Virus record (IMG/VR): IMGVR_UViG_3300005613_000048
Coordinates: 6,858 to 70,857 of that record
DNA from: a virus
Strand: one strand, 5' to 3'
Length of the DNA stretch: 64,000 nt
Shown here: in pieces, positions 1 through 64,000 of the stretch
Position numbering within the stretch: position 1 is the stretch's first letter
Layout of the letters: each line of letters begins with the position of its first letter
Translations under genes and position numbers: made by a program
Notes under the pieces: generated by a model
What the model was told of the DNA's origin: nothing
What the model saw: the letters and a program-made list of their open reading frames with translations, nothing else
Database searches by the model: none

Positions 1-2
1 GC

Positions 3-128
3 GAACGCACGGACGATGAGACTCGCAAGAAGTTCATTGCCATGCTGGCCATGAAGCAGGGTGCAGATGTCAACGCCTTGATTCCCGTCGCCAAAGACGC
101 GGAAGGAGGTAGTGATGGCCAAGAGTAG
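3..128 (+). CDS. C-terminal end of upstream gene (position of terminase small subunit), partial
   Basis: Open frame ERTDDETRKKF...GQE* overlapping the terminase start. Confidence 0.4.
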   Translation, partial: ERTDDETRKKFIAMLAMKQGADVNALIPVAKDAEGGSDGQE

Positions 129-1908
129 AATCCAGGAGCTGATGCTGGAAAAGGATCGCCGCGAAACCGAGGCGCTCAAGATCTATCGTCCGTACCTGAA
201 TCAAATTCCTTTCCACCGATCGCGAGCGACAGAGCGCGTGATTCGCGGGGGCAAGCGAAGCGGTAAGTCAATTTCCGCTGCCATGGAGTTCGGCTCGATT
301 GTCACGGGCCAGCCGATTACTGGCCCTGACGGAAAGCCGATCTCGCAATCACGACCGTATCCGAATCCGAGTTACCCACGGATCTATTGGATCATCGGAT
401 GGGGCGTGAGCCATATTGGCCAAACCATCCACAAGTTGCTGTTCCAAGACGGCATGGGTGGAACATTCCGCTGCATTCGTGACCCAAATACAAATCAGTG
501 GCGAACATGGGACCGCACGCGACAGTGGGATCTTGATAACGTTCGCCAGTCTAAGCTGGCCGGACCAATCATTCCGGAGAGGTTCATCGTCCCAGGATCT
601 TGGGTCTGGAACTCTTCCGGCGGTGGAGCTGCTGGCAACTGCTTTGAGTCTGTGGAGCTGATTACAGGCGCAAAGATCTTCGCTTATCCATCCTCAGCTC
701 GCACGCCTAAGCAGGGTGACGCAGTTTCTGGAATCTGGATTGACGAAGACATTCAGAACCCCGATCACCTTTCCGAGTATCAGGACCGCCTCGGTGACGA
801 AAGCGGCTGGTTCCAGTGGTCGGTATGGCCGCACACGAAGAACTTTGCTTTGATCGACATGCTCGACCGAGCGGAGCGAGAACTGGAGATTGAGCCAGAG
901 GAGAGGAACGTCGAAACCTTCCAGCTCATCTTCAGCGAAAACCCGTTCATCACAGATCACGGCAAGCAAGCCCAGCTCGCGCGGATGGGTGATGAAGAGT
1001 CAATCGCTCGCCGCGACCGTGGCGAGCTGCTGCTCGATCAACTTTCGATGTACGACTTCAACAAGTCGCTCCACACACTTGAACGTGGATCGGTGCAGTG
1101 GGAAGAGAGGCCGACAACTGCGATCCAAGCAATCTCGCAATACTTCTCCAGGCACGGGGCTTTGCCTGAGGACTGGACTCGATACCTGACCGTCGACCCG
1201 AGCAATACCCGCACAGCTTGTTTGTCATTTGCTGTTCCGCCGCCGATATTCCTTGGCGTCCCAATCGGCAACATGATCTTCGTTGAGTGGGAAATGACGG
1301 CCAAGAAGGCCTCTGCGAAGATTCTCGCCCAGCGGCTCATGCCATACATGCAAGGCAAGCGATACGAAGCCTTTGTCATGGACCGCAACATGGGGCGACA
1401 GACACGAGTTGGCGATGACCAAACAGTGTTCGATGCGTACTCAAAGGAGTTCAAATCTGCGGGCCTTGTTTCTCGCCAGACACTTTCAGGTTTCATCCCA
1501 GGGTGCAACGTTCCGCCGACTCGATACCGAGCCGTGCGAGATGCGATGGCGTTGACTCCAACAGGCATGCCGCAGCTTGTGTTGATTCAAAACACAACCT
1601 CGGAGACGCAGCGAGAGTTCAATACTTATCGCAAAAAACAAATCATGATTAGCGGCGAATTGAGCTTGCTCGATGAGCCGGCTAACCCGCGAATCCACGA
1701 CTGCATGGCAGCGCTGGAGTATGGCGTCACTCACATCACAATGTTGTTTGCGACTGGCCACGCCTACGTCCCAGCGAGTGCTTATCAGAGTCAGGGAAGT
1801 CCAGCTTACAGAGCTGCGATGAAATTGAGGAAGAAGATGGAGCAGTCGGAGCGGCAGGCTGTTCATCTTGGCCCCGGTGCTGGGCCGCAGATTTACAACG
1901 CCGCGTAG
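115..1908 (+). CDS. Terminase large subunit
   Basis: Q-motif NQIPFH, Walker A GGKRSGKS, Walker B WIDED, RNase H-like LTVDPS and C-terminal HDCMAALEY; GGAGG RBS. Confidence 0.9.
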   Translation: MAKSRIQELMLEKDRRETEALKIYRPYLNQIPFHRSRATERVIRGGKRSGKSISAAMEFGSIVTGQPITGPDGKPISQSRPYPNPSYPRIYWIIGWGVSHIGQTIHKLLFQDGMGGTFRCIRDPNTNQWRTWDRTRQWDLDNVRQSKLAGPIIPERFIVPGSWVWNSSGGGAAGNCFESVELITGAKIFAYPSSARTPKQGDAVSGIWIDEDIQNPDHLSEYQDRLGDESGWFQWSVWPHTKNFALIDMLDRAERELEIEPEERNVETFQLIFSENPFITDHGKQAQLARMGDEESIARRDRGELLLDQLSMYDFNKSLHTLERGSVQWEERPTTAIQAISQYFSRHGALPEDWTRYLTVDPSNTRTACLSFAVPPPIFLGVPIGNMIFVEWEMTAKKASAKILAQRLMPYMQGKRYEAFVMDRNMGRQTRVGDDQTVFDAYSKEFKSAGLVSRQTLSGFIPGCNVPPTRYRAVRDAMALTPTGMPQLVLIQNTTSETQREFNTYRKKQIMISGELSLLDEPANPRIHDCMAALEYGVTHITMLFATGHAYVPASAYQSQGSPAYRAAMKLRKKMEQSERQAVHLGPGAGPQIYNAA

Positions 1909-1926
1909 TCCCCCTTGGAGTTTGAT

Positions 1927-2343
1927 ATGGACAAGGTGTTAGAAAACTTGCAAAGCGAAAAAGATAACCTCATTCCAACGCCACCGATCGGCAGGATCGT
2001 GCTTTGGTATGAGAGAGGATATGTCAGCCCTGATCACGCGCAACCAGCAGTGGTGACAGCCGTCGAAGGTCCAGGCCGAATATCCGTTTGCTTGTTGGCG
2101 AAGAGTCGCGGCGCGATCAAGACAGGCGTGAAGTTTCACAAGCTCGAAGGTGCGACGGATTCACGAGTCCAGACAACATACCGCTTCGGGTGCTGGAATT
2201 ACATCGAAGGTGAGGCTCCCACAAAGAACACTCACCCTGACTACCAACCGCACCTGAAATCTATTTCGGAACGAGAGCAGGTTTACAAAACTCGCCAAAG
2301 CGCCGAGGCGAATCGACCTAGTTCGCAGAAAGCCACCGCTTGA
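1927..2343 (+). CDS. Hypothetical phage protein
   Basis: GGAG RBS; lies between terminase and portal. Confidence 0.65.
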   Translation: MDKVLENLQSEKDNLIPTPPIGRIVLWYERGYVSPDHAQPAVVTAVEGPGRISVCLLAKSRGAIKTGVKFHKLEGATDSRVQTTYRFGCWNYIEGEAPTKNTHPDYQPHLKSISEREQVYKTRQSAEANRPSSQKATA

Positions 2344-2362
2344 TCAAGGGTAGATCCGTAAC

Positions 2363-4636
2363 ATGGTTGCACTCGCAGAAAACCCGTTGGCATACGAATT
2401 TCTTAGGCCGCTGGTCACAGGCTGGCTTGAGAAAATCAATGCTGCGCTGCAGAGTCCCTCGCGAAAGCGATGGGATGAGGTGGCTGACGAGTGCATCATG
2501 TTCTACGCGCGTTCCGCCGCTGCGATGTGGAATCCAGATTACTCGCGCAAGTTCTGGAGAAACGTTCCTGCGCCAAAGTTCCAGTTCACGGTCAACAAGG
2601 CGTTTGAGCTGGTTGCAATTTATGGGCCAAACCTGATGTGGGATGTTCCATACAGGACAGTCAAGCCAAAGCGATTGATTGAGTATCCACAGGATCTCAT
2701 GCTCGCGACGTTTGGCGATGAACAGGTTATTCAGCAGATGATGCAGATGCAGCAGATGGAAAGCAGCAAAGATAAGGCTGTTTCCTATCTGATGGAATGC
2801 GCATTGAATTACTTCGCCGCTGAGCAGCCGCACGGAGGCCTTGCTCGTCACAGCAAGCGATGCGTTACCGACGCGCTGCTGACTGGCCGGGGATGCACTA
2901 TCACCAGGCCTTACACCTACCACGGCAGCAATCGAAACCTTGTCGGCTCATTCCGCGTGGATCCGCGACACGTTTTGACAGACCCTGATTTTCCAACGAC
3001 AGGCCAGGCGAAGTGGATTGCTATCTGGCACTGCGACCCGCACTGGGAGGTTGAGCGGCGGTTCAAGCTGGCACCGAACTCCCTTCGAGGGCGCGCGACA
3101 CTTGAGAGCGTCTCGGCTCGCTCCGAGGCTGCAACTCAATTCGATCGCGGCAACATGCAGCGACAGCAGGGCGTCAGCAACGACCTTGTGGTGTGGTGGG
3201 AAATCTACTCCAAGACTGGTCCTGGAACTCGCATGTCAGGCATGCCAAGTCCGATTAAGGAACACTTGGAGAATGTTGTTGGCGACTACGCCTACATTGC
3301 GGTGTCAGCAAACGTTCCTTTCCCGCTGAATATGCCAACAGACCGACTGAGGAACGGCGCTTCGGATAGCGAAGTCAAGGCTCAGTTTTCTTGGCCTGTT
3401 CCAGTTTGGGCAGACGATCGCTGGCCCGTGGAGTTCCTCGACTTTTACGACGATCCGGATGGCTCCTATCCGATTGCACCGATGGCCCCAGGCCTCGGCG
3501 AGTTGAAGTTCATCAACCACATGCTGAGCTGGCTTGCAAATCGAATCTACAGCAGCTCCCGAGACTTCTGGGCTGTAGCTGGTCCTCACGTTGATCACTA
3601 CCGCGAACACCTGGAGAACGCGCTCGACCAAGGAATCATCCCAACGCCCTTGACGGTTGACGACGTTCGCAAAGCAATAACCGTCCTTCAGCAGCCGGAG
3701 ACTCGATACGACTCGTGGCGAATCCTGGAAAAGGTGAGCGAGTTGTTCGACAAGGCCACCGGCTTGACTGAGTTCGCTTATGGCCGCAACGAAGACGGAA
3801 CGCAAGACCGCACCGCAGAGACCACCATGGCCAGAGCAAAGGCTGTTGGGGCTCGTCCGGAAATGATGCAAAAGGCTGTAGTTGAATGGCAAAGCCAGAT
3901 CGCCAGCCTTGAGGCTTTCATGGCTCGCTGGTTCGTCACGGGCCAAGACTTGGAACCTAAGATCGGTCAAGTCGGTCGCATGCTTTGGGAGCAGCATGTC
4001 ATGCAGTCGGATGTTGAACTCGTCGTTCGCCAGATGCAGTATGACGTATCGGCTGCGAGCGTTAGGCGACCAAACCTGGAGAGGTCGTTGGCTAACTTCC
4101 AAGGCCTGCTTAACACGTTCGCCGGCATCCTCCAGAGCCACGCGCAACAGACCGGGAACTACGACGGTATCAACGCACTGATTCGCAAGTGGGGCGAACT
4201 CCACGACGAGGATATGTCGGGCATCATGCTCGCCGCTCCGGAGCCAGATCCCGCGCAGCAGCAAATGCAAGAGCAGCAGATGCAGCTCGAAATGCAGAAG
4301 ATGCAATCCGAGATTCAGAAGGCGGAGATGGAACTGCAAAAGACGCAGGCCGAACTCCAGTCAAAGGTCCAGCAGTCTCAAATGCAGATGGCCGCTCAGC
4401 AGCAGCAGATGGCAACGGACTCGCAGCGATTCCAGCAAGAGACGCAGCAGGACCAAATCAATCACCTCATGGACATGCTCCAAGACCAAGAGAAGCACGT
4501 TCAGGAAATGCGGCAGATGGCTGAGAAGCACAAGCTGACTATTGAGCAAATGAGGTCCAACCAAAAGCTCAAGGAGAAGCAGCAGGCAAGCAAGCCTAAA
4601 GAAACTCAAACCGCTAGGAGGCCGCAAGCAGCCTAA
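2363..4636 (+). CDS. Portal protein with Q/M-rich coiled-coil C-terminus
   Basis: 757 aa after terminase; KATGL..FAYG..TAET motif typical of P22/T7-like portals; long Q-rich tail. Confidence 0.82.
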   Translation: MVALAENPLAYEFLRPLVTGWLEKINAALQSPSRKRWDEVADECIMFYARSAAAMWNPDYSRKFWRNVPAPKFQFTVNKAFELVAIYGPNLMWDVPYRTVKPKRLIEYPQDLMLATFGDEQVIQQMMQMQQMESSKDKAVSYLMECALNYFAAEQPHGGLARHSKRCVTDALLTGRGCTITRPYTYHGSNRNLVGSFRVDPRHVLTDPDFPTTGQAKWIAIWHCDPHWEVERRFKLAPNSLRGRATLESVSARSEAATQFDRGNMQRQQGVSNDLVVWWEIYSKTGPGTRMSGMPSPIKEHLENVVGDYAYIAVSANVPFPLNMPTDRLRNGASDSEVKAQFSWPVPVWADDRWPVEFLDFYDDPDGSYPIAPMAPGLGELKFINHMLSWLANRIYSSSRDFWAVAGPHVDHYREHLENALDQGIIPTPLTVDDVRKAITVLQQPETRYDSWRILEKVSELFDKATGLTEFAYGRNEDGTQDRTAETTMARAKAVGARPEMMQKAVVEWQSQIASLEAFMARWFVTGQDLEPKIGQVGRMLWEQHVMQSDVELVVRQMQYDVSAASVRRPNLERSLANFQGLLNTFAGILQSHAQQTGNYDGINALIRKWGELHDEDMSGIMLAAPEPDPAQQQMQEQQMQLEMQKMQSEIQKAEMELQKTQAELQSKVQQSQMQMAAQQQQMATDSQRFQQETQQDQINHLMDMLQDQEKHVQEMRQMAEKHKLTIEQMRSNQKLKEKQQASKPKETQTARRPQAA

Positions 4637-4941
4637 TGCAAGTCCTAAATTTATCGCAACGACTGTTCGTTCGCACCATCGCCCGCGAGTGCATGATGCA
4701 GGCGAATGGAAACAAAGACATGGCAATCGAGCTTGGTAAGGCGAGACTGAGAGAAGCCCCGAGGTCGATCATTCTCACGATCTTGATCCCCATCGCTATT
4801 AGACTCCTCGTGGCGTTCATCATTGCATGGGTAACAAAAAACGTCTCGACACCACCAGCATCTTACCAGTCCGATGAGCCTGGTTACGTGAAGTGGGATG
4901 AGACAGACAACACTGATTACACCGAGGTGGACGATGACTGA
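4636..4941 (+). CDS. Small membrane protein
   Basis: Hydrophobic segment IILTILIPIAIRLLVAFIIAW; coupled to portal stop (TAATG). Confidence 0.65.
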   Translation: MQVLNLSQRLFVRTIARECMMQANGNKDMAIELGKARLREAPRSIILTILIPIAIRLLVAFIIAWVTKNVSTPPASYQSDEPGYVKWDETDNTDYTEVDDD

Positions 4942-5473
4942 GCGAAAGGTTTATGAGATCAAGCACGTAGACAACCGGGGCATTGCAACTTTGGTTGGTC
5001 TGGTGGTTGTCGCAATCTTGACTCGCATGTGGTTAACAAACTCTCTTCCAGACCTGTTCTTGGCGATGTATTCGCCAACTGGTGAGGGTCTCGGATCGGC
5101 ATCCTACGTGATCATCAATTTTGTCGCGAACATTGTCTACGGGATTGGCACTGCGATCGTGCTAGTCTCCTCAGGGCTGTGGTGGGTTATTACCGACGTG
5201 GCCTCGGGCATTCGCCAAATCATGCGAGAGCGATCCGCCAAGCAGGAGATCGGCGAGGCCGTCGCCACTCAAGCAGTGACTGAAGACATCCAGCAGCAAC
5301 CGCCAGCCGACAATCCGATCGTCATTGCGTTGCAAACCATGAATGAAAACATTGAAACCACCTTCAACTCGGTCCAACAGATTGGAGAGAAAGTGGAGAG
5401 CCTCGATGCTCGGATAACGATGATCGAGGACGGGGCCACAAAGACCACTACGAGGCGAACGACAAAATCATGA
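4934..5473 (+). CDS. Membrane protein with C-terminal coiled coil (holin/spanin-like candidate)
   Basis: Two hydrophobic segments followed by a coiled coil. Confidence 0.6.
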   Translation: MTERKVYEIKHVDNRGIATLVGLVVVAILTRMWLTNSLPDLFLAMYSPTGEGLGSASYVIINFVANIVYGIGTAIVLVSSGLWWVITDVASGIRQIMRERSAKQEIGEAVATQAVTEDIQQQPPADNPIVIALQTMNENIETTFNSVQQIGEKVESLDARITMIEDGATKTTTRRTTKS

Positions 5474-5985
5474 GCAGACTGAAGCCTATTGACTTTGCTG
5501 GCATTTTTGGTGGGACTGAACCGCAGCCGGCAGCAACTTCACGGCCAGTTCGACCTGGGCCTCCAGTAGATCGCAGGACTTGGATAATTGTCGCCTTGCT
5601 GGCTGTGGTTGCGTTCATGATGTTCGCGATGTTCGGTCGTGGACTCATTCCTGACGTTGACCCAAGGCCCGATGTTGACATCGACGGCAAGTACGTCCTG
5701 TTCCTGAAGGATGAGTCTCGCCGCGAATCGATCACCGAGGGGCAAGGCGTTGTAATGACCAGCGTCAAGATCCTTGACTGGTGCAAGGAGAATGGCGTCG
5801 ACATGCGCGTTCTCGATGTGAGAGACGGAACCATCTCCGAGATGGAGCCTGTCTGGGATGAATTGCGAAAGGTTGCGGACGTCAACCCTTCGATGACAAC
5901 CTTGAAGGATCGCAAGGTTGTGACTCAACCAGTTCCGTCCACCGTGGACGCGGCAATCAAAGAACTCGAATCGAGGTTCAAATAA
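5470..5985 (+). CDS. Single-TM membrane protein
   Basis: TM segment WIIVALLAVVAFMMFAMF followed by a PDVDPRPD linker. Confidence 0.65.
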   Translation: MSRLKPIDFAGIFGGTEPQPAATSRPVRPGPPVDRRTWIIVALLAVVAFMMFAMFGRGLIPDVDPRPDVDIDGKYVLFLKDESRRESITEGQGVVMTSVKILDWCKENGVDMRVLDVRDGTISEMEPVWDELRKVADVNPSMTTLKDRKVVTQPVPSTVDAAIKELESRFK

Positions 5986-6800
5986 TGTACCTGCCCGACC
6001 TTGGCAATATGCCGATCATTGACGATACCCTCGCCAGCCAACTTGCCGAGCAGTCGGCAGACGAGGGCTTCGGCAGAGGTTACGTCGAACGCGACTACAG
6101 CCAGTTTGGCGAGGGATTCTACTCGCCGCGATACACTGGGCCTGTGTATCCGCGTAGCCAATGGGATGACCTGGCCAAGCGGCAAGACGACAACCAAACG
6201 TCTCCAGACCATTGGCGAATCAAGGCCGGCCAGCCGATCCTTGACCAGAACGGATATGGATATTGCTGGGCCTACGGCACGGTGGCCGCGATCATGACTG
6301 CTTATGCGCAGACAGGCATGAGCATTCCGCACCTCAGCGCAACATCCGTCGCAGCACTTGCCAAGAATTGGCGAGACCAAGGCGGATGGGCTGGCGAAGC
6401 CATTGCGCAAATTAAGAAGACCGGCATCGCTGAGTTGAGCGTTTGGCCGGAACACTCCATGAATCGCTCTCTGCCAGGGAAGCCAGAGGTACAGGAGTCG
6501 ATGAAGAAACATGATGTTGTGGAGTTCCTGGAGCTTCCGAGTCGCCAGTTCGATGTCGCGATGTCGGTTCTTCTTGATCCTATTAACCCTCGCCCCATAA
6601 CGCTCGGTCTTATGTGGTGGGGGCACCTTGTTGAAGGCGTTAAGGCTGTGAGGATTGATCGCCGCGAATGGGGCATCAAGATCGTCAACTCATGGCGAGC
6701 ATCTTGGGGAGAGAACGGGTGTGCCGTTCTCGTCGAATCTAAGGCGACGGCGCACGAGCATGTTGCCGTCGACCGTGTGAAACTGCGGGTAGCTGCATGA
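5985..6800 (+). CDS. Papain-like (C1) cysteine peptidase
   Basis: Catalytic motifs DQNGYGYCWAY, WWGH and IVNSW..SWGENG. Confidence 0.85.
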   Translation: MYLPDLGNMPIIDDTLASQLAEQSADEGFGRGYVERDYSQFGEGFYSPRYTGPVYPRSQWDDLAKRQDDNQTSPDHWRIKAGQPILDQNGYGYCWAYGTVAAIMTAYAQTGMSIPHLSATSVAALAKNWRDQGGWAGEAIAQIKKTGIAELSVWPEHSMNRSLPGKPEVQESMKKHDVVEFLELPSRQFDVAMSVLLDPINPRPITLGLMWWGHLVEGVKAVRIDRREWGIKIVNSWRASWGENGCAVLVESKATAHEHVAVDRVKLRVAA

Positions 6801-6904
6801 AAAGAGCGATCATTTGTTTTGTGATATTGATCTTTGTCGCAGGAGCTTCGTTCTACGCGGGACTCAATGCGGAAATATCAAGCGTATTGCTCAGCGGAGG
6901 AGAT

Positions 6905-7234
6905 ATGAGCGAGGAAGAAAAGCAATTTGGTGGCTTCGGCGCTGTGCCACCCGGCAATGAGATTTTCTCGAAGCACGACAGAGAAAAAGGTGTTGACCTG
7001 GGTGGCGTACATCACCAACAAGGTTTGACTATTCACTGGGCTGGAAGCGATCCACTGGACGAACGAGTACGCCCTGTGGATGTCTTGAAAGCTACGTCCG
7101 GAAGGTTGCAGATGGAACAGCTTACAGACCTCGGCTCAGACGCAAACGCAAGAGCCCTGATCAAAGTCATGGAAGCAATCGCAGAACTGGATGGCGATAC
7201 ACAAGAGACGCCAGACGGACCCGTGATTCGGTAG
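6905..7234 (+). CDS. Divergent Tad1-like protein (paralogue of 42692..43336)
   Basis: GGVHHQQGLTIHW...VDVLKATSGRLQMEQ...DANARALIKVMEAIAEL aligns by eye with the Tad1-like ORF; GGAGGAG RBS. Confidence 0.5.
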   Translation: MSEEEKQFGGFGAVPPGNEIFSKHDREKGVDLGGVHHQQGLTIHWAGSDPLDERVRPVDVLKATSGRLQMEQLTDLGSDANARALIKVMEAIAELDGDTQETPDGPVIR

Positions 7235-7293
7235 CATACTGGCCCAGAAGACCAGGCTAGAAGATTTTACTCACAAAAAGAAGGATTAAAGAA

Positions 7294-8082
7294 ATGAGTC
7301 GTTTGACACGAATGAAATGCCGAGTTGCGATGATGGTTCCGGTTATCATGGCCGCAATGCTCGGGCTCGTGCTTTCCAATCTCACAATGACAGAATCGCC
7401 CAACGCACGAGCGCAAGTCTTTGATGATGTGAAGAGAGTTGAGAGTCCTGAAGTCGCCAGCAATTTGGAAATGCAGATTGCCGATGATGCTAAACCCGTC
7501 GCTGAGCGGTTGGCTGCTCAATCGGGAGGTGCTGGCTTTCAACCAAAACCTCAGTCCAACGAGGACCAGCCTTGCTTGACTGAAGAACAGGTTCGCGCCA
7601 TCGTTCGCGAGGAAATCGACAAGCTATGCCTTTCCGCTCCCATAGCACCCAGGTCAGAGAGGTTGATGCCTAGTGTGTCTCACTTAGGCTTTCAGACTGC
7701 AACAGACTCAATCACGGCTACAGCGTCTGGAGAGACAAAGATTGTGATGTACACAGTCAAGGGAATGCGATGCTCGGCATGCGATTACGTGAAACGCAAC
7801 AAGGTTCCGCGATGGAGGAGCAAAGGTTACAGCGTTTCAATCGTCGAAGTTAATCGCGCCGATCTCGACAGCCCTGATGGCAAGATCCCTTACTTTGATG
7901 TTTGTGAAGATGGCGGTTGCCGCAGGCTTACTTACAGCCAGATGATGAGCTTGAATTACGCTGTTCAGCCAGTCTATCAGCAAAGCTCTTATCCTAGCGG
8001 CCCCGTATATTACGAGCAGTCATTCACAACGCCAACGTCAAGTGGATGCGTAACGGTCGGCAACAGGACTCATTGCCGATAG
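7294..8082 (+). CDS. Membrane-anchored/secreted protein with thioredoxin/glutaredoxin-like CxxC domain
   Basis: N-terminal hydrophobic segment; KIVMYT...CSAC...IPYF. Confidence 0.55.
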   Translation: MSRLTRMKCRVAMMVPVIMAAMLGLVLSNLTMTESPNARAQVFDDVKRVESPEVASNLEMQIADDAKPVAERLAAQSGGAGFQPKPQSNEDQPCLTEEQVRAIVREEIDKLCLSAPIAPRSERLMPSVSHLGFQTATDSITATASGETKIVMYTVKGMRCSACDYVKRNKVPRWRSKGYSVSIVEVNRADLDSPDGKIPYFDVCEDGGCRRLTYSQMMSLNYAVQPVYQQSSYPSGPVYYEQSFTTPTSSGCVTVGNRTHCR

Positions 8083-8125
8083 GACAAGCGTAACGGGTTA
8101 ATCATTTCATTTTGCGGAGGTTGCT

Positions 8126-8605
8126 ATGTGGGGAACGCTATTGATCGTGGCAGTTGTTGTTGGTGTCCTGTTCTTGATTGGTGTTGCGGTTCACTTCACT
8201 CACCTTGAGAAGGTCCAAAACGACTGCCAAGACTCACTGGGCAACCTTCGCGCCCATCACGACGAAATGATGAGGCAAATACGCAGAGACCTTGAAGCAA
8301 AATTTGTCAAAGAGGCCATCGAACTGCGGGCTGGTATTGAGGAGCGGAACCAAACGATAGCGGCGAAATGTGCGGAGGTTGCTTCAGGAGCTGCATCGCT
8401 CGCTAGTTTGCGAGAGCTGTATGCTGAGTCAGAGACAAAACTCGAAAAGTCTCATGACGACTTTGTTCAAATGCGTGCCGAGCGCAATGAGTTGCTCAGT
8501 GAAGTCGAGCAATTGAAAGACAGGCTACATCAACTGCTCAGCGCCGCGCGTGCGGCGAGAGAAGTCCTAAAAGGCCCGTGCCACGAAACAGAAAGTACAT
8601 CCTGA
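8126..8605 (+). CDS. N-terminal TM plus coiled-coil protein (i-spanin-like candidate)
   Basis: TM at aa 3-23 then long heptad coiled coil; GGAGG RBS. Confidence 0.55.
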   Translation: MWGTLLIVAVVVGVLFLIGVAVHFTHLEKVQNDCQDSLGNLRAHHDEMMRQIRRDLEAKFVKEAIELRAGIEERNQTIAAKCAEVASGAASLASLRELYAESETKLEKSHDDFVQMRAERNELLSEVEQLKDRLHQLLSAARAAREVLKGPCHETESTS

Positions 8606-8606
8606 A

Positions 8607-9038
8607 ATGCAAGCATTAGACACAATCGCCAGCCCTGAGATTATTCGCGAAGGGACTAACTTTGCTGACCGCTTCGGATGGGAAGCGCTTGCCATCATCA
8701 TCTTGCTGATCTTCACGCTTGTATTTGTGTGGAGATATGGAGGCAAGGTGATGGATGCACTTGTTGAGTTCATTCAAGAAACAAAGTCGCAGATCGTTCA
8801 GCTAACGGCACTTGAAGCCAAGCAGGCGGAGTCGTTTGCGGACCTCGCCAGGTCGATGGCATCGCTATCCACTGCGCAATCTGAATGCTTGAACCACTGC
8901 AAGCTCAGCAATGATCACTTAAAGGTGGTTATTTCCGTAATTAAGTCTTGCGTCCAAGCACTCATTGCCGCGCTGCCGGACGACAAGGCCGAGTTGAAGA
9001 CGCGGCTCAAACATGTACTTGAAGAACTCAAGGTCTAG
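8607..9038 (+). CDS. Holin-like membrane protein
   Basis: Single TM followed by a helical region; lies in the membrane gene cluster. Confidence 0.5.
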   Translation: MQALDTIASPEIIREGTNFADRFGWEALAIIILLIFTLVFVWRYGGKVMDALVEFIQETKSQIVQLTALEAKQAESFADLARSMASLSTAQSECLNHCKLSNDHLKVVISVIKSCVQALIAALPDDKAELKTRLKHVLEELKV

Positions 9039-9046
9039 GGGGCACT

Positions 9047-9361
9047 GTGAATACATACGCATCAAGAACGCCGATTGCCGATACGACTCCTGTCGTCATC
9101 CCAACCCCACCGGGCAAGATCAGCGTTAGCGCTGAGGGGACATTTGGCGGTGCATCACTGGCCATGCAAGCAAGCGATTACTCGGATGGCTCCAATCCAA
9201 GTGACATCATTGATGATGAGGCCGACGGCGCTGCCTTATCGTTTACAGCTCCTGGACAACGGAGGGTAATCGACGGCGGACTAAATCTCGTGGTCACCGG
9301 ATCCAGCATGGGTAGTGCAGAAGACTTGTTTATTGTTGTCACTTCACTGGAAAGAAAATAA
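9047..9361 (+). CDS. Small beta-rich virion protein
   Basis: GTFGGASLAMQAS motif of small phage structural proteins. Confidence 0.55.
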   Translation: MNTYASRTPIADTTPVVIPTPPGKISVSAEGTFGGASLAMQASDYSDGSNPSDIIDDEADGAALSFTAPGQRRVIDGGLNLVVTGSSMGSAEDLFIVVTSLERK

Positions 9362-9368
9362 GATCGCC

Positions 9369-11924
9369 ATGCGTGCCTCAGCAGTCAAATCTATGGGTTA
9401 CCGCGCTAAGGGCTTGCGAGCGCATGCGCATGGTCGCTCAAACTGGATGGCGGGTCAAAGCGCACTCGCCATCCCATCAAACGTCAAACAACTGTTATTC
9501 CACGACAACAACGTAGCCCAACCTGCCTACTACACTGAAGCGGAGTGGGCAGGTCATTCACACCTGTTGAAGGACTACGTCACCAAGGGATCACTACGGG
9601 ATAAACGTCAACCGTACTGCTACAACTTTGACGGGGTGAATGATTACGTCGAAGCTTCAAGTTCGGCTGCTTATCAACCTTCTACAGTGACTATCAACGG
9701 TTGGTTATTTCTTTCAACTATTGGTAACGGCAAGAATGCGACACTAGTTGCCGCCAATGGTTTTAGTGGGTGGGAACTCAGAACTGATGAAAGATTAACC
9801 ACCTTAGCGTTTGATTTTGGCTACAATAACGCAAGCGGAACTTTACAACTTTATAGGTCGGCTACAGTACCGAATGTGGCTAATACTTGGGTACATTTTT
9901 TAGTAACTTATACTTATGATGTCCCTTCTTCGATAAAAATATGGGTCAATGGAGTCTTAAGAAATGGAAGTTGGGTTTTAGGTTCAGGCACAGGAGGTAG
10001 ACAAGCTATTACAGGAACTTTGCGATTAGCTAAATACTCCTCAAGTTATTTACTAGGCAAACTCTCCGATGTTCGTATCTACAACACCGCCCTCACTGCT
10101 GGTCAAGTAGCCGACCTCTACACCGGCACAGAACCGGATGTAACTCCAATTGTCCACTACCCACTCCAAGAAGAATCCGGCCCAACAGCCTACGATATAT
10201 CAGGCAACGGTCATCACGGCACGATCATGAACGCTACCACTTCAGGTGTCGGTAGTATTCATGTTATTGATGCAGATGTACCGAAGTCGTATCCGAATGA
10301 CGAAGGGTTCAGCTCTTACTACAGATTTAACGGTACTAGTGATTATATTCGTATTCCTACACTCCCAACACAAACCCAAACTACTTGGTCAGTTTGGGCT
10401 AAACGAGAGGGAACTGGGTGGAATATGCTGTTAGGATCCCAGAATACTGGTGCGGAATTAAGATTTAACAATAATAGACCAGAAATAATTTGGAACAATA
10501 CCAGTGGATCCGTATTGAGTTCTAGTACAATCGATAGTAATTGGCATCACTATGCTGTGACAGCTATTCAGGGAGAAATAAAGCTGTACGTAGATGGAAT
10601 CCTAGTAGGAGTTGATAACACATTCAATTATGCGTCTCAAATCAATATAGACATTGGAAAAAGATATAATGACACTGCAACTACGTCGTATTTCTTTCCA
10701 GGTTTTATTAGGGATGTTCGCGTATATGATAGAGTGCTTACACCAGACGAAATAGCTTTTCTTTACAACGCGTCTGGCTCAAACCCTGGAACAGCCAATC
10801 TATTAGTACATTACCCACTTACTGAGAATGCTTTAGACGCGTCAGGTAACGAAAGGAACGGTACGGTTTTTGGACCAGTTCTAAACTATGTCCCCGCTGC
10901 CACAGCAACCCTAGACGCATTAGGCGGAACACTCACGCACACCGGAGAAGCACCACTCCCAGGACTTGCTAAGGGTTATGCTTGGCAATGTGATGGAAGT
11001 ACGGTGAGTGTGTTAACAGGGCAAAACCCAGTACCCGCTACCGACGCTTTCACAATAACAACTTGGGTTTATCTAGACGCAATAGACGAAGATAGGGATG
11101 GAATTTGGCAGCAAATAGGTAGTAACGTTAACCACAAAATCTCATTGTTGGCTAACTTAGCGGCAGGCGGATTTAGTTTATTCTGTCGTTTTACAAATAA
11201 TAGCACATTAAGTGTGACTGCCCCTTTAGGTGCCGTTGTCGGATGGAATAAAGTAACTGTAAGTAGAGTTGGTAGCACATTCACACTATCAGTAAACGGC
11301 ACAACTACTTCAGGCACAAATTCTGGGTCACTTCCCGTAGATGGTAACTTCAGAATAGCACTAGTAGATTCAGATTATTCTTCTGTGTCTATTGGCCCCG
11401 TCACCATCACCACCGGCGGAGTCACAACAACCTACAGTCCTGTCCCAGGAACACGGAACGTAGCGGTCACGAAGTCCGATGGAACCTATTCGGTTATTAC
11501 CAACGCAGTAGTCAACGGCACCCTAGCCAGCCTATACACGTTGGGTGATGGATCGTGGAGACTACCGGAGATTGAGAATGGTGCTCATTGGGATGGAACT
11601 GGATTGTACCCTGCCGCCCCAGGAGCATCGGTGGCAGCCAATGGAAATGCTATCAACATCCCAGCCAACAAACATCCAAGAGGAATCTTAGTAGATCGTA
11701 CTGGTGGAATCATTGCACCAATCGACTACGAGATGGGAACCGATGAACTAACCAATGAAACATGGGAACAAGACGTCACTTACATCACACTAGAAAAACG
11801 ATTGATTAACGAAAATTACTCTGACAGAGAAGGGGCTTCATTGAATGATCTATCAAGTGAAACTTTCTTTAGCGTACCATCTACGTATGCTGAAGATTAT
11901 GTTGAAGAGGGATACGTAAGATGA
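9369..11924 (+). CDS. Multi-LamG (concanavalin A-like) virion/receptor-binding protein
   Basis: Repeated FDGVNDY / FNGTSDY ... W.H ... DVRIY..ALT / DVRVYDRVLT LamG motifs, plus a third partial repeat. Confidence 0.82.
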   Translation: MRASAVKSMGYRAKGLRAHAHGRSNWMAGQSALAIPSNVKQLLFHDNNVAQPAYYTEAEWAGHSHLLKDYVTKGSLRDKRQPYCYNFDGVNDYVEASSSAAYQPSTVTINGWLFLSTIGNGKNATLVAANGFSGWELRTDERLTTLAFDFGYNNASGTLQLYRSATVPNVANTWVHFLVTYTYDVPSSIKIWVNGVLRNGSWVLGSGTGGRQAITGTLRLAKYSSSYLLGKLSDVRIYNTALTAGQVADLYTGTEPDVTPIVHYPLQEESGPTAYDISGNGHHGTIMNATTSGVGSIHVIDADVPKSYPNDEGFSSYYRFNGTSDYIRIPTLPTQTQTTWSVWAKREGTGWNMLLGSQNTGAELRFNNNRPEIIWNNTSGSVLSSSTIDSNWHHYAVTAIQGEIKLYVDGILVGVDNTFNYASQINIDIGKRYNDTATTSYFFPGFIRDVRVYDRVLTPDEIAFLYNASGSNPGTANLLVHYPLTENALDASGNERNGTVFGPVLNYVPAATATLDALGGTLTHTGEAPLPGLAKGYAWQCDGSTVSVLTGQNPVPATDAFTITTWVYLDAIDEDRDGIWQQIGSNVNHKISLLANLAAGGFSLFCRFTNNSTLSVTAPLGAVVGWNKVTVSRVGSTFTLSVNGTTTSGTNSGSLPVDGNFRIALVDSDYSSVSIGPVTITTGGVTTTYSPVPGTRNVAVTKSDGTYSVITNAVVNGTLASLYTLGDGSWRLPEIENGAHWDGTGLYPAAPGASVAANGNAINIPANKHPRGILVDRTGGIIAPIDYEMGTDELTNETWEQDVTYITLEKRLINENYSDREGASLNDLSSETFFSVPSTYAEDYVEEGYVR

Positions 11925-12853
11925 GTTTAATATTACGAAGTACAAAAGGAGCAATCCTTACCAGCACTGAGGTTGATAACAACTTTACGTACCTAGCCTC
12001 CACGAAGCAGGCTGCACTCATAGCGGGAACCAACATCAAAACCATTAACGGCAACTCTTTGCTTGGTGCGGGAGATTTACCAGTTGGTTCTGTCAACTGG
12101 AGCGGTCAAGCTATCCGTACCAGCAATTTCAATTCAGTCGCTGGGTCTTGGCAGGAGATTGAGATTACGGGTGCTGGCAACATCATCGGTACGCTTCCAG
12201 TCTCACCTGCCGATAACGAAGAGCATTCGTTTGTATGTCGCCCAACTGCGACTGACCCAGGTGGGAGATTTAGACTAGGGTTAAACGGCAAGGTCATTAA
12301 CGGGCGGACGGATGCAGCGACGGAAACGAGATCAACTGATTTTCCGTTACCGACTATTGCAGAAAACTTCGCATACCTCGGTGGTTCAATTTCCATGAGC
12401 GGAGGCAACATGAGTATTGGAGATAACTTACGTATAAACAACCTATACAATCCCCCTGGTTCGATCACTTGGACACTCCCTAGTGTTGCTGCAAACTCTT
12501 CTGAATTAACCGTATCTCCCTTTGTGGAACCAGGATTAAGAGGAGCAAACATTACTTTAAATGGAACCTTAGTCTATCAAACACCAAATAGTGGTGCAAA
12601 CCGTTGGGATACAGTTGCGATACCTTTAACGCAGTCGTTAAATACCGTAGTTATGTCATCTTATGTAGGTGCCTATAACTACGGATGTGATATCAGAGAT
12701 ATCACGTTAACAGGTATTTTAATATCCGCTCCCGCAGCTTGGACCGATGTGGTCCCATGGCAACTTAACTCAGGTGGCAGACTAGCTGTTCGCTGGAATG
12801 CTGAATTTCAAACTTGGTTCGTTCTAGAGTACTACAAAGGAATTTACGCATAA
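11921..12853 (+). CDS. Tail fibre/appendage-like protein
   Basis: LRSTKGAILT..EVDNNF head and KQAALIAGTNIKTING.SLLG.GD motif common in phage fibres. Confidence 0.65.
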   Translation: MSLILRSTKGAILTSTEVDNNFTYLASTKQAALIAGTNIKTINGNSLLGAGDLPVGSVNWSGQAIRTSNFNSVAGSWQEIEITGAGNIIGTLPVSPADNEEHSFVCRPTATDPGGRFRLGLNGKVINGRTDAATETRSTDFPLPTIAENFAYLGGSISMSGGNMSIGDNLRINNLYNPPGSITWTLPSVAANSSELTVSPFVEPGLRGANITLNGTLVYQTPNSGANRWDTVAIPLTQSLNTVVMSSYVGAYNYGCDIRDITLTGILISAPAAWTDVVPWQLNSGGRLAVRWNAEFQTWFVLEYYKGIYA

Positions 12854-13284
12854 TGGCTAAGCAAATTTTTCAGTGGAACGCAGGTGTGATCGAAGTTCAA
12901 CCACCTGCAAATGCGCCAGAAGGTTGTCCACCTGTGCAAATCACGCTGGGTACGATCACGGCGACATGGGGCGAAGACGATCCACCGCCACCTGCACCAA
13001 ACTGGGCTACCTTCCGCACGGAACTAGCAGATAACGATACTTATTTGCGAGTCATCGCAGCCGATGTAGGACGAGGCATGTTGCTAAACCTAGCAGTTGA
13101 GCGACTGCACGCTTTATCAGGTGCTAAGTATCTCGATGGTTTGATGGAAGTTGTAACTTTGTGGAACAGAATTGTTGTTTCTTTAACAACCCCGTTAACA
13201 CAAGAAGAAATCGGTACATTGAACAATCTTAGTACAACAAATAATGTACCGTTTGCTTTGAACTCTAACGGATTGCTTGGATGA
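12853..13284 (+). CDS. Hypothetical protein (possible fibre chaperone)
   Basis: Coupled to the fibre gene (TAATG). Confidence 0.55.
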   Translation: MAKQIFQWNAGVIEVQPPANAPEGCPPVQITLGTITATWGEDDPPPPAPNWATFRTELADNDTYLRVIAADVGRGMLLNLAVERLHALSGAKYLDGLMEVVTLWNRIVVSLTTPLTQEEIGTLNNLSTTNNVPFALNSNGLLG

Positions 13285-13988
13285 CACGCAAATACACAAT
13301 ACCAACAGCTTTCACTTCAGAACGAATCTACCGAACCATTGATGCCAGTAGTCTCACACTACTCAATCAATTGTTCGGTGGTGCTCTAGCAATGGAGCAA
13401 GCACAAGAGGCAACACCACTCACGCAATGGACTGGAGATTACTGGGGCAACCCAAGAATGACTCCAGCCGAAGCAATGGAGAAGTGGGGTGTCACAAACC
13501 AAGTCCCAGTAGCTAACATCGCTCCTGGTGACATTAACCCGTTCTTCCGTTTCATCGACGACATTACAAAAACAGGTAACGTCATAAGTCGTGGTCCAGA
13601 AATCACAACCATGGAAATGGTCAACAGTGATGATATGTTCTGGATCGGTTCAGGTGTTGGTCGAATCCTATTGCTTTGTGCTGTAGGGGGAGACTTAGAA
13701 GGTTGGCAAGTCTTCTACAAGATTCCTGAAGCAGCCTACGAAACTGACGTACCTACTGGATTCCCTTTTGGTACTGTCACAGAAGTCATTGACGACGAAG
13801 AAGTGACTCGCCCCAGATTATGGAGTGAGTACAAGGACGAGTTCCACGAACATCAGCTAGTCGATGGTTATTACTACATCGCTTCTAACTCGTTTGATCG
13901 TATGCCCGCTGCCAGCGAATGGTTTATGTTTGCTCTCGGTGGGTTGGAAATTGTTACCTCGGTTCCTGTAGCTACAGCGGAAGTTTGA
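13281..13988 (+). CDS. Hypothetical protein
   Basis: ATGA overlap; last gene of the AT-rich module. Confidence 0.6.
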   Translation: MTRKYTIPTAFTSERIYRTIDASSLTLLNQLFGGALAMEQAQEATPLTQWTGDYWGNPRMTPAEAMEKWGVTNQVPVANIAPGDINPFFRFIDDITKTGNVISRGPEITTMEMVNSDDMFWIGSGVGRILLLCAVGGDLEGWQVFYKIPEAAYETDVPTGFPFGTVTEVIDDEEVTRPRLWSEYKDEFHEHQLVDGYYYIASNSFDRMPAASEWFMFALGGLEIVTSVPVATAEV

Positions 13989-13994
13989 TCTGTC

Positions 13995-14681
13995 ATGAAT
14001 ATCCCCGACAGCCTGAAAGTCTACTTCGTAAAGTTTCCTCAACATGAAAGGTTTGTTGAGTGGCTCATCGTGCCGCCTAGTGCGGAGGAAGCCGCCGGCG
14101 AGTATCCAGAACTTACGGGATCATCGCTGATGCAGAATGAGTTTGATTTGATCATGGACGGTGTTACGAGGTTGTCGTTCTACGTGTGCCTGAGGCTCAG
14201 CGGTGAAAGCCACCGCATGGCTGAATCTATTGCAGCTCAACGTTGCGCCATGGGCATGACAGACGATATTTTCTTTGCAGGCCTTGGGATGCTCGGCGAC
14301 AACATGAGGCCGGCGCAGCTCCAGTCACTCATTGATACGGCAAAGGCTCAAGGTTTTACGCCAACAGCGAACCATGTTTACATGCCGGGCCTCGCTAGAT
14401 TCCGTGGCGATCGCGAGGCGTTTGTCAGCAGGTCTGATGGTAGGTCGTACATCAAGAAGCTGATTGAGAGTCGAGGCTGGGAATGCGAGGGCGGCGTCAA
14501 CGTGAAAGGGCGATCGCCAGAGGCGGACCCATTAGACAGCGCGAAACCGTTGGCTGATGACATCATCGCTGACACAGCAAGAGACATGATCAAGGCCGAT
14601 CCGGAGGTCGGCAAACTTTCGAGGCGCGAACTCCGCGAACGGATTGTGGAGAAGCACGGATTCACAGTTGGGGGCAAATAG
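13995..14681 (+). CDS. Hypothetical phage protein
   Basis: 228-aa ORF in operon. Confidence 0.65.
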   Translation: MNIPDSLKVYFVKFPQHERFVEWLIVPPSAEEAAGEYPELTGSSLMQNEFDLIMDGVTRLSFYVCLRLSGESHRMAESIAAQRCAMGMTDDIFFAGLGMLGDNMRPAQLQSLIDTAKAQGFTPTANHVYMPGLARFRGDREAFVSRSDGRSYIKKLIESRGWECEGGVNVKGRSPEADPLDSAKPLADDIIADTARDMIKADPEVGKLSRRELRERIVEKHGFTVGGK

Positions 14682-14963
14682 GTGGCACTAACAAACAACA
14701 CAAGAAATCAACTCCGAATCGCGCTGACTTCAGCCGACGCTGCTGACAAGTTAGCCGATGCGATCGACGCTGGCAGTGGCGTGATCTCTGTCCATGTGCG
14801 GCGGCGGCTGGCTGCTGCGTTGGGCAGCATTCACCATGCGAACAGGATTTCTGATCTTGTTCAGGCTGGCCAGCCCCTAGCAGCGATGGATACACGCCTG
14901 CTGTCCAGCGCTTTGGCATCGTGGACGGCAGCGAGAGACATTCAGGCAGAAATGGCGAGCTAA
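14682..14963 (+). CDS. Small Ala-rich helical virion protein
   Basis: GTG start directly after the previous stop; internal helical repeat. Confidence 0.55.
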   Translation: MALTNNTRNQLRIALTSADAADKLADAIDAGSGVISVHVRRRLAAALGSIHHANRISDLVQAGQPLAAMDTRLLSSALASWTAARDIQAEMAS

Positions 14964-14964
14964 T

Positions 14965-16113
14965 ATGATACCTCACACAAGAGTCGAATCAGCAAGGCGA
15001 CCTCTCATGGTGACACTGCAAGATGCGGTGAATCATGTGCTGCGATCTGCTGATCTATCGGCAAATGAACCCGAGGCGAAGTCAGCCGCTCTGCGTGCGG
15101 TGCGGTACGCCTGTGACAACATCGTTGTTTATCACAGGTGGAAAGCGTATCAGGCCTACACGACGGTGATGATCAATGGACCTTATACAACTGGCAGTGT
15201 TAGCTATTCATCTTCGACTGGGATTGTCACGCTTACCGGGGGTTCGTGGCCTGACTGGGCGCGATACGGCGAACTGCGGATGGGATCGCAAGAGCATTCG
15301 GTTGTCGAAGTTATCTCAGCAACGCAGATTAAGTTGGCAGAGAGGTCACGACCGGCAAAAGATATTTCCTCGTCCACGTTCAAGCTCATTCAGCGACGAG
15401 CCCCCTTGCCAATGGACTTTAAGTCTGGCAATAAGGTTTTTGAAGTGGATGACGAACTGGAGGTAAGGAACGTCGGCTCCGGAACGCTTTCTGAGATGCA
15501 GGCGAGGTTTAACGAGACCGCCTCGACTTATGATGTTTCAGCGGTCACAGGAGACCCACGGTTTTACGGTTACTTCCTGAATGTATCACCAGCCCCTCAG
15601 GGCGATGTGTACTTCCGGCTGCTGTACGACAGGTATCCGCGAACTCCAGAGATTCTTGCGGTCAGCGGCAATGCAACTTCCGCAAGCCAGACCGTGACTG
15701 CCGTTAGCTCGGTGTTCACCGAAAGGCATGTCGGCGCTTTGCTCAGGTTCGGTTCCGCAGATCCGATGGACGGCGACGGCTCCATTGTCGCGGAGCGAAT
15801 CATCACGGGTGTGACTAGCGGCACTGTAGCAACAATCGACTTACCATTGACCGTTGGGACTGCAACTGCTTTTGTGATTTCCGATGCGATCGACGCGCCG
15901 ACGGCTCCAATGCGAACGGCGATCCTTCGGCTTGCCGAGTACGAGTTCAATCGGTTCGCAGGAAGCAAGAAGGCTCCATCGCTGGAGCGCGATTTCCGGA
16001 TGGCTTTGGATGCGGCCATGGTAGACGATTCGCGATACACCGGGCCAAGCTCGGGTGAACAGTTGAGCGCGCCGGTGCGGTCTATCGTAGGTGAGGTAAA
16101 CGTTAGGCCATGA
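14965..16113 (+). CDS. Head-tail adaptor-like protein with inserted beta domains
   Basis: Helical N- and C-termini (TLQDAVNHV; AILRLAEYE) around a beta-rich core; position before tail genes. Confidence 0.6.
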   Translation: MIPHTRVESARRPLMVTLQDAVNHVLRSADLSANEPEAKSAALRAVRYACDNIVVYHRWKAYQAYTTVMINGPYTTGSVSYSSSTGIVTLTGGSWPDWARYGELRMGSQEHSVVEVISATQIKLAERSRPAKDISSSTFKLIQRRAPLPMDFKSGNKVFEVDDELEVRNVGSGTLSEMQARFNETASTYDVSAVTGDPRFYGYFLNVSPAPQGDVYFRLLYDRYPRTPEILAVSGNATSASQTVTAVSSVFTERHVGALLRFGSADPMDGDGSIVAERIITGVTSGTVATIDLPLTVGTATAFVISDAIDAPTAPMRTAILRLAEYEFNRFAGSKKAPSLERDFRMALDAAMVDDSRYTGPSSGEQLSAPVRSIVGEVNVRP

Positions 16114-16601
16114 GCGCGAACACTCTGATCATTGCGAAGCGAGCTAAGGATGTTGTTGTCGAGCAGCTCGGGTTGGTTGCTGCCGACAACGCATACCAAG
16201 AAGTTCCGCATGTTCAGATCCGCAAGCGAGTAGATGGCAATCACCGGCTGAAAGATTCTCCAATGACTTTCCAGAAGGGAATCACGATCGTCCCGACTGG
16301 CCCAAAGCCTGCTGGTGGAACAAGCGACCGAGAGGATTGGGCGCATCAGTTCCTGATTGCGATTGCATTAGGAACGCACACGGATAACCTTGATAGGGAC
16401 GACTGGCCTTTTGCGGCGTGGGAGCAAGCAATTCGCCAGCGGTTGCAGCAACGCAGGCTCGGTAGCATGTCGCTACAAGATGCCTGTGAGCTGCACACGA
16501 TTGTCCGACCTGGATCTCTTCCGGATTGGGCGCAGTTGGCGGAGGGCTTGGAAGCAACTTTCCTAACCCTTACCTGCTTTGTTCGCGAGGCACGCCGATG
16601 A
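16110..16601 (+). CDS. Tail completion/terminator-like protein
   Basis: Size and position directly before the tail tube gene. Confidence 0.5.
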   Translation: MSANTLIIAKRAKDVVVEQLGLVAADNAYQEVPHVQIRKRVDGNHRLKDSPMTFQKGITIVPTGPKPAGGTSDREDWAHQFLIAIALGTHTDNLDRDDWPFAAWEQAIRQRLQQRRLGSMSLQDACELHTIVRPGSLPDWAQLAEGLEATFLTLTCFVREARR

Positions 16602-17545
16602 GTTTGAATTGTGGTGCGCAGGGTGCGTTTGCTGCCCTCGCCGTTGATGACGTTGGCGCGACCTTTGGCGCGTCTTCTGAGCGGTACGAGTTTATCGCTG
16701 AAAACACCGCTCTGCGAGAGCGAATTGTGAAGGGCGTTGGCGTAACCGGCGACCTCGATCTTATTGGCTCTCACTTGAGGCCTGGTGCGGGATTTGTTTA
16801 TGGCCAACTGCTCATGAACGTCACGCCTAAGGAGTTGGACGCTTGGCTACCTCGCATATTGGGAGGCACAGAAACAGCCAATGTCCATAGTCCTGGCAAC
16901 GCACTGCCGGCGTTCGACATGCTGATCAAGCGAGACACGGCAACCTACAGGTACAACGAGTGCATGATTGCATCTGCGACATTCAGCGCAGAGACTTCGG
17001 TCGGTGGCGACGAGGACGACGAGCCGAGCTTAGTCAAGATGATGCTGACCATCATGGGCAAAGATGAAGTTCAGGGAACTTGGGCGGAAGCCATTCCCGA
17101 TGTGGACGAAGAACACAAGCTGTATTGGATCGCGGCTGACTCGGACTTAACGCTGATGGGCACAGCTTACCCGTTTGATTCGTTTCGATTGGTCATCAAC
17201 AACATGCTGAAGCCGCATATCCGGAACAGCTTGCGTCCGGTGTGCATCCAGTCTCAGGGGCGTGTCGTCAACTTTGCTCCAGTGATTCCAAAGTCTGCCA
17301 CGGCTGTCACTAACCTTTACTGGACCCGTCCGAACGGTGCCGGGTCGCTGGCCTTTGCGGGAAGCAAGTACATCGCCAACAGCGAGTATGTGACGACGTT
17401 TACCATGGCCAAGTTGTTCGGAGAGAAGGTGACTCCTGCTGTACGCGGGAGAACAGAGATTCCATTGCCGCTGAATCTCACGGCTTACAAGCCTAGCGGC
17501 GGTCACTCAATCACCATCACCAACGACTTCCCGAGCCACGTTTAA
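16598..17545 (+). CDS. Phage tail tube protein
   Basis: 315 aa, beta-rich; GVTGD..., WLPRILGG and YNECMIAS pattern resembling phage tube families. Confidence 0.65.
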   Translation: MSLNCGAQGAFAALAVDDVGATFGASSERYEFIAENTALRERIVKGVGVTGDLDLIGSHLRPGAGFVYGQLLMNVTPKELDAWLPRILGGTETANVHSPGNALPAFDMLIKRDTATYRYNECMIASATFSAETSVGGDEDDEPSLVKMMLTIMGKDEVQGTWAEAIPDVDEEHKLYWIAADSDLTLMGTAYPFDSFRLVINNMLKPHIRNSLRPVCIQSQGRVVNFAPVIPKSATAVTNLYWTRPNGAGSLAFAGSKYIANSEYVTTFTMAKLFGEKVTPAVRGRTEIPLPLNLTAYKPSGGHSITITNDFPSHV

Positions 17546-17552
17546 TCGGTAA

Positions 17553-18635
17553 ATGACATCTAAGCCCCCGATCAATGATCCCGACCGACCCGACTGGGAA
17601 CTCCAGAAGGCGGTCGAGGAGACGCAGCAAGTCATCGAGAAGCGGACCAAGAAGCGGTCTCGCTTTGAGGAGCTGTTCGAGAACGCCGCCAACCTGATAG
17701 CCGATCGGCTTTCGGAGACTGTTCGCGAAGCGCTGCAGCCGCAAGCGTCGGTGCCTGGCGAACTTCCGGCCGATCCAGCCTTGGAGCCGAGTTCGATTGC
17801 TCCGATCCAGGATGCAGAGTCGGTTTCCTGGGACGCCACTGCTCCCGAACTGCCTGCGTTTCAGGCCATTGATGGCGAGGAGTCGCGAATTGCCTCAGCT
17901 CCCGCGCTGCAGTTCGAGCCGATTGACATTCAGCCGCCGCGAGAGGCAGGCCTTGGCAGTGGCGTGGAGCTGGTGACACAGTCGATCACGGCCTTGCCGG
18001 TCAACGCTCCAGCGAGTGCCAGCGTCGACCCCTCAGGGACAGCAGAACTGCCGGAGCTTCCATCTCCGTTCGCCGGTGGCGTGGTGCCGCGCAATCCTCC
18101 AGTGCAGTCCGCTGCCGGCGACGGAGAGACTCTGGAGACCGCAGCCAGCTTGCCTCCTGCCGCTTCGCAGGGGACGCCGCCAGGCACTCCGCCGACGTCC
18201 GAGCCAGTCGTTGCGGAAACTGCGTTAGAACGCGAGCTAGGGCCCATTGCGACAAGCCCCCAGTTAGCGGCTGTCAAGCCAAAGTCTGCCGAAGGAAATC
18301 CACGAGGACTCCCGTCGCTACCATTCGGCTTGACGCCTTCCGTGGTTGGTGTGAACCCAGCGGGCCGTTTGCCGCAGTGGCCGGATCCCGATGTTGAGTT
18401 GCCAAAGCCGCATTGGGATGAATCTGAAGGGCAGGCAGTCAGCTACCAGGACACGCAACGCAGCGACTGGTCGCCCCAGGTTTCCATGGCCATGGCAGAC
18501 TCAGGAGACGCCCAGTCGGATTTTGCCGACGAGCTACTGCTGTACCTGACCAAGATCCATGACAAGTACGTGGAGTTAGCAGACTCCGTACGCCGGCTGT
18601 CCAATGACCTCGACAGAGCAGGAGACGATCGGTGA
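17553..18635 (+). CDS. Pro/Ala/Glu-rich low-complexity protein
   Basis: Helical ends around a disordered P-rich middle; follows the tail tube gene. Confidence 0.6.
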   Translation: MTSKPPINDPDRPDWELQKAVEETQQVIEKRTKKRSRFEELFENAANLIADRLSETVREALQPQASVPGELPADPALEPSSIAPIQDAESVSWDATAPELPAFQAIDGEESRIASAPALQFEPIDIQPPREAGLGSGVELVTQSITALPVNAPASASVDPSGTAELPELPSPFAGGVVPRNPPVQSAAGDGETLETAASLPPAASQGTPPGTPPTSEPVVAETALERELGPIATSPQLAAVKPKSAEGNPRGLPSLPFGLTPSVVGVNPAGRLPQWPDPDVELPKPHWDESEGQAVSYQDTQRSDWSPQVSMAMADSGDAQSDFADELLLYLTKIHDKYVELADSVRRLSNDLDRAGDDR

Positions 18636-19384
18636 GCGTTCAGTTTGAGTACGGAGATTATAGGCACCCGGTAGGCGAAGTCTTTCCCCGCAACTTTCGC
18701 TTACAGCCACTGATGAGCGAGCGAGGCCGGCAATGGGGACTCCGCGCGACAATGATTGTCGAGGGCTCGTTCCTGTCCCATCCAGACACGCCGCTCGACG
18801 AAGCAGCGGTCGCAACGAAAATCGCAGAGCTGGAATCGGCCTATGAGTCGAACAACCAAAACGCCGGATTCGTCTATGCGGGTGGCACGCCAACGTCACA
18901 CTACCTTACGCAGGACAGCGCATTCAACCTCACTGGCAACAGGATCATTCACCGAGACTGGCTGTACCAAAGCCCTGCTGAGATGGCAAACACTCGATCC
19001 TTTGCCATAGGCATTAGCGCAGACTTTGCTGCCGCTGAATCTTTCATCATCAGCTTTCAGGAGACGGTGAACTTCATTGGCAATGGCGGGCCTGACTGGG
19101 ACTACCAAGAGCGATGGTCTGGATCGCCGCAGCTCTTGACCTTTGCGAACCAGACCGTCGTCAGGGCTCAGCAGTCTGGCATGATGCTCTCGCTGCAACC
19201 CTTTCCGTCTGCTCCAGCGCCGCTGTGGCCCGACAACGAGCAAGGCAAGTATCGTCGCATCACTCGTCGCAACCCGCATGACCACGGGCACCCTTCCGGC
19301 AAGTACAGCCACTACATGGTAGCGTGGAGCTATCGGTTCGCATTCCCCGCTTCACAGACTGGCAATCCAAACAACTACGGGTGA
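18632..19384 (+). CDS. Tail tip/distal tail-like protein
   Basis: Beta-rich, 250 aa, coupled in the tail operon. Confidence 0.5.
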   Translation: MSVQFEYGDYRHPVGEVFPRNFRLQPLMSERGRQWGLRATMIVEGSFLSHPDTPLDEAAVATKIAELESAYESNNQNAGFVYAGGTPTSHYLTQDSAFNLTGNRIIHRDWLYQSPAEMANTRSFAIGISADFAAAESFIISFQETVNFIGNGGPDWDYQERWSGSPQLLTFANQTVVRAQQSGMMLSLQPFPSAPAPLWPDNEQGKYRRITRRNPHDHGHPSGKYSHYMVAWSYRFAFPASQTGNPNNYG

Positions 19385-19388
19385 TTCT

Positions 19389-20801
19389 GTGGCAGCGAGC
19401 GTACTTGTTAGCGGAGTTCAGGCATTTGCTGTCGACGGCTTTCTCCCTTCAGGATCAGAGCCTGGTCGTTTCGTAGTGGATGCTGAGCCAACCTCAAACT
19501 TCCCGCAGTTCACCACGATAACCTTCAGTGAGGTTGGGACAACCCTTTCGTTTCCAAACTGCCGTCTTGTTGGCACACCGAAGGTGACTCGACGGGGTGC
19601 GCGTGCCGTCTACGAAGACGAGCGATGGAAACTGAGGCAAGCGACAATGACGGCCTCATTCAACGTTCGCGGTGCCAATGGCGCGATTCACGCAGCCACC
19701 GAAAAGACAGTCACCGAACTGTGGGCGGAAATTGCAGCAGCGTCTGGCCTGACCATCAGCGTTGAGACTTCACCAACTACAAAGCCGGCAAGTTCTTGGG
19801 CTGGATTGTCAGCGGATCATGCAGCCAAACAGTTGCTTGAGCGAACGGTGTCAACGCTGTTTTATGATGCAGCCAATGGAACATGGAAGGTTTTTCGCCG
19901 TGGCGTCGGTAGCCTTCCGGATCTCTCTCCGAGGGTCTTTCGCGAAGTCACCGCGACCAAGCCAGCTACGCTCAATGTGTATTCTTCGCCCAACCTTTAT
20001 GTTGCCAAGGTGAGTTGCACAGCAAAGCTCATGGATAATGCTGGTTCGCTGGTAGACTTTGACGCAGGCACGGCAGAGGCAGTAGATATTTGGGGCGGAT
20101 TCAGCGGCGCATCTGCCACGCATCGAGAGCATTACATCGCCTCGGCAATGAGAGTCTGGGAGCCTGTTTCGACAGCCTACCCTGAAGCGATTAACGCGAG
20201 CGACATGCTGTTTGCCAACCATCGACTGCTTTCGCTCTGTCCAAGCAGTGGCGAGATGATCGCGGTCAGTCCGCAGGCGATAGCACCATCAATGCGATAC
20301 GGTGCTTCAGCCTTTCGCACAAGCGTGACAGATGGTTCGTCAGACATTGGCTCCCGCGTCATCGACGGCAAGTACATCCTGTGCGATAGCCCGGTATTAG
20401 TGCCAAACGCTGATGGCGATATTAGAACTACACTCGACTTTGCCATTGCCTACGCATGGAAGGAAACAGGCAAGCTCAAGCGGCAATTGGAGACCCGTGC
20501 GATAGCAGGCGGATCGGGTGAAGTCGACATCTACGCAGACTGGGTCACTTTCTCATACAGCGATCTGTCGACCATGCCGCTAACGCAGACAGATCCAGAG
20601 GCCGAGCTTGATTCGTTAGCTGATTCGTTCTCCACTGCCTACTCTCAAGATGCGTACTGCGTCCGCTTACCTTCGATTGTGAACTACTCTCCAAGTGGTC
20701 AGACTGGGGCAGTTCGGCTGATGTGCAGCATGTATCCTGCGAGGCGAGCTGAGACGAACATCGCACTCAACTATCAGCCGAAGTCGGGAGTGAATCTATG
20801 A
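19389..20801 (+). CDS. Baseplate hub-like tail protein
   Basis: 470 aa; position and pattern (EDERWKL; LWAEIA..SG) resemble hub proteins. Confidence 0.45.
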   Translation: MAASVLVSGVQAFAVDGFLPSGSEPGRFVVDAEPTSNFPQFTTITFSEVGTTLSFPNCRLVGTPKVTRRGARAVYEDERWKLRQATMTASFNVRGANGAIHAATEKTVTELWAEIAAASGLTISVETSPTTKPASSWAGLSADHAAKQLLERTVSTLFYDAANGTWKVFRRGVGSLPDLSPRVFREVTATKPATLNVYSSPNLYVAKVSCTAKLMDNAGSLVDFDAGTAEAVDIWGGFSGASATHREHYIASAMRVWEPVSTAYPEAINASDMLFANHRLLSLCPSSGEMIAVSPQAIAPSMRYGASAFRTSVTDGSSDIGSRVIDGKYILCDSPVLVPNADGDIRTTLDFAIAYAWKETGKLKRQLETRAIAGGSGEVDIYADWVTFSYSDLSTMPLTQTDPEAELDSLADSFSTAYSQDAYCVRLPSIVNYSPSGQTGAVRLMCSMYPARRAETNIALNYQPKSGVNL

Positions 20802-21430
20802 GCCTCTCCCACGCGATACCAGGAGACCAGGCGTGCGTTCCGATTCCGGTGCTGCTGCACAACTCAAGCGGAGTGTCTTTGCCGCCATTCAGCCCGTGTG
20901 AAGTGGTTGGAGCCTATGCAATGCCAGCGTCAGGCGATCGACGCTGGACCGATCAAATTGCGCTGACTGTGTCAACATTTAGCGATAGCTGTCATGTTCG
21001 ATCAATAGCGGCCAGCTCCAGCTTTAGGATTTTGCCAGGAAAGATTGGCCCAGGATACATCGGGTCTGTCCTCCCTTTGAATGTTGCTGGGACCGTAGGT
21101 CATTCATTCAAGCAGACAAAAAACGCGTTTGGCATTACTGCTGGGTTTGGACCAATCATAAAGATCGACGGCCTGAGTCCTTCTTTGTTTCGAGTCAACA
21201 CAGAGCCTGACTACCTTTTCATTTTTACCTTAACGAGTGAGTGGGGATTACAGGATGGCGGTCTCGTTGCTGACGCCTCAATTCGATCTGTTACCAGCGC
21301 AACTGCCCTGGTTGTAAGCGACAAGGTGTACGATCCGCTGAGCGTCTTTGAAGAGTTGACTATCGGAGACAAAGGCTACTGCTTGTTGCAAAAGGGTAAG
21401 TTCTATGCAATCCAAGCGCCGTGCCCGTGA
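20798..21430 (+). CDS. Tail-associated protein
   Basis: Coupled ORF ending IQAPCP. Confidence 0.55.
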   Translation: MSLSHAIPGDQACVPIPVLLHNSSGVSLPPFSPCEVVGAYAMPASGDRRWTDQIALTVSTFSDSCHVRSIAASSSFRILPGKIGPGYIGSVLPLNVAGTVGHSFKQTKNAFGITAGFGPIIKIDGLSPSLFRVNTEPDYLFIFTLTSEWGLQDGGLVADASIRSVTSATALVVSDKVYDPLSVFEELTIGDKGYCLLQKGKFYAIQAPCP

Positions 21431-21438
21431 GGTGATTT

Positions 21439-21987
21439 ATGGGATGGTATGGACCTGCCGGCGATTGCGGCTGCTGCAAAAGTGAATCATCATCCGTGGC
21501 ATCAAGCGAATCGTCTAGCGCCTCTTCAAGCAGCTCCGCCAGTAGCTCTTCGTCTAGTCAGTCATCATCAGTTTCATCAAGCGCAGTGAAGTCGCAACCT
21601 TCGTCCGTCAGCTCGTCGCTGCCGGCGTCAAGATCGTCGGTTTCAGGGTCAGATACAAACTCAGTATCTTCTTTGAGCAGTTACCAACGATCGTCATTCG
21701 CTCCGTCTTCTTCGCTGACTGTGTCAAGTTCTGCCAGCGATTCAGGATCTTCTAGCTTGCCAGCAAGTTCTAGCATTGCATCCAGCCGGTCGGCTTCTGC
21801 CGCGAGTGGGTCGGAAAGCAGCGCTTTATTGCCGCCACAGCCTGACGATTGTTGTGGCACAGTGCAGCCATCTGTGCCCGGTTCATTCATTGGAGAAATC
21901 ACGTTGACATTCTGTACGACAGGTCAAGGGTTTGAGTTAATATGCACTTGGGAATGGGACGGGAGTAAATGGGATTATCTTGGATAG
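21439..21987 (+). CDS. Ser-rich low-complexity protein with Cys-rich ends
   Basis: CGCC N-terminus, about 115-aa Ser-rich tract, C-terminal CTWEWDG; GAGGTG RBS. Confidence 0.65.
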   Translation: MGWYGPAGDCGCCKSESSSVASSESSSASSSSSASSSSSSQSSSVSSSAVKSQPSSVSSSLPASRSSVSGSDTNSVSSLSSYQRSSFAPSSSLTVSSSASDSGSSSLPASSSIASSRSASAASGSESSALLPPQPDDCCGTVQPSVPGSFIGEITLTFCTTGQGFELICTWEWDGSKWDYLG

Positions 21988-23243
21988 ACTGCGAAAATCG
22001 CATTGGAGAATGCTGTGGCGTGGCGTCTAAGCATGCTGGCAAAGCCGTGCCTGCTCAACAAGACGCATGTAATACATGTGTCAGTTGCGAGAAACCAAAT
22101 CAGCTTAATAAAGTCACGGCATCATTGGCAATGCAGGCGATTGGATTTCCGATACCAGATGACAAGCGGTATCTTTTTGGTGAAGTAGTAGAAAAGCAAG
22201 AAGGGCCAGGGACCGAACTAAAAAAACTGCTTTCTTGGTTCTGGTGGCCAAAGAAAAAGTGCGAAAGATGCGCCAATCGCGTTCTTAAAATGAACAAATG
22301 GGGTGCCGAGAAATGTCGCAAAAGACGCAGTCTTATCATTATGTGGCTACATCAGTCTGCGGAAAAGCATGGCATTCCATTCAGCCATTTTGCCGCCGGC
22401 GTCATGGTCGACATGGCAATCGCCAGCGCTGAGCGCAAAGCTATTCAAAAGCCTGGATCAGTTGTCGTTAAGAGCAAGGAAAAGTACACGGCTGTGTGGG
22501 TTTATTGGAAGGGTGGCGCGTATGCCGATGAGCTGGAGTATTCGATACGCTCAGCTATAAATAACCTGTCTGACTTGCGAAATGTTGTGGTTTGCGGAGA
22601 CCATCCAGGGGATTGGTACGATGGAGACTTTATACATTCAAAAAGGTTCAACAAGCAAGATGGACGCGACAAATTCGGAAGCGGTAGATTTTGCAAGTGG
22701 ATAGATAGCGCAGTAAAACTTCAGCGAATTATTGAAAGTGAACTCGTGTCAGAGTCATTTCTCTGGATGTACGACGATACATTCATACTTCAGCCATGGA
22801 GCATAGAGCAGATGGCGATTCTCCGTGCTGGAGGAAACTTGTGGAACTACGAAACCATTAACAAACCTGTGCGGAAAACCTGGCGAGAAGTAATGCGGAG
22901 AACTGCTAAGTCACTCGTGGAAAGGGGGCTGCAACAACGCAATTATTCAACTCATTACCCAGTCGTTTACCAAAAGCGTTTACTACAGCAAACGATTGAC
23001 GATTTCGACTTACTAAACAAAGCTAGGCTAGTGGAGAGTCTGTACCTGAATCACCACTTCAAAGACCCAGCTTCGGTTGACGATGTTTTTCAGTATTCGC
23101 AGCGACCGCAAGCAGGGTGGGCACCGAAGGCAGGCATTCCAGTAGTAAACGTAGGCGGCTTTAACGCTGCGGTTCAGGCCTTCATTAAGCCGATGTTCGC
23201 TAAGAGCGTTGCAATCCCAAAAAAGGTTCAAAACAATGATTGA
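21969..23243 (+). CDS. Cys-rich N-terminal domain fused to a Stealth-like (hexose-phosphoryl transferase) domain
   Basis: DELEYSIRS..N...V...GD.P.W, SESFLWMYDDTF and HYP motifs resembling Stealth CR2/CR3. Confidence 0.65.
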   Translation: MGLSWIDCENRIGECCGVASKHAGKAVPAQQDACNTCVSCEKPNQLNKVTASLAMQAIGFPIPDDKRYLFGEVVEKQEGPGTELKKLLSWFWWPKKKCERCANRVLKMNKWGAEKCRKRRSLIIMWLHQSAEKHGIPFSHFAAGVMVDMAIASAERKAIQKPGSVVVKSKEKYTAVWVYWKGGAYADELEYSIRSAINNLSDLRNVVVCGDHPGDWYDGDFIHSKRFNKQDGRDKFGSGRFCKWIDSAVKLQRIIESELVSESFLWMYDDTFILQPWSIEQMAILRAGGNLWNYETINKPVRKTWREVMRRTAKSLVERGLQQRNYSTHYPVVYQKRLLQQTIDDFDLLNKARLVESLYLNHHFKDPASVDDVFQYSQRPQAGWAPKAGIPVVNVGGFNAAVQAFIKPMFAKSVAIPKKVQNND

Positions 23244-24741
23244 TCAACTGACTTTAGTCACGCCATTAAAAGCGGTGTGCAGATATCGACTTAGGAACTG
23301 GAGCGTTCTGCAACAGCATTTTCGGAATATTGGCGTCGACTGGATTGTTGCGGAAAATTCATCGCTAGCAGCCAACGTGCCGGGCGTGAGGCGGATTGCC
23401 ATAGAACCCTTTTCGATCGCAGCAGCCAGGAATGCTGGAATGAAGGAGGTGAACACTGACCATGTGTGCTTTATTGACGCCGACTTGCTAATCAGGAAGT
23501 CGGATTTTTACGCGGCTTACAAAGCTTTCCTGGAAGGTGACTACGACATTTACTCACCTTACGACACAGTAGTTCGCTGCGGCAGACAGAACTCGTCGAT
23601 AGCATCTGAGAGAGGCGACTACATTCGCTGGTCCTACTTAAAGCAAAAGCGAGGGAATTATCGCCAGGCAGCAAACTTCTGCGGCGGCTCTGTCTTTATG
23701 AAGACAGAGGTTGCGAGAGAATTGGGTGGGTATGACGAAAGATTCGTTGAGTGGGGATTTGAAGACGTTGCACTTGACAAGCTCGCAAAGAAGTCGCGCA
23801 AAAGAATGGGTATGCACCGCGCAGATAGCTTTCATTTGTGGCATCCAAGAGTTAGCGGACTAGCATCTTCTAAGAGGTTCTTTGAAACAGAGTATCGACT
23901 ACCGATTGCAAGTGTCGTGGAAAGGAAGTCTTTAGTTAGCATAAACCGATTTGAGTATCACGTAACAGACACTTGCAATCTTCACTGCGTACAGTGCAGC
24001 CACTACAGCAACTTTACCACGAAAGGAATGCGAACCGTTGACCAGGTCAGAGAGGAACTGGAGCCATGGTCTACGAGGATACTTCCAGGCATGGTGTGCT
24101 TGCTCGGCGGAGAACCTACTGTCAACAAGGACCTGGTCCCGATTATGTACCTTGTTTCAGAGTTGTTCCCGAGGTCCGAAATCATGCTAGTTACGAACGG
24201 CTTCTTTCTTCAAAAACATCCAGACCTTGCGAGTGCGGTTGCCGAACTTGATGTAAACCTTCAGGTTTCCAAGCATCACGAGTCTGTTGAGTACAATCAA
24301 AAGTTTTCAGAAATCCTCAGCGTACTTGAGCAGTGGAAGCAAGACGTTGAAGGATTTAATTTTCATGTGCGGCGGTCGCTCAAGAAGTGGATGCAGCAAT
24401 ACGATGTCAGGGATGACGGGAAAGCATATCCAATACGCAGCAGGCCTACCTACGCGTGGAGCGCATGCGTGCAGAAATACTGCCACCAGATCTACCGTGG
24501 TAAGTTATGGAAATGCCCTGCGATAGCGTACTTTAAGAACTTAGAGGAGAAACTTGGTCTGCAAGAGGTTGCCGACTGGGATCGCTTCAGGGCATACCAG
24601 CCACTGTCTCCAGACTGTTCCACTTTTGAACTGCAAAACTTTGTGTACGAAAAAGCAATTAGCGCGTGCGGATTGTGTCCTCAAAACCCGAAGAAGATTC
24701 CAATTCCGAACCCAATGCACTTGCCTGTCATAGAGAGTTAG
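23236..24741 (+). CDS. Glycosyltransferase (GT2/GT7-like) fused to a radical SAM domain
   Basis: AARNAG..FIDAD and GGYDERFVEWGFED; CNLHCVQC (CX3CX2C), GGEPT, VTNG. Confidence 0.8.
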   Translation: MIDQLTLVTPLKAVCRYRLRNWSVLQQHFRNIGVDWIVAENSSLAANVPGVRRIAIEPFSIAAARNAGMKEVNTDHVCFIDADLLIRKSDFYAAYKAFLEGDYDIYSPYDTVVRCGRQNSSIASERGDYIRWSYLKQKRGNYRQAANFCGGSVFMKTEVARELGGYDERFVEWGFEDVALDKLAKKSRKRMGMHRADSFHLWHPRVSGLASSKRFFETEYRLPIASVVERKSLVSINRFEYHVTDTCNLHCVQCSHYSNFTTKGMRTVDQVREELEPWSTRILPGMVCLLGGEPTVNKDLVPIMYLVSELFPRSEIMLVTNGFFLQKHPDLASAVAELDVNLQVSKHHESVEYNQKFSEILSVLEQWKQDVEGFNFHVRRSLKKWMQQYDVRDDGKAYPIRSRPTYAWSACVQKYCHQIYRGKLWKCPAIAYFKNLEEKLGLQEVADWDRFRAYQPLSPDCSTFELQNFVYEKAISACGLCPQNPKKIPIPNPMHLPVIES

Positions 24742-24742
24742 C

Positions 24743-24771
24743 TTGACAACACTGGCCGTGGAGCCAAGAAT
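24743..24771 (+). promoter_or_regulatory. Sigma70-like promoter
   Basis: TTGACA-17 nt-AAGAAT upstream of 24810. Confidence 0.5.
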
Positions 24772-24809
24772 CGTTTCCGGTGAAGGCCCGGCTCTTTTTG
24801 GAGTCGGCA

Positions 24810-26666
24810 ATGACCAGAGTTCAAACAGATTACACGGCCAACGCTCGCCGGCTTGCAGCTCAAGCAAAGACGCCACAGGAACAGCAGCAGGGCGCTAGCC
24901 TTCTTAGTCTTGCGGAAAAGACCCAGGCGATGGTCGAGTCTCGCCGCAGGGCATCCTACAACAACGCAGTCAATCCAGGCGTTGTTCGCACGCCGAGGAA
25001 TCCAACCGGCGACCCTTACAATGCCGGCAACTGGGCGATTGTTGACGGCATGAGCAGGGATGTTGATCGCATGAAGCGATTCTCAACAACCCAGGGGGAC
25101 AACCCTGAAGCGGCGGCAATGAATCAGAAAGCGCTGGCACAGCGTCAGGCCATGAGTCAGTACGGCTACAACCCCGTGGCTGGAGTCGGCGGATCTGGGG
25201 TCATGCGGCGAGGCGTCTTCACTCCCATGCCAGCTATGTCGCTTGGGGGTGAAACGCTTGGTGACCGACTCGCTGCCCAGGCACAGGCACAGCGAGCCGC
25301 TAGCCAGGCAGGCCAGGTAGATCGCAACGCTCGATACGATGAATGGGCCGCTGCTCAGAACACTCCCGAGGCTGTTGCTGAGAGACTTGCTGGCATGAGA
25401 CAGCGATACGGCGACGGTCAGCCAGTTGGCCGCGAAGGCGCGATTATGGCTCGCACCGATCTGGACGACGACCAAAAGCTGGAGTTCCTAATACGAGCCA
25501 GGGCCAATCAAGTGCAGCCCACGAGAGACGAACGCATGGCACGCAAAGCCAATCGTGAGGCACGCTACGGCTCGATGCGTCAGGAACAAATGGCCGCACG
25601 CATGGCTCCAATGCAACAGGCGATGATGATGCAGATGATGAATCAGAACCCTGAGCTGGCTCTGCGATTGCTAGATTTGCAGCAACGGGGCCAGGCGACT
25701 GCAGCGCAGATGGGACTGGCTCAGCAAAGACTCGGGCTCGATCGCGAGCTTGGGCTTGGTGAGCTGGGAATGGGGCAAGCCAGACTGGGACTCGACGAGC
25801 GAAGGCTTGACTCTGACACGCGATACAGGGACGAATCTATTGGCATTGATCGTGAGCGATTAGGCCTCGAAGGTCGCCGCTTGGACTCCGAAGACGAGCG
25901 ATTCGAGCGACAGCTTGATCTTGATGAACGCCTTGGTGACGCTGGCATCACAGCGAGAGATGAGGCGAACGCTATTGCACGACTGGAAGCCGAAGGTCGA
26001 ATCTCGACAGCAGAAGAATCTAACAGGCTCAAGGAGGAGGAGCTTGACGTTCTTCGAGACCGTGGGTTCTCTGAGTCAGAGATGGCCATGGTCAGCGAAT
26101 TGGCTGGTGCAATGCAAGAAGAGGGCATGTCATCGCCAGAAGCATTCAACGAAGCATGGAGGCGTGTCGCTGCGATGCGTAGCGGAGAGGCTCCTGCAGC
26201 GCCAAGCTCTGGGCGTCCGGCGGCTGCTAGTCCTGCGGACGATCCTATTGAAGCACTGAAGCGATTGGAGGCCACGGCGTCTAGGCCTACAAGCGAACTG
26301 AGCAGGACATTTAAGGTTCTGGGAATTGCAGACGATCCTACAGCCCTCGACATTTCCGAGCGATTATTAAGCCGATCGCGGAAGAGTGGGGATCCCGTTA
26401 CAGAAGATTCACTAGACGCGATTAGACAGTACATGCTCGATAAGCGTTCTGTCGACCCTGAGTTCATGGATCTTGGAAGCCCACTATTCGCTCCATCCAT
26501 AGCTAGCCGCCACGAAAGCTATGCAATGGCTGAGATGCTCGCCGACCCTTCAGTTCCGCTTGCAGAAGTTTTGGATATGGACAAAGTTCGCGAGCGAGCG
26601 AAGCGAAGGGCAGAAGCAGCTAGTAAGTCCATCAAGCGACCTGGATGGCGAGACGTAGTTCGATAA
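24810..26666 (+). CDS. Probable internal virion/DNA ejection protein
   Basis: Q/A/R/M-rich helical protein with RLGLD/RRLDS heptad repeats; precedes the 2033-aa protein. Confidence 0.55.
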   Translation: MTRVQTDYTANARRLAAQAKTPQEQQQGASLLSLAEKTQAMVESRRRASYNNAVNPGVVRTPRNPTGDPYNAGNWAIVDGMSRDVDRMKRFSTTQGDNPEAAAMNQKALAQRQAMSQYGYNPVAGVGGSGVMRRGVFTPMPAMSLGGETLGDRLAAQAQAQRAASQAGQVDRNARYDEWAAAQNTPEAVAERLAGMRQRYGDGQPVGREGAIMARTDLDDDQKLEFLIRARANQVQPTRDERMARKANREARYGSMRQEQMAARMAPMQQAMMMQMMNQNPELALRLLDLQQRGQATAAQMGLAQQRLGLDRELGLGELGMGQARLGLDERRLDSDTRYRDESIGIDRERLGLEGRRLDSEDERFERQLDLDERLGDAGITARDEANAIARLEAEGRISTAEESNRLKEEELDVLRDRGFSESEMAMVSELAGAMQEEGMSSPEAFNEAWRRVAAMRSGEAPAAPSSGRPAAASPADDPIEALKRLEATASRPTSELSRTFKVLGIADDPTALDISERLLSRSRKSGDPVTEDSLDAIRQYMLDKRSVDPEFMDLGSPLFAPSIASRHESYAMAEMLADPSVPLAEVLDMDKVRERAKRRAEAASKSIKRPGWRDVVR

Positions 26667-26679
26667 TTAGGAGTTAGAC

Positions 26680-29600
26680 ATGGCCTTAGGTGATCTTGCA
26701 CGCCGCGCTAAGATGCGGCGTTACGGTGGTGCTGGCGACATTGAGATGACTCCCGAGCTGGAGGCGAGTCTCCTTGGTCGCATCGGAGACCGCGCAATCG
26801 GCGGCATTGCTGCTGCCGGCAACATCCTGGACTTGCCAGGATCGACGATTCGGGATGTACTCACTTGGATCCCAGGCGGAATTGAGGGCCGTAATCCGGT
26901 CGATCAATGGTTGCCGTGGAACTGGACATCACCGCAAAACAGGACGACTGGCCGAGAACTGCTGCGCAGTTCTGGGATGCTGCCGAAACGCAACCAAGGT
27001 TTCGGTGGCATGGTCGCAGGAATCGCAGCCGAAATCGCTCTTGATCCTCTCACGTACATGACGCTCGGCGGCGCTTCCCTTACTAAGGCTGGCACTGTAA
27101 TGCGCAACGCCGGCCTGATGGACGACGTTACTCGCGTGGCTGCGAAGAAGGCCAATGTCGCAAACGGTCTTATTGGCAAAAGACAAGCCAGGGTCTCGAC
27201 CACTTTTGAGGACATGTATAAGGCTGCTGACACTAATCAGCGAGCTGCGATTGACATTGCCGCTGCTGAGATGGGAGTTAAGCCAGCGAGCCTAATGCAA
27301 GACAACCTTGCGGGCCTGGTCGGCTTTGGCCTGCCTTTCCGCGACCCTTCGGTTGTTCTCGGCAGAGGCGCTGACCGCACGGCGAAACGCATCGACGACA
27401 CGCTATCTGCGATCCAGTACGCGAAGGTTCCAGGCACGAACTTTTCTCCCGTTAACGACATGATCGTTCGTCCTTTTAACGCCATGGTTGGCGAAGCACG
27501 GACCAAGATTGGACAGGCAGCTAACAGAACATTGTTTGAGAATCGCGGATCTAAGCAATGGGAAGCCAGGCATCGCGTTGCTCAGTTCATGACCAAGCTG
27601 GAAGATCTGAATCTAACAGAGGAGCAGTACGGTGATGTTCTGCGACAGGCGTTTGAGATTCCAGGTGCCACAAAAAACCTTCCGCCTGAGTTGCAGTCAA
27701 TGGTCAAGGAGATGCGAAAAGACCTCCGTCGCATGCCTGACGAAGCTGCTGAATACGGCATTCAGCTCAAGAACTATATCGACCCGCAAGCCAAATACTT
27801 TCCAAGGTATCTGACGCAGTCACTTCACGGAAAGAATAGCGGCGGCGTACCTCGCGTCATGAGTACCCTCGACCCGAGCCAGTCCGAGCGACTTGAGTTC
27901 CTGCATGGCATTAAGGGCGGAACTGTCACAAGCAAGAACGTGTTTATGGATAAAGACCTGAACGATCTTGTTGACGCCGGCATGGACACAGGGTCGATTG
28001 CCACCCACATGAAGAAACTGTACGGCAACAATGCCTCAGAGTTGTACGTCTCTCCTGACATCATCCCTGAAATCAAAAAACTGGTTCGCGCCACCGTTCC
28101 GGATCTAAAGCTGCGCAAGCTACTTATCGACTCCATGCAAGATAAGACGGCTGACCAGATTTACCGCATGGCGAGAAACAACTTGCCTGCTGCTGGTGCG
28201 CAACTTGACCGCCTTGGGAATAAGTTCATCAAGAACCGATTCAACGAAATGGCGAAATGGTTCAAGGGGCTGTCGAAGGAGACTCGCGACACTGCTGTTT
28301 TTGGAAACCATCCGCTTGCCGATTTGCAGGCTCGACTATTGAGCTACAACGACAGCATTGAAGCCGCTAAGGTTTTCACTGATACGCTCGCAGCTCGTGG
28401 CGTGACTGTTGCGATCGACGACAAAGGAGTAGGGCCGACAATCCGCGAGATGTTGACCACGGCAAAATTGCAGTCTGGCACCATTCGCCGTGGCGCTCTC
28501 AAGCAGATCGCTAGAAAGATGGGGCACGATGTAGACAACATGGCCCCAGACAAGCTGCAAGATGTTATGAATGAGATTGGTCGACTGCGAGTTCGGCAAG
28601 ATATTGCTGACGACATGGTGCGCATGCAAAAGGGCTTCTCGGAGCCGGACAGCGTATCACCGCTGATCGAAGTGGTTCAGAACATCACCAACTTCTACAA
28701 GTCGAACTTGACCAGTCCGTTCCCAGCGTTTCACGTTCGCAACTTATTTTCCGGCCAGTTTCAAAACTGGGTTCGCGGGATGTGGGATCCGCAAAGCGCG
28801 TATGACTCGCACACGTTCCTTCGCGGTGGTGTGATTAGCGGTGCCAAGGACATTCCCATTCTGCAGCGCATCTGGAGGCAGCGGCAGGCACAGTACGGAG
28901 CTGGCCCTGGAGCGGCTGGTGCAGGAGGCGCAGGCGGTGCTGCTGGTGGCGGAGGTGGAGCTGCTGGACCAGGCGCTGGCCCGAGCGGTGGAGGCGGTGG
29001 TGTGTCGCCTTCTGTTCTCCCGACGTCCACACCGAGCGGAATGCAGTCGCCAAACCCTTCTGGGTTTTTCTTGCGATCACAGCGAGTGCTGAACTCTGTC
29101 AACCAAAATGTTGCAACCGCTGACCAATGGCGAGCGATGCTTCGCAAGGGCGGCGTTAAAGCTGAGGAGTTCGACGACCTTGAAATCGAACAGTTCTTAC
29201 AGGCCAATCCAAAGGCGACCAAGCAGCAACTCCAAGAGCATATCGAGGCAAACACCCCGCAGATTGAAATCATCCCCGGCAAAGGAGAGTACGCAAAGTA
29301 TCAGATCCCAGGCGGCGATCCAGGCACATATAGAGAAATCCTGATACGCAAGCCTCTCGCTGGAGACGGCAAATCCTTACAAGATGAACTTAACGCACTT
29401 GAGAAGATTGAGAGGGATTTTACTCCAGCAGAATACGAACGCTACAGAGAACTGACCGTAGGCAGGCAGAACGACTCATTCTACGGCCCTCACTTCGACG
29501 AATCTAACGTGCTGGCTCACCTGCGAGTTGACGACGTAACTCTTCCCAATGGTCGCAAGTCCCTTCGTGTTCAAGAAGTGCAGAGTGATTGGCACCAGAA

Positions 29601-32600
29601 GGCAAGGTCAGAGGGTTATCGACCGAAGTCAACTCAGGGCGCTGTCGCTACGGAGGTGCCTGGGAGTCGCAGCGGAACAGCAGGCGTCGGTGCTGGTGAA
29701 CACGCCACTTACGACGTTATCTTTCCAGGCGGAATAAATGAACGCGTTCGCGCATCTTCGCCAGAAAAGGCCATTGCGATTGCCTACAAAGCCCCGCGAG
29801 GTTGGCAAAAAATTCCTGACGCTCCGTTCAAGAAATCTTGGCACATGCTTGGGCTGAAGCAGATTCTCAAGCAGGCTGCGGAGGAGGGCTATGACGAGGT
29901 TAGTATTGTTCGTGGTCGCGACATAGCAAAGACGGTTGGAGGCCCTGAGGATTCACTTGATAAGTTTTACGCTGACATTGTCAGTGGAGACCTCAAGAAG
30001 TACACGAAGCGTTGGGGCAGCTTTCAAGGCGATAGTCAGTTTCCTGGCGCTGCAAAAGTCAGACACCGTGAATTTGTACCGAGAGGCGAGAGGCAAGTTT
30101 GGCTCAACACCGATGATGAATTTGCAGGTATTGATGCTGGCTACTACAAGGAAGGTTCTGGCTGGGTCGCGACCATAAGGGAGCCGTGGTCGGCAAAGAC
30201 TCCATGGAGACAGACGTTTGCCAGCAAAGCAGAAGCAGACCGCGCGATCAAAGAAAAGCTGGAAGCAGAATACCGCGATCAGTATTACTACCCTGAGATG
30301 ACGGGCGATGTAAAGGTATTCAAGATCACTCCGGAAATGCGGCGTGACTTGCTTGACGAAGGCCAGCCGATGTATAGCCCAGCTCCGACTCCGTCTGCGG
30401 CGATGCCGCCGGCAAAGAGCGGGCCGCTGGCAAGTATCGGCAATAAGCCGATCAACCAATGGACTCCGGAACAGATCCGGATGATTTCTGATGGTGCTGA
30501 GTTTTCAAAGATCAGCCCATCGCACAAACGACTCAACGATCAGATTGAGACTCTGGTGAAACAGCGAGGCATCTTGCCGGCAGACGCTGAGATCATGCGA
30601 CTCATATACGCACAAAGCAAGGTCCACCATTTGCCTGACGTTGTTGCGGCAATGCGACAGATTAAAACCCAGGAAGGTAAAGTCATTCGTGGCGCAGCCG
30701 GTATCGCCGAATCGAAGTTCTGGGGCAAGAAGGTTGATCGCGTTGTGATGAAGTCAGCCAGTCAAAAGACTGGCGATCCAGGCGCGACCGATGAAGGCGT
30801 TCGAGTGCTTCTGCATGAGATGGCTCACATTTTGAGCTACGACATCTTGCATCGCAAAGCGTTGGGGACGGCAACCAAAGAAGAGATTGCCGCCATGGAT
30901 GAGTTTATGGCAATTAGCCGAACAACGCCGACCACAGACTTCCAGAAGGAGTTCGCATCCGGTGGCAACGCAGCTAATCAAGCGCTGCATCACTCAGGCG
31001 CTGGGGCTCGTTCTGGGCCGCAGCCATGGAGCGAGCAGTTTGCAGAGTTTTATGCTCAGTCTGTGATGAGGCGAAAGGTTCCTGATGGAGCCCTGGGTGC
31101 GATCATCCACAAAGCAACTGCTTGGATACGGAACATGCTCAACGCGTTGCGGCAGGTTACCGGGCTGAAGCCTGACGTTCGCACGCGACTCGATGCGATC
31201 ATGGACGAGTTAGGTGGATTTAATCAACCGCCGGATATTTCTAGCTTGCTCAATCGCGCAAAGTCTCAGGCCCAGCCGCAACCGCCTAGACCTCAGCCAC
31301 AGCCACAGCCGCAGCCGCAGCCTCCAGCTCCACAGCCACCAGGCCAACAGCCTCCTGTGCCATTGCCGCCGGGACGACAGCCACCGCCACTCCCGCCGGC
31401 AAACCAGCCGCCGCCGCCGTTCAATCCACAACTGCCGCCGGCTGGAGCGCCTATGCCAGCAACCCTTGACGATGAGACTGCAACTCGACTTCTAGCAGAG
31501 CTGGTTTACGCATACGGCCTATCTGGAAAGTTCCAGGGTGAAGCCAGTAACGTGATCGGCAAGCCGGTCATGGCGCAGGCTGGTCAGTTAGAGGACATGA
31601 TGGCGCAAGCCCCGTCACCTCGCAGACCCGGTTTCAACTTCCTAGATGTTCCATCGGCTTATGTCGGCAAAAAAGCTGGCACCACCCTGAATCCATTGCA
31701 CGCACGAGGCGTTGGCACTCAGATCGAGAGTCGCTTTGGGCCGCTTGCTGCTGGTGAAATGGCCGGGTACTACATCGAAGGCCTGAACCGCATTTCGCCC
31801 TTCCTGAATTTACTTCGCAAGGGCGTCGACCCAGCCGAAGCAGCCAAGCGAATCGGCGACGCGCAGGTGAACTACAGCAACCGGCATTACACGCGGTTTG
31901 AACGAGACCGTGCATCGCTTTTGCTGCCGTTCTACAAGTTCAGTCGCGGCATGCTGCCTCACACCATACGCAGCTTGGTAGAGAAGCCCGGCGGTCGATT
32001 GGCACAAACGATACGAGCAGCAAACTCAGCCAGGGAAACTGACGCGCTTACGCCTGATTACATCAGCGAGACCGCTTCGATTCCAGCGAACGGCCTGCCA
32101 TTTATTGGCAATCCGCCTGAAGGCACGCAGCGATACATCACGGGCATGGGCTTGATGTTTGAAGATCCGCTATCTTTCCTTGGAGGCGGCGCTAGGGGAG
32201 CTGGACTCGAACTCTTGAGCCGAATGAATCCGCTAATCAAAGGCCCGCTGGAGTGGGCCACCGGCGAGTCGTTTTTCCAAAAGGGTCCGCGCGGTGGTAG
32301 GGATCTTGAGGATCTTGACCCGACGCTCGGTCGACTGTTCAGCAACGCAGGACAACTCGCACAGAACCCTGACGCAATCTTCGGAGGCAAGACACTGCCA
32401 CGAACGGACGCCGTTACTTGGCCAGGCTCCGAACAGATGGAGCATATCTTAGGCAATTCGCCGCTTGCGCGGATTTTAACGAGTGCGCGGGTTGCGAGCG
32501 ATCCGCGAAAGAATCTCTCAACGAAGGCCCTTAACCTTTTGACTGGATTGCGGATATCCGACGTATCACCCGAGGCGAGTGAAGCGATAGTACGTGAGCG

Positions 32601-32781
32601 GACGATGGAATTGATGGAAGATCTTGGGTCGAAAGAGTTTGTTCGTCCCTACTTCCCCCAAGACATGATGGAACGACTCACGCCTGAGCAGCAAGAAGAG
32701 AGAATGCAGCTCCAGGCGATGATCAACGCCTTGGCCGCGAGGGCCAAGGCGAGAGCAGAGGCGGCTGCTAACCAGCGTTAG
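26680..32781 (+). CDS. Large polyvalent/ejection protein with a zincin-like domain
   Basis: PAFHVRN and PFYKF motifs of large injected proteins; inserted EVQSDWHQ domain and LLHEMAH...EQFAE between Gly-rich and Pro-rich linkers. Confidence 0.7.
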   Translation: MALGDLARRAKMRRYGGAGDIEMTPELEASLLGRIGDRAIGGIAAAGNILDLPGSTIRDVLTWIPGGIEGRNPVDQWLPWNWTSPQNRTTGRELLRSSGMLPKRNQGFGGMVAGIAAEIALDPLTYMTLGGASLTKAGTVMRNAGLMDDVTRVAAKKANVANGLIGKRQARVSTTFEDMYKAADTNQRAAIDIAAAEMGVKPASLMQDNLAGLVGFGLPFRDPSVVLGRGADRTAKRIDDTLSAIQYAKVPGTNFSPVNDMIVRPFNAMVGEARTKIGQAANRTLFENRGSKQWEARHRVAQFMTKLEDLNLTEEQYGDVLRQAFEIPGATKNLPPELQSMVKEMRKDLRRMPDEAAEYGIQLKNYIDPQAKYFPRYLTQSLHGKNSGGVPRVMSTLDPSQSERLEFLHGIKGGTVTSKNVFMDKDLNDLVDAGMDTGSIATHMKKLYGNNASELYVSPDIIPEIKKLVRATVPDLKLRKLLIDSMQDKTADQIYRMARNNLPAAGAQLDRLGNKFIKNRFNEMAKWFKGLSKETRDTAVFGNHPLADLQARLLSYNDSIEAAKVFTDTLAARGVTVAIDDKGVGPTIREMLTTAKLQSGTIRRGALKQIARKMGHDVDNMAPDKLQDVMNEIGRLRVRQDIADDMVRMQKGFSEPDSVSPLIEVVQNITNFYKSNLTSPFPAFHVRNLFSGQFQNWVRGMWDPQSAYDSHTFLRGGVISGAKDIPILQRIWRQRQAQYGAGPGAAGAGGAGGAAGGGGGAAGPGAGPSGGGGGVSPSVLPTSTPSGMQSPNPSGFFLRSQRVLNSVNQNVATADQWRAMLRKGGVKAEEFDDLEIEQFLQANPKATKQQLQEHIEANTPQIEIIPGKGEYAKYQIPGGDPGTYREILIRKPLAGDGKSLQDELNALEKIERDFTPAEYERYRELTVGRQNDSFYGPHFDESNVLAHLRVDDVTLPNGRKSLRVQEVQSDWHQKARSEGYRPKSTQGAVATEVPGSRSGTAGVGAGEHATYDVIFPGGINERVRASSPEKAIAIAYKAPRGWQKIPDAPFKKSWHMLGLKQILKQAAEEGYDEVSIVRGRDIAKTVGGPEDSLDKFYADIVSGDLKKYTKRWGSFQGDSQFPGAAKVRHREFVPRGERQVWLNTDDEFAGIDAGYYKEGSGWVATIREPWSAKTPWRQTFASKAEADRAIKEKLEAEYRDQYYYPEMTGDVKVFKITPEMRRDLLDEGQPMYSPAPTPSAAMPPAKSGPLASIGNKPINQWTPEQIRMISDGAEFSKISPSHKRLNDQIETLVKQRGILPADAEIMRLIYAQSKVHHLPDVVAAMRQIKTQEGKVIRGAAGIAESKFWGKKVDRVVMKSASQKTGDPGATDEGVRVLLHEMAHILSYDILHRKALGTATKEEIAAMDEFMAISRTTPTTDFQKEFASGGNAANQALHHSGAGARSGPQPWSEQFAEFYAQSVMRRKVPDGALGAIIHKATAWIRNMLNALRQVTGLKPDVRTRLDAIMDELGGFNQPPDISSLLNRAKSQAQPQPPRPQPQPQPQPQPPAPQPPGQQPPVPLPPGRQPPPLPPANQPPPPFNPQLPPAGAPMPATLDDETATRLLAELVYAYGLSGKFQGEASNVIGKPVMAQAGQLEDMMAQAPSPRRPGFNFLDVPSAYVGKKAGTTLNPLHARGVGTQIESRFGPLAAGEMAGYYIEGLNRISPFLNLLRKGVDPAEAAKRIGDAQVNYSNRHYTRFERDRASLLLPFYKFSRGMLPHTIRSLVEKPGGRLAQTIRAANSARETDALTPDYISETASIPANGLPFIGNPPEGTQRYITGMGLMFEDPLSFLGGGARGAGLELLSRMNPLIKGPLEWATGESFFQKGPRGGRDLEDLDPTLGRLFSNAGQLAQNPDAIFGGKTLPRTDAVTWPGSEQMEHILGNSPLARILTSARVASDPRKNLSTKALNLLTGLRISDVSPEASEAIVRERTMELMEDLGSKEFVRPYFPQDMMERLTPEQQEERMQLQAMINALAARAKARAEAAANQR

Positions 32782-33661
32782 CTCGTGTGACCGGAGGCAA
32801 TATCGGCTCGTCGGCTATTCGGCGGTCGATGTAGTGCTTGCGGCTCAGCGCGGGCTCTGTATGGCCAAGGTACTTCCAAGCAGTGTGCGGCGAGTTTGCT
32901 TCGACGGCAGTCGCCCCGGTACGCCTGAGGTGTTGCATGACACGATTACGCTCATTGGGATCGACTCCTGCCTGCTTTCGACACTGCTTCATCCAGTAAT
33001 AAAGCTGGGTCAAGCAGCCTGGAAATGCTAATGGAGTCTCCCACTTGGCATCGTTCAGCTCCTTTAGCCTGTTGCTGATCCACTCAAGCTCGTGGACTGT
33101 TTCACTGGTCAGGCGACATGAATGCACGCGGCTGGTCTTGTGTTGCGAGAACGACACTACATTCCCTCGCAGCCATGACATGTGAAACGAGAACGCATCT
33201 CCCCGCCGCATGCCAGTCTCGAAGCAGAACCATATCAGACATGGGAAGTACCTGTGCCTCGGTATCCCATTCACGAGCTTACCTCTGAGTTTAGAAGCTG
33301 CTTGTGCAACAGAATCCAATTGCTTGAAGTCCCATGCTTCTGGGTTCTTGTCTGCAACCTTCACTCTCCTGATCTTTCCAGGCTGTGCGGTAAGATCACG
33401 CTCGGCTGCGTACTTCCATATAGTTAGCATGCTGGTCCTTAGATTTTTCCTTGACCTGTCTGAGAGATTACCTTTCGATTGCTGGTCCTTTAACCACGAA
33501 TTTATGAGATGGTCCGACAGTTCGGATGCTAGGACTTGTTTTCCATGCCATTCTTCTAGCTTCCTCCTTGCGTAATCAAGCTGATACTCATACGCCGAAG
33601 TCAATTCGTTTTCCAGGAGATAACTCTCAACCAAACTTTCTAATGAAATGTTAGATTTCAT
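32768..33661 (-). CDS. int: Tyrosine integrase
   Basis: ETGMRRGD, QHKT, HLRR, LGH and KHY catalytic pattern; adjacent to a tRNA-fragment att. Confidence 0.9.
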   Translation of the reverse strand: MKSNISLESLVESYLLENELTSAYEYQLDYARRKLEEWHGKQVLASELSDHLINSWLKDQQSKGNLSDRSRKNLRTSMLTIWKYAAERDLTAQPGKIRRVKVADKNPEAWDFKQLDSVAQAASKLRGKLVNGIPRHRYFPCLIWFCFETGMRRGDAFSFHMSWLRGNVVSFSQHKTSRVHSCRLTSETVHELEWISNRLKELNDAKWETPLAFPGCLTQLYYWMKQCRKQAGVDPNERNRVMQHLRRTGATAVEANSPHTAWKYLGHTEPALSRKHYIDRRIADEPILPPVTRANAG

Positions 33662-33839
33662 CTTATCAATGCCCCATATCTAAGTGAATCTCCATAACGT
33701 GTGATGAGCATTTACAGAATCGTCTCTGCGAATGCAATTCTTAACAATTCCACACGACCGCCAGACTTGCGCATCAGCGCAAAGACGGCACAGAAATGGC
33801 TTCTAACAAAATTCGCGAAGGTTCACATTTTGCGAATTT

Positions 33840-33894
33840 GGTTGAGGGCCTAGTGGGCATTACGCCCGTGGAGGTTCGAGTCCTCTTGGCCGCA
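33840..33894 (+). other. attP core: 3' half of tRNA-Leu(GAG)
   Basis: Anticodon loop TTGAGGG, 3' stem CCTAG, long variable arm GGGC-ATTAC-GCCC, T arm GAGG TTCGAGT CCTC, acceptor strand TTGGCCGCA; 5' half absent. Confidence 0.85.
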
Positions 33895-33970
33895 CTGTTG
33901 GTCCTGTGGAGTGTTGCCACTCCCAGGAATAGTTGTTTTTCGGTCTCCAGTCAAGCGAAAAGGAGATGTG

Positions 33971-34204
33971 ATGATCCGCAGGTACGAAGAGGTTTGCGTT
34001 CTCGAACGCACGATTTTGCACAACGCGGAACGAATCCGACAGGAGAAAGGACTCACTCATCAGGTGATGGCGGATCGGCTAGGCCTCAACAAAGTCGCGC
34101 TAGGGGACATTCTCAGGAATAAGCGGCGACTGAGTGTAAAAAATGTCGAAAGATTGGCTCTCGCACTAGGAGTTCATGCCGCTGACCTGATGGGCGACAA
34201 CTGA
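33971..34204 (+). CDS. XRE-family HTH repressor
   Basis: IRQEKGLTHQVMADRLGL...LALALGV; AAGGAG RBS. Confidence 0.85.
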   Translation: MIRRYEEVCVLERTILHNAERIRQEKGLTHQVMADRLGLNKVALGDILRNKRRLSVKNVERLALALGVHAADLMGDN

Positions 34205-34266
34205 CCTAACCCTCGCCACACACGCTACTTACGACCCAATCGCTGCCGACTCGCTACGATAGCTAT

Positions 34267-34294
34267 TTGACTATCGAGGCGGGGCCGCTATCTT
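34267..34294 (+). promoter_or_regulatory. Sigma70-like promoter overlapped by the TTGACTATC box
   Basis: TTGACT-16 nt-TATCTT upstream of the recombination operon. Confidence 0.5.
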
Positions 34295-34450
34295 TGTGCG
34301 CGTCCGAGACCGGGCTGGGAGTGAAAACCTAGAAGGCATCTAGGCTCCCAACAATTCGCGCAGTAGTGAGACTTCGCGTGTTCCACAGGATCGTAAATCT
34401 CGTTATTTGCTGCGCGCGTTGGCCCGGCTCCATCTTAAAGGAGCCACTCA

Positions 34451-35428
34451 GTGGAAAACGCAGAAAATGGTGGACAGTTGGCAACCGTCAAGCCAACATC
34501 CGGCGTTCTGGCCGATATGCGGTCACAACTCCAACGGCTACCAACCGAAGCCCAGGAAAAGGTTTTGGCGGAGTATCGAGACCGACGAGCAAACTTTCGT
34601 AAGTGGCTGCTGGATCAGCTCAAGGAAGGTGTGCATTACGGGTTTCCGCCGGGAACTCTGCCGGAATCTCGCAAGATTAACGGTATCACGCACTTTTCCT
34701 CTAAGTCCAAGAACGGCACGAATTGGATCCCAGAAACACAGTGGCGTCCAAAGCCATCGCTTTACAAAGCGGGGGCTGATTTCGTCATTGAATTGATGGC
34801 GTGTCGTGATAGCTATTCGCCTGACAAGGATGTGTGGCAGATGATGGGAGGCAACAAGAATGAAGTCTGCATGCGCTGCGATCTGTACGACAATGTCAGC
34901 GGCAACAAGATTGCCGATGGTCATGGTTTTGGCAGTCGCGGGGATAAGGGTGATTGGGACGGCAAGCAAGGCAACTCTGCGATCAAGATGGCCTCAAAGC
35001 GGGCGAAGGTGGCGGCTGTTCTGAATGCTTTTGGCCTGGCCGATTTGTTCACACAGGATATTGAGGACCGCCAGAGACCGGAGAACGAGCCCGAAGTGTC
35101 CAATCCGGTGCAGGCGGAAGGTGCGCCAAAAGAAGTCCCGACACGCAAAGAAGGTGGGCAATCGCCGGGGCCGCGCGGAACCGGGCCGCTGGAGATGGAA
35201 GAGATCCGCAGCCTATTCTCGCGATGGTCTCGCATCGTCAAAGCGGAAGCTGCCGGCATGGGAGAGACCGCCAACCTCAGCAAAGAGAACTTCATTGCTT
35301 ACGCATCCCAATTTTTGGGCGCTAACAGCGACGACCCGAGCGTACTGGAGCCGAGCAGTTGGAGCAGGCCTCAGTACCGTGCTGCCGAGAAAGACCTCAA
35401 GCAAAGCGAGGAGGCACTCGGATTATGA
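34451..35428 (+). CDS. Putative phage ssDNA-annealing/recombination protein
   Basis: KPSLYKAGA and NSAIKMASKRAKVAAV...FTQDIED motifs; paired with the exonuclease. Confidence 0.6.
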   Translation: MENAENGGQLATVKPTSGVLADMRSQLQRLPTEAQEKVLAEYRDRRANFRKWLLDQLKEGVHYGFPPGTLPESRKINGITHFSSKSKNGTNWIPETQWRPKPSLYKAGADFVIELMACRDSYSPDKDVWQMMGGNKNEVCMRCDLYDNVSGNKIADGHGFGSRGDKGDWDGKQGNSAIKMASKRAKVAAVLNAFGLADLFTQDIEDRQRPENEPEVSNPVQAEGAPKEVPTRKEGGQSPGPRGTGPLEMEEIRSLFSRWSRIVKAEAAGMGETANLSKENFIAYASQFLGANSDDPSVLEPSSWSRPQYRAAEKDLKQSEEALGL

Positions 35429-36567
35429 GCAAGTCAAAACAGAAGATCGCGGATCAGCATACGGCGATGGAATCCTTCATGGATGTGATCGAGGTTCCCA
35501 AGCTGGTTGTTCGCAGGACTGCGTTGGAACAAGTCTCGACTTGCCCAGCCATGCACTCACTGATTCGGCAAAAGAAGTGCGTCGATCGCAGCGAGCTGAC
35601 GGAAGTCGGTGAGGCGGTCCATCAAGCGATTGCTTTGGCGACGATCGAGTACGTGGAAGCTGGCCACGGCATGACGCGAGACGACCTGTTGGATGAGGTT
35701 CGCTGCCAACTTCGTGGCGTGCGACCTGACATTCAGCCAAAGGCGATCCAGGCTGCTGACCGCGCCTTGTGGAGCTGGGCCGACTATGTCTCTCGCCTGC
35801 CGGCGCGCACGATCCTGGCTTTTGATGGTGGCGACCGAACGACGCACCCTGACCAGCAGGACAGGACTCGCACCGGCCAGCTCAGTTGGGAGATAGCTGG
35901 TGCGGGGCGATCGGATTACATCGTCACGGCAGAGCTTGATTTACTGCATGCCACACGAAGCCCTGAGGTTCTTTGTGAGGTCGACTACAAGAGCGGCTGG
36001 AAGGTCTGGGACTACGAAATGATTTTCGACTCGTTTCAGTTCAGCTTCCATGCGTTCCTGGTGTTCAAGAACTTTCCTACGGTGAATTTTTTGGATGTAA
36101 GAATCTGGTCGACACGAACCAATCAGCTTACGGCTCCGGTTCGATTCGATCGCCGCGATCTTGATCATATCAACGCTCGCCTTCGTCGGGCCGTAGGAGA
36201 CTATGACATGTACGGCAAGCTAGACAATGCACCGGCTTGGCCGTATCCCGAAAAGTGTTCGATATGCCCTTGCTCACTGCATTGCCCTTCATCCGAGGCA
36301 TTGTTTTCGGATGTTGCGAAAGGGCCAAAGGAAGCAGTACGTAAGTATGTTGTGATGGGCGAAGCGCTGAAGGCACAGAAGGAGGCGCTGAAGGCGTATG
36401 TTACGCTTACAGATCAAGACATCATCATCGAGGAGGAGGGCCTAGCGTTTGGACGCGACAAGCCTTCTGCTGAGAGGTGGCCAGCAGACCCAGTTTACAA
36501 GATCAAGGACGATAAACCCAAAAAGGAAAAGGCAAATGGAAAGAGGGCACCTAAAAATAAAGCGTAA
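35425..36567 (+). CDS. PD-(D/E)XK Cas4/RecB-like exonuclease
   Basis: N-terminal CP, GEAVH, LDLL, VDYKSG, QFSFH and C-terminal CSICPCSLHC (Fe-S-type cysteines). Confidence 0.8.
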   Translation: MSKSKQKIADQHTAMESFMDVIEVPKLVVRRTALEQVSTCPAMHSLIRQKKCVDRSELTEVGEAVHQAIALATIEYVEAGHGMTRDDLLDEVRCQLRGVRPDIQPKAIQAADRALWSWADYVSRLPARTILAFDGGDRTTHPDQQDRTRTGQLSWEIAGAGRSDYIVTAELDLLHATRSPEVLCEVDYKSGWKVWDYEMIFDSFQFSFHAFLVFKNFPTVNFLDVRIWSTRTNQLTAPVRFDRRDLDHINARLRRAVGDYDMYGKLDNAPAWPYPEKCSICPCSLHCPSSEALFSDVAKGPKEAVRKYVVMGEALKAQKEALKAYVTLTDQDIIIEEEGLAFGRDKPSAERWPADPVYKIKDDKPKKEKANGKRAPKNKA

Positions 36568-36748
36568 GGCTGGGCAGACCATCATCATTGGTGATACCGA
36601 AGTGAGAATTGTTAGGACTTCGCAAGGATCGGCTGACCTACTTATCAGTGCAAGCAAGGATGTTCCCATTAGACGCGGCGAGCTTGCCGCAATTTCAATC
36701 GAGGAGAGTGAAGATGAAGAAGTTAGTGTTCCGTTTGGGCGAGGCTGA
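36536..36748 (+). CDS. csrA: CsrA-like carbon storage regulator
   Basis: LKIKRKAGQTIIIGDTEVRIV...LLISASKDVPIRRGEL. Confidence 0.8.
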   Translation: MERGHLKIKRKAGQTIIIGDTEVRIVRTSQGSADLLISASKDVPIRRGELAAISIEESEDEEVSVPFGRG

Positions 36749-37295
36749 CCCAAGAGCTACCCATCGAGTCCTGGAGTATGACCTCGACGGCGAAGCGCAC
36801 CATGTGGTCGTTGAAGCCAAAGACAACAAGATCGAAATCTTTGTTGAAGAAGGCGTCACTGTCAGTGATGTGATGTTCTACGACAAGGATGACGACGGCT
36901 GTGAATCCAGGCCGCTTGAGGTGCTTGGCTCTTACGTTGTCAGCGACAAGGAGCCGCTACTGACGGCGAGCTGCTTGTTCGATCGCGTGGTGGATGTTCC
37001 GGAAGATGAGATCCCAAAGGAGATCGTTGACTATGTCGACGACGCCTTGCCAGCTCCGGAGATCCCCGAAGTTTATCCTCCGGTAAAGCCTGAGCCTGCT
37101 GCTCCAGTGAAAGCCAGCGAGCCAGAAGTTCTGGAGGAGCCGGCGAAGCCTGTATCCGAAGCCGAGTCAATTCGGCAGTACCTCAAGGCTAACCCAGACG
37201 CTGAAAACACGGAGGTGATCGACGCTCTTGGCGAGCAAGGCATCGAGGTGAACTCTTCCCAGGTCAATCGCGCTCGCAAGCAACTTGCTGGCTAG
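36714..37295 (+). CDS. Acidic protein with C-terminal HTH-like domain
   Basis: C-terminal SEAESIRQYLKANP...SSQVNRAR; GAGGAG RBS. Confidence 0.6.
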   Translation: MKKLVFRLGEADPRATHRVLEYDLDGEAHHVVVEAKDNKIEIFVEEGVTVSDVMFYDKDDDGCESRPLEVLGSYVVSDKEPLLTASCLFDRVVDVPEDEIPKEIVDYVDDALPAPEIPEVYPPVKPEPAAPVKASEPEVLEEPAKPVSEAESIRQYLKANPDAENTEVIDALGEQGIEVNSSQVNRARKQLAG

Positions 37296-37311
37296 CGTTT
37301 CTGCTTCAGTC

Positions 37312-37346
37312 AACCCGACCGGGCCAATGCTCGGTCGGGTTTTTTT
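37312..37346 (+). terminator. Rho-independent terminator
   Basis: AACCCGACCGGGC-CAAT-GCTCGGTCGGGTT followed by a T run. Confidence 0.8.
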
Positions 37347-37369
37347 AGCAATCAACACAGGATGGAGCT

Positions 37370-38389
37370 ATGGAAAACACTGATATTGAATACGTGCATC
37401 ACTCTTTCAGCCCGTGGCGCGGATGCACGGAAATTGATGCTGGCTGTCGATTCTGCTTCGCAAAGCGTGGCTCAGATCGCAACCCGAGAATCTTAGGCAA
37501 ATGGGGTGATGCAGGGAGTCGCGTCGTGGCGAGCCCGAAGGCCTGGAGAGAGATGCGGGCTCTTGATCGCAAATGTGGACGCATGGGTATTAAGCAGCGA
37601 GTGCTATGCCACTGGTGCGATCCTTTCGAGGATTGGACTGGCCCGATGATTGACCACGTTGGAAATCGCTTGGAATACTGCGATCAATGCCACAAGGTGC
37701 TATGGTCTTTCGACAAGCCGTGCCCGTGTGCCAAACGATTCAAACGCATGGCTACGATGCACGATGTGCGTCATGAATACATGATGATGATTGAGAGCTG
37801 CCAGAATCTAATATGGCTTCTCACGACTAAGCGACCCGAAAACATTCGCAGTTTTTGGGAAGGCTACGCGGGCTTCAACATTGCGCTCGGGATTAGTGTT
37901 TGCAACACGGCTGATGCGCTTAAGAAGTTCGACATCTTTCGCGATTGCATGTACCTAGCTGAGACGTCGTGGATCTCCGCAGAGCCTTTAATCGGTGCGC
38001 TAGACTTGGTCGAGGCTCGCGTGCTGCCACGGTACGAGTGCGGCACTTGCGGCGCTGTCGTGACTGATTACTCGCATGACTCTGACGATGTTTGTCGTAC
38101 TTGCGAGTCTACCATGAGTTTTCAATTTGACTGTGTTGACTGGTTGGTTGTTGGAGGTGAGAGCGGTGGCCGGGCTCGCTCTTGCAATCCTGATTGGATA
38201 CGGAAAATCGTCCGCGATTGCGATCGAGCTGATGTGCCGTGCTTCGTCAAGCAACTCGGAAGCAATCCGGACGGCGTTCAAGTCGCCGATCCAAAGGGCG
38301 GCAACATGGACGAGTGGCCAAAAGATCTTCGCGTTCGACAGTACCCTGAATCCTTTGGAGATTGCAATGATGCACCAACCGTCGTTTGA
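37370..38389 (+). CDS. DUF5131 / phage Gp37-Gp68 family radical SAM-like protein
   Basis: PWRGCTEIDAGCRFCFA, LTTKRPEN, SAEPLIG, DWLVVGGESG, FVKQLG. Confidence 0.88.
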   Translation: MENTDIEYVHHSFSPWRGCTEIDAGCRFCFAKRGSDRNPRILGKWGDAGSRVVASPKAWREMRALDRKCGRMGIKQRVLCHWCDPFEDWTGPMIDHVGNRLEYCDQCHKVLWSFDKPCPCAKRFKRMATMHDVRHEYMMMIESCQNLIWLLTTKRPENIRSFWEGYAGFNIALGISVCNTADALKKFDIFRDCMYLAETSWISAEPLIGALDLVEARVLPRYECGTCGAVVTDYSHDSDDVCRTCESTMSFQFDCVDWLVVGGESGGRARSCNPDWIRKIVRDCDRADVPCFVKQLGSNPDGVQVADPKGGNMDEWPKDLRVRQYPESFGDCNDAPTVV

Positions 38390-38624
38390 GCAAGCTGTCG
38401 CAAGATACGCTCGGGATTTATACCTCGCCGCTATCGTCGAAGAGGTGCGAACTGCCGCTCTGGAGAAGCGAAGAATCGACTCGCGACACTACGAGCGAGT
38501 GTATTTCAATTGCGTCGAGTCGGCGTACCAAATGTTCAAGATGGAGAATCCGCAACTGGAGATTCCTGAAGGAGAGCTGAACGTTATATGGGACAAAATT
38601 ACATCAAAACTGAGGGGAAAATGA
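38367..38624 (+). CDS. Hypothetical protein
   Basis: GGAG RBS; overlaps both neighbours. Confidence 0.55.
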   Translation: MMHQPSFEQAVARYARDLYLAAIVEEVRTAALEKRRIDSRHYERVYFNCVESAYQMFKMENPQLEIPEGELNVIWDKITSKLRGK

Positions 38625-39481
38625 TGAAGCATCAGACCCCTGATACGATGAAATTCAAGAAGTTTGCTAGGCGACTTTCCCTGCGAGAGTACGAGGCTGC
38701 TGGACTCCTGGAACTGCTCTGGATAGCCACCCAAAAGAATGCACCGAGAGGCGACATTGGGAGGTATGACAACGAGGAAATAGCCATCGCTTTGGATTGG
38801 CCAGGAGACCAAAACGAGCTAGTCCAAGCCTTCGTCGAAACCGGCTGGTTGGATGAATGTCCTGTCCACAGATTGGTGGTTCATGATTGGGAGGATCATG
38901 CTCCGAGATTTGTCCACGCGCTGGCTAAACGGCTCGGCGGATTTGCCAAGCCAATGATTGACAGTGCGTCACTACAGTCGGCCACTACAGTGCCTGACTG
39001 TAGTGCGTCACTGAAGGGCACTACAGTCGCCGACTATAGTACGCCCACACCTAACCTAACCAAACCTAACCTAACCAAACCTCTCTTTTGTCCTTCGGAC
39101 GATGAGCCGGTGAAGCCCGATCCATTGGAGGCTGGGACCAACCCCAATGATGTGGTCAGTGAGTGGAATGCGCGCGCCAAGCAATCGCCCACTCTCAAGG
39201 AGGTTCGTTCACTCACAGATGGTCGGCGCAAAAAGTTGGTCACTCGGCTATCCGATCCGAGTTGGCCGTGGCGCGAAGCGATCGCGAAGTTGCCGCTGCC
39301 GAACCGTCGCGGATCTGGCTGGCAACCGAGCTTCGACTGGCTCATCGAAAACGCCACGAACGCCGTCAAGGTCGTCGAGGGCGTGTATGACTGGCTTGGC
39401 GAGTCGGACGAGCGGCAGCGATCGCAGCCCAGAGAGCCGGCTCCACTGCCGAGGCTTGATCCGATTCGCGAAGCGGTTTGA
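38621..39481 (+). CDS. Phage replication initiator protein
   Basis: N-terminal winged-helix-like region (VHDWEDH), low-complexity linker with DNA repeats, C-terminal PSFDWLI...VEGVY; precedes DnaB. Confidence 0.7.
   Translation: MMKHQTPDTMKFKKFARRLSLREYEAAGLLELLWIATQKNAPRGDIGRYDNEEIAIALDWPGDQNELVQAFVETGWLDECPVHRLVVHDWEDHAPRFVHALAKRLGGFAKPMIDSASLQSATTVPDCSASLKGTTVADYSTPTPNLTKPNLTKPLFCPSDDEPVKPDPLEAGTNPNDVVSEWNARAKQSPTLKEVRSLTDGRRKKLVTRLSDPSWPWREAIAKLPLPNRRGSGWQPSFDWLIENATNAVKVVEGVYDWLGESDERQRSQPREPAPLPRLDPIREAV
38963..39082. repeat. Iteron-like repeats (putative origin) inside the initiator gene
   Basis: AGTGCGTCACT x2, CACTACAGT x3, tandem 15-mer ACCTAACCTAACCAA x2. Confidence 0.55.
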
Positions 39482-39609
39482 AAAATTTTTTTTCTTGCTT
39501 GACTCGCGATAGTCAAACGGCTACCTTTCCGACGATCACGATTTCTGCGGCTGAGCCTTGAGCGCTCGGCCCCGAGGCTTAGGCCAGTCCCGATCGGAGT
39601 TTCAAGCAA

Positions 39610-40947
39610 GTGAACCAAAGACCCCCAAGTAGTTATGTACCAGCCCAGCAGACAGATCAACGCGAATTGGAGACCTCGCTCGTGGCAGCGGGGTTGCTTG
39701 ACCCAACGAGCTTGGATCGTACGAGCTTGGTCGTTGGGCCTGATGACTTCCTTGACCAGGCGATCGGCCGACTTTTCGCACTCTCCGTCGACATGCGAAA
39801 CGCCGGTGAGCCCGTCTCAATCAAGAGCTTGTACTGGCGGGCCAAAGGCCTTCGGATTGGCGGCGAGATGCTTGTTTCTCGTGTTGGTGGGCTTAGCGAG
39901 ATTGGGCGTTGGTGCCAGAGTATCCCAAACGCCGGCCACTGCGTGTACTACGCCCAGCAGATTCGGCGAGCAGCACACAAGCGGCGGCTTGCAAAACTAG
40001 CCATTCAGCTAGCGGAAGACGCGTCTGATTGGAGCGTCGACCCCGAGGATTCTATTTCCGCAATCGAAGCTCTTGCCACTCAGATCAACGCTCGGACTGA
40101 CGAGGTTGTGACTTTACGCCAGGCCTCTCTCTCGGCCCTGGAGTTGATTGAGGCCCGTCGCAGTGCTGTGACTGAGAGCGAGGACGCAGCCGGCCCATCA
40201 CGAGTTAGCTTTGGGCTCCCTTGCCTTGATGACGGCGTTGGCGGAATGTACGGCGGTGACCTAATCGTTGTTGGCGCTAGGCCTTCGATTGGAAAGACTG
40301 CTTTCGCAATGCAATCGGCGGCATTCAACGCGATGCACGGTCGCAAGGTTCTGCTGGTCAGTATCGAAATGAGCCCTGAGGATTTGGCCATGCGCTCGAT
40401 AGCTGGTGAACTTGGCGTTGAGGTTCGCCAGGTGCGTAAGGGGGCGATCAGTAACGAGCTGGTCGAGAAAACACGATCGTGGATCAATGACGAGGCGAAC
40501 GCAAACTTACTGCTGTGGTCAGGCGGAGAGGTGACTGCATCAAAGATTCGGGCGATTGCTCGGATCATGAAAAGCACTAAGAAGATCCAGATGGTTTGCG
40601 TTGATTACCTGAACATCATCAAGCCAGAGAATCGTCGCGATGATCGACACTTGCAGATTGGTCAGATTACTCGCGACCTGAAGACAATGGCGATGGAACT
40701 GCGTGTCCCAGTGGTGCTGCTGTGCCAGCTTGGTCGTGGTGCTGAGTCGGCTCGCCCCAGTATCCGTGACCTGAAGGAGTCGGGGAGCATCGAGCAGGAT
40801 GCCGATGTGATTCTGCTGATGCACCGTGAAGATAGGACGAAACGTGTTTGCGATATTGAAATCGCAAAGGTGCGCAACGGTAAGGTCGGCTCTGTGCAAC
40901 TGGAATTTGACGGCCCGACAACCACTTTTCGTGATACGAGTTTCTGA
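39610..40947 (+). CDS. dnaB: DnaB-like replicative helicase
   Basis: GARPSIGKT, SIEMS, VDYL, LCQLGR, DLKESGSIEQDAD, AKVRNG. Confidence 0.95.
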   Translation: MNQRPPSSYVPAQQTDQRELETSLVAAGLLDPTSLDRTSLVVGPDDFLDQAIGRLFALSVDMRNAGEPVSIKSLYWRAKGLRIGGEMLVSRVGGLSEIGRWCQSIPNAGHCVYYAQQIRRAAHKRRLAKLAIQLAEDASDWSVDPEDSISAIEALATQINARTDEVVTLRQASLSALELIEARRSAVTESEDAAGPSRVSFGLPCLDDGVGGMYGGDLIVVGARPSIGKTAFAMQSAAFNAMHGRKVLLVSIEMSPEDLAMRSIAGELGVEVRQVRKGAISNELVEKTRSWINDEANANLLLWSGGEVTASKIRAIARIMKSTKKIQMVCVDYLNIIKPENRRDDRHLQIGQITRDLKTMAMELRVPVVLLCQLGRGAESARPSIRDLKESGSIEQDADVILLMHREDRTKRVCDIEIAKVRNGKVGSVQLEFDGPTTTFRDTSF

Positions 40948-41537
40948 TGATAGTTTGTGGGATAGATCCTAGTTTGAAGGCCACGGCTGTAGTTGTTGGG
41001 CCTGCGGGCGAGTATCCAGAGTCGCGAGTGTTTTCTTCGTATCGCGTGGATGGCACCGTGAATGGGCGATTCGCGCGCTACGAGAATCAGATCGCTAATT
41101 TGTGCGATTATTTGGAAAGGTGGAAGCCTGATATCGCGTATATCGAGGACTATGTTTTTGGCCGTTGGGATGTGACTCCGATTACAGAGTACGGGGCATT
41201 GCTGCGATGGAGCGTGTTAGAGTTCTGCCCGGTGATTGAAGTTGCACCGACCACGCTAAAGAAATTTGCCGTTGGCTATGGCGGCTCGAAGGGGAATCCT
41301 GTTGGGAAGCCTCAGGTGATTGAGGCGCTGCGATCGCATTTCCATGTCGACTTTGCGACCGATGACGAATACGACGCGTACGCTGCCTGGCGTCTTGGTT
41401 GCCTGGCGTCTGGTCTTGAGCAGCCAACCAGGCCGCACGAGTTGCAGTGCGTACAGACTGTAGTGACTTCCTCCGAGAAGAAGCGGGGAAACAAGAACGC
41501 CAAGGAGTCGAAGGGTTCGGCTCGCAAGGCCAAGTGA
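40947..41537 (+). CDS. RuvC-like Holliday junction resolvase
   Basis: GIDPSLKATA, YIED, PTTLKKFAVG, DEYDA. Confidence 0.85.
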   Translation: MIVCGIDPSLKATAVVVGPAGEYPESRVFSSYRVDGTVNGRFARYENQIANLCDYLERWKPDIAYIEDYVFGRWDVTPITEYGALLRWSVLEFCPVIEVAPTTLKKFAVGYGGSKGNPVGKPQVIEALRSHFHVDFATDDEYDAYAAWRLGCLASGLEQPTRPHELQCVQTVVTSSEKKRGNKNAKESKGSARKAK

Positions 41538-41544
41538 GGATGAG

Positions 41545-41868
41545 ATGGTTGAAGCAGAAACGACCGAAAAGAAGCGGCGAGGGCGCAAGAAGGCTGTTCA
41601 GACAAAGTTCTGTGACACTTTCGAGGAGTTGCCGGAACAAGTGCAGGCGGCTGTCTCTGAATACTCAGAGGCTCTTTCGCAGCGAATGGCATGGCAGGAA
41701 TCTGAGGCCGTCGCTCGCCGGGAACTAAAGGACCAGATGGAAGCCCACGGGCTAAAATTTGTTCCAGATCCTAATGATGAGGAGAAGGTGTTTGCGCTGC
41801 AGACTAGCGATCCAGAGCAGAAGATCAAGAAGCTGCCTCGTAGCAAGGTGATCGCAGGGCTGGAATGA
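41545..41868 (+). CDS. Hypothetical protein
   Basis: ORF in operon with GAGG RBS. Confidence 0.6.
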   Translation: MVEAETTEKKRRGRKKAVQTKFCDTFEELPEQVQAAVSEYSEALSQRMAWQESEAVARRELKDQMEAHGLKFVPDPNDEEKVFALQTSDPEQKIKKLPRSKVIAGLE

Positions 41869-42683
41869 TTAAGCCCATCAAGTATCACGGCGGCAAGCAT
41901 TACCTTGCTGCAAGAATTGTAGAGTTGATGCCTCCGCACGAGCGTTACCTGGAAGCGTTTGTTGGTGGTGCATCAGTGCTGCTGGCTAAGAGAGCTGGCG
42001 GTGTTGCAGAGTTCATCAATGATACGAACGGTGAGCTGACCAACTTTTGGCGAGTCTTATCAAGACCAACAGCGTTCTTGCAGTTTCAGCGAATGGTTGA
42101 GTCAACGCCTTTGGGTGAGTGGTACTTTGAGAATGCGAAACGCGAGGGCAATTCTCTCTATCAGAGAGAGTTCGGCCCCGACGCAACAAGGGCGTACGCG
42201 TTTTTTGTGCGGATGCGTATGAGCCGCCAAGGATTAGGGAAAGACTATTGCACGCCTACATCGCGAACCCGCAGGGGCATGAATGAGAATGTTTCTGCTT
42301 GGCTTAGTGCTGTGGATGGGTTGCCTGAGGTTCATGGCCGGCTCAGGCGAGTAGAGGTTTGGAATCGTCCAGCGATTGAAGCAATTCAGCGTCTGGACGA
42401 TCCAGGCCTCTTGGTTTATGCCGATCCTCCATACATGCACGAGACGCGGGCGACAAAGCAGGAGTATGGCGAATATGAGATGGGTGATGCTGAGCATGTT
42501 GCCTTGCTGGAGTGTCTAGCAGGTATGCGTGGCAAGTTCATGCTCAGCGGGTATTGGAATCCGGTCTATGATCGGTTTGCAATTGACAATGGTTGGCAGC
42601 GTGTGGACTTCGATCTTCCAAATAACGCGAGTTCGCGGAAGTCAAAGCAGCGTAAGACTGAATGTGTTTGGATGAACTTTTAA
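41865..42683 (+). CDS. DNA adenine methyltransferase (D12/Dam class)
   Basis: YHGGK, YLEAFVGGASV, INDTN, YADPPY, MLSGY. Confidence 0.93.
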   Translation: MIKPIKYHGGKHYLAARIVELMPPHERYLEAFVGGASVLLAKRAGGVAEFINDTNGELTNFWRVLSRPTAFLQFQRMVESTPLGEWYFENAKREGNSLYQREFGPDATRAYAFFVRMRMSRQGLGKDYCTPTSRTRRGMNENVSAWLSAVDGLPEVHGRLRRVEVWNRPAIEAIQRLDDPGLLVYADPPYMHETRATKQEYGEYEMGDAEHVALLECLAGMRGKFMLSGYWNPVYDRFAIDNGWQRVDFDLPNNASSRKSKQRKTECVWMNF

Positions 42684-42691
42684 CTTGAGGC

Positions 42692-43336
42692 ATGGTTGGT
42701 ATGGAATTTAAGGCGAGTCGCCAGTTTGGCGATAGGGCTTGGGTGGCTAGGCGTAGACTGGTCCACTTTGTTCACATAGATAACGCCGGGATGTTTGTTG
42801 CAGTCAGTACGGGCCATGAGCCGACAACGCACGCGACGTTTGCCGATGCTGTAAAAGAGTGTACTCGGCTGGAGTCTCTAGCGACTGAATGCGGTGCAGA
42901 TAAGTTTGCCGGGGACGATGGTCGCATGACTCCAGAGAAGGCTGCTCAGGTAGTGAAAGATATCTTGGGCGGAATCTTCGGAGGCGATGTGGGCGTGGAG
43001 GTTGAGACTCTCGGTACGATGCAGTGCCCAGTCCTTTCGCAGCATTTCTTTGCTGCTGATGGCAGGCCGGACGGCGGCGTTTCTCATGGCTTTGGGTTCA
43101 CTATCTCCTGGCAGCGTGGCCCTACAAAGCTGGAAGGAGAGTATCGACGCAACGGCGCATTCGTAACGGATGCTTTGGAGGCCGTCTACTCCAGGATCAA
43201 GAGTTACCAGGACGGCCCGTTCAAGTGCAAGGAGAATGAGGAGGCCCTGTTTCATATCCATAAGGCTTTGGCTGCTCTTAGTAGTCGCCGCGAACAGCGG
43301 AAGGCTCGCGGCGTAGAGGGAACACACGCAGTCTAG
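42692..43336 (+). CDS. Tad1-like anti-defence signalling-nucleotide sponge with N-terminal extension
   Basis: ISWQRGP..NGAFVTDALEAVYSRIKSYQDGPFKCKENEEALFHIHKAL..L..R..R..RGVEGT matches the Tad1 pattern. Confidence 0.78.
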   Translation: MVGMEFKASRQFGDRAWVARRRLVHFVHIDNAGMFVAVSTGHEPTTHATFADAVKECTRLESLATECGADKFAGDDGRMTPEKAAQVVKDILGGIFGGDVGVEVETLGTMQCPVLSQHFFAADGRPDGGVSHGFGFTISWQRGPTKLEGEYRRNGAFVTDALEAVYSRIKSYQDGPFKCKENEEALFHIHKALAALSSRREQRKARGVEGTHAV

Positions 43337-43439
43337 GCTGCGGTGTAGCTCGTATCCACGGAGGCAGAAACGTGGAGTCCAGGTTTAGGGTCATCCTGAA
43401 AGTAGCTCGAACCCATCCGCTACTTAGAAAACCCTATTC

Positions 43440-43541
43440 GGATCGGCGGTGTGACGCGACACCTACTTTGCAACGGAAGACCTACTTCACCGGAGGTGAG
43501 GAGCGCTGGGCTTCACGCAGGTTCAAATCCTGCCCGATCCA
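43440..43541 (+). ncRNA. tRNA-like RNA without a canonical anticodon arm
   Basis: Acceptor GGATCGG/CCGATCC-A, D-like hairpin GGTGT/ACACC, T arm GCAGG-TTCAAAT-CCTGC. Confidence 0.55.
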
Positions 43542-43606
43542 CTAACCGACTGCTGAGTCTGATTACATGGTCAATGATAAATCTGGTTCGACCTTCGTCG
43601 GTTTTT

Positions 43607-43680
43607 GTCGGGGAGAGTGTTGGTTCTCCGCTGGGTCTCATAAGCCCATGCTGACGCTCGTTCGATTCGAGCCCCCGGCC
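43607..43680 (+). tRNA. tRNA with CAT anticodon (Met/fMet/Ile2), atypical D arm
   Basis: Acceptor GTCGGGG/CCCCGGC, anticodon arm TGGGT-CTCATAA-GCCCA, T arm GCTCG-TTCGATT-CGAGC. Confidence 0.7.
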
Positions 43681-43717
43681 CTGTTGAGTGTTGTGATTAG
43701 CGTTTATTAGGAGTCTT

Positions 43718-43951
43718 GTGATGCGAGTGGAAGTTCCGATTCTGACAGCTCATGGTGCGGCGACTTATGAGGTGGATGCAAAGAATCAGACTGAGGCCAG
43801 GGAAAAGATTCAGCGAGGCGAGGCCAGGTTCTTAACAACTCAGATCGTGCATTACAAGTTGAATTTCGACGCGATCAGGGAGGTGCCGCGACCTGATGTG
43901 GATGCAGATGCGGAACTGTGCGATGTAAGAAACGTAGAAGCCGGTCGGTAG
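43718..43951 (+). CDS. Hypothetical protein
   Basis: AGGAG RBS. Confidence 0.55.
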   Translation: MMRVEVPILTAHGAATYEVDAKNQTEAREKIQRGEARFLTTQIVHYKLNFDAIREVPRPDVDADAELCDVRNVEAGR

Positions 43952-43978
43952 GCCGCTTGGTATTTGAGAGTAGTGAAT

Positions 43979-44443
43979 ATGTTGACTGACAGAAAAACTG
44001 AAGACACGTACATATTCCGAACAGAAAGCGGAATGAAAAACGGTCGTGAACCTAAAACCTTGCGGTTGCAACTTCCCTCAAGGCGAGTGTGGATCGATCT
44101 CGACGAGGTTAAATATGAAGCCCTGATTAAAGCGAGAGACGTTTGGCGACAACACTGCGAATTAGTCTCGCTCTCGGATTGTGCTGTAGACCTGCAACTA
44201 CACGGCGAAGGATTTACGGTTCGCATTTATTCAGCCTATTCACTAGTGAGCAACGAAATAGTTAGACCCACTAACTCGCTCAATTACATCGAGCTTGACA
44301 CGATTGGCCGCCGTTCAGAGATTATCATTTGCAACACCACGCCATCAGAAAAATCAGGTTTTAAAGGTTGTCTGGAATATTTTTTAGACAGCGTTGATGA
44401 AATGGAACGATTCGTTGCTTCACGGTCAACTAACCGCCACTGA
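43979..44443 (+). CDS. Hypothetical protein
   Basis: ORF following a TTGAGAGTAG leader. Confidence 0.55.
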   Translation: MLTDRKTEDTYIFRTESGMKNGREPKTLRLQLPSRRVWIDLDEVKYEALIKARDVWRQHCELVSLSDCAVDLQLHGEGFTVRIYSAYSLVSNEIVRPTNSLNYIELDTIGRRSEIIICNTTPSEKSGFKGCLEYFLDSVDEMERFVASRSTNRH

Positions 44444-44459
44444 GATATTGAGAGTAGCC

Positions 44460-44675
44460 ATGTCATTAAATTTGCCGCGGGATTTAGAGTTAAAGCTTGA
44501 TGAGTACCGGCGACATCGAAAGGATGAAACCGGCAAGCGACCGTTTCGAGACACGGCAATAGTTGAGTTGTTGAGGACAGCACTCGAAGGGTTTACGCCG
44601 CCACAGCCGCTATCGGATCGCATCGCCAAAATTGAAGATCGCTTGGATTTGATTGAAAGCGACTTAGGACAGTAA
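44460..44675 (+). CDS. Ribbon-helix-helix-like DNA-binding protein
   Basis: MSLNLPRDLELKLDEY...RDTAIVELLRTAL followed by a coiled coil. Confidence 0.55.
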   Translation: MSLNLPRDLELKLDEYRRHRKDETGKRPFRDTAIVELLRTALEGFTPPQPLSDRIAKIEDRLDLIESDLGQ

Positions 44676-44709
44676 CGGTCATATTTACATACACAGGAGT
44701 CCTGCGAAA

Positions 44710-44991
44710 ATGAATCCTTACGAAACGCCTACTGAACCAGAAGATAACGTTTGGACGGCACCGCGATGGTTCGCATTACCATTTCGAGTGCTTGGTTTTC
44801 CGCTTATGGCCGTGATTTATCTCGGCCTAAAAATCCCACTAGATATTGTGATATGCATGGATTGGATGTTCGATCGAGTCGCAGCGTGTTGCGGTTACGA
44901 TCCTAGATATTGGCCGCTGCCCAAGGGACAGGATGTTGATTTTCGTTTTCGTCGGCCACGATGCGAGCGTTGCAATCGTGCGGTCGATTAG
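44710..44991 (+). CDS. Small membrane protein (NPY.P start)
   Basis: AGGAG RBS; MNPYETP followed by a hydrophobic segment. Confidence 0.55.
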   Translation: MNPYETPTEPEDNVWTAPRWFALPFRVLGFPLMAVIYLGLKIPLDIVICMDWMFDRVAACCGYDPRYWPLPKGQDVDFRFRRPRCERCNRAVD

Positions 44992-45013
44992 TTCATAACA
45001 CTATCGAGAGAAC

Positions 45014-45184
45014 ATGAAGGCGTTCTTAGAAATAACCGACGAGCAGCGGGAGTCCATTCTGCTGAGTGCTGGCGTTGTACCGCTCAAATATGAGCTACAG
45101 AAAGACGGTACTGTCGTTGCTAAATATCCACCGCACACAATTGTATTTGTGAACGGAAGTTACATTGTTAGCGTCAAACACTAA
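45014..45184 (+). CDS. Small hypothetical protein (56 aa, not in ORF track)
   Basis: MKAFLEITDEQRESILL...VKH* with GAGAG leader. Confidence 0.4.
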   Translation: MKAFLEITDEQRESILLSAGVVPLKYELQKDGTVVAKYPPHTIVFVNGSYIVSVKH

Positions 45185-45192
45185 TTGAGAGT

Positions 45193-45254
45193 AGTAACGC
45201 TTCCCATTGCCAACAGAGCTTGCCGCCGCTCCGTTGCAATTTTTTGTTCGGTGG
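45193..45254 (-). other. Degenerate/partial attC site
   Basis: One arm GCCGC-T-CCGTTG-C-AAT and core GTTCGGTGG are present; the other arm is imperfect. Confidence 0.5.
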
Positions 45255-45274
45255 CTTTTCGAGGAATAGAGATT

Positions 45275-45595
45275 ATGCAAACGCATTACGACAACAATCA
45301 CCAATCGGCATTCATCGACGCATTGCGAGAGCGTGCAGCCAAAGCGGAGAAAGCAGCGGCATCGGTGATTACGGCAGGCGAGAAGGACGAACAAGAGCTT
45401 GGATCGTGGAAGGCATCGAACGGCGTTCATTGCCGTCATCTTCCAGACGATCCGCAAGGCATCCTGCGAATGAGCATTGGCGGCGGTGAACATCTTCCGG
45501 TCACGATGAATTACGTGGTGGTTCGCGGGAAGATTGGGCAGTGTATCGAGTTGCTGGAAAAGGCTCTTGTTGCGTTAAAGGAGTGCTCAGAATGA
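45275..45595 (+). CDS. Cassette-borne hypothetical protein
   Basis: GAGG RBS; lies inside the first attC cassette. Confidence 0.6.
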   Translation: MQTHYDNNHQSAFIDALRERAAKAEKAAASVITAGEKDEQELGSWKASNGVHCRHLPDDPQGILRMSIGGGEHLPVTMNYVVVRGKIGQCIELLEKALVALKECSE

Positions 45596-45774
45596 AACGG
45601 TTTATGCGATGGGTTCGGTTGACGTTGGGTTTAGCCACCGTTCCAGAAGTATGCGAAGCATCTTCCGGTGGCGTGGATTACCACGACTACCCCAAGGACA
45701 AGGGAGGCGACGGAACGCCGTCGCACTTCCACGAGTACACATGCTGGAATTGTGGCAAGAAGTTCGGAATCTAA
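45592..45774 (+). CDS. Cassette-borne small protein with possible Zn-ligand residues
   Basis: C...HDY...HF..YTCWNCG; AAGGAG RBS; stop directly before attC. Confidence 0.55.
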   Translation: MKRFMRWVRLTLGLATVPEVCEASSGGVDYHDYPKDKGGDGTPSHFHEYTCWNCGKKFGI

Positions 45775-45776
45775 GT

Positions 45777-45871
45777 CCACCGAACGCTGCCCATCATCGG
45801 GCAACGGCCAACAGATTAACCATTTCAAATAAACCACGCCCGTTGCTCCGATGCATGGGCTTGTTCTCTGT
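45777..45871 (-). other. Integron attC site
   Basis: CCACCGAAC...CCAT-CATCGG-GCAACGG loop CCGTTGC-T-CCGATG-C-ATGG...GTTCTCTGT with two extrahelical bases. Confidence 0.82.
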
Positions 45872-45887
45872 TCACAAAGGAAAAGAC

Positions 45888-46193
45888 ATGAAGTATGTAG
45901 GTTACGCAACAGTCACGATTTTGTTGATGGTGTTTTCGGCTCTGTTCAATGGATACGCCCTCTCGGTTTTGTGGGGATGGTTTATCGTTCCGACGTTCAA
46001 TTCGCCACAACTAAGTATTCCCGCAGCGATTGGAGTCTCAATGATCGTTGGATACTTGGCGAAGACGATCAAGGTGGACGACGAAGACAAACAAAAGCCG
46101 TTTGGCGAGACGCTGTTTAAGGGTGCGGTTTTGAGCGTGTTGAAGCCGACCATCGCGTTGATGTTCGGTTGGGTGGTCAGTGTTTGGATGTGA
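45888..46193 (+). CDS. Cassette-borne membrane protein
   Basis: LWGWFIVP.F..P.LSIPAAIG; three hydrophobic segments; fills the cassette. Confidence 0.7.
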   Translation: MKYVGYATVTILLMVFSALFNGYALSVLWGWFIVPTFNSPQLSIPAAIGVSMIVGYLAKTIKVDDEDKQKPFGETLFKGAVLSVLKPTIALMFGWVVSVWM

Positions 46194-46194
46194 T

Positions 46195-46288
46195 ACAGAG
46201 AACGTTTGCCGTCATCGGGCGGCGAAGGAAAAACTATGAACAAATCGAAAGACTCTCCCGCCGCTCCGATGCACGGCATTGTTCTCTG
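46195..46288 (-). other. Integron attC site
   Basis: ACAGAGAAC...GCCGT-CATCGG-GCGGCG loop CGCCGC-T-CCGATG-C-ACGGC...GTTCTCTG. Confidence 0.82.
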
Positions 46289-46619
46289 CGTGGCGGTGTT
46301 ATTGCTCATCAGTTGTTTGCTGACATCGAGTTACATTTGGTGTCACGCGATGGGCTGGCGATCAACCCGCGTCGTCGATGAAATTCACATCGAAAAGCTT
46401 GATGACAGGTACACCATCCCAGCAACACAAATGCGGAAGATGATTGCCTTCGATGGCTCACCTTTTTTCGACTACTGGTGGGAACCAGCAAAAGACATTC
46501 ACTATGAACGGTGGACCATCAAAGCGGTCGATGGATTTGAGATCGTAATTAACCGGGTAGATCCGATGGATCCGCCAGAGATTTGCGATGGCGATAGATA
46601 CACTGGATGGTGGAAGTAG
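46236..46619 (+). CDS. Cassette-borne protein starting inside the attC loop
   Basis: AAGGA RBS and ATG within the attC loop; TM segment; stop 5 nt before core CAGAGAAC. Confidence 0.55.
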   Translation: MNKSKDSPAAPMHGIVLCVAVLLLISCLLTSSYIWCHAMGWRSTRVVDEIHIEKLDDRYTIPATQMRKMIAFDGSPFFDYWWEPAKDIHYERWTIKAVDGFEIVINRVDPMDPPEICDGDRYTGWWK

Positions 46620-46737
46620 CCATCCAGAGAACTATTTATTCACCCCGGTTCACACAGGGTGAATTAGCAATTCGGCAAGAATCGCCACCTATGGGTGGTG
46701 GTGAGATTTGATAGTTCGATACGCGATAGGCATATTT

Positions 46738-46825
46738 GGATTGCAGGCGTGGGCCAGCCTAATCGGTTCATCCACGCAGGGGCGTAAATTCGCGGCAAAC
46801 ACAGGTTCGATTCCTGGGCGATCCA
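46738..46825 (+). ncRNA. Second tRNA-like RNA without a canonical anticodon arm
   Basis: Acceptor GGATTGC/GCGATCC-A, D-like AGGC/GCCT, T arm CAGG-TTCGATT-CCTG. Confidence 0.5.
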
Positions 46826-46861
46826 CTGGTTAGGTTTTGGTGTTTTTTTAAGGAGAGACAG

Positions 46862-47143
46862 ATGGAAACGACAGAGACAGGATTGGTAGAGCAGTCGGAT
46901 ACGCCACGCAGTCTGGTAAGCCTCGACCATAACGGGCCGAGCATACGCGTGTTGTGCATTGGTAATGGCAATATGGTTGTGCCGGCTGGCGCAGTTGATG
47001 AAGACGGGAACGCTAGGCCGATCAACCATAGTTTTGTGTCGAGGCTTTCTTTCGGCATGTTCGCGCTGTCATTCGCATGTGGTCTGAGCCTCGGCGTATG
47101 GACCAACGTACTCATGGATTGGATTGTAGCGCGGGGATGGTAA
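46862..47143 (+). CDS. Small protein with C-terminal TM
   Basis: AAGGAG RBS. Confidence 0.6.
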   Translation: METTETGLVEQSDTPRSLVSLDHNGPSIRVLCIGNGNMVVPAGAVDEDGNARPINHSFVSRLSFGMFALSFACGLSLGVWTNVLMDWIVARGW

Positions 47144-47955
47144 GGCGAGTGCAGCGAAAAAGGCTCAAGGGTTGGCAGAGTCCGCCGAACACTCGTTCGG
47201 TCTGCCGCCCTGGAAGGTTCGGCAATCCGTTTGCCACTGCGAAAGCGTACCGCGACTGGCTTGTTCGCGGCGAGGTTGATCGGATGCAGTTACTCGACCA
47301 GCTCTCGGCTGCGGAACTAAGATGCAGGCGGTTCGAGATCCTGTCTGCCCTGCATGAAATACGCAGACAGAACCTGAGTTGCTTTTGTCCGCTTGATGGG
47401 GATTGCCATGCCGATGTGCTTTTGGATCTTGCGAATCGTCGCAGCGACTGGATCACTGACGGAGGCGAATTGACTGCCTTTGGTGCAGTATTCAGCGATG
47501 ATCGCAGGTATCGTTACACGCTTTGGCGGCGATGGAGCTTTGGAGGTGATAACCTTTGTGCTTTCATAGGCCTCAACCCTTCAACTGCGGACGAGTTCAG
47601 GAATGACCCGACAGTGACTCGTTGCATCAGGCGCGCGCAGCAGCTCGGCCACAGTGGCATGGTCATGCTTAACTTGTTTGGCTATCGCGCCACTGACCCG
47701 CGCGACATGAAGAGGTTCCCAGAGCCCATTGGCTGGCAGAATGACCAGGCTATCTTGGATGTATGCAGGGAAGCAGGGAGAGTGATCTGTGCATGGGGCG
47801 CTCATGGTGAATACCAGGGGCGGGCAGAGCATGTGTTGGGCATGCTGAAGCGCAATCGGATCGCAGTCTATCACTTGGGCTTGACGCAAGCTGGACACCC
47901 ACGGCATCCGCTTTACTTGCGAAATGATTTGGTTCCCGAGCGTTGGGAGATTTGA
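47137..47955 (+). CDS. DUF4326-DUF1643 fusion protein
   Basis: RPGRFGNPF..LSCFCP..CHADVL (DUF4326) then YRYTLWR..FIGLNPSTAD..DPT..AWG..PRHPLY (DUF1643). Confidence 0.8.
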   Translation: MVRRVQRKRLKGWQSPPNTRSVCRPGRFGNPFATAKAYRDWLVRGEVDRMQLLDQLSAAELRCRRFEILSALHEIRRQNLSCFCPLDGDCHADVLLDLANRRSDWITDGGELTAFGAVFSDDRRYRYTLWRRWSFGGDNLCAFIGLNPSTADEFRNDPTVTRCIRRAQQLGHSGMVMLNLFGYRATDPRDMKRFPEPIGWQNDQAILDVCREAGRVICAWGAHGEYQGRAEHVLGMLKRNRIAVYHLGLTQAGHPRHPLYLRNDLVPERWEI

Positions 47956-48019
47956 TGCGGACTTGGGACCGCTTCTATCAGGAAGTGCATTAACCGGCGT
48001 CCTTGCCGGTCCCTCTGCG

Positions 48020-49630
48020 TTAGTTGAGCTTGAGCATGTTAGATGGTGCGATTCGGAAGCTCGAACCGAATGTAGATCGAATGAACTCAGCGTCTCCATT
48101 GGTGGCCTGGAGTTCTTCGATAGCATCCTCAGCACTGCGGAGCCATCCCAGCAGTCTGCCTGCCTCGACATTGATTGCCAACATGAGCTTCTGGCTGAAT
48201 TGCATGTGCAGGTTTTGATTCTTGAAGGCCCGCACGGCCACCAGCGGCTCGCCGTCATTCATCTTGATGGTGTTCTTCGTGCTGCTCGACCACCGATAGT
48301 TTAGTGGACTGTCGTCGCAATCGAAACCGAGGTTGTTGGCTACCGTGATGCAATCGCGGATGAAGTCATACGCAGCCTAACAGAGCCCGTTGCGGTTCTC
48401 GAACTGCCACTGCGAAGTGCTGATTCCGCCAATGCGTTCGCAGACAATGCGGTACTCCAGCTTGTAATGGCTGTGATGTTCGTCCAAGTATCGCCATCCC
48501 GAACGCTCCCATACTTTGTGGTTTGATTTGTAGTTGACGACGTTGCACTTCTCGCTCAGCATTCGGAACACGCCGATGAGCTGTTCATCGAAGTAATCAT
48601 TGGACCATTTGGTGATCCAGATCAGCATGGAGTAGATGTTGCTCTCGGTGAAGTCGATGGTTGACTTGCTTTCGAGGCTGTCAAGAAACTGCTTGCGTTG
48701 CTTGGTCGCGAGTCGCTTGGTGATTGGATCCAGGCGATCGAAAAGAACACGCCAGTATTTGTACTTGAGGCCCGTAATCTTTTCCCTAATGCCAACCATC
48801 ACGCTGCTCTTAGTGACATCTAGTTCCTTCAGGATGATTGGATTTAGTTGTGCAACAGCCCTGTAGTTGTTCACGAGCTGAACCAGCTCGGCATCGTAGG
48901 CCTTCACGAGCGACTGGATCAAGTTGGAATCGCTTTCGATCATGCGGCAGGCTCGATCGTAAGCGTCAGTCTCGGGCTCAAGCTCAATGTCGAAAACTTC
49001 GAGTTCAGGCATCATCTCCTCGATTGCAGCATTGAAAGGGCAATGCTCGTGGTCGCGAAGGTAGAGGTAGACAACCTCGACCTTGCACCTTGCTTTGCGT
49101 TCGGCGTTTTCAAAGTCAAACTCGCCAAGCGATACGGTTTCGACGTTGCGAGAGGCAATGGCAGCATTGATTTCCAGTGACTGCCTCCAACGTCTAGGAA
49201 TCACCAAGTACAAATGATTCGCGTTCGATTCGCGGATCAGTTTCACTGCCCAATCCTCGTACTCACTGTACGGTGGATTTGAAAAAGTGATATCCATGTG
49301 CTTGTCGACGATCATCTGACACCGAAAGTCAGTTCCAATTACGACAATATGCTTTGGCATTGCGTTGAGGTGTGGAGTTGCCTTCTCGATGCCAAAGAGT
49401 TCCACTTGGTGGTGGAAGTTCTTGTTCTCATCGAGGGTGCTTTTGATGGCATCGAGAACCCGTCCGTCACCAGCTCCGACATCAAGGATCTTCAGTTTGC
49501 CGTGGTGGTAGTCGACTTGCGAGACGATGTGGCTGGCGACCAACTGAGTAATCTCCTCAGTCGTTGGATACCATTCAAAATCTTCGCCAGCATCTTTCAA
49601 TGCTAGTACGGTCTGCGTGGTGCTACTCAT
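48020..49630 (-). pseudogene. SAM-dependent methyltransferase with DUF4942-like C-terminus, interrupted by one in-frame TAG at 48377-48379
   Basis: EWYPT, LDVGAGDG and NPPY motifs; frame stays open after TAG through AFKNQNLH..NVEAGRLLGWL. Confidence 0.72.
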
Positions 49631-49835
49631 TGCTATCCTTCGTTGGTAGTGGACTTTTGGGAACTTTGCCGCCTGTAATGTGCTTCCAGTTGCGGCCATG
49701 GACGATATGCTTGACCGTGCTGTAGTTGGCACCGATCAGCTTTGAGATTTTCAAGGGACCATGCCCTTGGTGCCGAAGTTCAATGATCTTCCGCACTTGT
49801 TCTTCAGTCAGTTTGGGAGTACAGAGCTTGCTCAT
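49623..49835 (-). CDS. Small HTH protein
   Basis: KLTEEQVRKI...ISKLIG.NYSTVKHIVHGRNWKHI. Confidence 0.65.
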   Translation of the reverse strand: MSKLCTPKLTEEQVRKIIELRHQGHGPLKISKLIGANYSTVKHIVHGRNWKHITGGKVPKSPLPTKDSNE

Positions 49836-50062
49836 TCGTCGAAGCTCTCGATTTCCCGTGCTTTCAACATTGCATCCGCAATGCGGTAGCACTTCTCAGC
49901 CACGCACCTGATGCAGTCGTTGCTGTTGATCCAACCACCTTGTTCTGACTGTGATGCCAGTTCGCCACTGAGCGCAGCCGCAGCGAAGTAATCGCGAATG
50001 GTGATCCCAGGAAACGCTTGGGTTCCGTGTGGCAGAGGGAACGCTGGTAAATTGCCGCTCAC
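49832..50062 (-). CDS. Conserved small phage protein
   Basis: PAFP..GITIRDYFAAAAL..YRIADAMLKAR motif. Confidence 0.75.
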   Translation of the reverse strand: MSGNLPAFPLPHGTQAFPGITIRDYFAAAALSGELASQSEQGGWINSNDCIRCVAEKCYRIADAMLKAREIESFDE

Positions 50063-50331
50063 TACTTGATCCTAATGATAGAGACACGACCTGTAAGAAT
50101 ACGACTTTGGGAACGTTGCACGAGCTTGATGGTTTCATCTCCGTGCCCATCTTTAACCATCCATGCTTTTGCGGTCAGCTTGCTGCTGAACCGCAGCCCA
50201 ACGATGGCGGAACCATCACTAGTAACGGTTGCTCGCATCCCAACCTTGATGCTTGGCAGCATATTGCCGTATGGGTTCTTGGTTACTTCGACGATGTCGC
50301 CCTTGCGAAAACTTGGCATGATTCGCTCCAT
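50062..50331 (-). CDS. Small SH3-like hypothetical protein
   Basis: FRKGDIVEV...KVGMRATV. Confidence 0.55.
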   Translation of the reverse strand: MERIMPSFRKGDIVEVTKNPYGNMLPSIKVGMRATVTSDGSAIVGLRFSSKLTAKAWMVKDGHGDETIKLVQRSQSRILTGRVSIIRIK

Positions 50332-50352
50332 GTGAGAGTGCGGTGTGTCTAC

Positions 50353-50384
50353 AAAAAAAGCCCGTCGACCGAAGCCGGCGGGCT
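50353..50384 (-). terminator. Rho-independent terminator
   Basis: AGCCCGCCGG-loop-CGACGGGCT followed by a T run on the minus strand. Confidence 0.7.
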
Positions 50385-50413
50385 AATGCAATATCTACGG
50401 CGAGTTGCGCCGG

Positions 50414-50670
50414 CTACGCTGGCTGGCAATAGTAGGCCAGTTGTTGGCCAATCCCTTTCCCTTGCACTGGTCTGGCGGTTCGTACGCCAAAGACGCGAAG
50501 GGTCGTCGACGTTGATCCATCAAAACAAGGATTGAAACGCGAAAGAGAGTGCCGTTGTAAAGTTCTCTCGCTGGGGTAAAGTCACAAACGCCCCGGTGTA
50601 CCTTGGACTTGCCGCAGCCTACCAGAGCGATCCGCAGGCCTGGCCGGTTGTCGAGTTGCTTTGGAGTCAC
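50414..50670 (-). pseudogene. DUF6884-like gene with its centre replaced by a CRISPR repeat
   Basis: N-part IALVGCGKSK..PARELYNGTLFR (50670-50539); C-part PVQGKGIGQQLAYY* in another frame (50500-50414). Confidence 0.7.
50502..50538 (+). CRISPR. Solitary 37-bp CRISPR repeat GTCGTCGACGTTGATCCATCAAAACAAGGATTGAAAC
   Basis: 37 nt, ATTGAAAC 3' handle, ATCC/GGAT stem; resembles the GATCCAxxAAAACAAGGATTGAAAC class 1 repeat family; no second copy seen. Confidence 0.82.
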
Positions 50671-50755
50671 GTTAGTTCCTGCGTGAGAGTGTGAAGGTGA
50701 ACCTAATCGCACTGCCCCGCAGGGCAGCGCCGTTAGTGTCACGTTCGGTAGCCAA

Positions 50756-52069
50756 TCAGCCAGCCAAGCTGACGGTTTTCATCCACGATGGCACTTCTCG
50801 CTTGCAATCGTCGCGAGTGAGAGCGACCACCACAGGTGCCTTTGGCTTCTGGTCAGGCCAAGGGGTGTACCCATCGGTAACGCAGACGATCAGATCGACA
50901 GGGTCTTTCTGCTCGGCTACGTGGTCGATGATGGCGCCCATGTCGGTGCCACCGCCGCCGGCAAGTTCGACTTGGTCATGCCGGAACACTTTGGCCTTGG
51001 TGCAGGCCTGAGTGTCTCCGGTGATGACGCGGATCCCGTCGCTCGATCGAAGGGCTCCGAGGACTTGAGCGATCAGCCCGAGCGCCGAGGCTAACTCGGA
51101 TTGACGCATCGAGCCCGAGGTGTCGACGATGATCACAACCCTTGGGTTGGGCCGGATCGACTTTGGCCGCAGAACACCGCCAACGGGCAGACGTCTGGCG
51201 GGCCTTCGATAGGTCGAAGTGCCAGGGCCGCTTTCGGCTCCGGTCAGCCGTGTGCGGATCGCATTGGCCAGCAATCGGCGAGGATTGATCTTGGTTGGCT
51301 GTGCCTGGTCGACCAAACGCTTGGCCGACTGAGACCCTACGCCCTTCCGCTTGGTAATATCCTCGACCACCTTTTGGACAATCTGCTCCGCGTCGTGACT
51401 ACTCACGCCGGGTGGAGCGTCATTTGAGGCCCCTGAGGCCTCGCCTGACGCGTCCTCTTCGCCACCTGACTCAGACAGCGGCTCGTCCTCTAAACTCGAT
51501 TCCCAGGGCCGTTTTTGGCCGTCGCTGCCGCTTCCGCCCGGTTGTGGTTGGCCTTGGTCGCTTTCCTGGCCTGTGCCGGACTCAGGATCGCCATCGCCGC
51601 CCCCACCGCTTGCCGGTTGGTGATCCTGTTGCTTTGCGTGTTGCTGCATCAGGATCTGGAAGTATTCTTCCGCGGGTAGCTCGGGCTTGAGGCCGTCACG
51701 CTGTGGCATCAGAGCGTATTCCGGAACCGTCATGCCCTCGGCGTCCAGCATGCTGTTCACGGCGTAATCCGCCGCGATGTTCCAGAGTACCTGTTCATGG
51801 CCTCCAGGTCGCTTCAGCACACGCTGGCCACGGGTGCAGTGACCTAGAACGAGGTGGCACACTTCGTGAGCCACAACGAACTCCAGATCGTCCTTGGAAC
51901 GAGTGTCCACAAACTCTCGATTCCAGTACAGTCGCCACTTGGCGTCGACAGCCATGGTTCCGACAGCCGATTGCTCGACTTCGGCCATGGACAAGGTGGC
52001 CGTTGCTAAGAACGGCCACCGGCGGCACACAGCAAGGCGTGCCGCTGCAATCTTGTCCTCGGCTTTCAC
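50756..52069 (-). CDS. DUF2201-like metallopeptidase plus VWA domain protein
   Basis: AHEVCHLVLGH, WNIAADYAVN, VDTSGSM, GGGGTD, VTDG. Confidence 0.88.
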   Translation of the reverse strand: MKAEDKIAAARLAVCRRWPFLATATLSMAEVEQSAVGTMAVDAKWRLYWNREFVDTRSKDDLEFVVAHEVCHLVLGHCTRGQRVLKRPGGHEQVLWNIAADYAVNSMLDAEGMTVPEYALMPQRDGLKPELPAEEYFQILMQQHAKQQDHQPASGGGGDGDPESGTGQESDQGQPQPGGSGSDGQKRPWESSLEDEPLSESGGEEDASGEASGASNDAPPGVSSHDAEQIVQKVVEDITKRKGVGSQSAKRLVDQAQPTKINPRRLLANAIRTRLTGAESGPGTSTYRRPARRLPVGGVLRPKSIRPNPRVVIIVDTSGSMRQSELASALGLIAQVLGALRSSDGIRVITGDTQACTKAKVFRHDQVELAGGGGTDMGAIIDHVAEQKDPVDLIVCVTDGYTPWPDQKPKAPVVVALTRDDCKREVPSWMKTVSLAG

Positions 52070-53175
52070 TATGCGGAAGCTCCTACGATCAGTTCAGCCA
52101 TCTCCTGGGAGATGCCAGCTCGAATGCGAGGCTCGTAGCCGCTGGGCTTGGCTTTCCAAACCGCACCGTGGCAGCTCACGGCCAGCTCTCGGCGCTGGCT
52201 GAAGATGTGTTCGTTCAGGTCCATGAGACTCTCCCAGGTCTCAGGATCGTTCTCACGCTTGGCCACACCGATGCAGCCAGCGATCATTGCACGGGCTAGG
52301 TCGAATCGTCGTGGAACTTGCCAAGACGTCGGGTTGGCCAAGATCGACTCGGGCGTTGGCAGTCGCTGTTTGTCCACCCATGCCAGGAACTCCATGGCAG
52401 GGCCATCACCGACACAACCACGAACCAGCTTGGATGCGGTTGCCTTGGATCCGCCAGCCGCTTCACAAGCAGCCAACAAGATGCCGGCGTTGGTCCAAGA
52501 GCGATCCGAACGCCATGGGCGAATTGCAGCCGATTCGTCCTTGGGATATGTCTCCTCGGGATCGAAGTGCTGCGGCATGCTCTCCTCGAACATGCAAAGC
52601 AACTGTCCCCACTTGGGACCGAAGTCTAACAGGAAGTCAGGCGGAACGATTGGGAACTCGGGTGCTGGGAAGTGGGTAAAGCCATTGGCCCATCCAGCCC
52701 GTCGCTCGTCGATGTGTCGCTCCCATTGGAGCATACACACGCGGTTGATCACTGGCGGTGCCAGTTCAACACCCGAGGTTGATTGTTCGATCGGGTTCAT
52801 GAACGCGCCCATCCAGCAAAGGTCAGGCGGGTTGTTGATGATTTCCTGAGCAGCCCCCAAAACATCATGCGATGCGTGGTTCAGCTCATCGAGCAGCACA
52901 ATCGAAGGCTCGTTGGTCGCACGGACCAGTTCCTCAGGCATGAGAGACATGACACACTCATGCTCCTCGCCATCAATGTCGATGGTGCGAGGCACAGGAA
53001 CGCCACCGATGTCCTCACGCAATTTTTGCGAAAGGATCACTTGCAAGAATCGCCGCTTCGTAGCAGCAGCCATTGCACGGCATACAGCCGTTTTGCCTTG
53101 ACCAGGGCTGGACTCAGCCACTGGCACTACACCCGCTTGCATTGCGATGTAGAAGGCCCAGTTGGTTTGACTCAT
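52069..53175 (-). CDS. MoxR/dynein-related AAA+ ATPase
   Basis: SSPGQGKT, LLDELN, PPVINR and RSW motifs; paired with the VWA gene. Confidence 0.85.
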   Translation of the reverse strand: MSQTNWAFYIAMQAGVVPVAESSPGQGKTAVCRAMAAATKRRFLQVILSQKLREDIGGVPVPRTIDIDGEEHECVMSLMPEELVRATNEPSIVLLDELNHASHDVLGAAQEIINNPPDLCWMGAFMNPIEQSTSGVELAPPVINRVCMLQWERHIDERRAGWANGFTHFPAPEFPIVPPDFLLDFGPKWGQLLCMFEESMPQHFDPEETYPKDESAAIRPWRSDRSWTNAGILLAACEAAGGSKATASKLVRGCVGDGPAMEFLAWVDKQRLPTPESILANPTSWQVPRRFDLARAMIAGCIGVAKRENDPETWESLMDLNEHIFSQRRELAVSCHGAVWKAKPSGYEPRIRAGISQEMAELIVGASA

Positions 53176-53300
53176 GCGAATCACCAGGGGACAGAGGGAA
53201 GAAAACACGGCGGTCACCGCCGACATAGCAATATCCACGGCGAGTTGCGCCGGGCTCCGAGCGAGAGATAGTCAAGTGTCGACCATGTCGCTCTACAAAC

Positions 53301-53336
53301 AAAAAAACCCGCTAGCAGCCGAAGCCACTAGCGGGT
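53301..53336 (-). terminator. Rho-independent terminator
   Basis: ACCCGCTAG...CTAGCGGGT hairpin followed by a T run on the minus strand. Confidence 0.75.
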
Positions 53337-53437
53337 CAGGATTAGGAAAAATGGCCAGCGGGCTTTCGGGGGAGCTTAGACGTTGCCCAATCACCCATAC
53401 ATCGGGTTACCAATCCGATGCGCTGGCCCTTAGAACG

Positions 53438-53671
53438 TTACTTGATGCCTTGCATCCGGTCAACTCTGACACACAGAGCGTGGTGCGATCTTTCCAGTTC
53501 TTGCAGTCGAACACTAAGATCTTCCATGCGGTCAATGGCTTCGTGAATTTCGGCACTGACAATGTCAGCGTCAACCTCCAGGCCCTCCTTGATGCGTTTC
53601 AGCTTCAAGTGGACAGCCGCAGCAAGTTCCGTGACTGTCTCGCAATCTGTTAGCCTTCGTGGCTTGGTCAT
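53438..53671 (-). CDS. Small coiled-coil protein
   Basis: Coupled to the upstream stop (TAATG). Confidence 0.6.
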   Translation of the reverse strand: MTKPRRLTDCETVTELAAAVHLKLKRIKEGLEVDADIVSAEIHEAIDRMEDLSVRLQELERSHHALCVRVDRMQGIK

Positions 53672-54531
53672 TAGGCCACCTCGTACAGATCTTCAAACAC
53701 CTGATCGGCTTCACGCTCGGCCTTAGCAGCCTGCAAAGCCTGGAGTGTCGGACGCAATGCATCGCGGCAAGCGGCAAGTGTCTCGCCAAGCAAACCCTCG
53801 TATTGCTTCATGCGGTTGAACAGGTTCCCTGAGCGATCAACCCGGTTCTGGATGGCTCTGTCGCCAAGATCGTTATCGGCCAGCTCCTTGCGAATCGCAG
53901 CGGCCTCTGTCTCGACTTCGCGAACAATCGCATCGCGAATGTCTCGCAAGGTCATAGCATTGGTCTCCATCGGGCAGATGGTGACGCTGTTGGACACGCC
54001 ATTGCATGCCGACTCCTCGACAGCCTTAGCGATGTTCATCCACTTGCCAGTCATGTTTTCTGGCACAAAGTAAATTCCACCGCCCTCACGCATGGCAATG
54101 CCACCGAGAACGCTGTTGATGATTTCGATCATCACGGCTGACACGCTTGAGGCCGGCAACACGCGGCGATAGTGGTTGGCCTTGTCTTGCAAGGCCTGGC
54201 GGTCAAAGTCACCAGAGCGAACAATGACTTCGCCCTCATCGGTGATTGTCGCCGAACCCAAAGCAGGAAAGTTGTTCTCCCGCTCGCCCTTGATTTCTTC
54301 AACCACGCTGTAGCCGTTCTTCTCGCGGCGTTTCAGTGGCCGAATCATCTTGCCAGGAAACTGGTCAGTGAGTGCAGCCTTCAGGCTCATAAGCCAAGTT
54401 CGTTGCTCAGGGGCATACTTAGGCAAGCCAAGTTTGTCAAACCGATGGAGCAAGCCATCGGGGTCAGTCTCTGCGCCGAGTGACCACCAAGTGATGCACC
54501 CGGCGTGCTCTGACATGCTTTGGATTCGCAT
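53671..54531 (-). CDS. DUF6744-like phage protein
   Basis: GCITWWSL and GGIAMREGGGIYFVP motifs; GGAGCTTAG RBS. Confidence 0.65.
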   Translation of the reverse strand: MRIQSMSEHAGCITWWSLGAETDPDGLLHRFDKLGLPKYAPEQRTWLMSLKAALTDQFPGKMIRPLKRREKNGYSVVEEIKGERENNFPALGSATITDEGEVIVRSGDFDRQALQDKANHYRRVLPASSVSAVMIEIINSVLGGIAMREGGGIYFVPENMTGKWMNIAKAVEESACNGVSNSVTICPMETNAMTLRDIRDAIVREVETEAAAIRKELADNDLGDRAIQNRVDRSGNLFNRMKQYEGLLGETLAACRDALRPTLQALQAAKAEREADQVFEDLYEVA

Positions 54532-54653
54532 GATCTAAGCTCCGAGGGTAAGAGGAAGTAAAGCCGAAGCCGCCGCCCGGCGTGGCGGGTGGCGGTTGTC
54601 GGGTCTACATCAATATCTAAGCCGTGTTGCGCGGCCTGGTCGCCACTTGACTA

Positions 54654-55316
54654 TCAGTCTAGCATCTCGCCGGCGGCAATCTTCTGCAACGCTTGACGCA
54701 TGTTGCCCTTGCAGTTCGCGATCAGTTCGCAGTAAGCGTCCAGTGGCTTGCCATTGACATCCTCAATGGTTGCAATCTCCGAAAGCCGCTTGGCCATCTC
54801 CAGTAGAGTGCCCTTGTCGAACTCCAGGTCGATGCAAACAGCTCGGGAAAGAAAAGGGCAAGCGTCAAATTTGTCGCCAAACAAACGATCTTGCCCTTGG
54901 TTAGTGGTGGTGAAGATCCAAGTCCCGTTGCGTTGAACGTTAGGATCTTCTAGCACCGTCTGAAGCCGACTGACTACCTTGTTGCTGAGCCCATGGCTCT
55001 CGTTGACTACGAAAGCGTAGCCGCCAGGCTTGCCGTCGTAGCTGAGTGGCTTCAGTTGACATTTGCGTTCCCATTCTCGAACCATGTCGAGTGACAAGTC
55101 CTGAGCGTCAATCTCGAACGTTGTGAACTCGCTAGCCGAATAGCTAGCGATGATGCGGGCCAGCGTTGTCTTGCCGGTGCCCGATTCGCCAACGATCCAG
55201 AACACTTGGCCCTTGATGCCAGTGGTCTTGTGGATGCACGTTAGGCGTTTGATGGCTTTCTTTTGCCCAACGACTTCGCTGAACTTCTTCGGCCTGTATT
55301 TCTCATACAGTTGCAT
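54654..55316 (-). CDS. Clamp-loader-like (DnaX/RFC) AAA+ domain, truncated, with atypical Walker B
   Basis: LYEKYRPKKFSEVVGQ, GESGTGKTT, VVNESH, SR, GNMRQAL. Confidence 0.8.
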   Translation of the reverse strand: MQLYEKYRPKKFSEVVGQKKAIKRLTCIHKTTGIKGQVFWIVGESGTGKTTLARIIASYSASEFTTFEIDAQDLSLDMVREWERKCQLKPLSYDGKPGGYAFVVNESHGLSNKVVSRLQTVLEDPNVQRNGTWIFTTTNQGQDRLFGDKFDACPFLSRAVCIDLEFDKGTLLEMAKRLSEIATIEDVNGKPLDAYCELIANCKGNMRQALQKIAAGEMLD

Positions 55317-55394
55317 GTCTAAGCTCCTTGGTAAGAGGAAGTGGCGGCGAACATCGCCGCCGTAGCAATATCCAGCCCCGGTTGCGCCGCCGGC

Positions 55395-55733
55395 TTAGCA
55401 GTCGCACTGAGGTTGAAAGTTAGAGCAGAGTGCCAATCGCATCATGATGACCCAGCGGCCAACGCCCTTGTTTCCAACTTGCAGCAGTGGCGCACTGGCT
55501 TCAGGTGCCGTTTCGATAACCCTGAAGATCCCAACCGTTCTCGGGTCATAGCCAGGCTTTTGCATGACGATGACCACCTGAGAACCAGCAGCAACGTAAT
55601 CTTCTGGCCGAAATGGCATGTAGCCACGGTCAGTGTTGCGGCGATAGATAACATCAATCGAACCGTCAAACTCAGAAGCCATCCAATGGACAGCTTGCTT
55701 GAGTTCGCCAAGCGTACAGAAACCACTAGACAT
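55395..55733 (-). CDS. Hypothetical protein
   Basis: AGGAG RBS; overlaps the upstream stop. Confidence 0.5.
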   Translation of the reverse strand: MSSGFCTLGELKQAVHWMASEFDGSIDVIYRRNTDRGYMPFRPEDYVAAGSQVVIVMQKPGYDPRTVGIFRVIETAPEASAPLLQVGNKGVGRWVIMMRLALCSNFQPQCDC

Positions 55734-56370
55734 TGCAGAACTCCTGGTATTGGATGACAGGCTTAACGCCCCACCAGGAGTTGCAGTAGCGAATAGCCAT
55801 CTCTTCGCTCTCAAAAGTGCTGTGATAATCACCACCGCAGAACAACATGAAAGGGCGTTCTTGCTTGTATGATGGCAGGAAATCTAACACAAGAGCCTTC
55901 GTGTGATACTTTGGATGGCTGTATAAGACCTGCTTTGGGTTGCGCGTCGTTGTGATTTTCACAATCTTGTCGGAATCGATAAGAGCCCCGCCCATGCTTC
56001 TGCGGTTGTGTACCAGCAACGGAAACTTGCTTGCTGTTGTTGAAACAAGGCCTTCAACGTCGTAAGTACACATGTCGTCAAGGCCTGTCACCGGATTTCC
56101 ATAGTGAAGACGCAACCGCCTGCCCCTTACTTGGAGCAGGATTGCGTTCACTTTTGGTTCTGTACCAACAGCACAGAAGATCTTGGCCATGCTCTTGTTG
56201 TTGCGCTCGCCGGCAATGTACTTCTCGTTGTGAAAAGCCAGGTCATCTGGATTGTGATCGCTCCAGTCCTCGCCGCAGGCAACGCATCGCATTGCCTCAT
56301 AGCCTAGTGCGCCGTTGTAGTAACTCTTTTCGCCACCACAAAGGCAGTGACTTTTGTAAATCTGCCTCAT
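55726..56370 (-). CDS. Hypothetical protein with N-terminal Zn ribbon
   Basis: CLCGG..CVACG; GGAGCTTAG RBS. Confidence 0.65.
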   Translation of the reverse strand: MRQIYKSHCLCGGEKSYYNGALGYEAMRCVACGEDWSDHNPDDLAFHNEKYIAGERNNKSMAKIFCAVGTEPKVNAILLQVRGRRLRLHYGNPVTGLDDMCTYDVEGLVSTTASKFPLLVHNRRSMGGALIDSDKIVKITTTRNPKQVLYSHPKYHTKALVLDFLPSYKQERPFMLFCGGDYHSTFESEEMAIRYCNSWWGVKPVIQYQEFCNV

Positions 56371-56453
56371 TCTAAGCTCCATGGTAAGTGGTAAGTAAAG
56401 TCAAAGGCCCCCACTCAATCGTTGAGTGAGGTGGTTTGAATTAACTTGCCAGA

Positions 56454-57116
56454 CTACATGCGCTCAGCAATCTTTCGCCAATTCTCATACTGATCAACGG
56501 TTGTGTTGAACTTGCTGCTATCGGCATAAGCGTTCACATCCCCATTGGCCTCCATGACGATATTGGGATGGTCAAAGACTTCGTAATGCCAACCTTCGCC
56601 GATGATCATCCCCGGCGCATAGCAAGGGAAAAGCACTTGCAATCGTGCTGGCGGAAAGTCTTTACTGGCCCCATGCGTCTTGCGGAGTACACCAACCGCC
56701 GCGATGACCCATCGCTTGTACCCTTCGTCGTCGTATCCTGTCATGTACTGGCGAAGCCACTTAGGAGCCCCATGGCGAATGCTGTATCGCTCACCACGCC
56801 ACATGTAATCCACTTCGTGCTGGTAACTGCACTTGAAAGACACTTCAGTAAAGGCCCCCATGTACTTTGCCCAGGCGTCCATCCAGCTACAGTCAAGAGA
56901 CTCCAGTTCGCAGAACCGAGTGAAGCCATCCCGAACACGATCAATGATCCAGTAGTCTCCAGACTGGATTGGCGTAAGATTCAGCCAACGACTGCTTGAA
57001 TAGGAAAGTCGCTGCTTCAATCGCTTGAGATACTCATCGCGAATGAGCTTGCTCATGGTCCCAGCGGAGAGTTGTCTTGCCTGATACGCAGCGGTAGATT
57101 CAGCCGTAATTGCCAT
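56454..57116 (-). CDS. Hypothetical protein
   Basis: GGAGCTTAG RBS. Confidence 0.65.
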   Translation of the reverse strand: MAITAESTAAYQARQLSAGTMSKLIRDEYLKRLKQRLSYSSSRWLNLTPIQSGDYWIIDRVRDGFTRFCELESLDCSWMDAWAKYMGAFTEVSFKCSYQHEVDYMWRGERYSIRHGAPKWLRQYMTGYDDEGYKRWVIAAVGVLRKTHGASKDFPPARLQVLFPCYAPGMIIGEGWHYEVFDHPNIVMEANGDVNAYADSSKFNTTVDQYENWRKIAERM

Positions 57117-57236
57117 ACTAAGCTCCAAGGTGAAAGGCCCCACTGAGAATCAGCAAGGCCATGGTAAGAATCGAGCCAGCAAACATTGCCGGCCCCCAAA
57201 ACAAAATCTAAGCCCGGTTGCGCCGCCGGCACTGCG

Positions 57237-57545
57237 TCAAGTTGCTACGCCACAGTGACGCAATTCAGACAAGACAACCGCATGACCATACCCTTGCAGT
57301 TCACGCTTCTCCCAGATTGGGACAATGTCAGCGTATGGCCTACACGTTTCGCCATCGTAAAAGAGATAGCTATCGCGATGGAATCTCACGATGTAGCCAC
57401 GCTGTAGGCCACCGTGAAAGTCAAACTCAACGTGATCGCCAACGCTAAAGCCTTGCTCTGTATCAAGGGCATCGCTTGGCTCATTGCGCACTCTACGCAG
57501 GATCTTAGTGGTGTTGCGCAGCCACTGTTCTTTGTTTTTGGCCAT
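57237..57545 (-). CDS. Small SH3-like hypothetical protein
   Basis: FSVGDHVEF...GYIVRF. Confidence 0.55.
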   Translation of the reverse strand: MAKNKEQWLRNTTKILRRVRNEPSDALDTEQGFSVGDHVEFDFHGGLQRGYIVRFHRDSYLFYDGETCRPYADIVPIWEKRELQGYGHAVVLSELRHCGVAT

Positions 57546-57918
57546 CTCTGGCGGCACTCCTGTGTTAAAAGGCCCAGGCCCCTGGTTCGCACACCGGCTG
57601 TGTTGCGCGGTGGCTGGGACTGGTCACCGGCGCGGTGTTGCGCCGGCGTCGAGTCGGTGGCCCGGTGGTGTTGCCGGTGCGACAATTTGCCGGCGCTGAA
57701 TTATCTCTGTCGTGTTGCGCCGGAGGTCGACACTTGGCAACCAGCCAGGCCAGGCCAGAGCGATCGCGGCCAGTGGCACTGCGTGGCACTGCGTGGCGCT
57801 GGAAGCGACGGCAACCGGCGCGCCGGCCTGAGTCCGTTGGCGAGGTCATGAAACGAAAATAGCCCGCAACCGGATGACCGGCGCGGGCTATCGTTGTTCA
57901 AGTTGTTGGCGTCGCTCG

Positions 57919-58215
57919 CTAGTTCACTTCAAGAGCGGCCTGGATTGCCTGAGACGTTAGCGGATCAGCTTCGTCATGCTGAGCCCAGGCCAAAGCGTCC
58001 TGAAGCGCTTGGCGAGGGAACCAATCAGCAACCAATGCCGCGAACACTGGAAGCGGTTCGCGTTCGTTGTCAATCATCGCATCGGCGATGGTCTCGTATG
58101 CGTCCACCATCTCGGAACACCTACGACAGCGACGGTTTGGGATTAGCGGCGCGCCGGCGTGGTTCGCTCTGTGGTGTGGGCATGTTTCAATTCGTTGAAT
58201 GATTGCGTTGATCAC
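57919..58215 (-). CDS. Hypothetical protein (CPHH..CRRC)
   Basis: GGAGCTTAG RBS with GTG start. Confidence 0.6.
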   Translation of the reverse strand: MINAIIQRIETCPHHRANHAGAPLIPNRRCRRCSEMVDAYETIADAMIDNEREPLPVFAALVADWFPRQALQDALAWAQHDEADPLTSQAIQAALEVN

Positions 58216-58297
58216 TGTCTAAGCTCCTGGTTGAAGTCGTGAAACGAAAATAGCCGGCGCGGTGGTTAATCGCGCCGGCGTCGGTCGTGGAACTGGA

Positions 58298-58651
58298 TTA
58301 GCCCAGTTGTTCCATCATGTTATCTAGGCTCGTGTCATCGGCCTGAGTCTTTCCGCCGGCCTTGGCTGCGTTCTTGGCCCGTTTGGCTGCAAGCAAGGTC
58401 TGAACCTTGGTTTGGTCTTTCAAGTCGAGAACACTTTGCTCAAGGGCGCGGCGGGCCTTGTCGGGGTGTTTCAGAATCAACGCGACTGCCTTGGCTGGAA
58501 CGGATCCCCATCCGCAACCCGTCGCATTGACTCTTATAGCTGGTTCAACCTTGTCGCCCTTGCTGTTGGCGTAGTTCGCAGCGGTGAAAAGCTCCTCAAC
58601 GTCTCCGGCCAGTTGATCGACCACGTTTGATGTTTGTGCTGTCGTCGCCAT
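58298..58651 (-). CDS. Hypothetical protein
   Basis: GGAGCTTAG RBS; shares a 26-nt leader and MATTA start with the sigma gene. Confidence 0.65.
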   Translation of the reverse strand: MATTAQTSNVVDQLAGDVEELFTAANYANSKGDKVEPAIRVNATGCGWGSVPAKAVALILKHPDKARRALEQSVLDLKDQTKVQTLLAAKRAKNAAKAGGKTQADDTSLDNMMEQLG

Positions 58652-58747
58652 TGTCTAAGCTCCTGGGTAAAGTGAAGTGAAGTGAAGTGAAGCCGGAGCG
58701 AGTCCGGCCTCATTGCAATATCTAAGCGGTGTTGCGCCGGTCGACGA

Positions 58748-59554
58748 TTAGCGATCGCGGACTGCAACCCGGTTACCAAATAGCACCTCGGATCGCATCG
58801 GGATACCGATCGGTGCAAGCAAGCAAGGGCGATCGGTTCTAACCGTTTCCAATGCCTCACAGATTAGCCGGCACAATTCTTGCGCCGGCGTCTCAAACTG
58901 TCCTTGAATGCTCTTGAGTCGTCTCGCTACGTTGGCCCGGTGAATGCCCAGCTTCTCGCCGGCCTGGGAAGTGTTCTCAGAATAGGCAACCGCGAGCCCA
59001 GTTCGTTTATCGGTATCGCTCTTGAACTGCCTCACAATCTCGGCGACGGCCTGAAACTCCTTAGCTTCTCGCTCCTTTCTTTCCTCCGGAGTCTCACCGC
59101 CATCCTCGACAGAATCAGAGTCGGTCTCACATTCCCGATGCCCCTGATCTTTCCCCTTGCCGGTCATGCCCCCGGCGGATCGCTCAGATAGGAACTGCAA
59201 CAAAGCAAGCCGAACACAATGCCAGAGCAAGCGGCGCTTGTCGCCCAGTGTCTTTGGGATCCATGGCCGGCCATCCTCATCGGCCTCATGCTGGGTAACC
59301 ACTTCAAGGAAGCGGTGTACCGCATCGCCGGCGATGGTTTCGCGCTCGGCTGCACAGATGACACCGGGAATCTTGCCGGCCATCCACTGGCCCCTAGCCC
59401 AACGTTCGCAAGCCGAATAACTGAACCTGGCCGCCATGTCTAGCAAGTCCGTTGCGTAACTGCTCCGGTCCATCGCTCGGCTCAAGCGATCATCAAGCCG
59501 TCTCGCCGCTACTTCTGCCCCTGTCGCTCTTTGTCTCTTCGCTGTCGTCGCCAT
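58748..59554 (-). CDS. ECF-like RNA polymerase sigma factor / HTH regulator
   Basis: Region-2-like AERETIAGDAVHRFLE..LLWHCVRLALLQFL and region-4 HTH TSQAGEKLGIHRANVARRLKSI. Confidence 0.65.
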   Translation of the reverse strand: MATTAKRQRATGAEVAARRLDDRLSRAMDRSSYATDLLDMAARFSYSACERWARGQWMAGKIPGVICAAERETIAGDAVHRFLEVVTQHEADEDGRPWIPKTLGDKRRLLWHCVRLALLQFLSERSAGGMTGKGKDQGHRECETDSDSVEDGGETPEERKEREAKEFQAVAEIVRQFKSDTDKRTGLAVAYSENTSQAGEKLGIHRANVARRLKSIQGQFETPAQELCRLICEALETVRTDRPCLLAPIGIPMRSEVLFGNRVAVRDR

Positions 59555-60400
59555 TGTCTAAGCTCCCAATTCGCCCCTGGTTGGTAACTCCTGAGGCTAG
59601 GTCTGATTCGCTCAGTCACCACGGACTGAGTCCGACGCAAAGATAGTCAACTGGCTACCTCGCATCAATGCAGAATCTAAGTCGTGTTGCGCTCAACGTG
59701 CGGCCTGGCCAGAAGTCAGCGGCCTGGCCAGCTATCTTCTCGCATTGCCGAGCGATCACAGATGGAAACGGAACGGGGAAGCGGTCAATGCGTTTGTTTA
59801 TGGTTCACTTTCCGCCGTTGCCTGGGGTAACGATCGTCAAGCGGTTGTCGTAAGTCCTTGCCAGTCAACACGTTATGCAAAGCCAGGAGCGACGGGGGCC
59901 GATCCCCAATGCGGCCGTCCTTTCCATTAACGTTCCCCGAAAACGGTTTTTTGCGATAATCGGGTGTCAAGCTGGGCTGGCTTGGGTTGGAGACGGTCTG
60001 TCGTTTGACCGTTGATTCTGGGCTCGCTTTTGGGCCTTGTACGCTGTTTCGCGTCGTGGATGGCAGGAGACACGGGGCTGAGATTAGCGTGCGTTAGAAG
60101 GGCCGTTTTGGGGCTGGTACAGTGCTGAGGATCCCGAAGAGATTGGAACTGATACCTGGAGGCGCAGAGACCCCAATGGATAACTGAGAGTTATCGTGGG
60201 GATTTTGTGATATTGTGCGAACCGAGGTGCTCTTTGTGGTCGTCATTTCCCGAGTTAGGAGTTGCTGATTGGCGATCCTTGTTCTCGGTCGCAGTTGGCC
60301 ATGTGGAGGTGGCCTGGGCTGTTTACCCTGATGAGGAGCGAACCCTCATCACCTGCGTACACACCTGAGTCTGCACTCACCTGACCGCTGCGACTGAGCT

Positions 60401-60844
60401 TTAGGCATCGCGGTCTGGTCTGATGCCATGGTTGCGCTTTGGCTTCTTGTGCTGGTCCCAAAGTCCCAGCTCTTGAAGCCGACGCTTAGTGAGTTTCTTG
60501 GCTGCTTCGTAGGTTCTTTTGGAACCGTCTGCCTTGAACTCAATTCCATGATGGCAATCGTGGCAGAGTGATACAAGCTGGTCTAGCCGGTTTCCGGCCA
60601 GTGTGCTTTTTCTGTAGCTGAGGTGATGGACTTCTTGGGCTATGCTGCTACACAGTTCGCAAGTTGGTTGCTGGCATAGCTTTGCGGATCGAATCGACTT
60701 CCAGAGGTCACTGCGCAGGTAGTCTTTGTAGCTTGCGTATCCAAGGCGAAATAAAATTTTCTCGCGGTGGTCTTGGTAGGTGGTTCGGCTTCCGCGTTTT
60801 AGGTGCCTGTATCGAAGGCCGCAATGGAATCTGGATCTGGACAT
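60401..60844 (-). CDS. HNH endonuclease
   Basis: YKDYLRSDLWK, CELC, EVHHLSY, LCHDCH. Confidence 0.85.
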   Translation of the reverse strand: MSRSRFHCGLRYRHLKRGSRTTYQDHREKILFRLGYASYKDYLRSDLWKSIRSAKLCQQPTCELCSSIAQEVHHLSYRKSTLAGNRLDQLVSLCHDCHHGIEFKADGSKRTYEAAKKLTKRRLQELGLWDQHKKPKRNHGIRPDRDA

Positions 60845-60982
60845 GAATACTCTATATGTGGGCGGTTTTTAGAGTTGCTTGACTCGGGGCGGTGGATTGG
60901 TAGACTGACGTCTCCTGTGGAGCTGCTTTCTTCTGGGCCGGCAGCACTTGAGCCGTGGAGCGGTTGGGCTTCGCGGCTCTTT

Positions 60983-61339
60983 TTATTTCTCAATCATGCC
61001 CATGGCCAGTTCTTCCAAGACTCCAGGTTTCAGGTCGACGGCTGGAATTGCTGTCACTTGGTAGTGGTCCAGGGTTTCGTAGGCAGCAGGGACAAACGTG
61101 GGTTCGTGCCGGAATGTGACTTCCACTATTGAATGGTTCAGCATTGGCCTTTTGATGAATGCCACACGCAACTCGTAGCCTCGCGACGATGCTATGGTTT
61201 CCAGGCTGTTTTTGTCGAATAAGGTCTTTCGCAGCAGTCGCACCTTGGCCGCAAACGACAGGCAGCAGTCTTCTGGAATATCCGACCAGTTGCGTTCGTG
61301 GATGTGCCTTCGGGTTTGCATGATGTCGATCTTGATCAT
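60983..61339 (-). CDS. Hypothetical protein
   Basis: Translationally coupled minus-strand operon. Confidence 0.55.
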   Translation of the reverse strand: MIKIDIMQTRRHIHERNWSDIPEDCCLSFAAKVRLLRKTLFDKNSLETIASSRGYELRVAFIKRPMLNHSIVEVTFRHEPTFVPAAYETLDHYQVTAIPAVDLKPGVLEELAMGMIEK

Positions 61340-61686
61340 TGCGATGCGGTCTCAAGCCTATTCAGGAACTTCGGCAGTGAGTTGGCAATGGCATCTTCCA
61401 TGGATGGCCCAAAGCAAATGTTTCGCATGGAGCTGATTTCATTGGATGGCACCTGTGCAGACTCGTGCTTGCAGATCAGCGACATTTCGACTGTCCACTG
61501 TACGCCTCCGCCCGGTAGGCGATGGTCGAAGCATTGGGTGGCTAAGATGTAGGCGTAGCCGGGAATATCTTTCAGAAGCGGAATCGCCTTGGTGAGAATG
61601 GCTCGCCGCGATCGCCTGCTTAGCTGCGTGAAGCGATCCGGCACTGGTGTGCCACGGTACAGAACCGAAAATCTGACTTCTGTCAT
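61336..61686 (-). CDS. Hypothetical protein
   Basis: Coupled ORF. Confidence 0.55.
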   Translation of the reverse strand: MTEVRFSVLYRGTPVPDRFTQLSRRSRRAILTKAIPLLKDIPGYAYILATQCFDHRLPGGGVQWTVEMSLICKHESAQVPSNEISSMRNICFGPSMEDAIANSLPKFLNRLETASQ

Positions 61687-61687
61687 G

Positions 61688-62086
61688 CTAGTATCCGTTG
61701 GTTTTGGTTGCGTGTTTTGTCTGCCCAAGCTCCAGCAGCTTTTCGACCGCCGAGCCGTCGTCGATCAATGATCGTGACACGGATCTGTCGCAATAGAATC
61801 CGGCCTGTAGCGAATGGGTTTCTTCGCGAAGGATATGTTTCAAGTGGGACCAGTAGTCGGCTTGAATCGAGCCGTAGCGAATGTGCATCACGACCCAGGA
61901 TCGTGTCTCAAAAAGGTCAAACGTTTGCAGGTCGATGCGAATCATTTCGCTCTTTACCGGCGGTGCCTTCTGCAGCGCGAGCTGGAAGAGTCGGGCTTTC
62001 TGGCCTAGCGAGATTCGCCAGAGGTCTGTGCCCACGAAGTGAAGGTTATGAACGTAGATCACTGTTATTCCTCTACAGCTTCGCAA
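61688..62086 (-). CDS. Hypothetical protein (start uncertain)
   Basis: Fills the operon gap. Confidence 0.45.
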   Translation of the reverse strand: MRSCRGITVIYVHNLHFVGTDLWRISLGQKARLFQLALQKAPPVKSEMIRIDLQTFDLFETRSWVVMHIRYGSIQADYWSHLKHILREETHSLQAGFYCDRSVSRSLIDDGSAVEKLLELGQTKHATKTNGY

Positions 62087-62504
62087 TTAAGTATTTGATT
62101 GTTTTGCCGTTTTGTAAGGCGTCCGGCGGTTTGGTGTCTACGAGAAGATCATGACTCGTGAACTCCTTTTCCCACGGGAATGAGTTCGCCAGGAGCTTGA
62201 TCGACAGTTCGAGGTGGCAGAACTTTTCGTAGAAGTGAACGCTATCCCTTAATTTGACTCGCACTCGGTTGAATCGCTTGTTGCCGACCAACAATCGAGT
62301 TGCAGTCATGACAAGGGCAATTCTGTCTGAAAGGGGAATACTGGTCACTGGGAAGCGAGCAAGCCAGGGGCCTTCTGTCTCGAAGTTGACTGTGCTTCCA
62401 TTCGACGCAGGCAAGTACAAGCGAGGAATGGCTCCACTTTCAAAATACTCTCTATCCCATGGACCCCATTCGTTGACCCACTCAATCTTGTTGCGATGGC
62501 TCAT
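62073..62504 (-). CDS. Hypothetical protein
   Basis: ATGA coupling, GGAG RBS. Confidence 0.55.
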   Translation of the reverse strand: MSHRNKIEWVNEWGPWDREYFESGAIPRLYLPASNGSTVNFETEGPWLARFPVTSIPLSDRIALVMTATRLLVGNKRFNRVRVKLRDSVHFYEKFCHLELSIKLLANSFPWEKEFTSHDLLVDTKPPDALQNGKTIKYLIAKL

Positions 62505-62818
62505 TGCGTAACTCCACTTAACCATCCGTTGTTCTGTTTCCATGGCAAGCGTGACTTTGACTTGACGATCAGCTTGCCGACACACTCTTCGATATCATTG
62601 AACCATGGCGCAGAGACCGCAAACGCAGCGTTCTCGCCAAAGTAGTTGATCGCAACCTTGCACTGACCGCGATCGCTGTACGTGACGAAAATACTGGCAG
62701 CGTCGTATTCACCATGCGTCACGATCACTCGGGTGCATTCGACAAGCAATGCTCTTTGGATGATCATTGGCATGGAAGAGAACCAGCCGGCGACATCGCT
62801 GATAAAAATTCTGCTCAT
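62501..62818 (-). CDS. Hypothetical protein
   Basis: ATGA coupling. Confidence 0.55.
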   Translation of the reverse strand: MSRIFISDVAGWFSSMPMIIQRALLVECTRVIVTHGEYDAASIFVTYSDRGQCKVAINYFGENAAFAVSAPWFNDIEECVGKLIVKSKSRLPWKQNNGWLSGVTQ

Positions 62819-63177
62819 TGCTTTGGATCCTGACACGGCATAGTAATGGGCAATAATGGGTGATCCCAGAGCTTCGTGTCACTGCGACCGTCAGCACCAA
62901 ACGGGTCTTTGCTATCGGAGACTATTATGCGGTAACTTAACTCGACAGCACTAAGCTCAGAAACGTGATAGCTCCTGTAGTAGTGGTAGCGAATGTCCGA
63001 TCCGAAGTAGAATGACACAATCGCTAGGTTGCTTTCATACGACAGGGGTGGGTGCATTATTCCGCAAGAATAAGAACCCCAAAGCTCTGAGAACAATGTT
63101 AGGTTCTCCAAGAATCGAGCGACTTGCTGAAAGCCAGCTCGCTCGACCACCTTCTTGTGCAAGTAAATCGCTTTCAT
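62815..63177 (-). CDS. Hypothetical protein
   Basis: TAATG coupling. Confidence 0.55.
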   Translation of the reverse strand: MKAIYLHKKVVERAGFQQVARFLENLTLFSELWGSYSCGIMHPPLSYESNLAIVSFYFGSDIRYHYYRSYHVSELSAVELSYRIIVSDSKDPFGADGRSDTKLWDHPLLPITMPCQDPKQ

Positions 63178-63467
63178 TAGTACGGCACTATCGACCTGTC
63201 GTTGACGAACATGCCGCTGATGATCTGATCGGCAATGACCTTGGGTTCACTGGAATGAAACATCATGTGGCGGCGTTCCCTGTTCGCTATTGGATTGGCG
63301 AACACAACCTCATCGAGCGTTAGTGCCCCTTCGGCGGTGGCAAAGTAAAGAAAGCGAAACTCTGTCATGTTGTGATCAACCATTTCGTCAATACAGGCTC
63401 GCAGCAGGCACAAGAGTTCCGCTAACGTGGCTTTTTTGATCGGATCGTGAATTACAGCTCGGAACAT
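63177..63467 (-). CDS. Hypothetical protein
   Basis: TGATG coupling, GAGGAGG RBS. Confidence 0.55.
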   Translation of the reverse strand: MFRAVIHDPIKKATLAELLCLLRACIDEMVDHNMTEFRFLYFATAEGALTLDEVVFANPIANRERRHMMFHSSEPKVIADQIISGMFVNDRSIVPY

Positions 63468-63847
63468 CAGAACGGCACCTCCTCGACCGTGCCGACGTAC
63501 TCGCAAATTTCTATTGGAGTAGCCCTCTTCGCGATATGACGGGGAATCTCGACTGTTCGTTTCCTGAGTGAGTTCCATCCATCAAACAGCAAGGCTCGCT
63601 CAGCCAAAGCCAATTCAACTAGGTACTCTTCGTGTATCTTGTGCATGTTGAGGTATGGCTTGCACTTAATGCCTATGAACACCGGGAACATCGCGCCGAC
63701 CGCTACCGTCCCGTCGCTAATGTAGACGGCCAGGCATTTTTCCTTGATAGCCAACCTCGCTGACTCAAGCAGGATTGGCTGATGGAAGATGGAGTAGCTG
63801 TGTGCCATTTTTATCTTGATCATTGTTCGTGCTTTATTTTGCGACAT
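63467..63847 (-). CDS. Hypothetical protein
   Basis: Coupled ORF. Confidence 0.55.
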   Translation of the reverse strand: MSQNKARTMIKIKMAHSYSIFHQPILLESARLAIKEKCLAVYISDGTVAVGAMFPVFIGIKCKPYLNMHKIHEEYLVELALAERALLFDGWNSLRKRTVEIPRHIAKRATPIEICEYVGTVEEVPF

Positions 63848-64000
63848 AAACCTTGATGTAGTTCATGACCAGATCGACGTTGTGTTTGTACGCATGATGT
63901 CCGTGGTAGACTGCACCGGGTGTCCATACCCGAATGCAGTTTTTCTCGTAACGGATCTTAGTGACGCAGTTGAACATCTGGTGCTTCACGAGAGCGTCAA

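Follow-up and report, generated by a model that had tools for sequence, protein, structure and literature searches.

Organization of the cassette array

The window, i.e., the whole 64,000-nt stretch of DNA that was analysed, belongs to a complete phage record of 70,857 nt (~71 kb), and at positions 45196-46632 it carries an integron-type cassette row in which two intact hairpins (h1 and h2), one decayed hairpin (h0) and a terminal R box bound three cassettes (c0, c1 and c2). The features of the locus are listed below, a slash marking a cut within AAC.

45196..45254, + strand: h0, decayed attC site forming the left end of the array; AAC 45196-45198, GCT spacer, GTT 45246-45248, right R-box flank GTTCGGTGG
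45198..45784, + strand: cassette c0, comprising h0 and the overlapping ORFs 45275-45595 (106 aa) and 45592-45774 (60 aa); cut AA/C
45777..45871, + strand: h1, intact attC site, bottom strand as read; AAC 45783-45785, GTT 45863-45865
45785..46202, + strand: cassette c1, comprising h1 and ORF 45888-46193 (101 aa, membrane protein)
46195..46289, + strand: h2, intact attC site, bottom strand as read; AAC 46201-46203, GTT 46281-46283
46203..46631, + strand: cassette c2, comprising h2 and ORF 46236-46619 (127 aa, hydrophobic N-terminus)
46625..46632, + strand: terminal R box CAGAGAAC, right end of the array, followed by non-attC sequence
46638..46667, no strand assigned: short hairpin ATTCACCC...GGGTGAAT beyond the array; fold z -2.3 (+ strand) and -3.5 (- strand)

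Hairpin h1 reads, in order, CCACCGAAC (left flank, 45777-45785), the GCT spacer, the stems GCCCAT/CATCGG/GCAACGG, a 33-nt loop, the returning arm CCGTTGC-T-CCGATG-C-ATGGGC, TT and GTTCTCTGT (right flank, 45863-45871). Hairpin h2 is flanked by ACAGAGAAC on the left and GTTCTCTG on the right; within its loop lie the start codon (ATG, 46236) of the next ORF and an AAGGA ribosome-binding site, and translation covers the 3' arm of the hairpin. The 3' arm of h0 is intact (GCCGC-T-CCGTTG-C-AATTTT-TT-GTT), its fold is no better than that of shuffled sequences (z 0.06), and R1, a covariance model built from 17 phage hairpins only, gives no h0 match at E<=1. The short hairpin at 46638-46667 is not an attC site, and R1 does not match it; it may represent the original insertion-site context.

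The ORF of c1 matches phrog_2169 'membrane protein' (E 2.4e-11, + strand). Pfam and PHROG searches returned no match for the two c0 ORFs; the c2 ORF likewise has no Pfam or PHROG match and belongs to no known family, and the protein Atlas gave nothing usable for it. A protein Atlas search with the phage helicase retrieved only phage DnaB clusters and no lead to host or function.

In an array of this kind the R box after one site should be complementary to the R box before the next site. The initial annotation had claimed that this end rule holds for three units of the window, and it does, with 6/6, 6/6 and 5/6 variable bases complementary. The right flank of h0 pairs with the left flank of h1 at 6/6 positions, c1 terminates in ACAGAGAA/C, which is complementary to its own GTTCTCTGT, and the terminal R box pairs with the right flank of h2 at five of the six variable bases (the arms 46278-46294 and 46619-46635 are 82% complementary); the two flanks of h2 itself are also mutually complementary. 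Across six phage arrays, adjacent junctions reach at least 5/6 variable bases in 17/18 cases and 6/6 in 12/18, versus 45/534 for non-adjacent pairs. Bacterial arrays follow the same rule (63/84 at >=5/6). Because the rule is symmetric under reverse complementation, it gives by itself no information on polarity.

Fold and geometry of the hairpins

Both h1 and h2 fold into a single long imperfect hairpin (-20.1 kcal/mol, z -4.5, and -29.2 kcal/mol, z -6.4, respectively; 0/200 shuffles fold as well in each case) and share two bulges, a T and, six pairs outward, a C, both on the 3' arm of the + strand. The elements described initially, namely two attC-like hairpins with extrahelical T and C at equivalent positions and a partial site running to 45254, are all present. 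A structural scan for this geometry yields 0.05 matches per shuffled 70.9-kb genome; this figure and the junction counts above exclude a chance occurrence. In the alignment of the phage sites, AAC pairs with GTT without sequence variation in 17/17, and 17 of the 19 stem pairs vary on both sides. The proportion of paired cells is 93.3%, versus 67% in shuffled alignments (0/500 reach the observed value) and 29-42% in alignments with slid partners. The first bulge is invariably T and the second is C (G once), the two being 6 nt apart and the second lying 8 nt before GTT. The unpaired central spacer has 3 nt (GCT) on one side and 2 nt (TT) on the other, and the terminal loop measures ~33 nt in the phage sites and 3-35 nt in bacterial matches.

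The inverse-core hairpin, the extrahelical bases, the spacer and loop and the end rule, by which attC sites are recognized, are all found here. The window boxes CCACCGAAC/GTTCGGTGG and ACAGAGAAC/GTTCTCTGT (GTTCGGT, GTTCTCT) do not match the extended core consensus RYYYAAC/GTTRRRY, which some sister sites do match (e.g., GTTAGGT); AAC is the sole sequence conserved among all attC sites according to Nivina et al. 2016. The bottom strand of attCaadA7, as given in Table S3 of Qi et al. 2023, has the same spacing as the phage sites: T, 6 nt, second bulge, 8 nt, GTT. The bottom strand is defined by bulges on the arm opposite AAC (Nivina et al. 2016), and it is on this arm that the bulges of h1 and h2 sit, so the + strand is the attC bottom strand, as had been claimed.

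In species-representative genomes a pattern scan returned seven stretches and no hairpins, in viral records 5/10 stretches were chance matches, and in metagenomes 10/21 stretches were without a model match; all of these were discarded.

Relationship to planctomycete integrons

In 351 kb of sequence around 20 intI genes of Planctomycetota, model R1 gave 24 matches at E<=1. Five whole genomes contained 18 matches, nine of them within 10 kb of intI, and 86 kb of two genomes contained 96, including 32 in the 20 kb adjoining an intI of G019. At E<=1e-8 the model matched 8/151 Planctomycetota genomes versus 0/151 Gammaproteobacteria, and the attC arrays that it locates next to intI belong to two bacterial groups. 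A Vibrio contig beside intI gave no R1 match, and the same contig carries no repeat array and is therefore not usable as a control for the model. The scores of h1 and h2 in R1 are 87.8 bits, h1 being a training member of the model, and 79.7 bits, respectively. The assignment of h1 and h2 as attC sites is supported by the attCaadA7 geometry, by the bottom-strand definition and by a model built from phage hairpins that locates arrays beside intI, and this part of the initial annotation stands.

The closest counterparts are the sedentary chromosomal integrons of two Planctomycetota genomes (G019 and G144), whose attC sites are 80-85 nt long, follow the same end rule, score up to 70 bits in R1 and share the layout AAC-GCY-6-6-stem ... 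stem-T-6-C-6-TT-GTT with two bulges. They differ from the phage array in having a true intI adjoining, in running to tens of cassettes, and in having top-strand genes whose stop codon precedes the attC (76/84 cassettes). The window sites are of the ~83-nt, two-bulge type of the large chromosomal integrons in some Planctomycetota, and we infer a planctomycete host for the phage from the attC type only. When 22 phage cassette proteins were compared with 32 bacterial array loci by tblastn, the only matches were two weak ones for methyltransferases, at a single locus.

It is very improbable that the hairpins serve in regulation at the RNA or DNA level, for example as terminators, as processing sites or as stem-loops promoting modular exchange through homologous recombination, rather than as site-specific recombination sites. 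They do lie between co-oriented genes, and their loops contain ribosome-binding sites and start codons, so that an effect on translation is plausible; in addition, Qi et al. 2023 (section 3.4) describe weak terminator activity for attC sites. The complementarity between the flanks of neighbouring sites would be unexpected for such elements, however, and the same model finds arrays beside intI; moreover, G-U pairs make up only 3/374 paired cells, no Rfam family matches the hairpins, and positions 43000-48500 show no promoter- or terminator-like excess. In T4-type phages, promoter-stem-loop 'mobile regulatory cassettes', which carry a promoter, are thought to act by homologous recombination. These resemble the window array in that small accessory genes of a plastic phage region are delimited by conserved stem-loops in the intergenic spaces, whereas no promoter signal was found around the array (43000-48500) and its flanks follow the integron end rule. 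A regulatory side-role alongside recombination could nevertheless exist.

Reversed gene polarity

The genes of the window cassettes are on the bottom-strand sense, with the hairpin at the 5' end of the gene; the canonical arrangement, in which the gene is on the top strand and the attC lies 3' of it, does not occur in the window array. In phage cassettes the start codon of the gene, together with its ribosome-binding site, is often inside the hairpin loop. The inversion of genes relative to attC proposed in the initial annotation extends well beyond the window: with orientation called by the longest ORF, a heuristic under which two phage cassettes are near ties, the gene is on the bottom-strand sense in 15/17 cassettes of the phage-record arrays versus 9/107 of the integron arrays used as control (Fisher p 2e-11). 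Canonical polarity is seen in 98/107 cassettes of integron arrays as a whole, and the host arrays of the same attC class (76/84, above) conform to it.

All four Pfam-confirmed phage cassette genes are on the bottom-sense strand, with matches to N6_N4 MTase (3e-41 and 5e-21), C5 MTase (9e-21) and GIY-YIG (3e-4). The cargo of the sister arrays, which includes orphan DNA methyltransferases, suggests a counter-defence and accessory role. GC skew is positive up to ~48 kb, and the cassette genes run with the G-rich + strand.

Evidence for cassette mobility

Sister arrays differ in cassette content. Contigs L104 and L094 differ from L099 by three cassettes (1762 nt) between flanks that are 100% identical, and the junctions lie at CCGCATAA/C, compatible with an AA/C cut of the AAC cores. 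The expectation that related phages vary in cassette content is borne out here, with breakpoints at the AAC cores (L104/L094 versus L099); the junctions share 13 nt of identity, so homologous recombination may also explain this indel. In a 6479-nt contig of run X2, window positions 45202-45788 form a single block (21 differences) with a different hairpin behind it, and c0 sits in a different array order in another metagenome; in contigs of runs X3 and X4 the genes of the h0 cassette recur behind an intact, different hairpin. In a contig of run X1, position 45193 is joined directly to 46629, with the entire array missing; the shorter side of the joint is only 20 nt, so that this 'empty site' is a hint only.

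L001 and L006 contain a near-identical h1 core whose flanks beyond AAC/GTT differ, and the window, L001 and L006 pair near-identical hairpin cores with different downstream genes and R boxes. Such combinations would not arise from one-sided AA/C exchange alone; they need some top-strand exchange or else the repeated use of one attC in the genesis of cassettes, as happens in chromosomal integrons.

Could the array be an inert relic, a piece of host integron acquired once by illegitimate or homologous recombination and now immobile? The decay of h0 and the shortness of the array, with its two intact sites, would fit such an origin. No close relative was found for cassette comparison either: a search with the neighbouring 292-aa protein found none, and L097, the one further copy of the window array, is 100% identical to it and hence uninformative; each of the 13 sequencing runs with shared sequence words contains <=0.11 of the words. 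A piece copied from a host array would have to be read backwards, however, the host arrays being 76/84 canonical and the phage-record arrays 15/17 reversed, and yet the genes are closely packed and begin in the loops. The folds of h1 and h2 are also strong, sister arrays carry the cassette indel between identical flanks, and c0 is found in another order elsewhere. On this evidence we regard a relic as unlikely. The initial proposal that the phage captures or shuffles cassette genes is upheld in part: the three-cassette indel at the cores and the other order of c0 agree with it.

Source of the integrase

The initial annotation reported no IntI, and a search of the complete 70,857-nt record with the IntI model TIGR02249 indeed yielded no candidate. 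The record encodes a single tyrosine recombinase:

32768..33661, - strand: generic phage integrase, 297 aa, the only tyrosine recombinase of the phage, 12 kb from the array

This protein scores 21.5 bits against PF00589 (below the cut-off) and matches the phrog_1 integrase family (E 1.2e-16); it has no NCBIfam match, TIGR02249 included, and is not an IntI. The window phage has no intI beside the array, as a complete integron would. Clusters of at least two co-oriented attC sites within 4 kb and with no intI nearby are classed as CALINs, the 4-kb rule being taken from Cury et al. 2016, and h1 and h2, which are 418 nt apart on the same strand and without IntI, form such a cluster.

It is conceivable that the hairpins are recombined by a phage-encoded tyrosine recombinase other than IntI, which would make the cassettes a self-contained phage system. 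Three of the five other viral records (G002, G003 and G005) have a generic tyrosine recombinase within 1-2 kb of the array, and in two of them, G002 and G005, this gene is co-directed with the cassettes and has a stop codon that overlaps the first hairpin's R box; the window phage has a tyrosine recombinase too. We nonetheless hold this system to be improbable. The three recombinases show no significant pairwise similarity and score 19-23 bits in the IntI model against a cut-off of 265, the window recombinase is 12 kb away, and G004, whose complete 40-kb record contains four hairpins, lacks such a gene. In addition, the phage sites share their class with the sites that adjoin true intI genes, and tyrosine recombinases neighbouring attC sites were judged not to be IntI by Cury et al. 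2016.

CALINs in phages have already been published. Qi et al. 2023 describe attC clusters without IntI in temperate and virulent phages, some with methyltransferase cargo, and propose a bacterial IntI as the enzyme, IntI1 having recombined 5/6 phage attC sites tested. Their 17 CALINs, from 10,705 NCBI phage genomes, are said to have the 'typical structure' of bacterial arrays, and phage TJE1 from that set differs from the present phages in giving 0 R1 matches at E<=10. The available text of that study mentions no reversed polarity, and its supplementary file contains no planctomycete names. We did not find systematic mirror polarity described in the literature. IntI is also known to insert cassettes at non-integron sites (attG), giving rise to CALINs and single attC sites in bacterial chromosomes (Loot and co-workers, bioRxiv 10.1101/2022.09.11.507474). 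The same route could seed an array at a plain site, and the window array does end in xAA/C followed by ordinary phage sequence, although the route was demonstrated for bacterial chromosomes and the window array lies in a phage genome.

Proposed mechanism and implications

Taken together, positions 45196-46632 probably represent a CALIN with three mobile cassettes in a complete, probably temperate phage, moved by a host IntI; it is the host enzyme that we infer to be the recombinase of the phage cassettes. It is proposed that, when the + strand becomes single-stranded, each site would fold as an attC bottom-strand hairpin, that the host IntI would cut the 5' AAC between A and C, and that strand exchange would follow with another attC or with a plain GTT/AAC site of the genome. 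Units of the form C-hairpin-GTTx'-gene-xAA could in this way be excised as circles, inserted and reordered. With the genes on the bottom-strand sense and the hairpin at their 5' end, rightward phage transcription can read the cassettes, while the same cassettes in a host integron would face the cassette promoter.

A more speculative possibility, to which we give distinctly less credence than to a host-moved CALIN, is that Planctomycetota phages keep a mirror-image cassette pool of their own, using the attC grammar and the enzyme of the host with genes on the bottom strand. If this is true, the cassettes would be expressed only in a phage operon and would be silent while residing in an integron of the host. 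The cassette genes being co-directed with the G-rich + strand, the recombinogenic strand would then serve as template for lagging-strand synthesis, a placement with which excision is far more frequent (Loot et al. 2017; Richard et al. 2024), and counter-defence genes, orphan methyltransferases among them, could be turned over quickly. Cassettes could also be born with either polarity, which touches the unsolved question of cassette origin.

Integron cassettes are a major route of gene exchange among bacteria, and to our knowledge the part of phages in this exchange has barely been explored. The present analysis adds uncultivated phage records with attC sites of the planctomycete chromosomal integron type, sequence-level signs of recent cassette gain or loss, and a consistent reversal of polarity that current models of integrons regard as practically unobserved. 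Tools that place cassette genes before their attC will mis-assign phage cassette genes, and h1 and h2 are concrete substrates for strand-selectivity assays. If the reversal is functional, the phage and host pools would be compatible in recombination and incompatible in expression, and a phage could hijack the adaptation system of its host to shuffle counter-defence genes.

Structure of the cassette array

The window does contain a genuine phage-borne array of attC cassettes, for which structure, site class, polarity and indel variation were all observed. The initial annotation had described two hairpins and a partial third with extrahelical T and C, and all of these are present as noted:

AAC 45196-45198, GTT 45246-45248, + strand: hairpin h0 of cassette c0; returning arm kept, folding lost (z 0.06)
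AAC 45783-45785 to GTT 45863-45865, + strand: hairpin h1 of cassette c1; fold z -4.5
AAC 46201-46203 to GTT 46281-46283, + strand: hairpin h2 of cassette c2; fold z -6.4
46625-46632, + strand: last end-rule box; the small hairpin next to it is of another kind than attC

Hairpins h1 and h2 share one build, in which the 5' side reads xxxxx[G/T]AAC and GCT with stacked stems of 6, 6 and ~7 pairs, the loop spans ~33 nt, and the returning arm consists of a bulged T, six pairs, a bulged C, six pairs, TT and GTTxxxxx. None of 200 shuffles each matched the fold of h1 or h2 on the + strand; the - strand folds similarly. Past each GTT come nine bases whose reverse complement closes at the next AAC, and this end rule, previously claimed for three cassettes, holds at all three window junctions, where 6, 6 and 5 of the six variable positions agree. 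Being symmetric, the rule alone leaves polarity undecided.

The window covers bases 6858-70857 of a 70,857-nt IMG/VR virus record, which has direct terminal repeats and is rated complete by CheckV. Its genes give a weak match to large terminase and specify a replication initiator, a DnaB helicase, a Dam-type methylase and a generic integrase. Nearly all genes between 34 kb and 48 kb lie on the + strand, and the array follows the replication genes, in a stretch of small genes. Other elements observed in this region are:

43607-43681, + strand: tRNA-Met gene (anticodon CAT), ~1.5 kb upstream of the array
~46795-46826, + strand: stretch resembling a 3' tRNA half, seen by eye (GGTTCGATTCC T-loop motif, then acceptor-like GGCGATCCA)
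47077-47955, + strand: DUF4326-DUF1643 fusion (E 3.8e-12 and 1.6e-44), shortly past the array
47957-48019, - strand: complete twister ribozyme of type P5 (Rfam RF02684, E 9.5e-8; 45.2 bits, gathering score 37.6), in the gap from 47955, where the + strand gene block stops, to 48377, the 3' terminus of a - strand methyltransferase-like gene

The tRNA-like stretch at ~46795-46826, on which neither ARAGORN nor Rfam makes a call, might be an attachment-site remnant.

Related arrays and assignment to attC

A two-arm pattern search returned ten viral stretches, five of them true homologues and five rejected as chance matches. Scanning for the hairpin geometry (background 0.05 matches per shuffled genome) gave a five-hairpin array in the viral record G002, identical in G005, and a six-hairpin array in G003; a covariance model made from 17 phage hairpins (R1) raised the totals to four in G004 (three in a row) and two in G001. 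The 17-site alignment has both-sided changes in 17 of 19 stem pairs and only three G-U cells, and 93.3% of its cells are paired, versus 67% when shuffled (0/500 as high) and 29-42% with partners slid. Over six phage arrays the end rule fits at least 5/6 positions at 17 of 18 junctions, 12 of them perfectly, versus 45 of 534 non-adjacent pairs.

According to Nivina et al. 2016, the attC strand that recombines, the bottom strand, is recognised by an AAC in its 5' arm and by extrahelical bases in the arm facing it; by this definition the + strand of the window is the attC bottom strand, as had been proposed. In the bottom strand of attCaadA7 (Qi et al. 2023, Table S3), six bases separate a T from a G, and eight more precede GTT; the phage sites have equal spacing but C in place of G as the second bulge. 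The window boxes do not follow the extended core consensus GTTRRRY.

Covariance models had been suggested as a check on the sites, and the check was run in reverse, with R1 built from the 17 phage sites alone and then applied to bacteria, where it recovers attC arrays beside intI. Of 401 Planctomycetota genomes sampled, 79 have an IntI (TIGR02249 above cut-off), and near 20 of these intI genes (351 kb) R1 gave 24 matches at E<=1, the top one at 66 bits and of equal 83-nt length; on five whole genomes it gave 18 matches, 9 of them no more than 10 kb from intI. At E<=1e-8, R1 matches 8 of 151 whole Planctomycetota genomes. Two of these have 25 and 26 matches among the 30 candidates scored per genome, and their arrays hold 96 matches in 86 kb, 32 of them in a 20-kb stretch ending ~0.8 kb from an intI of G019. 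These very dense chromosomal integron arrays (G019:C8:39900-59899 and contigs L146-L154 of G144) have a median cassette of ~650 nt. As a control, IntI was found in 74 of 201 sampled Gammaproteobacteria (including G448 and G550, flagged as unpublished and used for this count alone); R1 near 20 of their intI genes (383 kb) gave 19 weaker matches, with a top score of 45 bits and a third bulge, and no match at E<=1e-8 among 151 whole genomes. R1 matches lie by intI in both groups and are stronger in Planctomycetota; therefore R1 recognises attC sites generally, and the phage sites are nearest the planctomycete type.

Gene polarity

In real integrons the R1-matched strand is opposite to the genes, and attC sits after the stop codon. 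Polarity was called from the longest ORF between successive sites in arrays with at least two co-oriented matches, leaving out three units >2.6 kb. Canonical units number 13 of 14 in Planctomycetota arrays adjoining intI, 9 of 9 in Gammaproteobacteria and 76 of 84 in the large G019 and G144 arrays, whereas 15 of 17 units in the phage records and the sister phage contig L104 are reversed, with a reversed majority in 6/6 phage arrays. The two exceptions are near ties: one G003 unit and window c1, whose family match (phrog_2169) belongs to the + strand ORF. The Fisher p of 2e-11 (4e-10 with metagenome contigs L107 and L108, of uncertain nature, added) overstates the contrast, because units of one array are not independent. 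L107 and L108 carry the phage CATCGG-type attC subfamily in canonical polarity, with genes such as an HNH endonuclease and membrane proteins, and could be bacterial counterparts of the phage sites.

The coding strand is borne out by Pfam: two N6_N4 methylases (3e-41 and 5e-21), a C5 methylase (9e-21) and a GIY-YIG domain (3e-4) match on the bottom-strand sense, in agreement with the earlier claim that the ORFs oppose normal cassette polarity. Phage cassette genes typically start within or right past the hairpin and stop a few bases from the next AAC, the TAA of TAAC being the stop codon in some, and the h2 loop holds a ribosome-binding site and ATG; each gene is therefore tied to its upstream hairpin. 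This gives a cassette unit of C-hairpin-GTTx'-gene-xAA, matching the prediction from + strand cleavage between AA and C. Three different cassette proteins in G003 (L083 13292-14658) share a near-identical starting peptide, MSETNEAS..., because attC loops that are nearly the same supply their first codons, so hairpin and N-terminus are constrained together.

Signs of cassette movement and candidate recombinase

Variation in cassette content and order, proposed as a check in relatives, was found. The sister phage contig stretches L104 and L094 have both flanks 100% identical to L099 and hold, after cassette c and before d, an insert of three more cassettes of 679, 729 and 354 nt. The insert junctions lie between CCGCATAA and C, and end-rule matches are perfect throughout; homologous exchange is a possible route, given 13 shared junction bases. 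Window cassettes were compared with assembled contigs from public runs having small word shares, at 88% likeness. One 6.5-kb contig carries the c0 block (45202-45788, 21 differences), but the hairpin after it is another one, and an h1-like hairpin stands 1.8 kb upstream, an order unlike that of the window. The c0 genes stand behind an intact hairpin in contigs from two other runs, and h1-like hairpins in run contigs have other sequence right after GTT. In a further contig 45193 is joined to 46629, exactly lacking the array; because its shorter side spans just 20 nt, this joint is no more than a hint.

As first annotated, no IntI exists in the complete record. Generic tyrosine recombinase genes lie 1-2 kb or less from arrays in three other records. 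One (L081 4226-5405 in G002, identical in G005) encodes a 366-aa integrase in cassette-gene direction beside the five-cassette array and terminates exactly in the R box of the first attC (AACTTTAAC). However, three recombinases compared, including the window's own, show no relatedness and score 19-23 bits or nothing with the IntI model (cut-off 265), and G004, a complete 40-kb record in which four hairpins were counted, lacks any recombinase. The most economical candidate for the recombining enzyme is therefore a host IntI; from the type of attC, the host may be a planctomycete. The attG route offers a means by which such arrays could be seeded outside integrons (Loot and co-workers, bioRxiv 10.1101/2022.09.11.507474).

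Relation to known phage CALINs

Phage attC clusters as a kind are already published, because Qi et al. 2023 reported 17 CALINs (attC clusters without integron integrase) in 10,705 NCBI phage genomes, with methyltransferases among the cargo and recombination of 5/6 tested phage sites by IntI1. The consulted sections of that paper describe typical array structure and make no mention of reversed genes, whereas the phage arrays here are reversed; full-text literature searches returned no description of bottom-strand-written phage cassettes, and further supplementary tables of Qi et al. may bear on polarity. The new element relative to known phage CALINs is the consistently mirrored gene polarity. 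We infer an adaptive reason for the reversal; one idea, drawn only from GC skew and published orientation-effect work, is that it would make the recombinogenic strand the template for lagging-strand synthesis.

What the first reader, a model, noticed from the sequence alone, without database searches (positions are those of the whole stretch)
50414..50670. A single CRISPR repeat precisely replaces the middle of a phage gene
Seen: a 37-bp repeat-like sequence (50502-50538, ending ATTGAAAC with an ATCC/GGAT stem) sits between a 44-codon N-terminal fragment (IALVGCGKSK..ARELYNGTLFR) and a 28-codon C-terminal fragment (P.QGKGIGQQLAYY*) of one DUF6884-like gene; the two fragments are out of frame. 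No cas operon or second repeat is visible. Known: this is the shape of class 1 (I-B/III-type) repeats, spacers can recombine with their phage targets, and solitary repeats can act as RNA anti-CRISPRs. Inference: the flanks equal two consecutive host spacers taken from this gene, both antisense to its mRNA as type III needs. A double crossover with the host array would delete the gene core and place repeat sequence beside both protospacers, which could make them look like self or supply a decoy crRNA. The main alternative is an assembly chimera through a host array.
Basis: partly seen in the sequence, partly recalled or inferred. Interest (0 to 1): 0.88.

Follow-up and report, generated by a model that had tools for sequence, protein, structure and literature searches.

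The report
Lone CRISPR repeat in phage gene
A single genuine CRISPR repeat sits exactly where about 240 bases of a small phage gene are missing, which looks like the scar of an exchange between the phage and a host's CRISPR array, although an assembly error could not be ruled out.

Summary
At 50502-50538 (+) lies one full-length 37-nt CRISPR repeat. Rfam CRISPR-DR7 matches it over positions 1-37 of 37. Its 25-nt 3' part is identical to array repeats beside type I-B cas genes in archaeal and bacterial MAGs. It is solitary, and I found no cas gene in the 70.9-kb viral record. On the minus strand it is flanked by the first 44 codons and the last 28 codons of one DUF6884-like gene, in different frames. 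About 80 codons are missing, including the LSAxxG motif.

Best reading (about 0.5): a scar of homologous exchange between the phage and a host array through two neighbouring spacers. The exchange put the repeat's 3' end where the PAM of the downstream protospacer had been.

Assembly chimera (about 0.27) is weakened but not excluded. A second public record carries the identical junction, no other record among 241 million metagenome contigs holds this 37-mer, and no intact allele was found. No reads could be mapped.

The type III argument is not supported, since the repeat family sits beside I-B genes. A Racr-like decoy is not supported either: the repeat is antisense to its operon and no promoter was predicted. 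This scan has noted similar captured repeats in another phage (e1-5376847).

The parts
50502..50538 (+). Solitary 37-nt CRISPR repeat (12-nt variable 5' part, then a 25-nt conserved 3' part ending in the 8-nt tag ATTGAAAC)
   Evidence: Unique in the window. Rfam CRISPR-DR7 match over positions 1-37 of 37, 36.2 bits. Core identical to array repeats in 5 MAGs. Hairpin fold.
50539..50670 (-). N-terminal fragment of a DUF6884-like gene: 44 codons from a GTG start with an AGGA ribosome-binding site. It keeps the CxxxK motif as CGKSK.
   Evidence: Motif definition taken from passages read in PMC11701544.
50414..50500 (-). C-terminal fragment of the same gene (28 codons plus TAG), one base out of frame with the N-terminal fragment
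   Evidence: Translation. Alignment to Naby gp21 residues 119-131, E 5e-5.
50465..50501 (+). Inferred protospacer A: phage sequence that would equal the leader-proximal host spacer. Its length is assumed from the 33-44-nt spacers of this repeat family.
   Evidence: Inference only. Spacer lengths. No matching spacer found.
50539..50575 (+). Inferred protospacer B: now preceded by the repeat's 3' end instead of its original PAM
   Evidence: Inference from the geometry. No matching spacer found.
50349..50385 (-). Hairpin followed by a run of 7 T: intrinsic terminator ending the minus-strand operon just after the gene remnant
   Evidence: Sequence. Fold of -18.7 kcal/mol. The consensus scan did not list it.
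50388..50408 (-). Copy of the phage's GCAAC-N8-GATATTGC motif (promoter-like or operator-like), between the stop codon and the terminator
   Evidence: 5 GCAA-N13-TTGC hits against 2.05 expected. Four of them share the longer consensus.
50756..53238 (-). Upstream genes of the same minus-strand operon: an AAA ATPase (52069-53238) and a DUF2201 metallopeptidase/VWA protein (50756-52069)
   Evidence: A motif copy at 53228-53248 lies at the operon head.

Best explanation
The 37-mer is a real repeat of a type I-B-associated CRISPR family. It entered the phage genome by homologous exchange with a host CRISPR array.

Inferred steps: the host carried two neighbouring spacers taken from the phage's non-essential DUF6884 gene, about 240 bp apart and on the same strand, as primed adaptation tends to produce. 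Either a double crossover or an integration followed by excision through these roughly 36-nt homologies would replace the gene core with the intervening repeat. Gap repair of Cas3 damage using the array as template would give the same product.

The product is mainly a scar, but it has one immediate effect. The downstream protospacer (50539 onward) now has the repeat's 3' end (…AAC) where its PAM was, so it looks like the array itself. Any targets inside the deleted 240 bp are gone as well. In the sense orientation the upstream spacer would be the newer one, and the phage keeps the native flank of that protospacer. The gain would therefore be against hosts that carry only the older spacer.

The repeat lies antisense to the AAA ATPase-VWA-DUF6884 operon, so I do not expect it to be made as a Cas6b-cleavable small RNA.

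Shown: the identity of the repeat, the gene fragments, the deletion size, the solitary state and the orientation. Inferred: the host spacers, the exchange and the selective effect.
For: - Real repeat with exact boundaries.
- The family sits beside Cas5b/Cas3/Cas6b/Cas1/Cas4b in 3 of 3 arrays examined.
- The flanks are the two ends of one gene. Homology runs right up to the repeat on the N-terminal side (query residues 12-44 of 44). The C-terminal motif lies 10 codons from the other side.
- Against a chimera: a second public metagenome record, L011 (11,651 bp), is 100% identical over window 39835-51485 and includes the junction. It was the only record among 241 million metagenome contigs that holds the exact 37-mer, so no array contig with this repeat is on record there.
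- No array with this 5' part turned up in the scan of genome contigs.
- No protein of 63-202 aa in 5.8 billion clusters shares words with the N-terminal fragment, so no intact allele was called in any assembly. This holds although neighbouring proteins of this phage are on record from two further contigs, ENA 71,600 bp and JGI/IMG 68,363 bp. No intact allele was found in IMG/VR either.
- Precedent: spacer-protospacer recombination (Varble 2019, seen only as cited in PMC10434264). Leaderless phage mini-arrays have been suggested to arise by recombination with host arrays (PMC6858448 discussion).
- Two other IMG/VR viruses carry this repeat family, one as a mini-array and one as a lone repeat.
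Against: - No host array with this repeat was found, and none of the 342 spacers from related arrays matches the window. The best matches are 18-22 nt with 2-3 mismatches.
- No related phage with the intact gene was found, so the deletion end points cannot be read at DNA level.
- No sequencing run was listed, so no read evidence exists here.
- L011 may derive from the same or a sister sample, so it shows an independent assembly at most, not independent biology.
- Both fragments look undecayed, which fits a very recent event and a chimera equally well.
- The record's 123-bp terminal overlap suggests a multi-k de Bruijn assembly. As I recall, such assemblies can start with k shorter than a spacer, which is what a chimera through spacers needs.
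- The escape is only partial, because the upstream protospacer keeps its native flank.
Confidence: 0.5

Rival explanations
1. Assembly chimera. The true phage has an intact DUF6884 gene, and the assembler walked from the phage through two adjacent host spacers and the repeat between them.
For: - It produces exactly the observed sequence.
- The fragments show no decay.
- The 123-bp terminal overlap points to a multi-k de Bruijn assembly. That such pipelines begin at k below spacer length is recalled, not tested.
- No read data could be obtained, and the DNA of the two other contigs could not be fetched.
Against: - The same junction stands in a second record of different length, L011.
- No other contig with this 37-mer exists among 241 million metagenome records, although a chimera needs the array in the same sample. 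Short array contigs may have been discarded, so this point is moderate.
- No intact allele or orphan gene core was seen in 5.8 billion protein clusters or in IMG/VR.
Confidence: 0.27
2. Functional RNA anti-CRISPR (Racr-like decoy). The repeat is transcribed on the + strand, bound by host Cas6b and Cas7, and titrates the I-B machinery. How it originated is a secondary question under this reading.
For: - Solitary repeats are widespread in viruses, and several inhibit CRISPR-Cas (PMC10651486, passages read).
- The full repeat and its hairpin are intact.
- The palindromic GCAA-N13-TTGC motif lies 94 nt upstream on the + strand.
- Small genes of unknown function followed by a weak HTH gene lie nearby.
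Against: - No sigma-70-like promoter was predicted on either strand in 49800-51000.
- The repeat lies inside gene remnants, not in an intergenic region, and is antisense to an operon that has its own terminator.
- The longer motif consensus is directional and lies on the minus strand.
- The host is unknown, so a match to the host's CRISPR subtype cannot be tested.
Confidence: 0.1
3. Antisense 'anti-repeat' RNA. The operon's mRNA carries the reverse complement of the repeat in its 3' end. This RNA pairs with host pre-crRNA repeats or crRNA handles and disturbs their processing or loading.
For: The orientation and the operon structure make minus-strand transcription across the repeat the likely case. 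The motif sits at 53228-53248, the genes are co-oriented, and the terminator lies at 50349-50385. The complement would match a cognate repeat over all 37 nt.
Against: No precedent for type I systems turned up in the papers I read. There is no expression data. The arrangement is also what a passive scar in a minus-strand gene would give half of the time.
Confidence: 0.06
4. Attachment site. The repeat serves as attP for integration of the phage into host CRISPR arrays, as in phage PhiAP1.1.
For: PhiAP1.1 integrates into CRISPR repeats (bioRxiv 10.1101/2020.10.09.333658, abstract read). A weak tyrosine-integrase-like ORF exists in the phage.
Against: The integrase-like ORF scores below threshold (21.5 bits against 27.1). 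It lies about 17 kb from the repeat (window 32771-33661), whereas attP sites normally adjoin int. This reading also does not explain why the repeat sits in a deleted gene.
Confidence: 0.03

Closest known systems
Viral solitary repeat units (SRUs) / RNA anti-CRISPRs (Racrs), Camara-Wilpert et al. 2023 (PMC10651486; passages read)
   Same: A single CRISPR repeat with an intact hairpin in a virus that has no cas genes and no second repeat.
   Different: Racr candidates were sought in intergenic regions, often just after a promoter, and are expressed as small RNAs. This copy lies between the two halves of a broken gene, antisense to its operon, with no predicted promoter. Its expression is unknown. 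The paper's list of 2,103 viral SRUs is in supplements I could not open, so this copy may already be listed there.
Virus-borne mini-CRISPR arrays (Medvedeva et al. 2019, PMC6858448; review PMC11656645; passages read)
   Same: Host-type repeats carried by viruses. For leaderless phage mini-arrays, recombination with host arrays has been suggested as the source.
   Different: Here there is one repeat and no spacer against a rival virus. The flanks are the phage's own gene, so inter-virus targeting does not apply.
Spacer-protospacer recombination between phages and CRISPR loci (Varble et al. 2019, Nat Microbiol; not held, seen only as cited in PMC10434264)
   Same: Homologous recombination across roughly 35-nt spacer/target identity joins phage and array DNA.
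   Different: As I recall it, that work showed single crossovers that let phages transduce CRISPR loci in staphylococci. Here a double exchange would have left only one repeat in a viable phage genome, in an uncultured phage.
PhiAP1.1 integration into CRISPR repeats (Varble et al., bioRxiv 10.1101/2020.10.09.333658; abstract and outline read)
   Same: A phage-borne sequence equal to a CRISPR repeat. Integration and excision cycles move repeats and spacers.
   Different: No integrase lies next to the repeat, the system is type I-B rather than II-A, and the repeat replaces part of a gene.
Type I-B CRISPR arrays with CRISPR-DR7-like repeats (arrays in Bathyarchaeia, Ignavibacteriaceae and an unclassified bacterial MAG: L003, L004, L009)
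   Same: A 37-nt repeat with an identical 25-nt 3' part including the ATTGAAAC tag, and the same GTCG start as in L009.
   Different: Not in an array and not beside cas genes. The 12-nt 5' part matches no array found.

Membership tests
CRISPR repeat of the CRISPR-DR7 / type I-B-associated family | Sequence and structure match to the family model over its full length | tested here: met
   Rfam RF01320 positions 1-37 of 37, E 1.5e-5, 36.2 bits, which is 0.8 bits under the gathering score. The 25-nt core is identical to array repeats in 5 MAGs.
CRISPR repeat of the CRISPR-DR7 / type I-B-associated family | 8-nt 3' tag ATTGAAAC and a short hairpin upstream of it | tested here: met
   Sequence. Fold (7-pair stem including ATCC/GGAT).
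CRISPR repeat of the CRISPR-DR7 / type I-B-associated family | Occurs as regularly spaced copies with spacers, next to cas genes | tested here: not met
   One copy in the 70,857-bp record. No Cas family among the 85 ORFs scanned. It is a repeat of the family, not an array.
Viral SRU / Racr (RNA anti-CRISPR) | Solitary repeat in a mobile element without cas genes | tested here: met
Viral SRU / Racr (RNA anti-CRISPR) | Intergenic position directly downstream of a promoter, sense orientation | tested here: not met
   Inside gene remnants and antisense to the operon. 0 sigma-70-like promoters in 49800-51000. The scan is crude and covers one promoter type only.
Viral SRU / Racr (RNA anti-CRISPR) | Matches the repeat and subtype of the host's own CRISPR-Cas system | not testable with these tools
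   Host unknown. None of the 342 spacers from related arrays hits the phage. No relative of the 757-aa virion protein was found in the 167 genomes of the phylum that holds the most similar repeats.
Viral SRU / Racr (RNA anti-CRISPR) | Expressed as a small RNA that binds Cas6/Cas7 and lowers interference | not testable with these tools
   No RNA runs could be listed.
DUF6884 (PF21818) | CxxxK motif near the N terminus | tested here: met
   CGKSK in the 44-codon fragment. Motif definition from PMC11701544.
DUF6884 (PF21818) | LSAxxG motif and a whole-domain score above Pfam's threshold | tested here: not met
   The motif region is absent because it falls in the missing roughly 80 codons. 16.9 bits against a cut-off of 30. 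This is a broken gene, not a member in working order.
Product of phage x CRISPR-array recombination through spacers | A host array that carries spacers equal to both flanks, adjacent and in this order | tested here: inconclusive
   No array with the exact 37-mer in genome contigs, metagenome contigs or viral contigs.
PhiAP1.1-type attP in a CRISPR repeat | Integrase gene next to the repeat-like site | tested here: not met
   The only integrase-like match scores below threshold and lies about 17 kb away.

The most novel reading that the evidence does not exclude
The phage mended CRISPR damage by copying the host's own array (spacer-repeat-spacer) into its genome. It now transcribes the captured repeat backwards in the 3' end of an operon mRNA. 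This anti-repeat RNA would pair with the repeats of the host's pre-crRNA and block type I-B crRNA maturation. That would be an RNA anti-CRISPR acting by antisense pairing rather than by mimicry.
Probability: 0.06. Interest if true: 0.85.

Novelty: new variant of a known kind. Interest (0 to 1): 0.5.

Why it matters
Lone CRISPR repeats in viruses are known, but how they get there is mostly guesswork. If this junction is real, it is a natural, base-precise footprint of origin: one repeat flanked by the two halves of the gene from which the host took two neighbouring spacers. It would show that phages can exchange DNA with the arrays that target them, and that the exchange itself can erase a PAM. 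It also predicts a reciprocal product, a piece of phage gene about 300 bp long sitting as an oversized spacer in a host array. That gives a direct search target in metagenomes. If the junction is a chimera, it is a useful warning for catalogues of viral solitary repeats built from short-read assemblies.

Tried and rejected
The ENA 71,600-bp and JGI/IMG 68,363-bp contigs that hold this phage's proteins therefore could not be read.

Relatives with an intact gene:
- The search for related loci with the 437-aa and 389-aa neighbours found none in viral contigs.
- An alignment of 13 homologues fetched 80 distant loci at 24-42% identity. tblastn with both fragments and Naby gp21 found no DUF6884 gene in them (best E 0.26).
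- The 48-aa N-terminal query found none.
- phmmer of the 44-aa fragment against 1.84 billion representatives gave one hit (P0127, 438 aa, 5 stretches, E 1.3e-6), which I did not follow up.
- The junction ORFs in three start forms and the + strand ORF are not in the protein collection.

Host:
- 135 spacers and 207 spacers from arrays of this repeat family do not match the window.
- None of the 342 matches any of the 86 viral loci held, apart from the L002 spacer hitting its own locus. No PAM could be derived.
- The 757-aa virion protein has no match in the 167 genomes of G001's phylum.
- 5 of 167 genomes of that phylum have arrays of the repeat family. One of the five, G166, is unpublished, so without it the count is 4 of 166. 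Its locus L023 contributed 13 repeat matches, and the spacers between them, to the 207-spacer screen. No sequence of it is given here.

Rejected readings:
- A chance look-alike.
- A decayed mini-array.
- An intron or intein, because the insert is 37 nt and about 80 codons are missing.
- A type III-specific logic.

Papers: Faure 2019 (PMC11165670) and Varble 2019 (PMC6533911) are not held. I know them only through citing papers and recall. Searches listed no title describing a lone repeat between the halves of a phage gene. I read listings plus passages of 6 papers only, so this is not proof of absence. Supplements were closed.

Full report
WHAT IS THERE. The window is bases 6858-70857 of a 70,857-bp IMG/VR virus record classed as having direct terminal repeats. 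The terminal repeat is exactly 123 bp, and the GC content is 53.5%.

The 37-mer GTCGTCGACGTTGATCCATCAAAACAAGGATTGAAAC lies at 50502-50538 (+). It occurs once in the window with up to 3 mismatches, against 0 expected. Its 25-nt core occurs once in the whole record. Rfam's CRISPR-DR7 model matches exactly these coordinates on the + strand over its full length: 36.2 bits, gathering score 37, E 1.5e-5. The predicted hairpin contains the ATCC/GGAT stem.

IT IS A REAL REPEAT FAMILY, TYPE I-B. The 25-nt 3' part is identical to the repeats of arrays in five MAGs: two Bathyarchaeia, an Ignavibacteriaceae complete genome, a Thermoplasmatota and an unclassified bacterium. The arrays hold up to 74 copies per genome.

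In all of them the repeat is 37 nt, with a free 12-nt 5' part and this conserved 3' part. Spacers are 33-44 nt, mean 35.9. The copy in the unclassified bacterium starts with GTCG, as the phage copy does. In that bacterium's phylum, 5 of 167 genomes have arrays of the family; one of the five is unpublished.

Beside 3 of 3 arrays examined lie Cas3, Cas6b and Cas1. Cas4b accompanies them in two cases and Cas5b in one. So the family belongs to type I-B, which targets DNA through a PAM.

THE FLANKS ARE TWO ENDS OF ONE GENE. On the minus strand a GTG at 50670, with AGGA 6 nt upstream, opens 44 codons that run to 50539, the base next to the repeat. They align with residues 1-29 of the 143-aa gp21 of Microbacterium phage Naby (E 3e-8) and with an unannotated homologue in Myxococcus phage Mx4 (47% identity). 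They also match the first 27 positions of Pfam DUF6884, below threshold. The family's CxxxK motif is present as CGKSK (for the motif).

On the other side of the repeat, in a frame shifted by one base, 28 codons end in TAG at 50414-50416. Their PVQGKGIGQQLAY aligns with gp21 residues 119-131 (E 5e-5).

Measured against gp21 and Mx4, about 80-85 codons are missing, including the LSAxxG motif. A hairpin with seven T follows at 50349-50385. The gene is the last of a minus-strand operon with an AAA ATPase and a DUF2201 peptidase/VWA protein.

SOLITARY, NO CAS. No partial repeat lies within 300 bp beyond chance. Cas6 was not found. Of 85 ORFs scanned against PADLOC, none of the 25 families shown (of 30 hit) is a Cas family.

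REAL OR CHIMERA. Both readings need the same host array, spacer A-repeat-spacer B, and both give the same sequence. Only reads or independent copies can decide.

What I could get:
- The exact 37-mer occurs in one record among 241 million metagenome contigs. That record, L011 (11,651 bp), is 100% identical to window 39835-51485. The junction was therefore assembled at least twice, and no array contig with this repeat is on record.
- No array in the species-representative genomes has this 5' part.
- Neighbouring proteins of this phage are on record from two more contigs, ENA 71,600 bp and JGI/IMG 68,363 bp. Even so, no protein of 63-202 aa in 5.8 billion clusters shares even three 5-residue words with the N-terminal fragment. 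No intact allele was found in IMG/VR either.

These points weaken the chimera but do not exclude it. L011 may come from related reads, short array contigs are often discarded, and the 123-bp overlap suggests a multi-k assembly. That such assemblies start below spacer length is recalled, not tested.

MECHANISM. I favour a true exchange with a host array, at about 0.5. The routes are a double crossover, integration followed by excision, or array-templated repair.

In sense orientation the repeat's 3' end now sits directly before the inferred protospacer B. In a type I system that is the PAM position, so B would look like array DNA. Protospacer A keeps its native flank, so the escape is partial. 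In the array A would be the leader-proximal, newer spacer, so the gain would be against hosts that carry only B. This last step is inference.

A Racr-like decoy is not supported. No promoter was predicted, and the repeat is antisense to an operon that has a motif copy at its head and a terminator at its end. An antisense anti-repeat RNA is possible but untested.

COMPARISON AND NOVELTY. Solitary repeats and mini-arrays in viruses are established (PMC10651486, PMC6858448, PMC11656645; passages read). Recombination with host arrays has been proposed as their source, and spacer-protospacer recombination is cited in PMC10434264. Two other IMG/VR viruses carry this same repeat family.

What is new here is the footprint: one repeat exactly between the halves of the targeted gene. 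Notes of this scan report related cases on other DNA. Captured repeats that erase a PAM are described in e1-5376847, and phage pieces in spacer positions in e1-4833350 and e1-4135688. I did not check those notes.

Noticed in passing
L002 6290-6420 (-): A 117,770-bp IMG/VR virus carries a two-repeat mini-array of the same repeat family with one spacer of about 36 nt. The second repeat has 2 changes in the core.
   Followed up: partly
L116 2007-2045 (-): A 42,277-bp AT-rich IMG/VR virus has a lone copy of the 23-nt repeat core in an AT-rich intergenic stretch between a 100-aa and a 635-aa ORF. This is the classical SRU layout.
   Followed up: partly
window 50388-50408, 53228-53248, 55365-55385, 58715-58735: Minus-strand motif GCAAC-N8-GATATTGC ahead of gene blocks. 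The copy at 50388-50408 abuts the terminator hairpin at 50349-50385, so a terminator and the next promoter or operator seem to overlap.
   Followed up: partly
G000 ends (L115 1-123 and window 63878-64000): The 'direct terminal repeat' is exactly 123 bp. It looks like the overlap of a circular assembly path rather than a physical terminal repeat.
   Followed up: partly
window 49623-50331 (-): Right after the terminator come an 89-aa gene and a 76-aa gene with no family match, then an 89-aa protein with a weak HTH. This layout recalls anti-defence gene plus regulator operons.
   Followed up: partly
window 32771-33661 (-): ORF with a sub-threshold tyrosine-integrase match (21.5 bits against 27.1). 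The phage may be temperate.
   Followed up: no
L003, L004, L006, L009 and G153/G154/G156: The same 23-25-nt repeat 3' part is shared by type I-B arrays of archaea and of several bacterial phyla, while the 12-14-nt 5' part is free. G154 alone holds 285 copies.
   Followed up: partly
L013 1471-2010 (+) = OK085710.1 about 5777-6316: Myxococcus phage Mx4 has an open frame with a clear DUF6884-like sequence that is not annotated as a gene. It overlaps the annotated p13 and p14.
   Followed up: no
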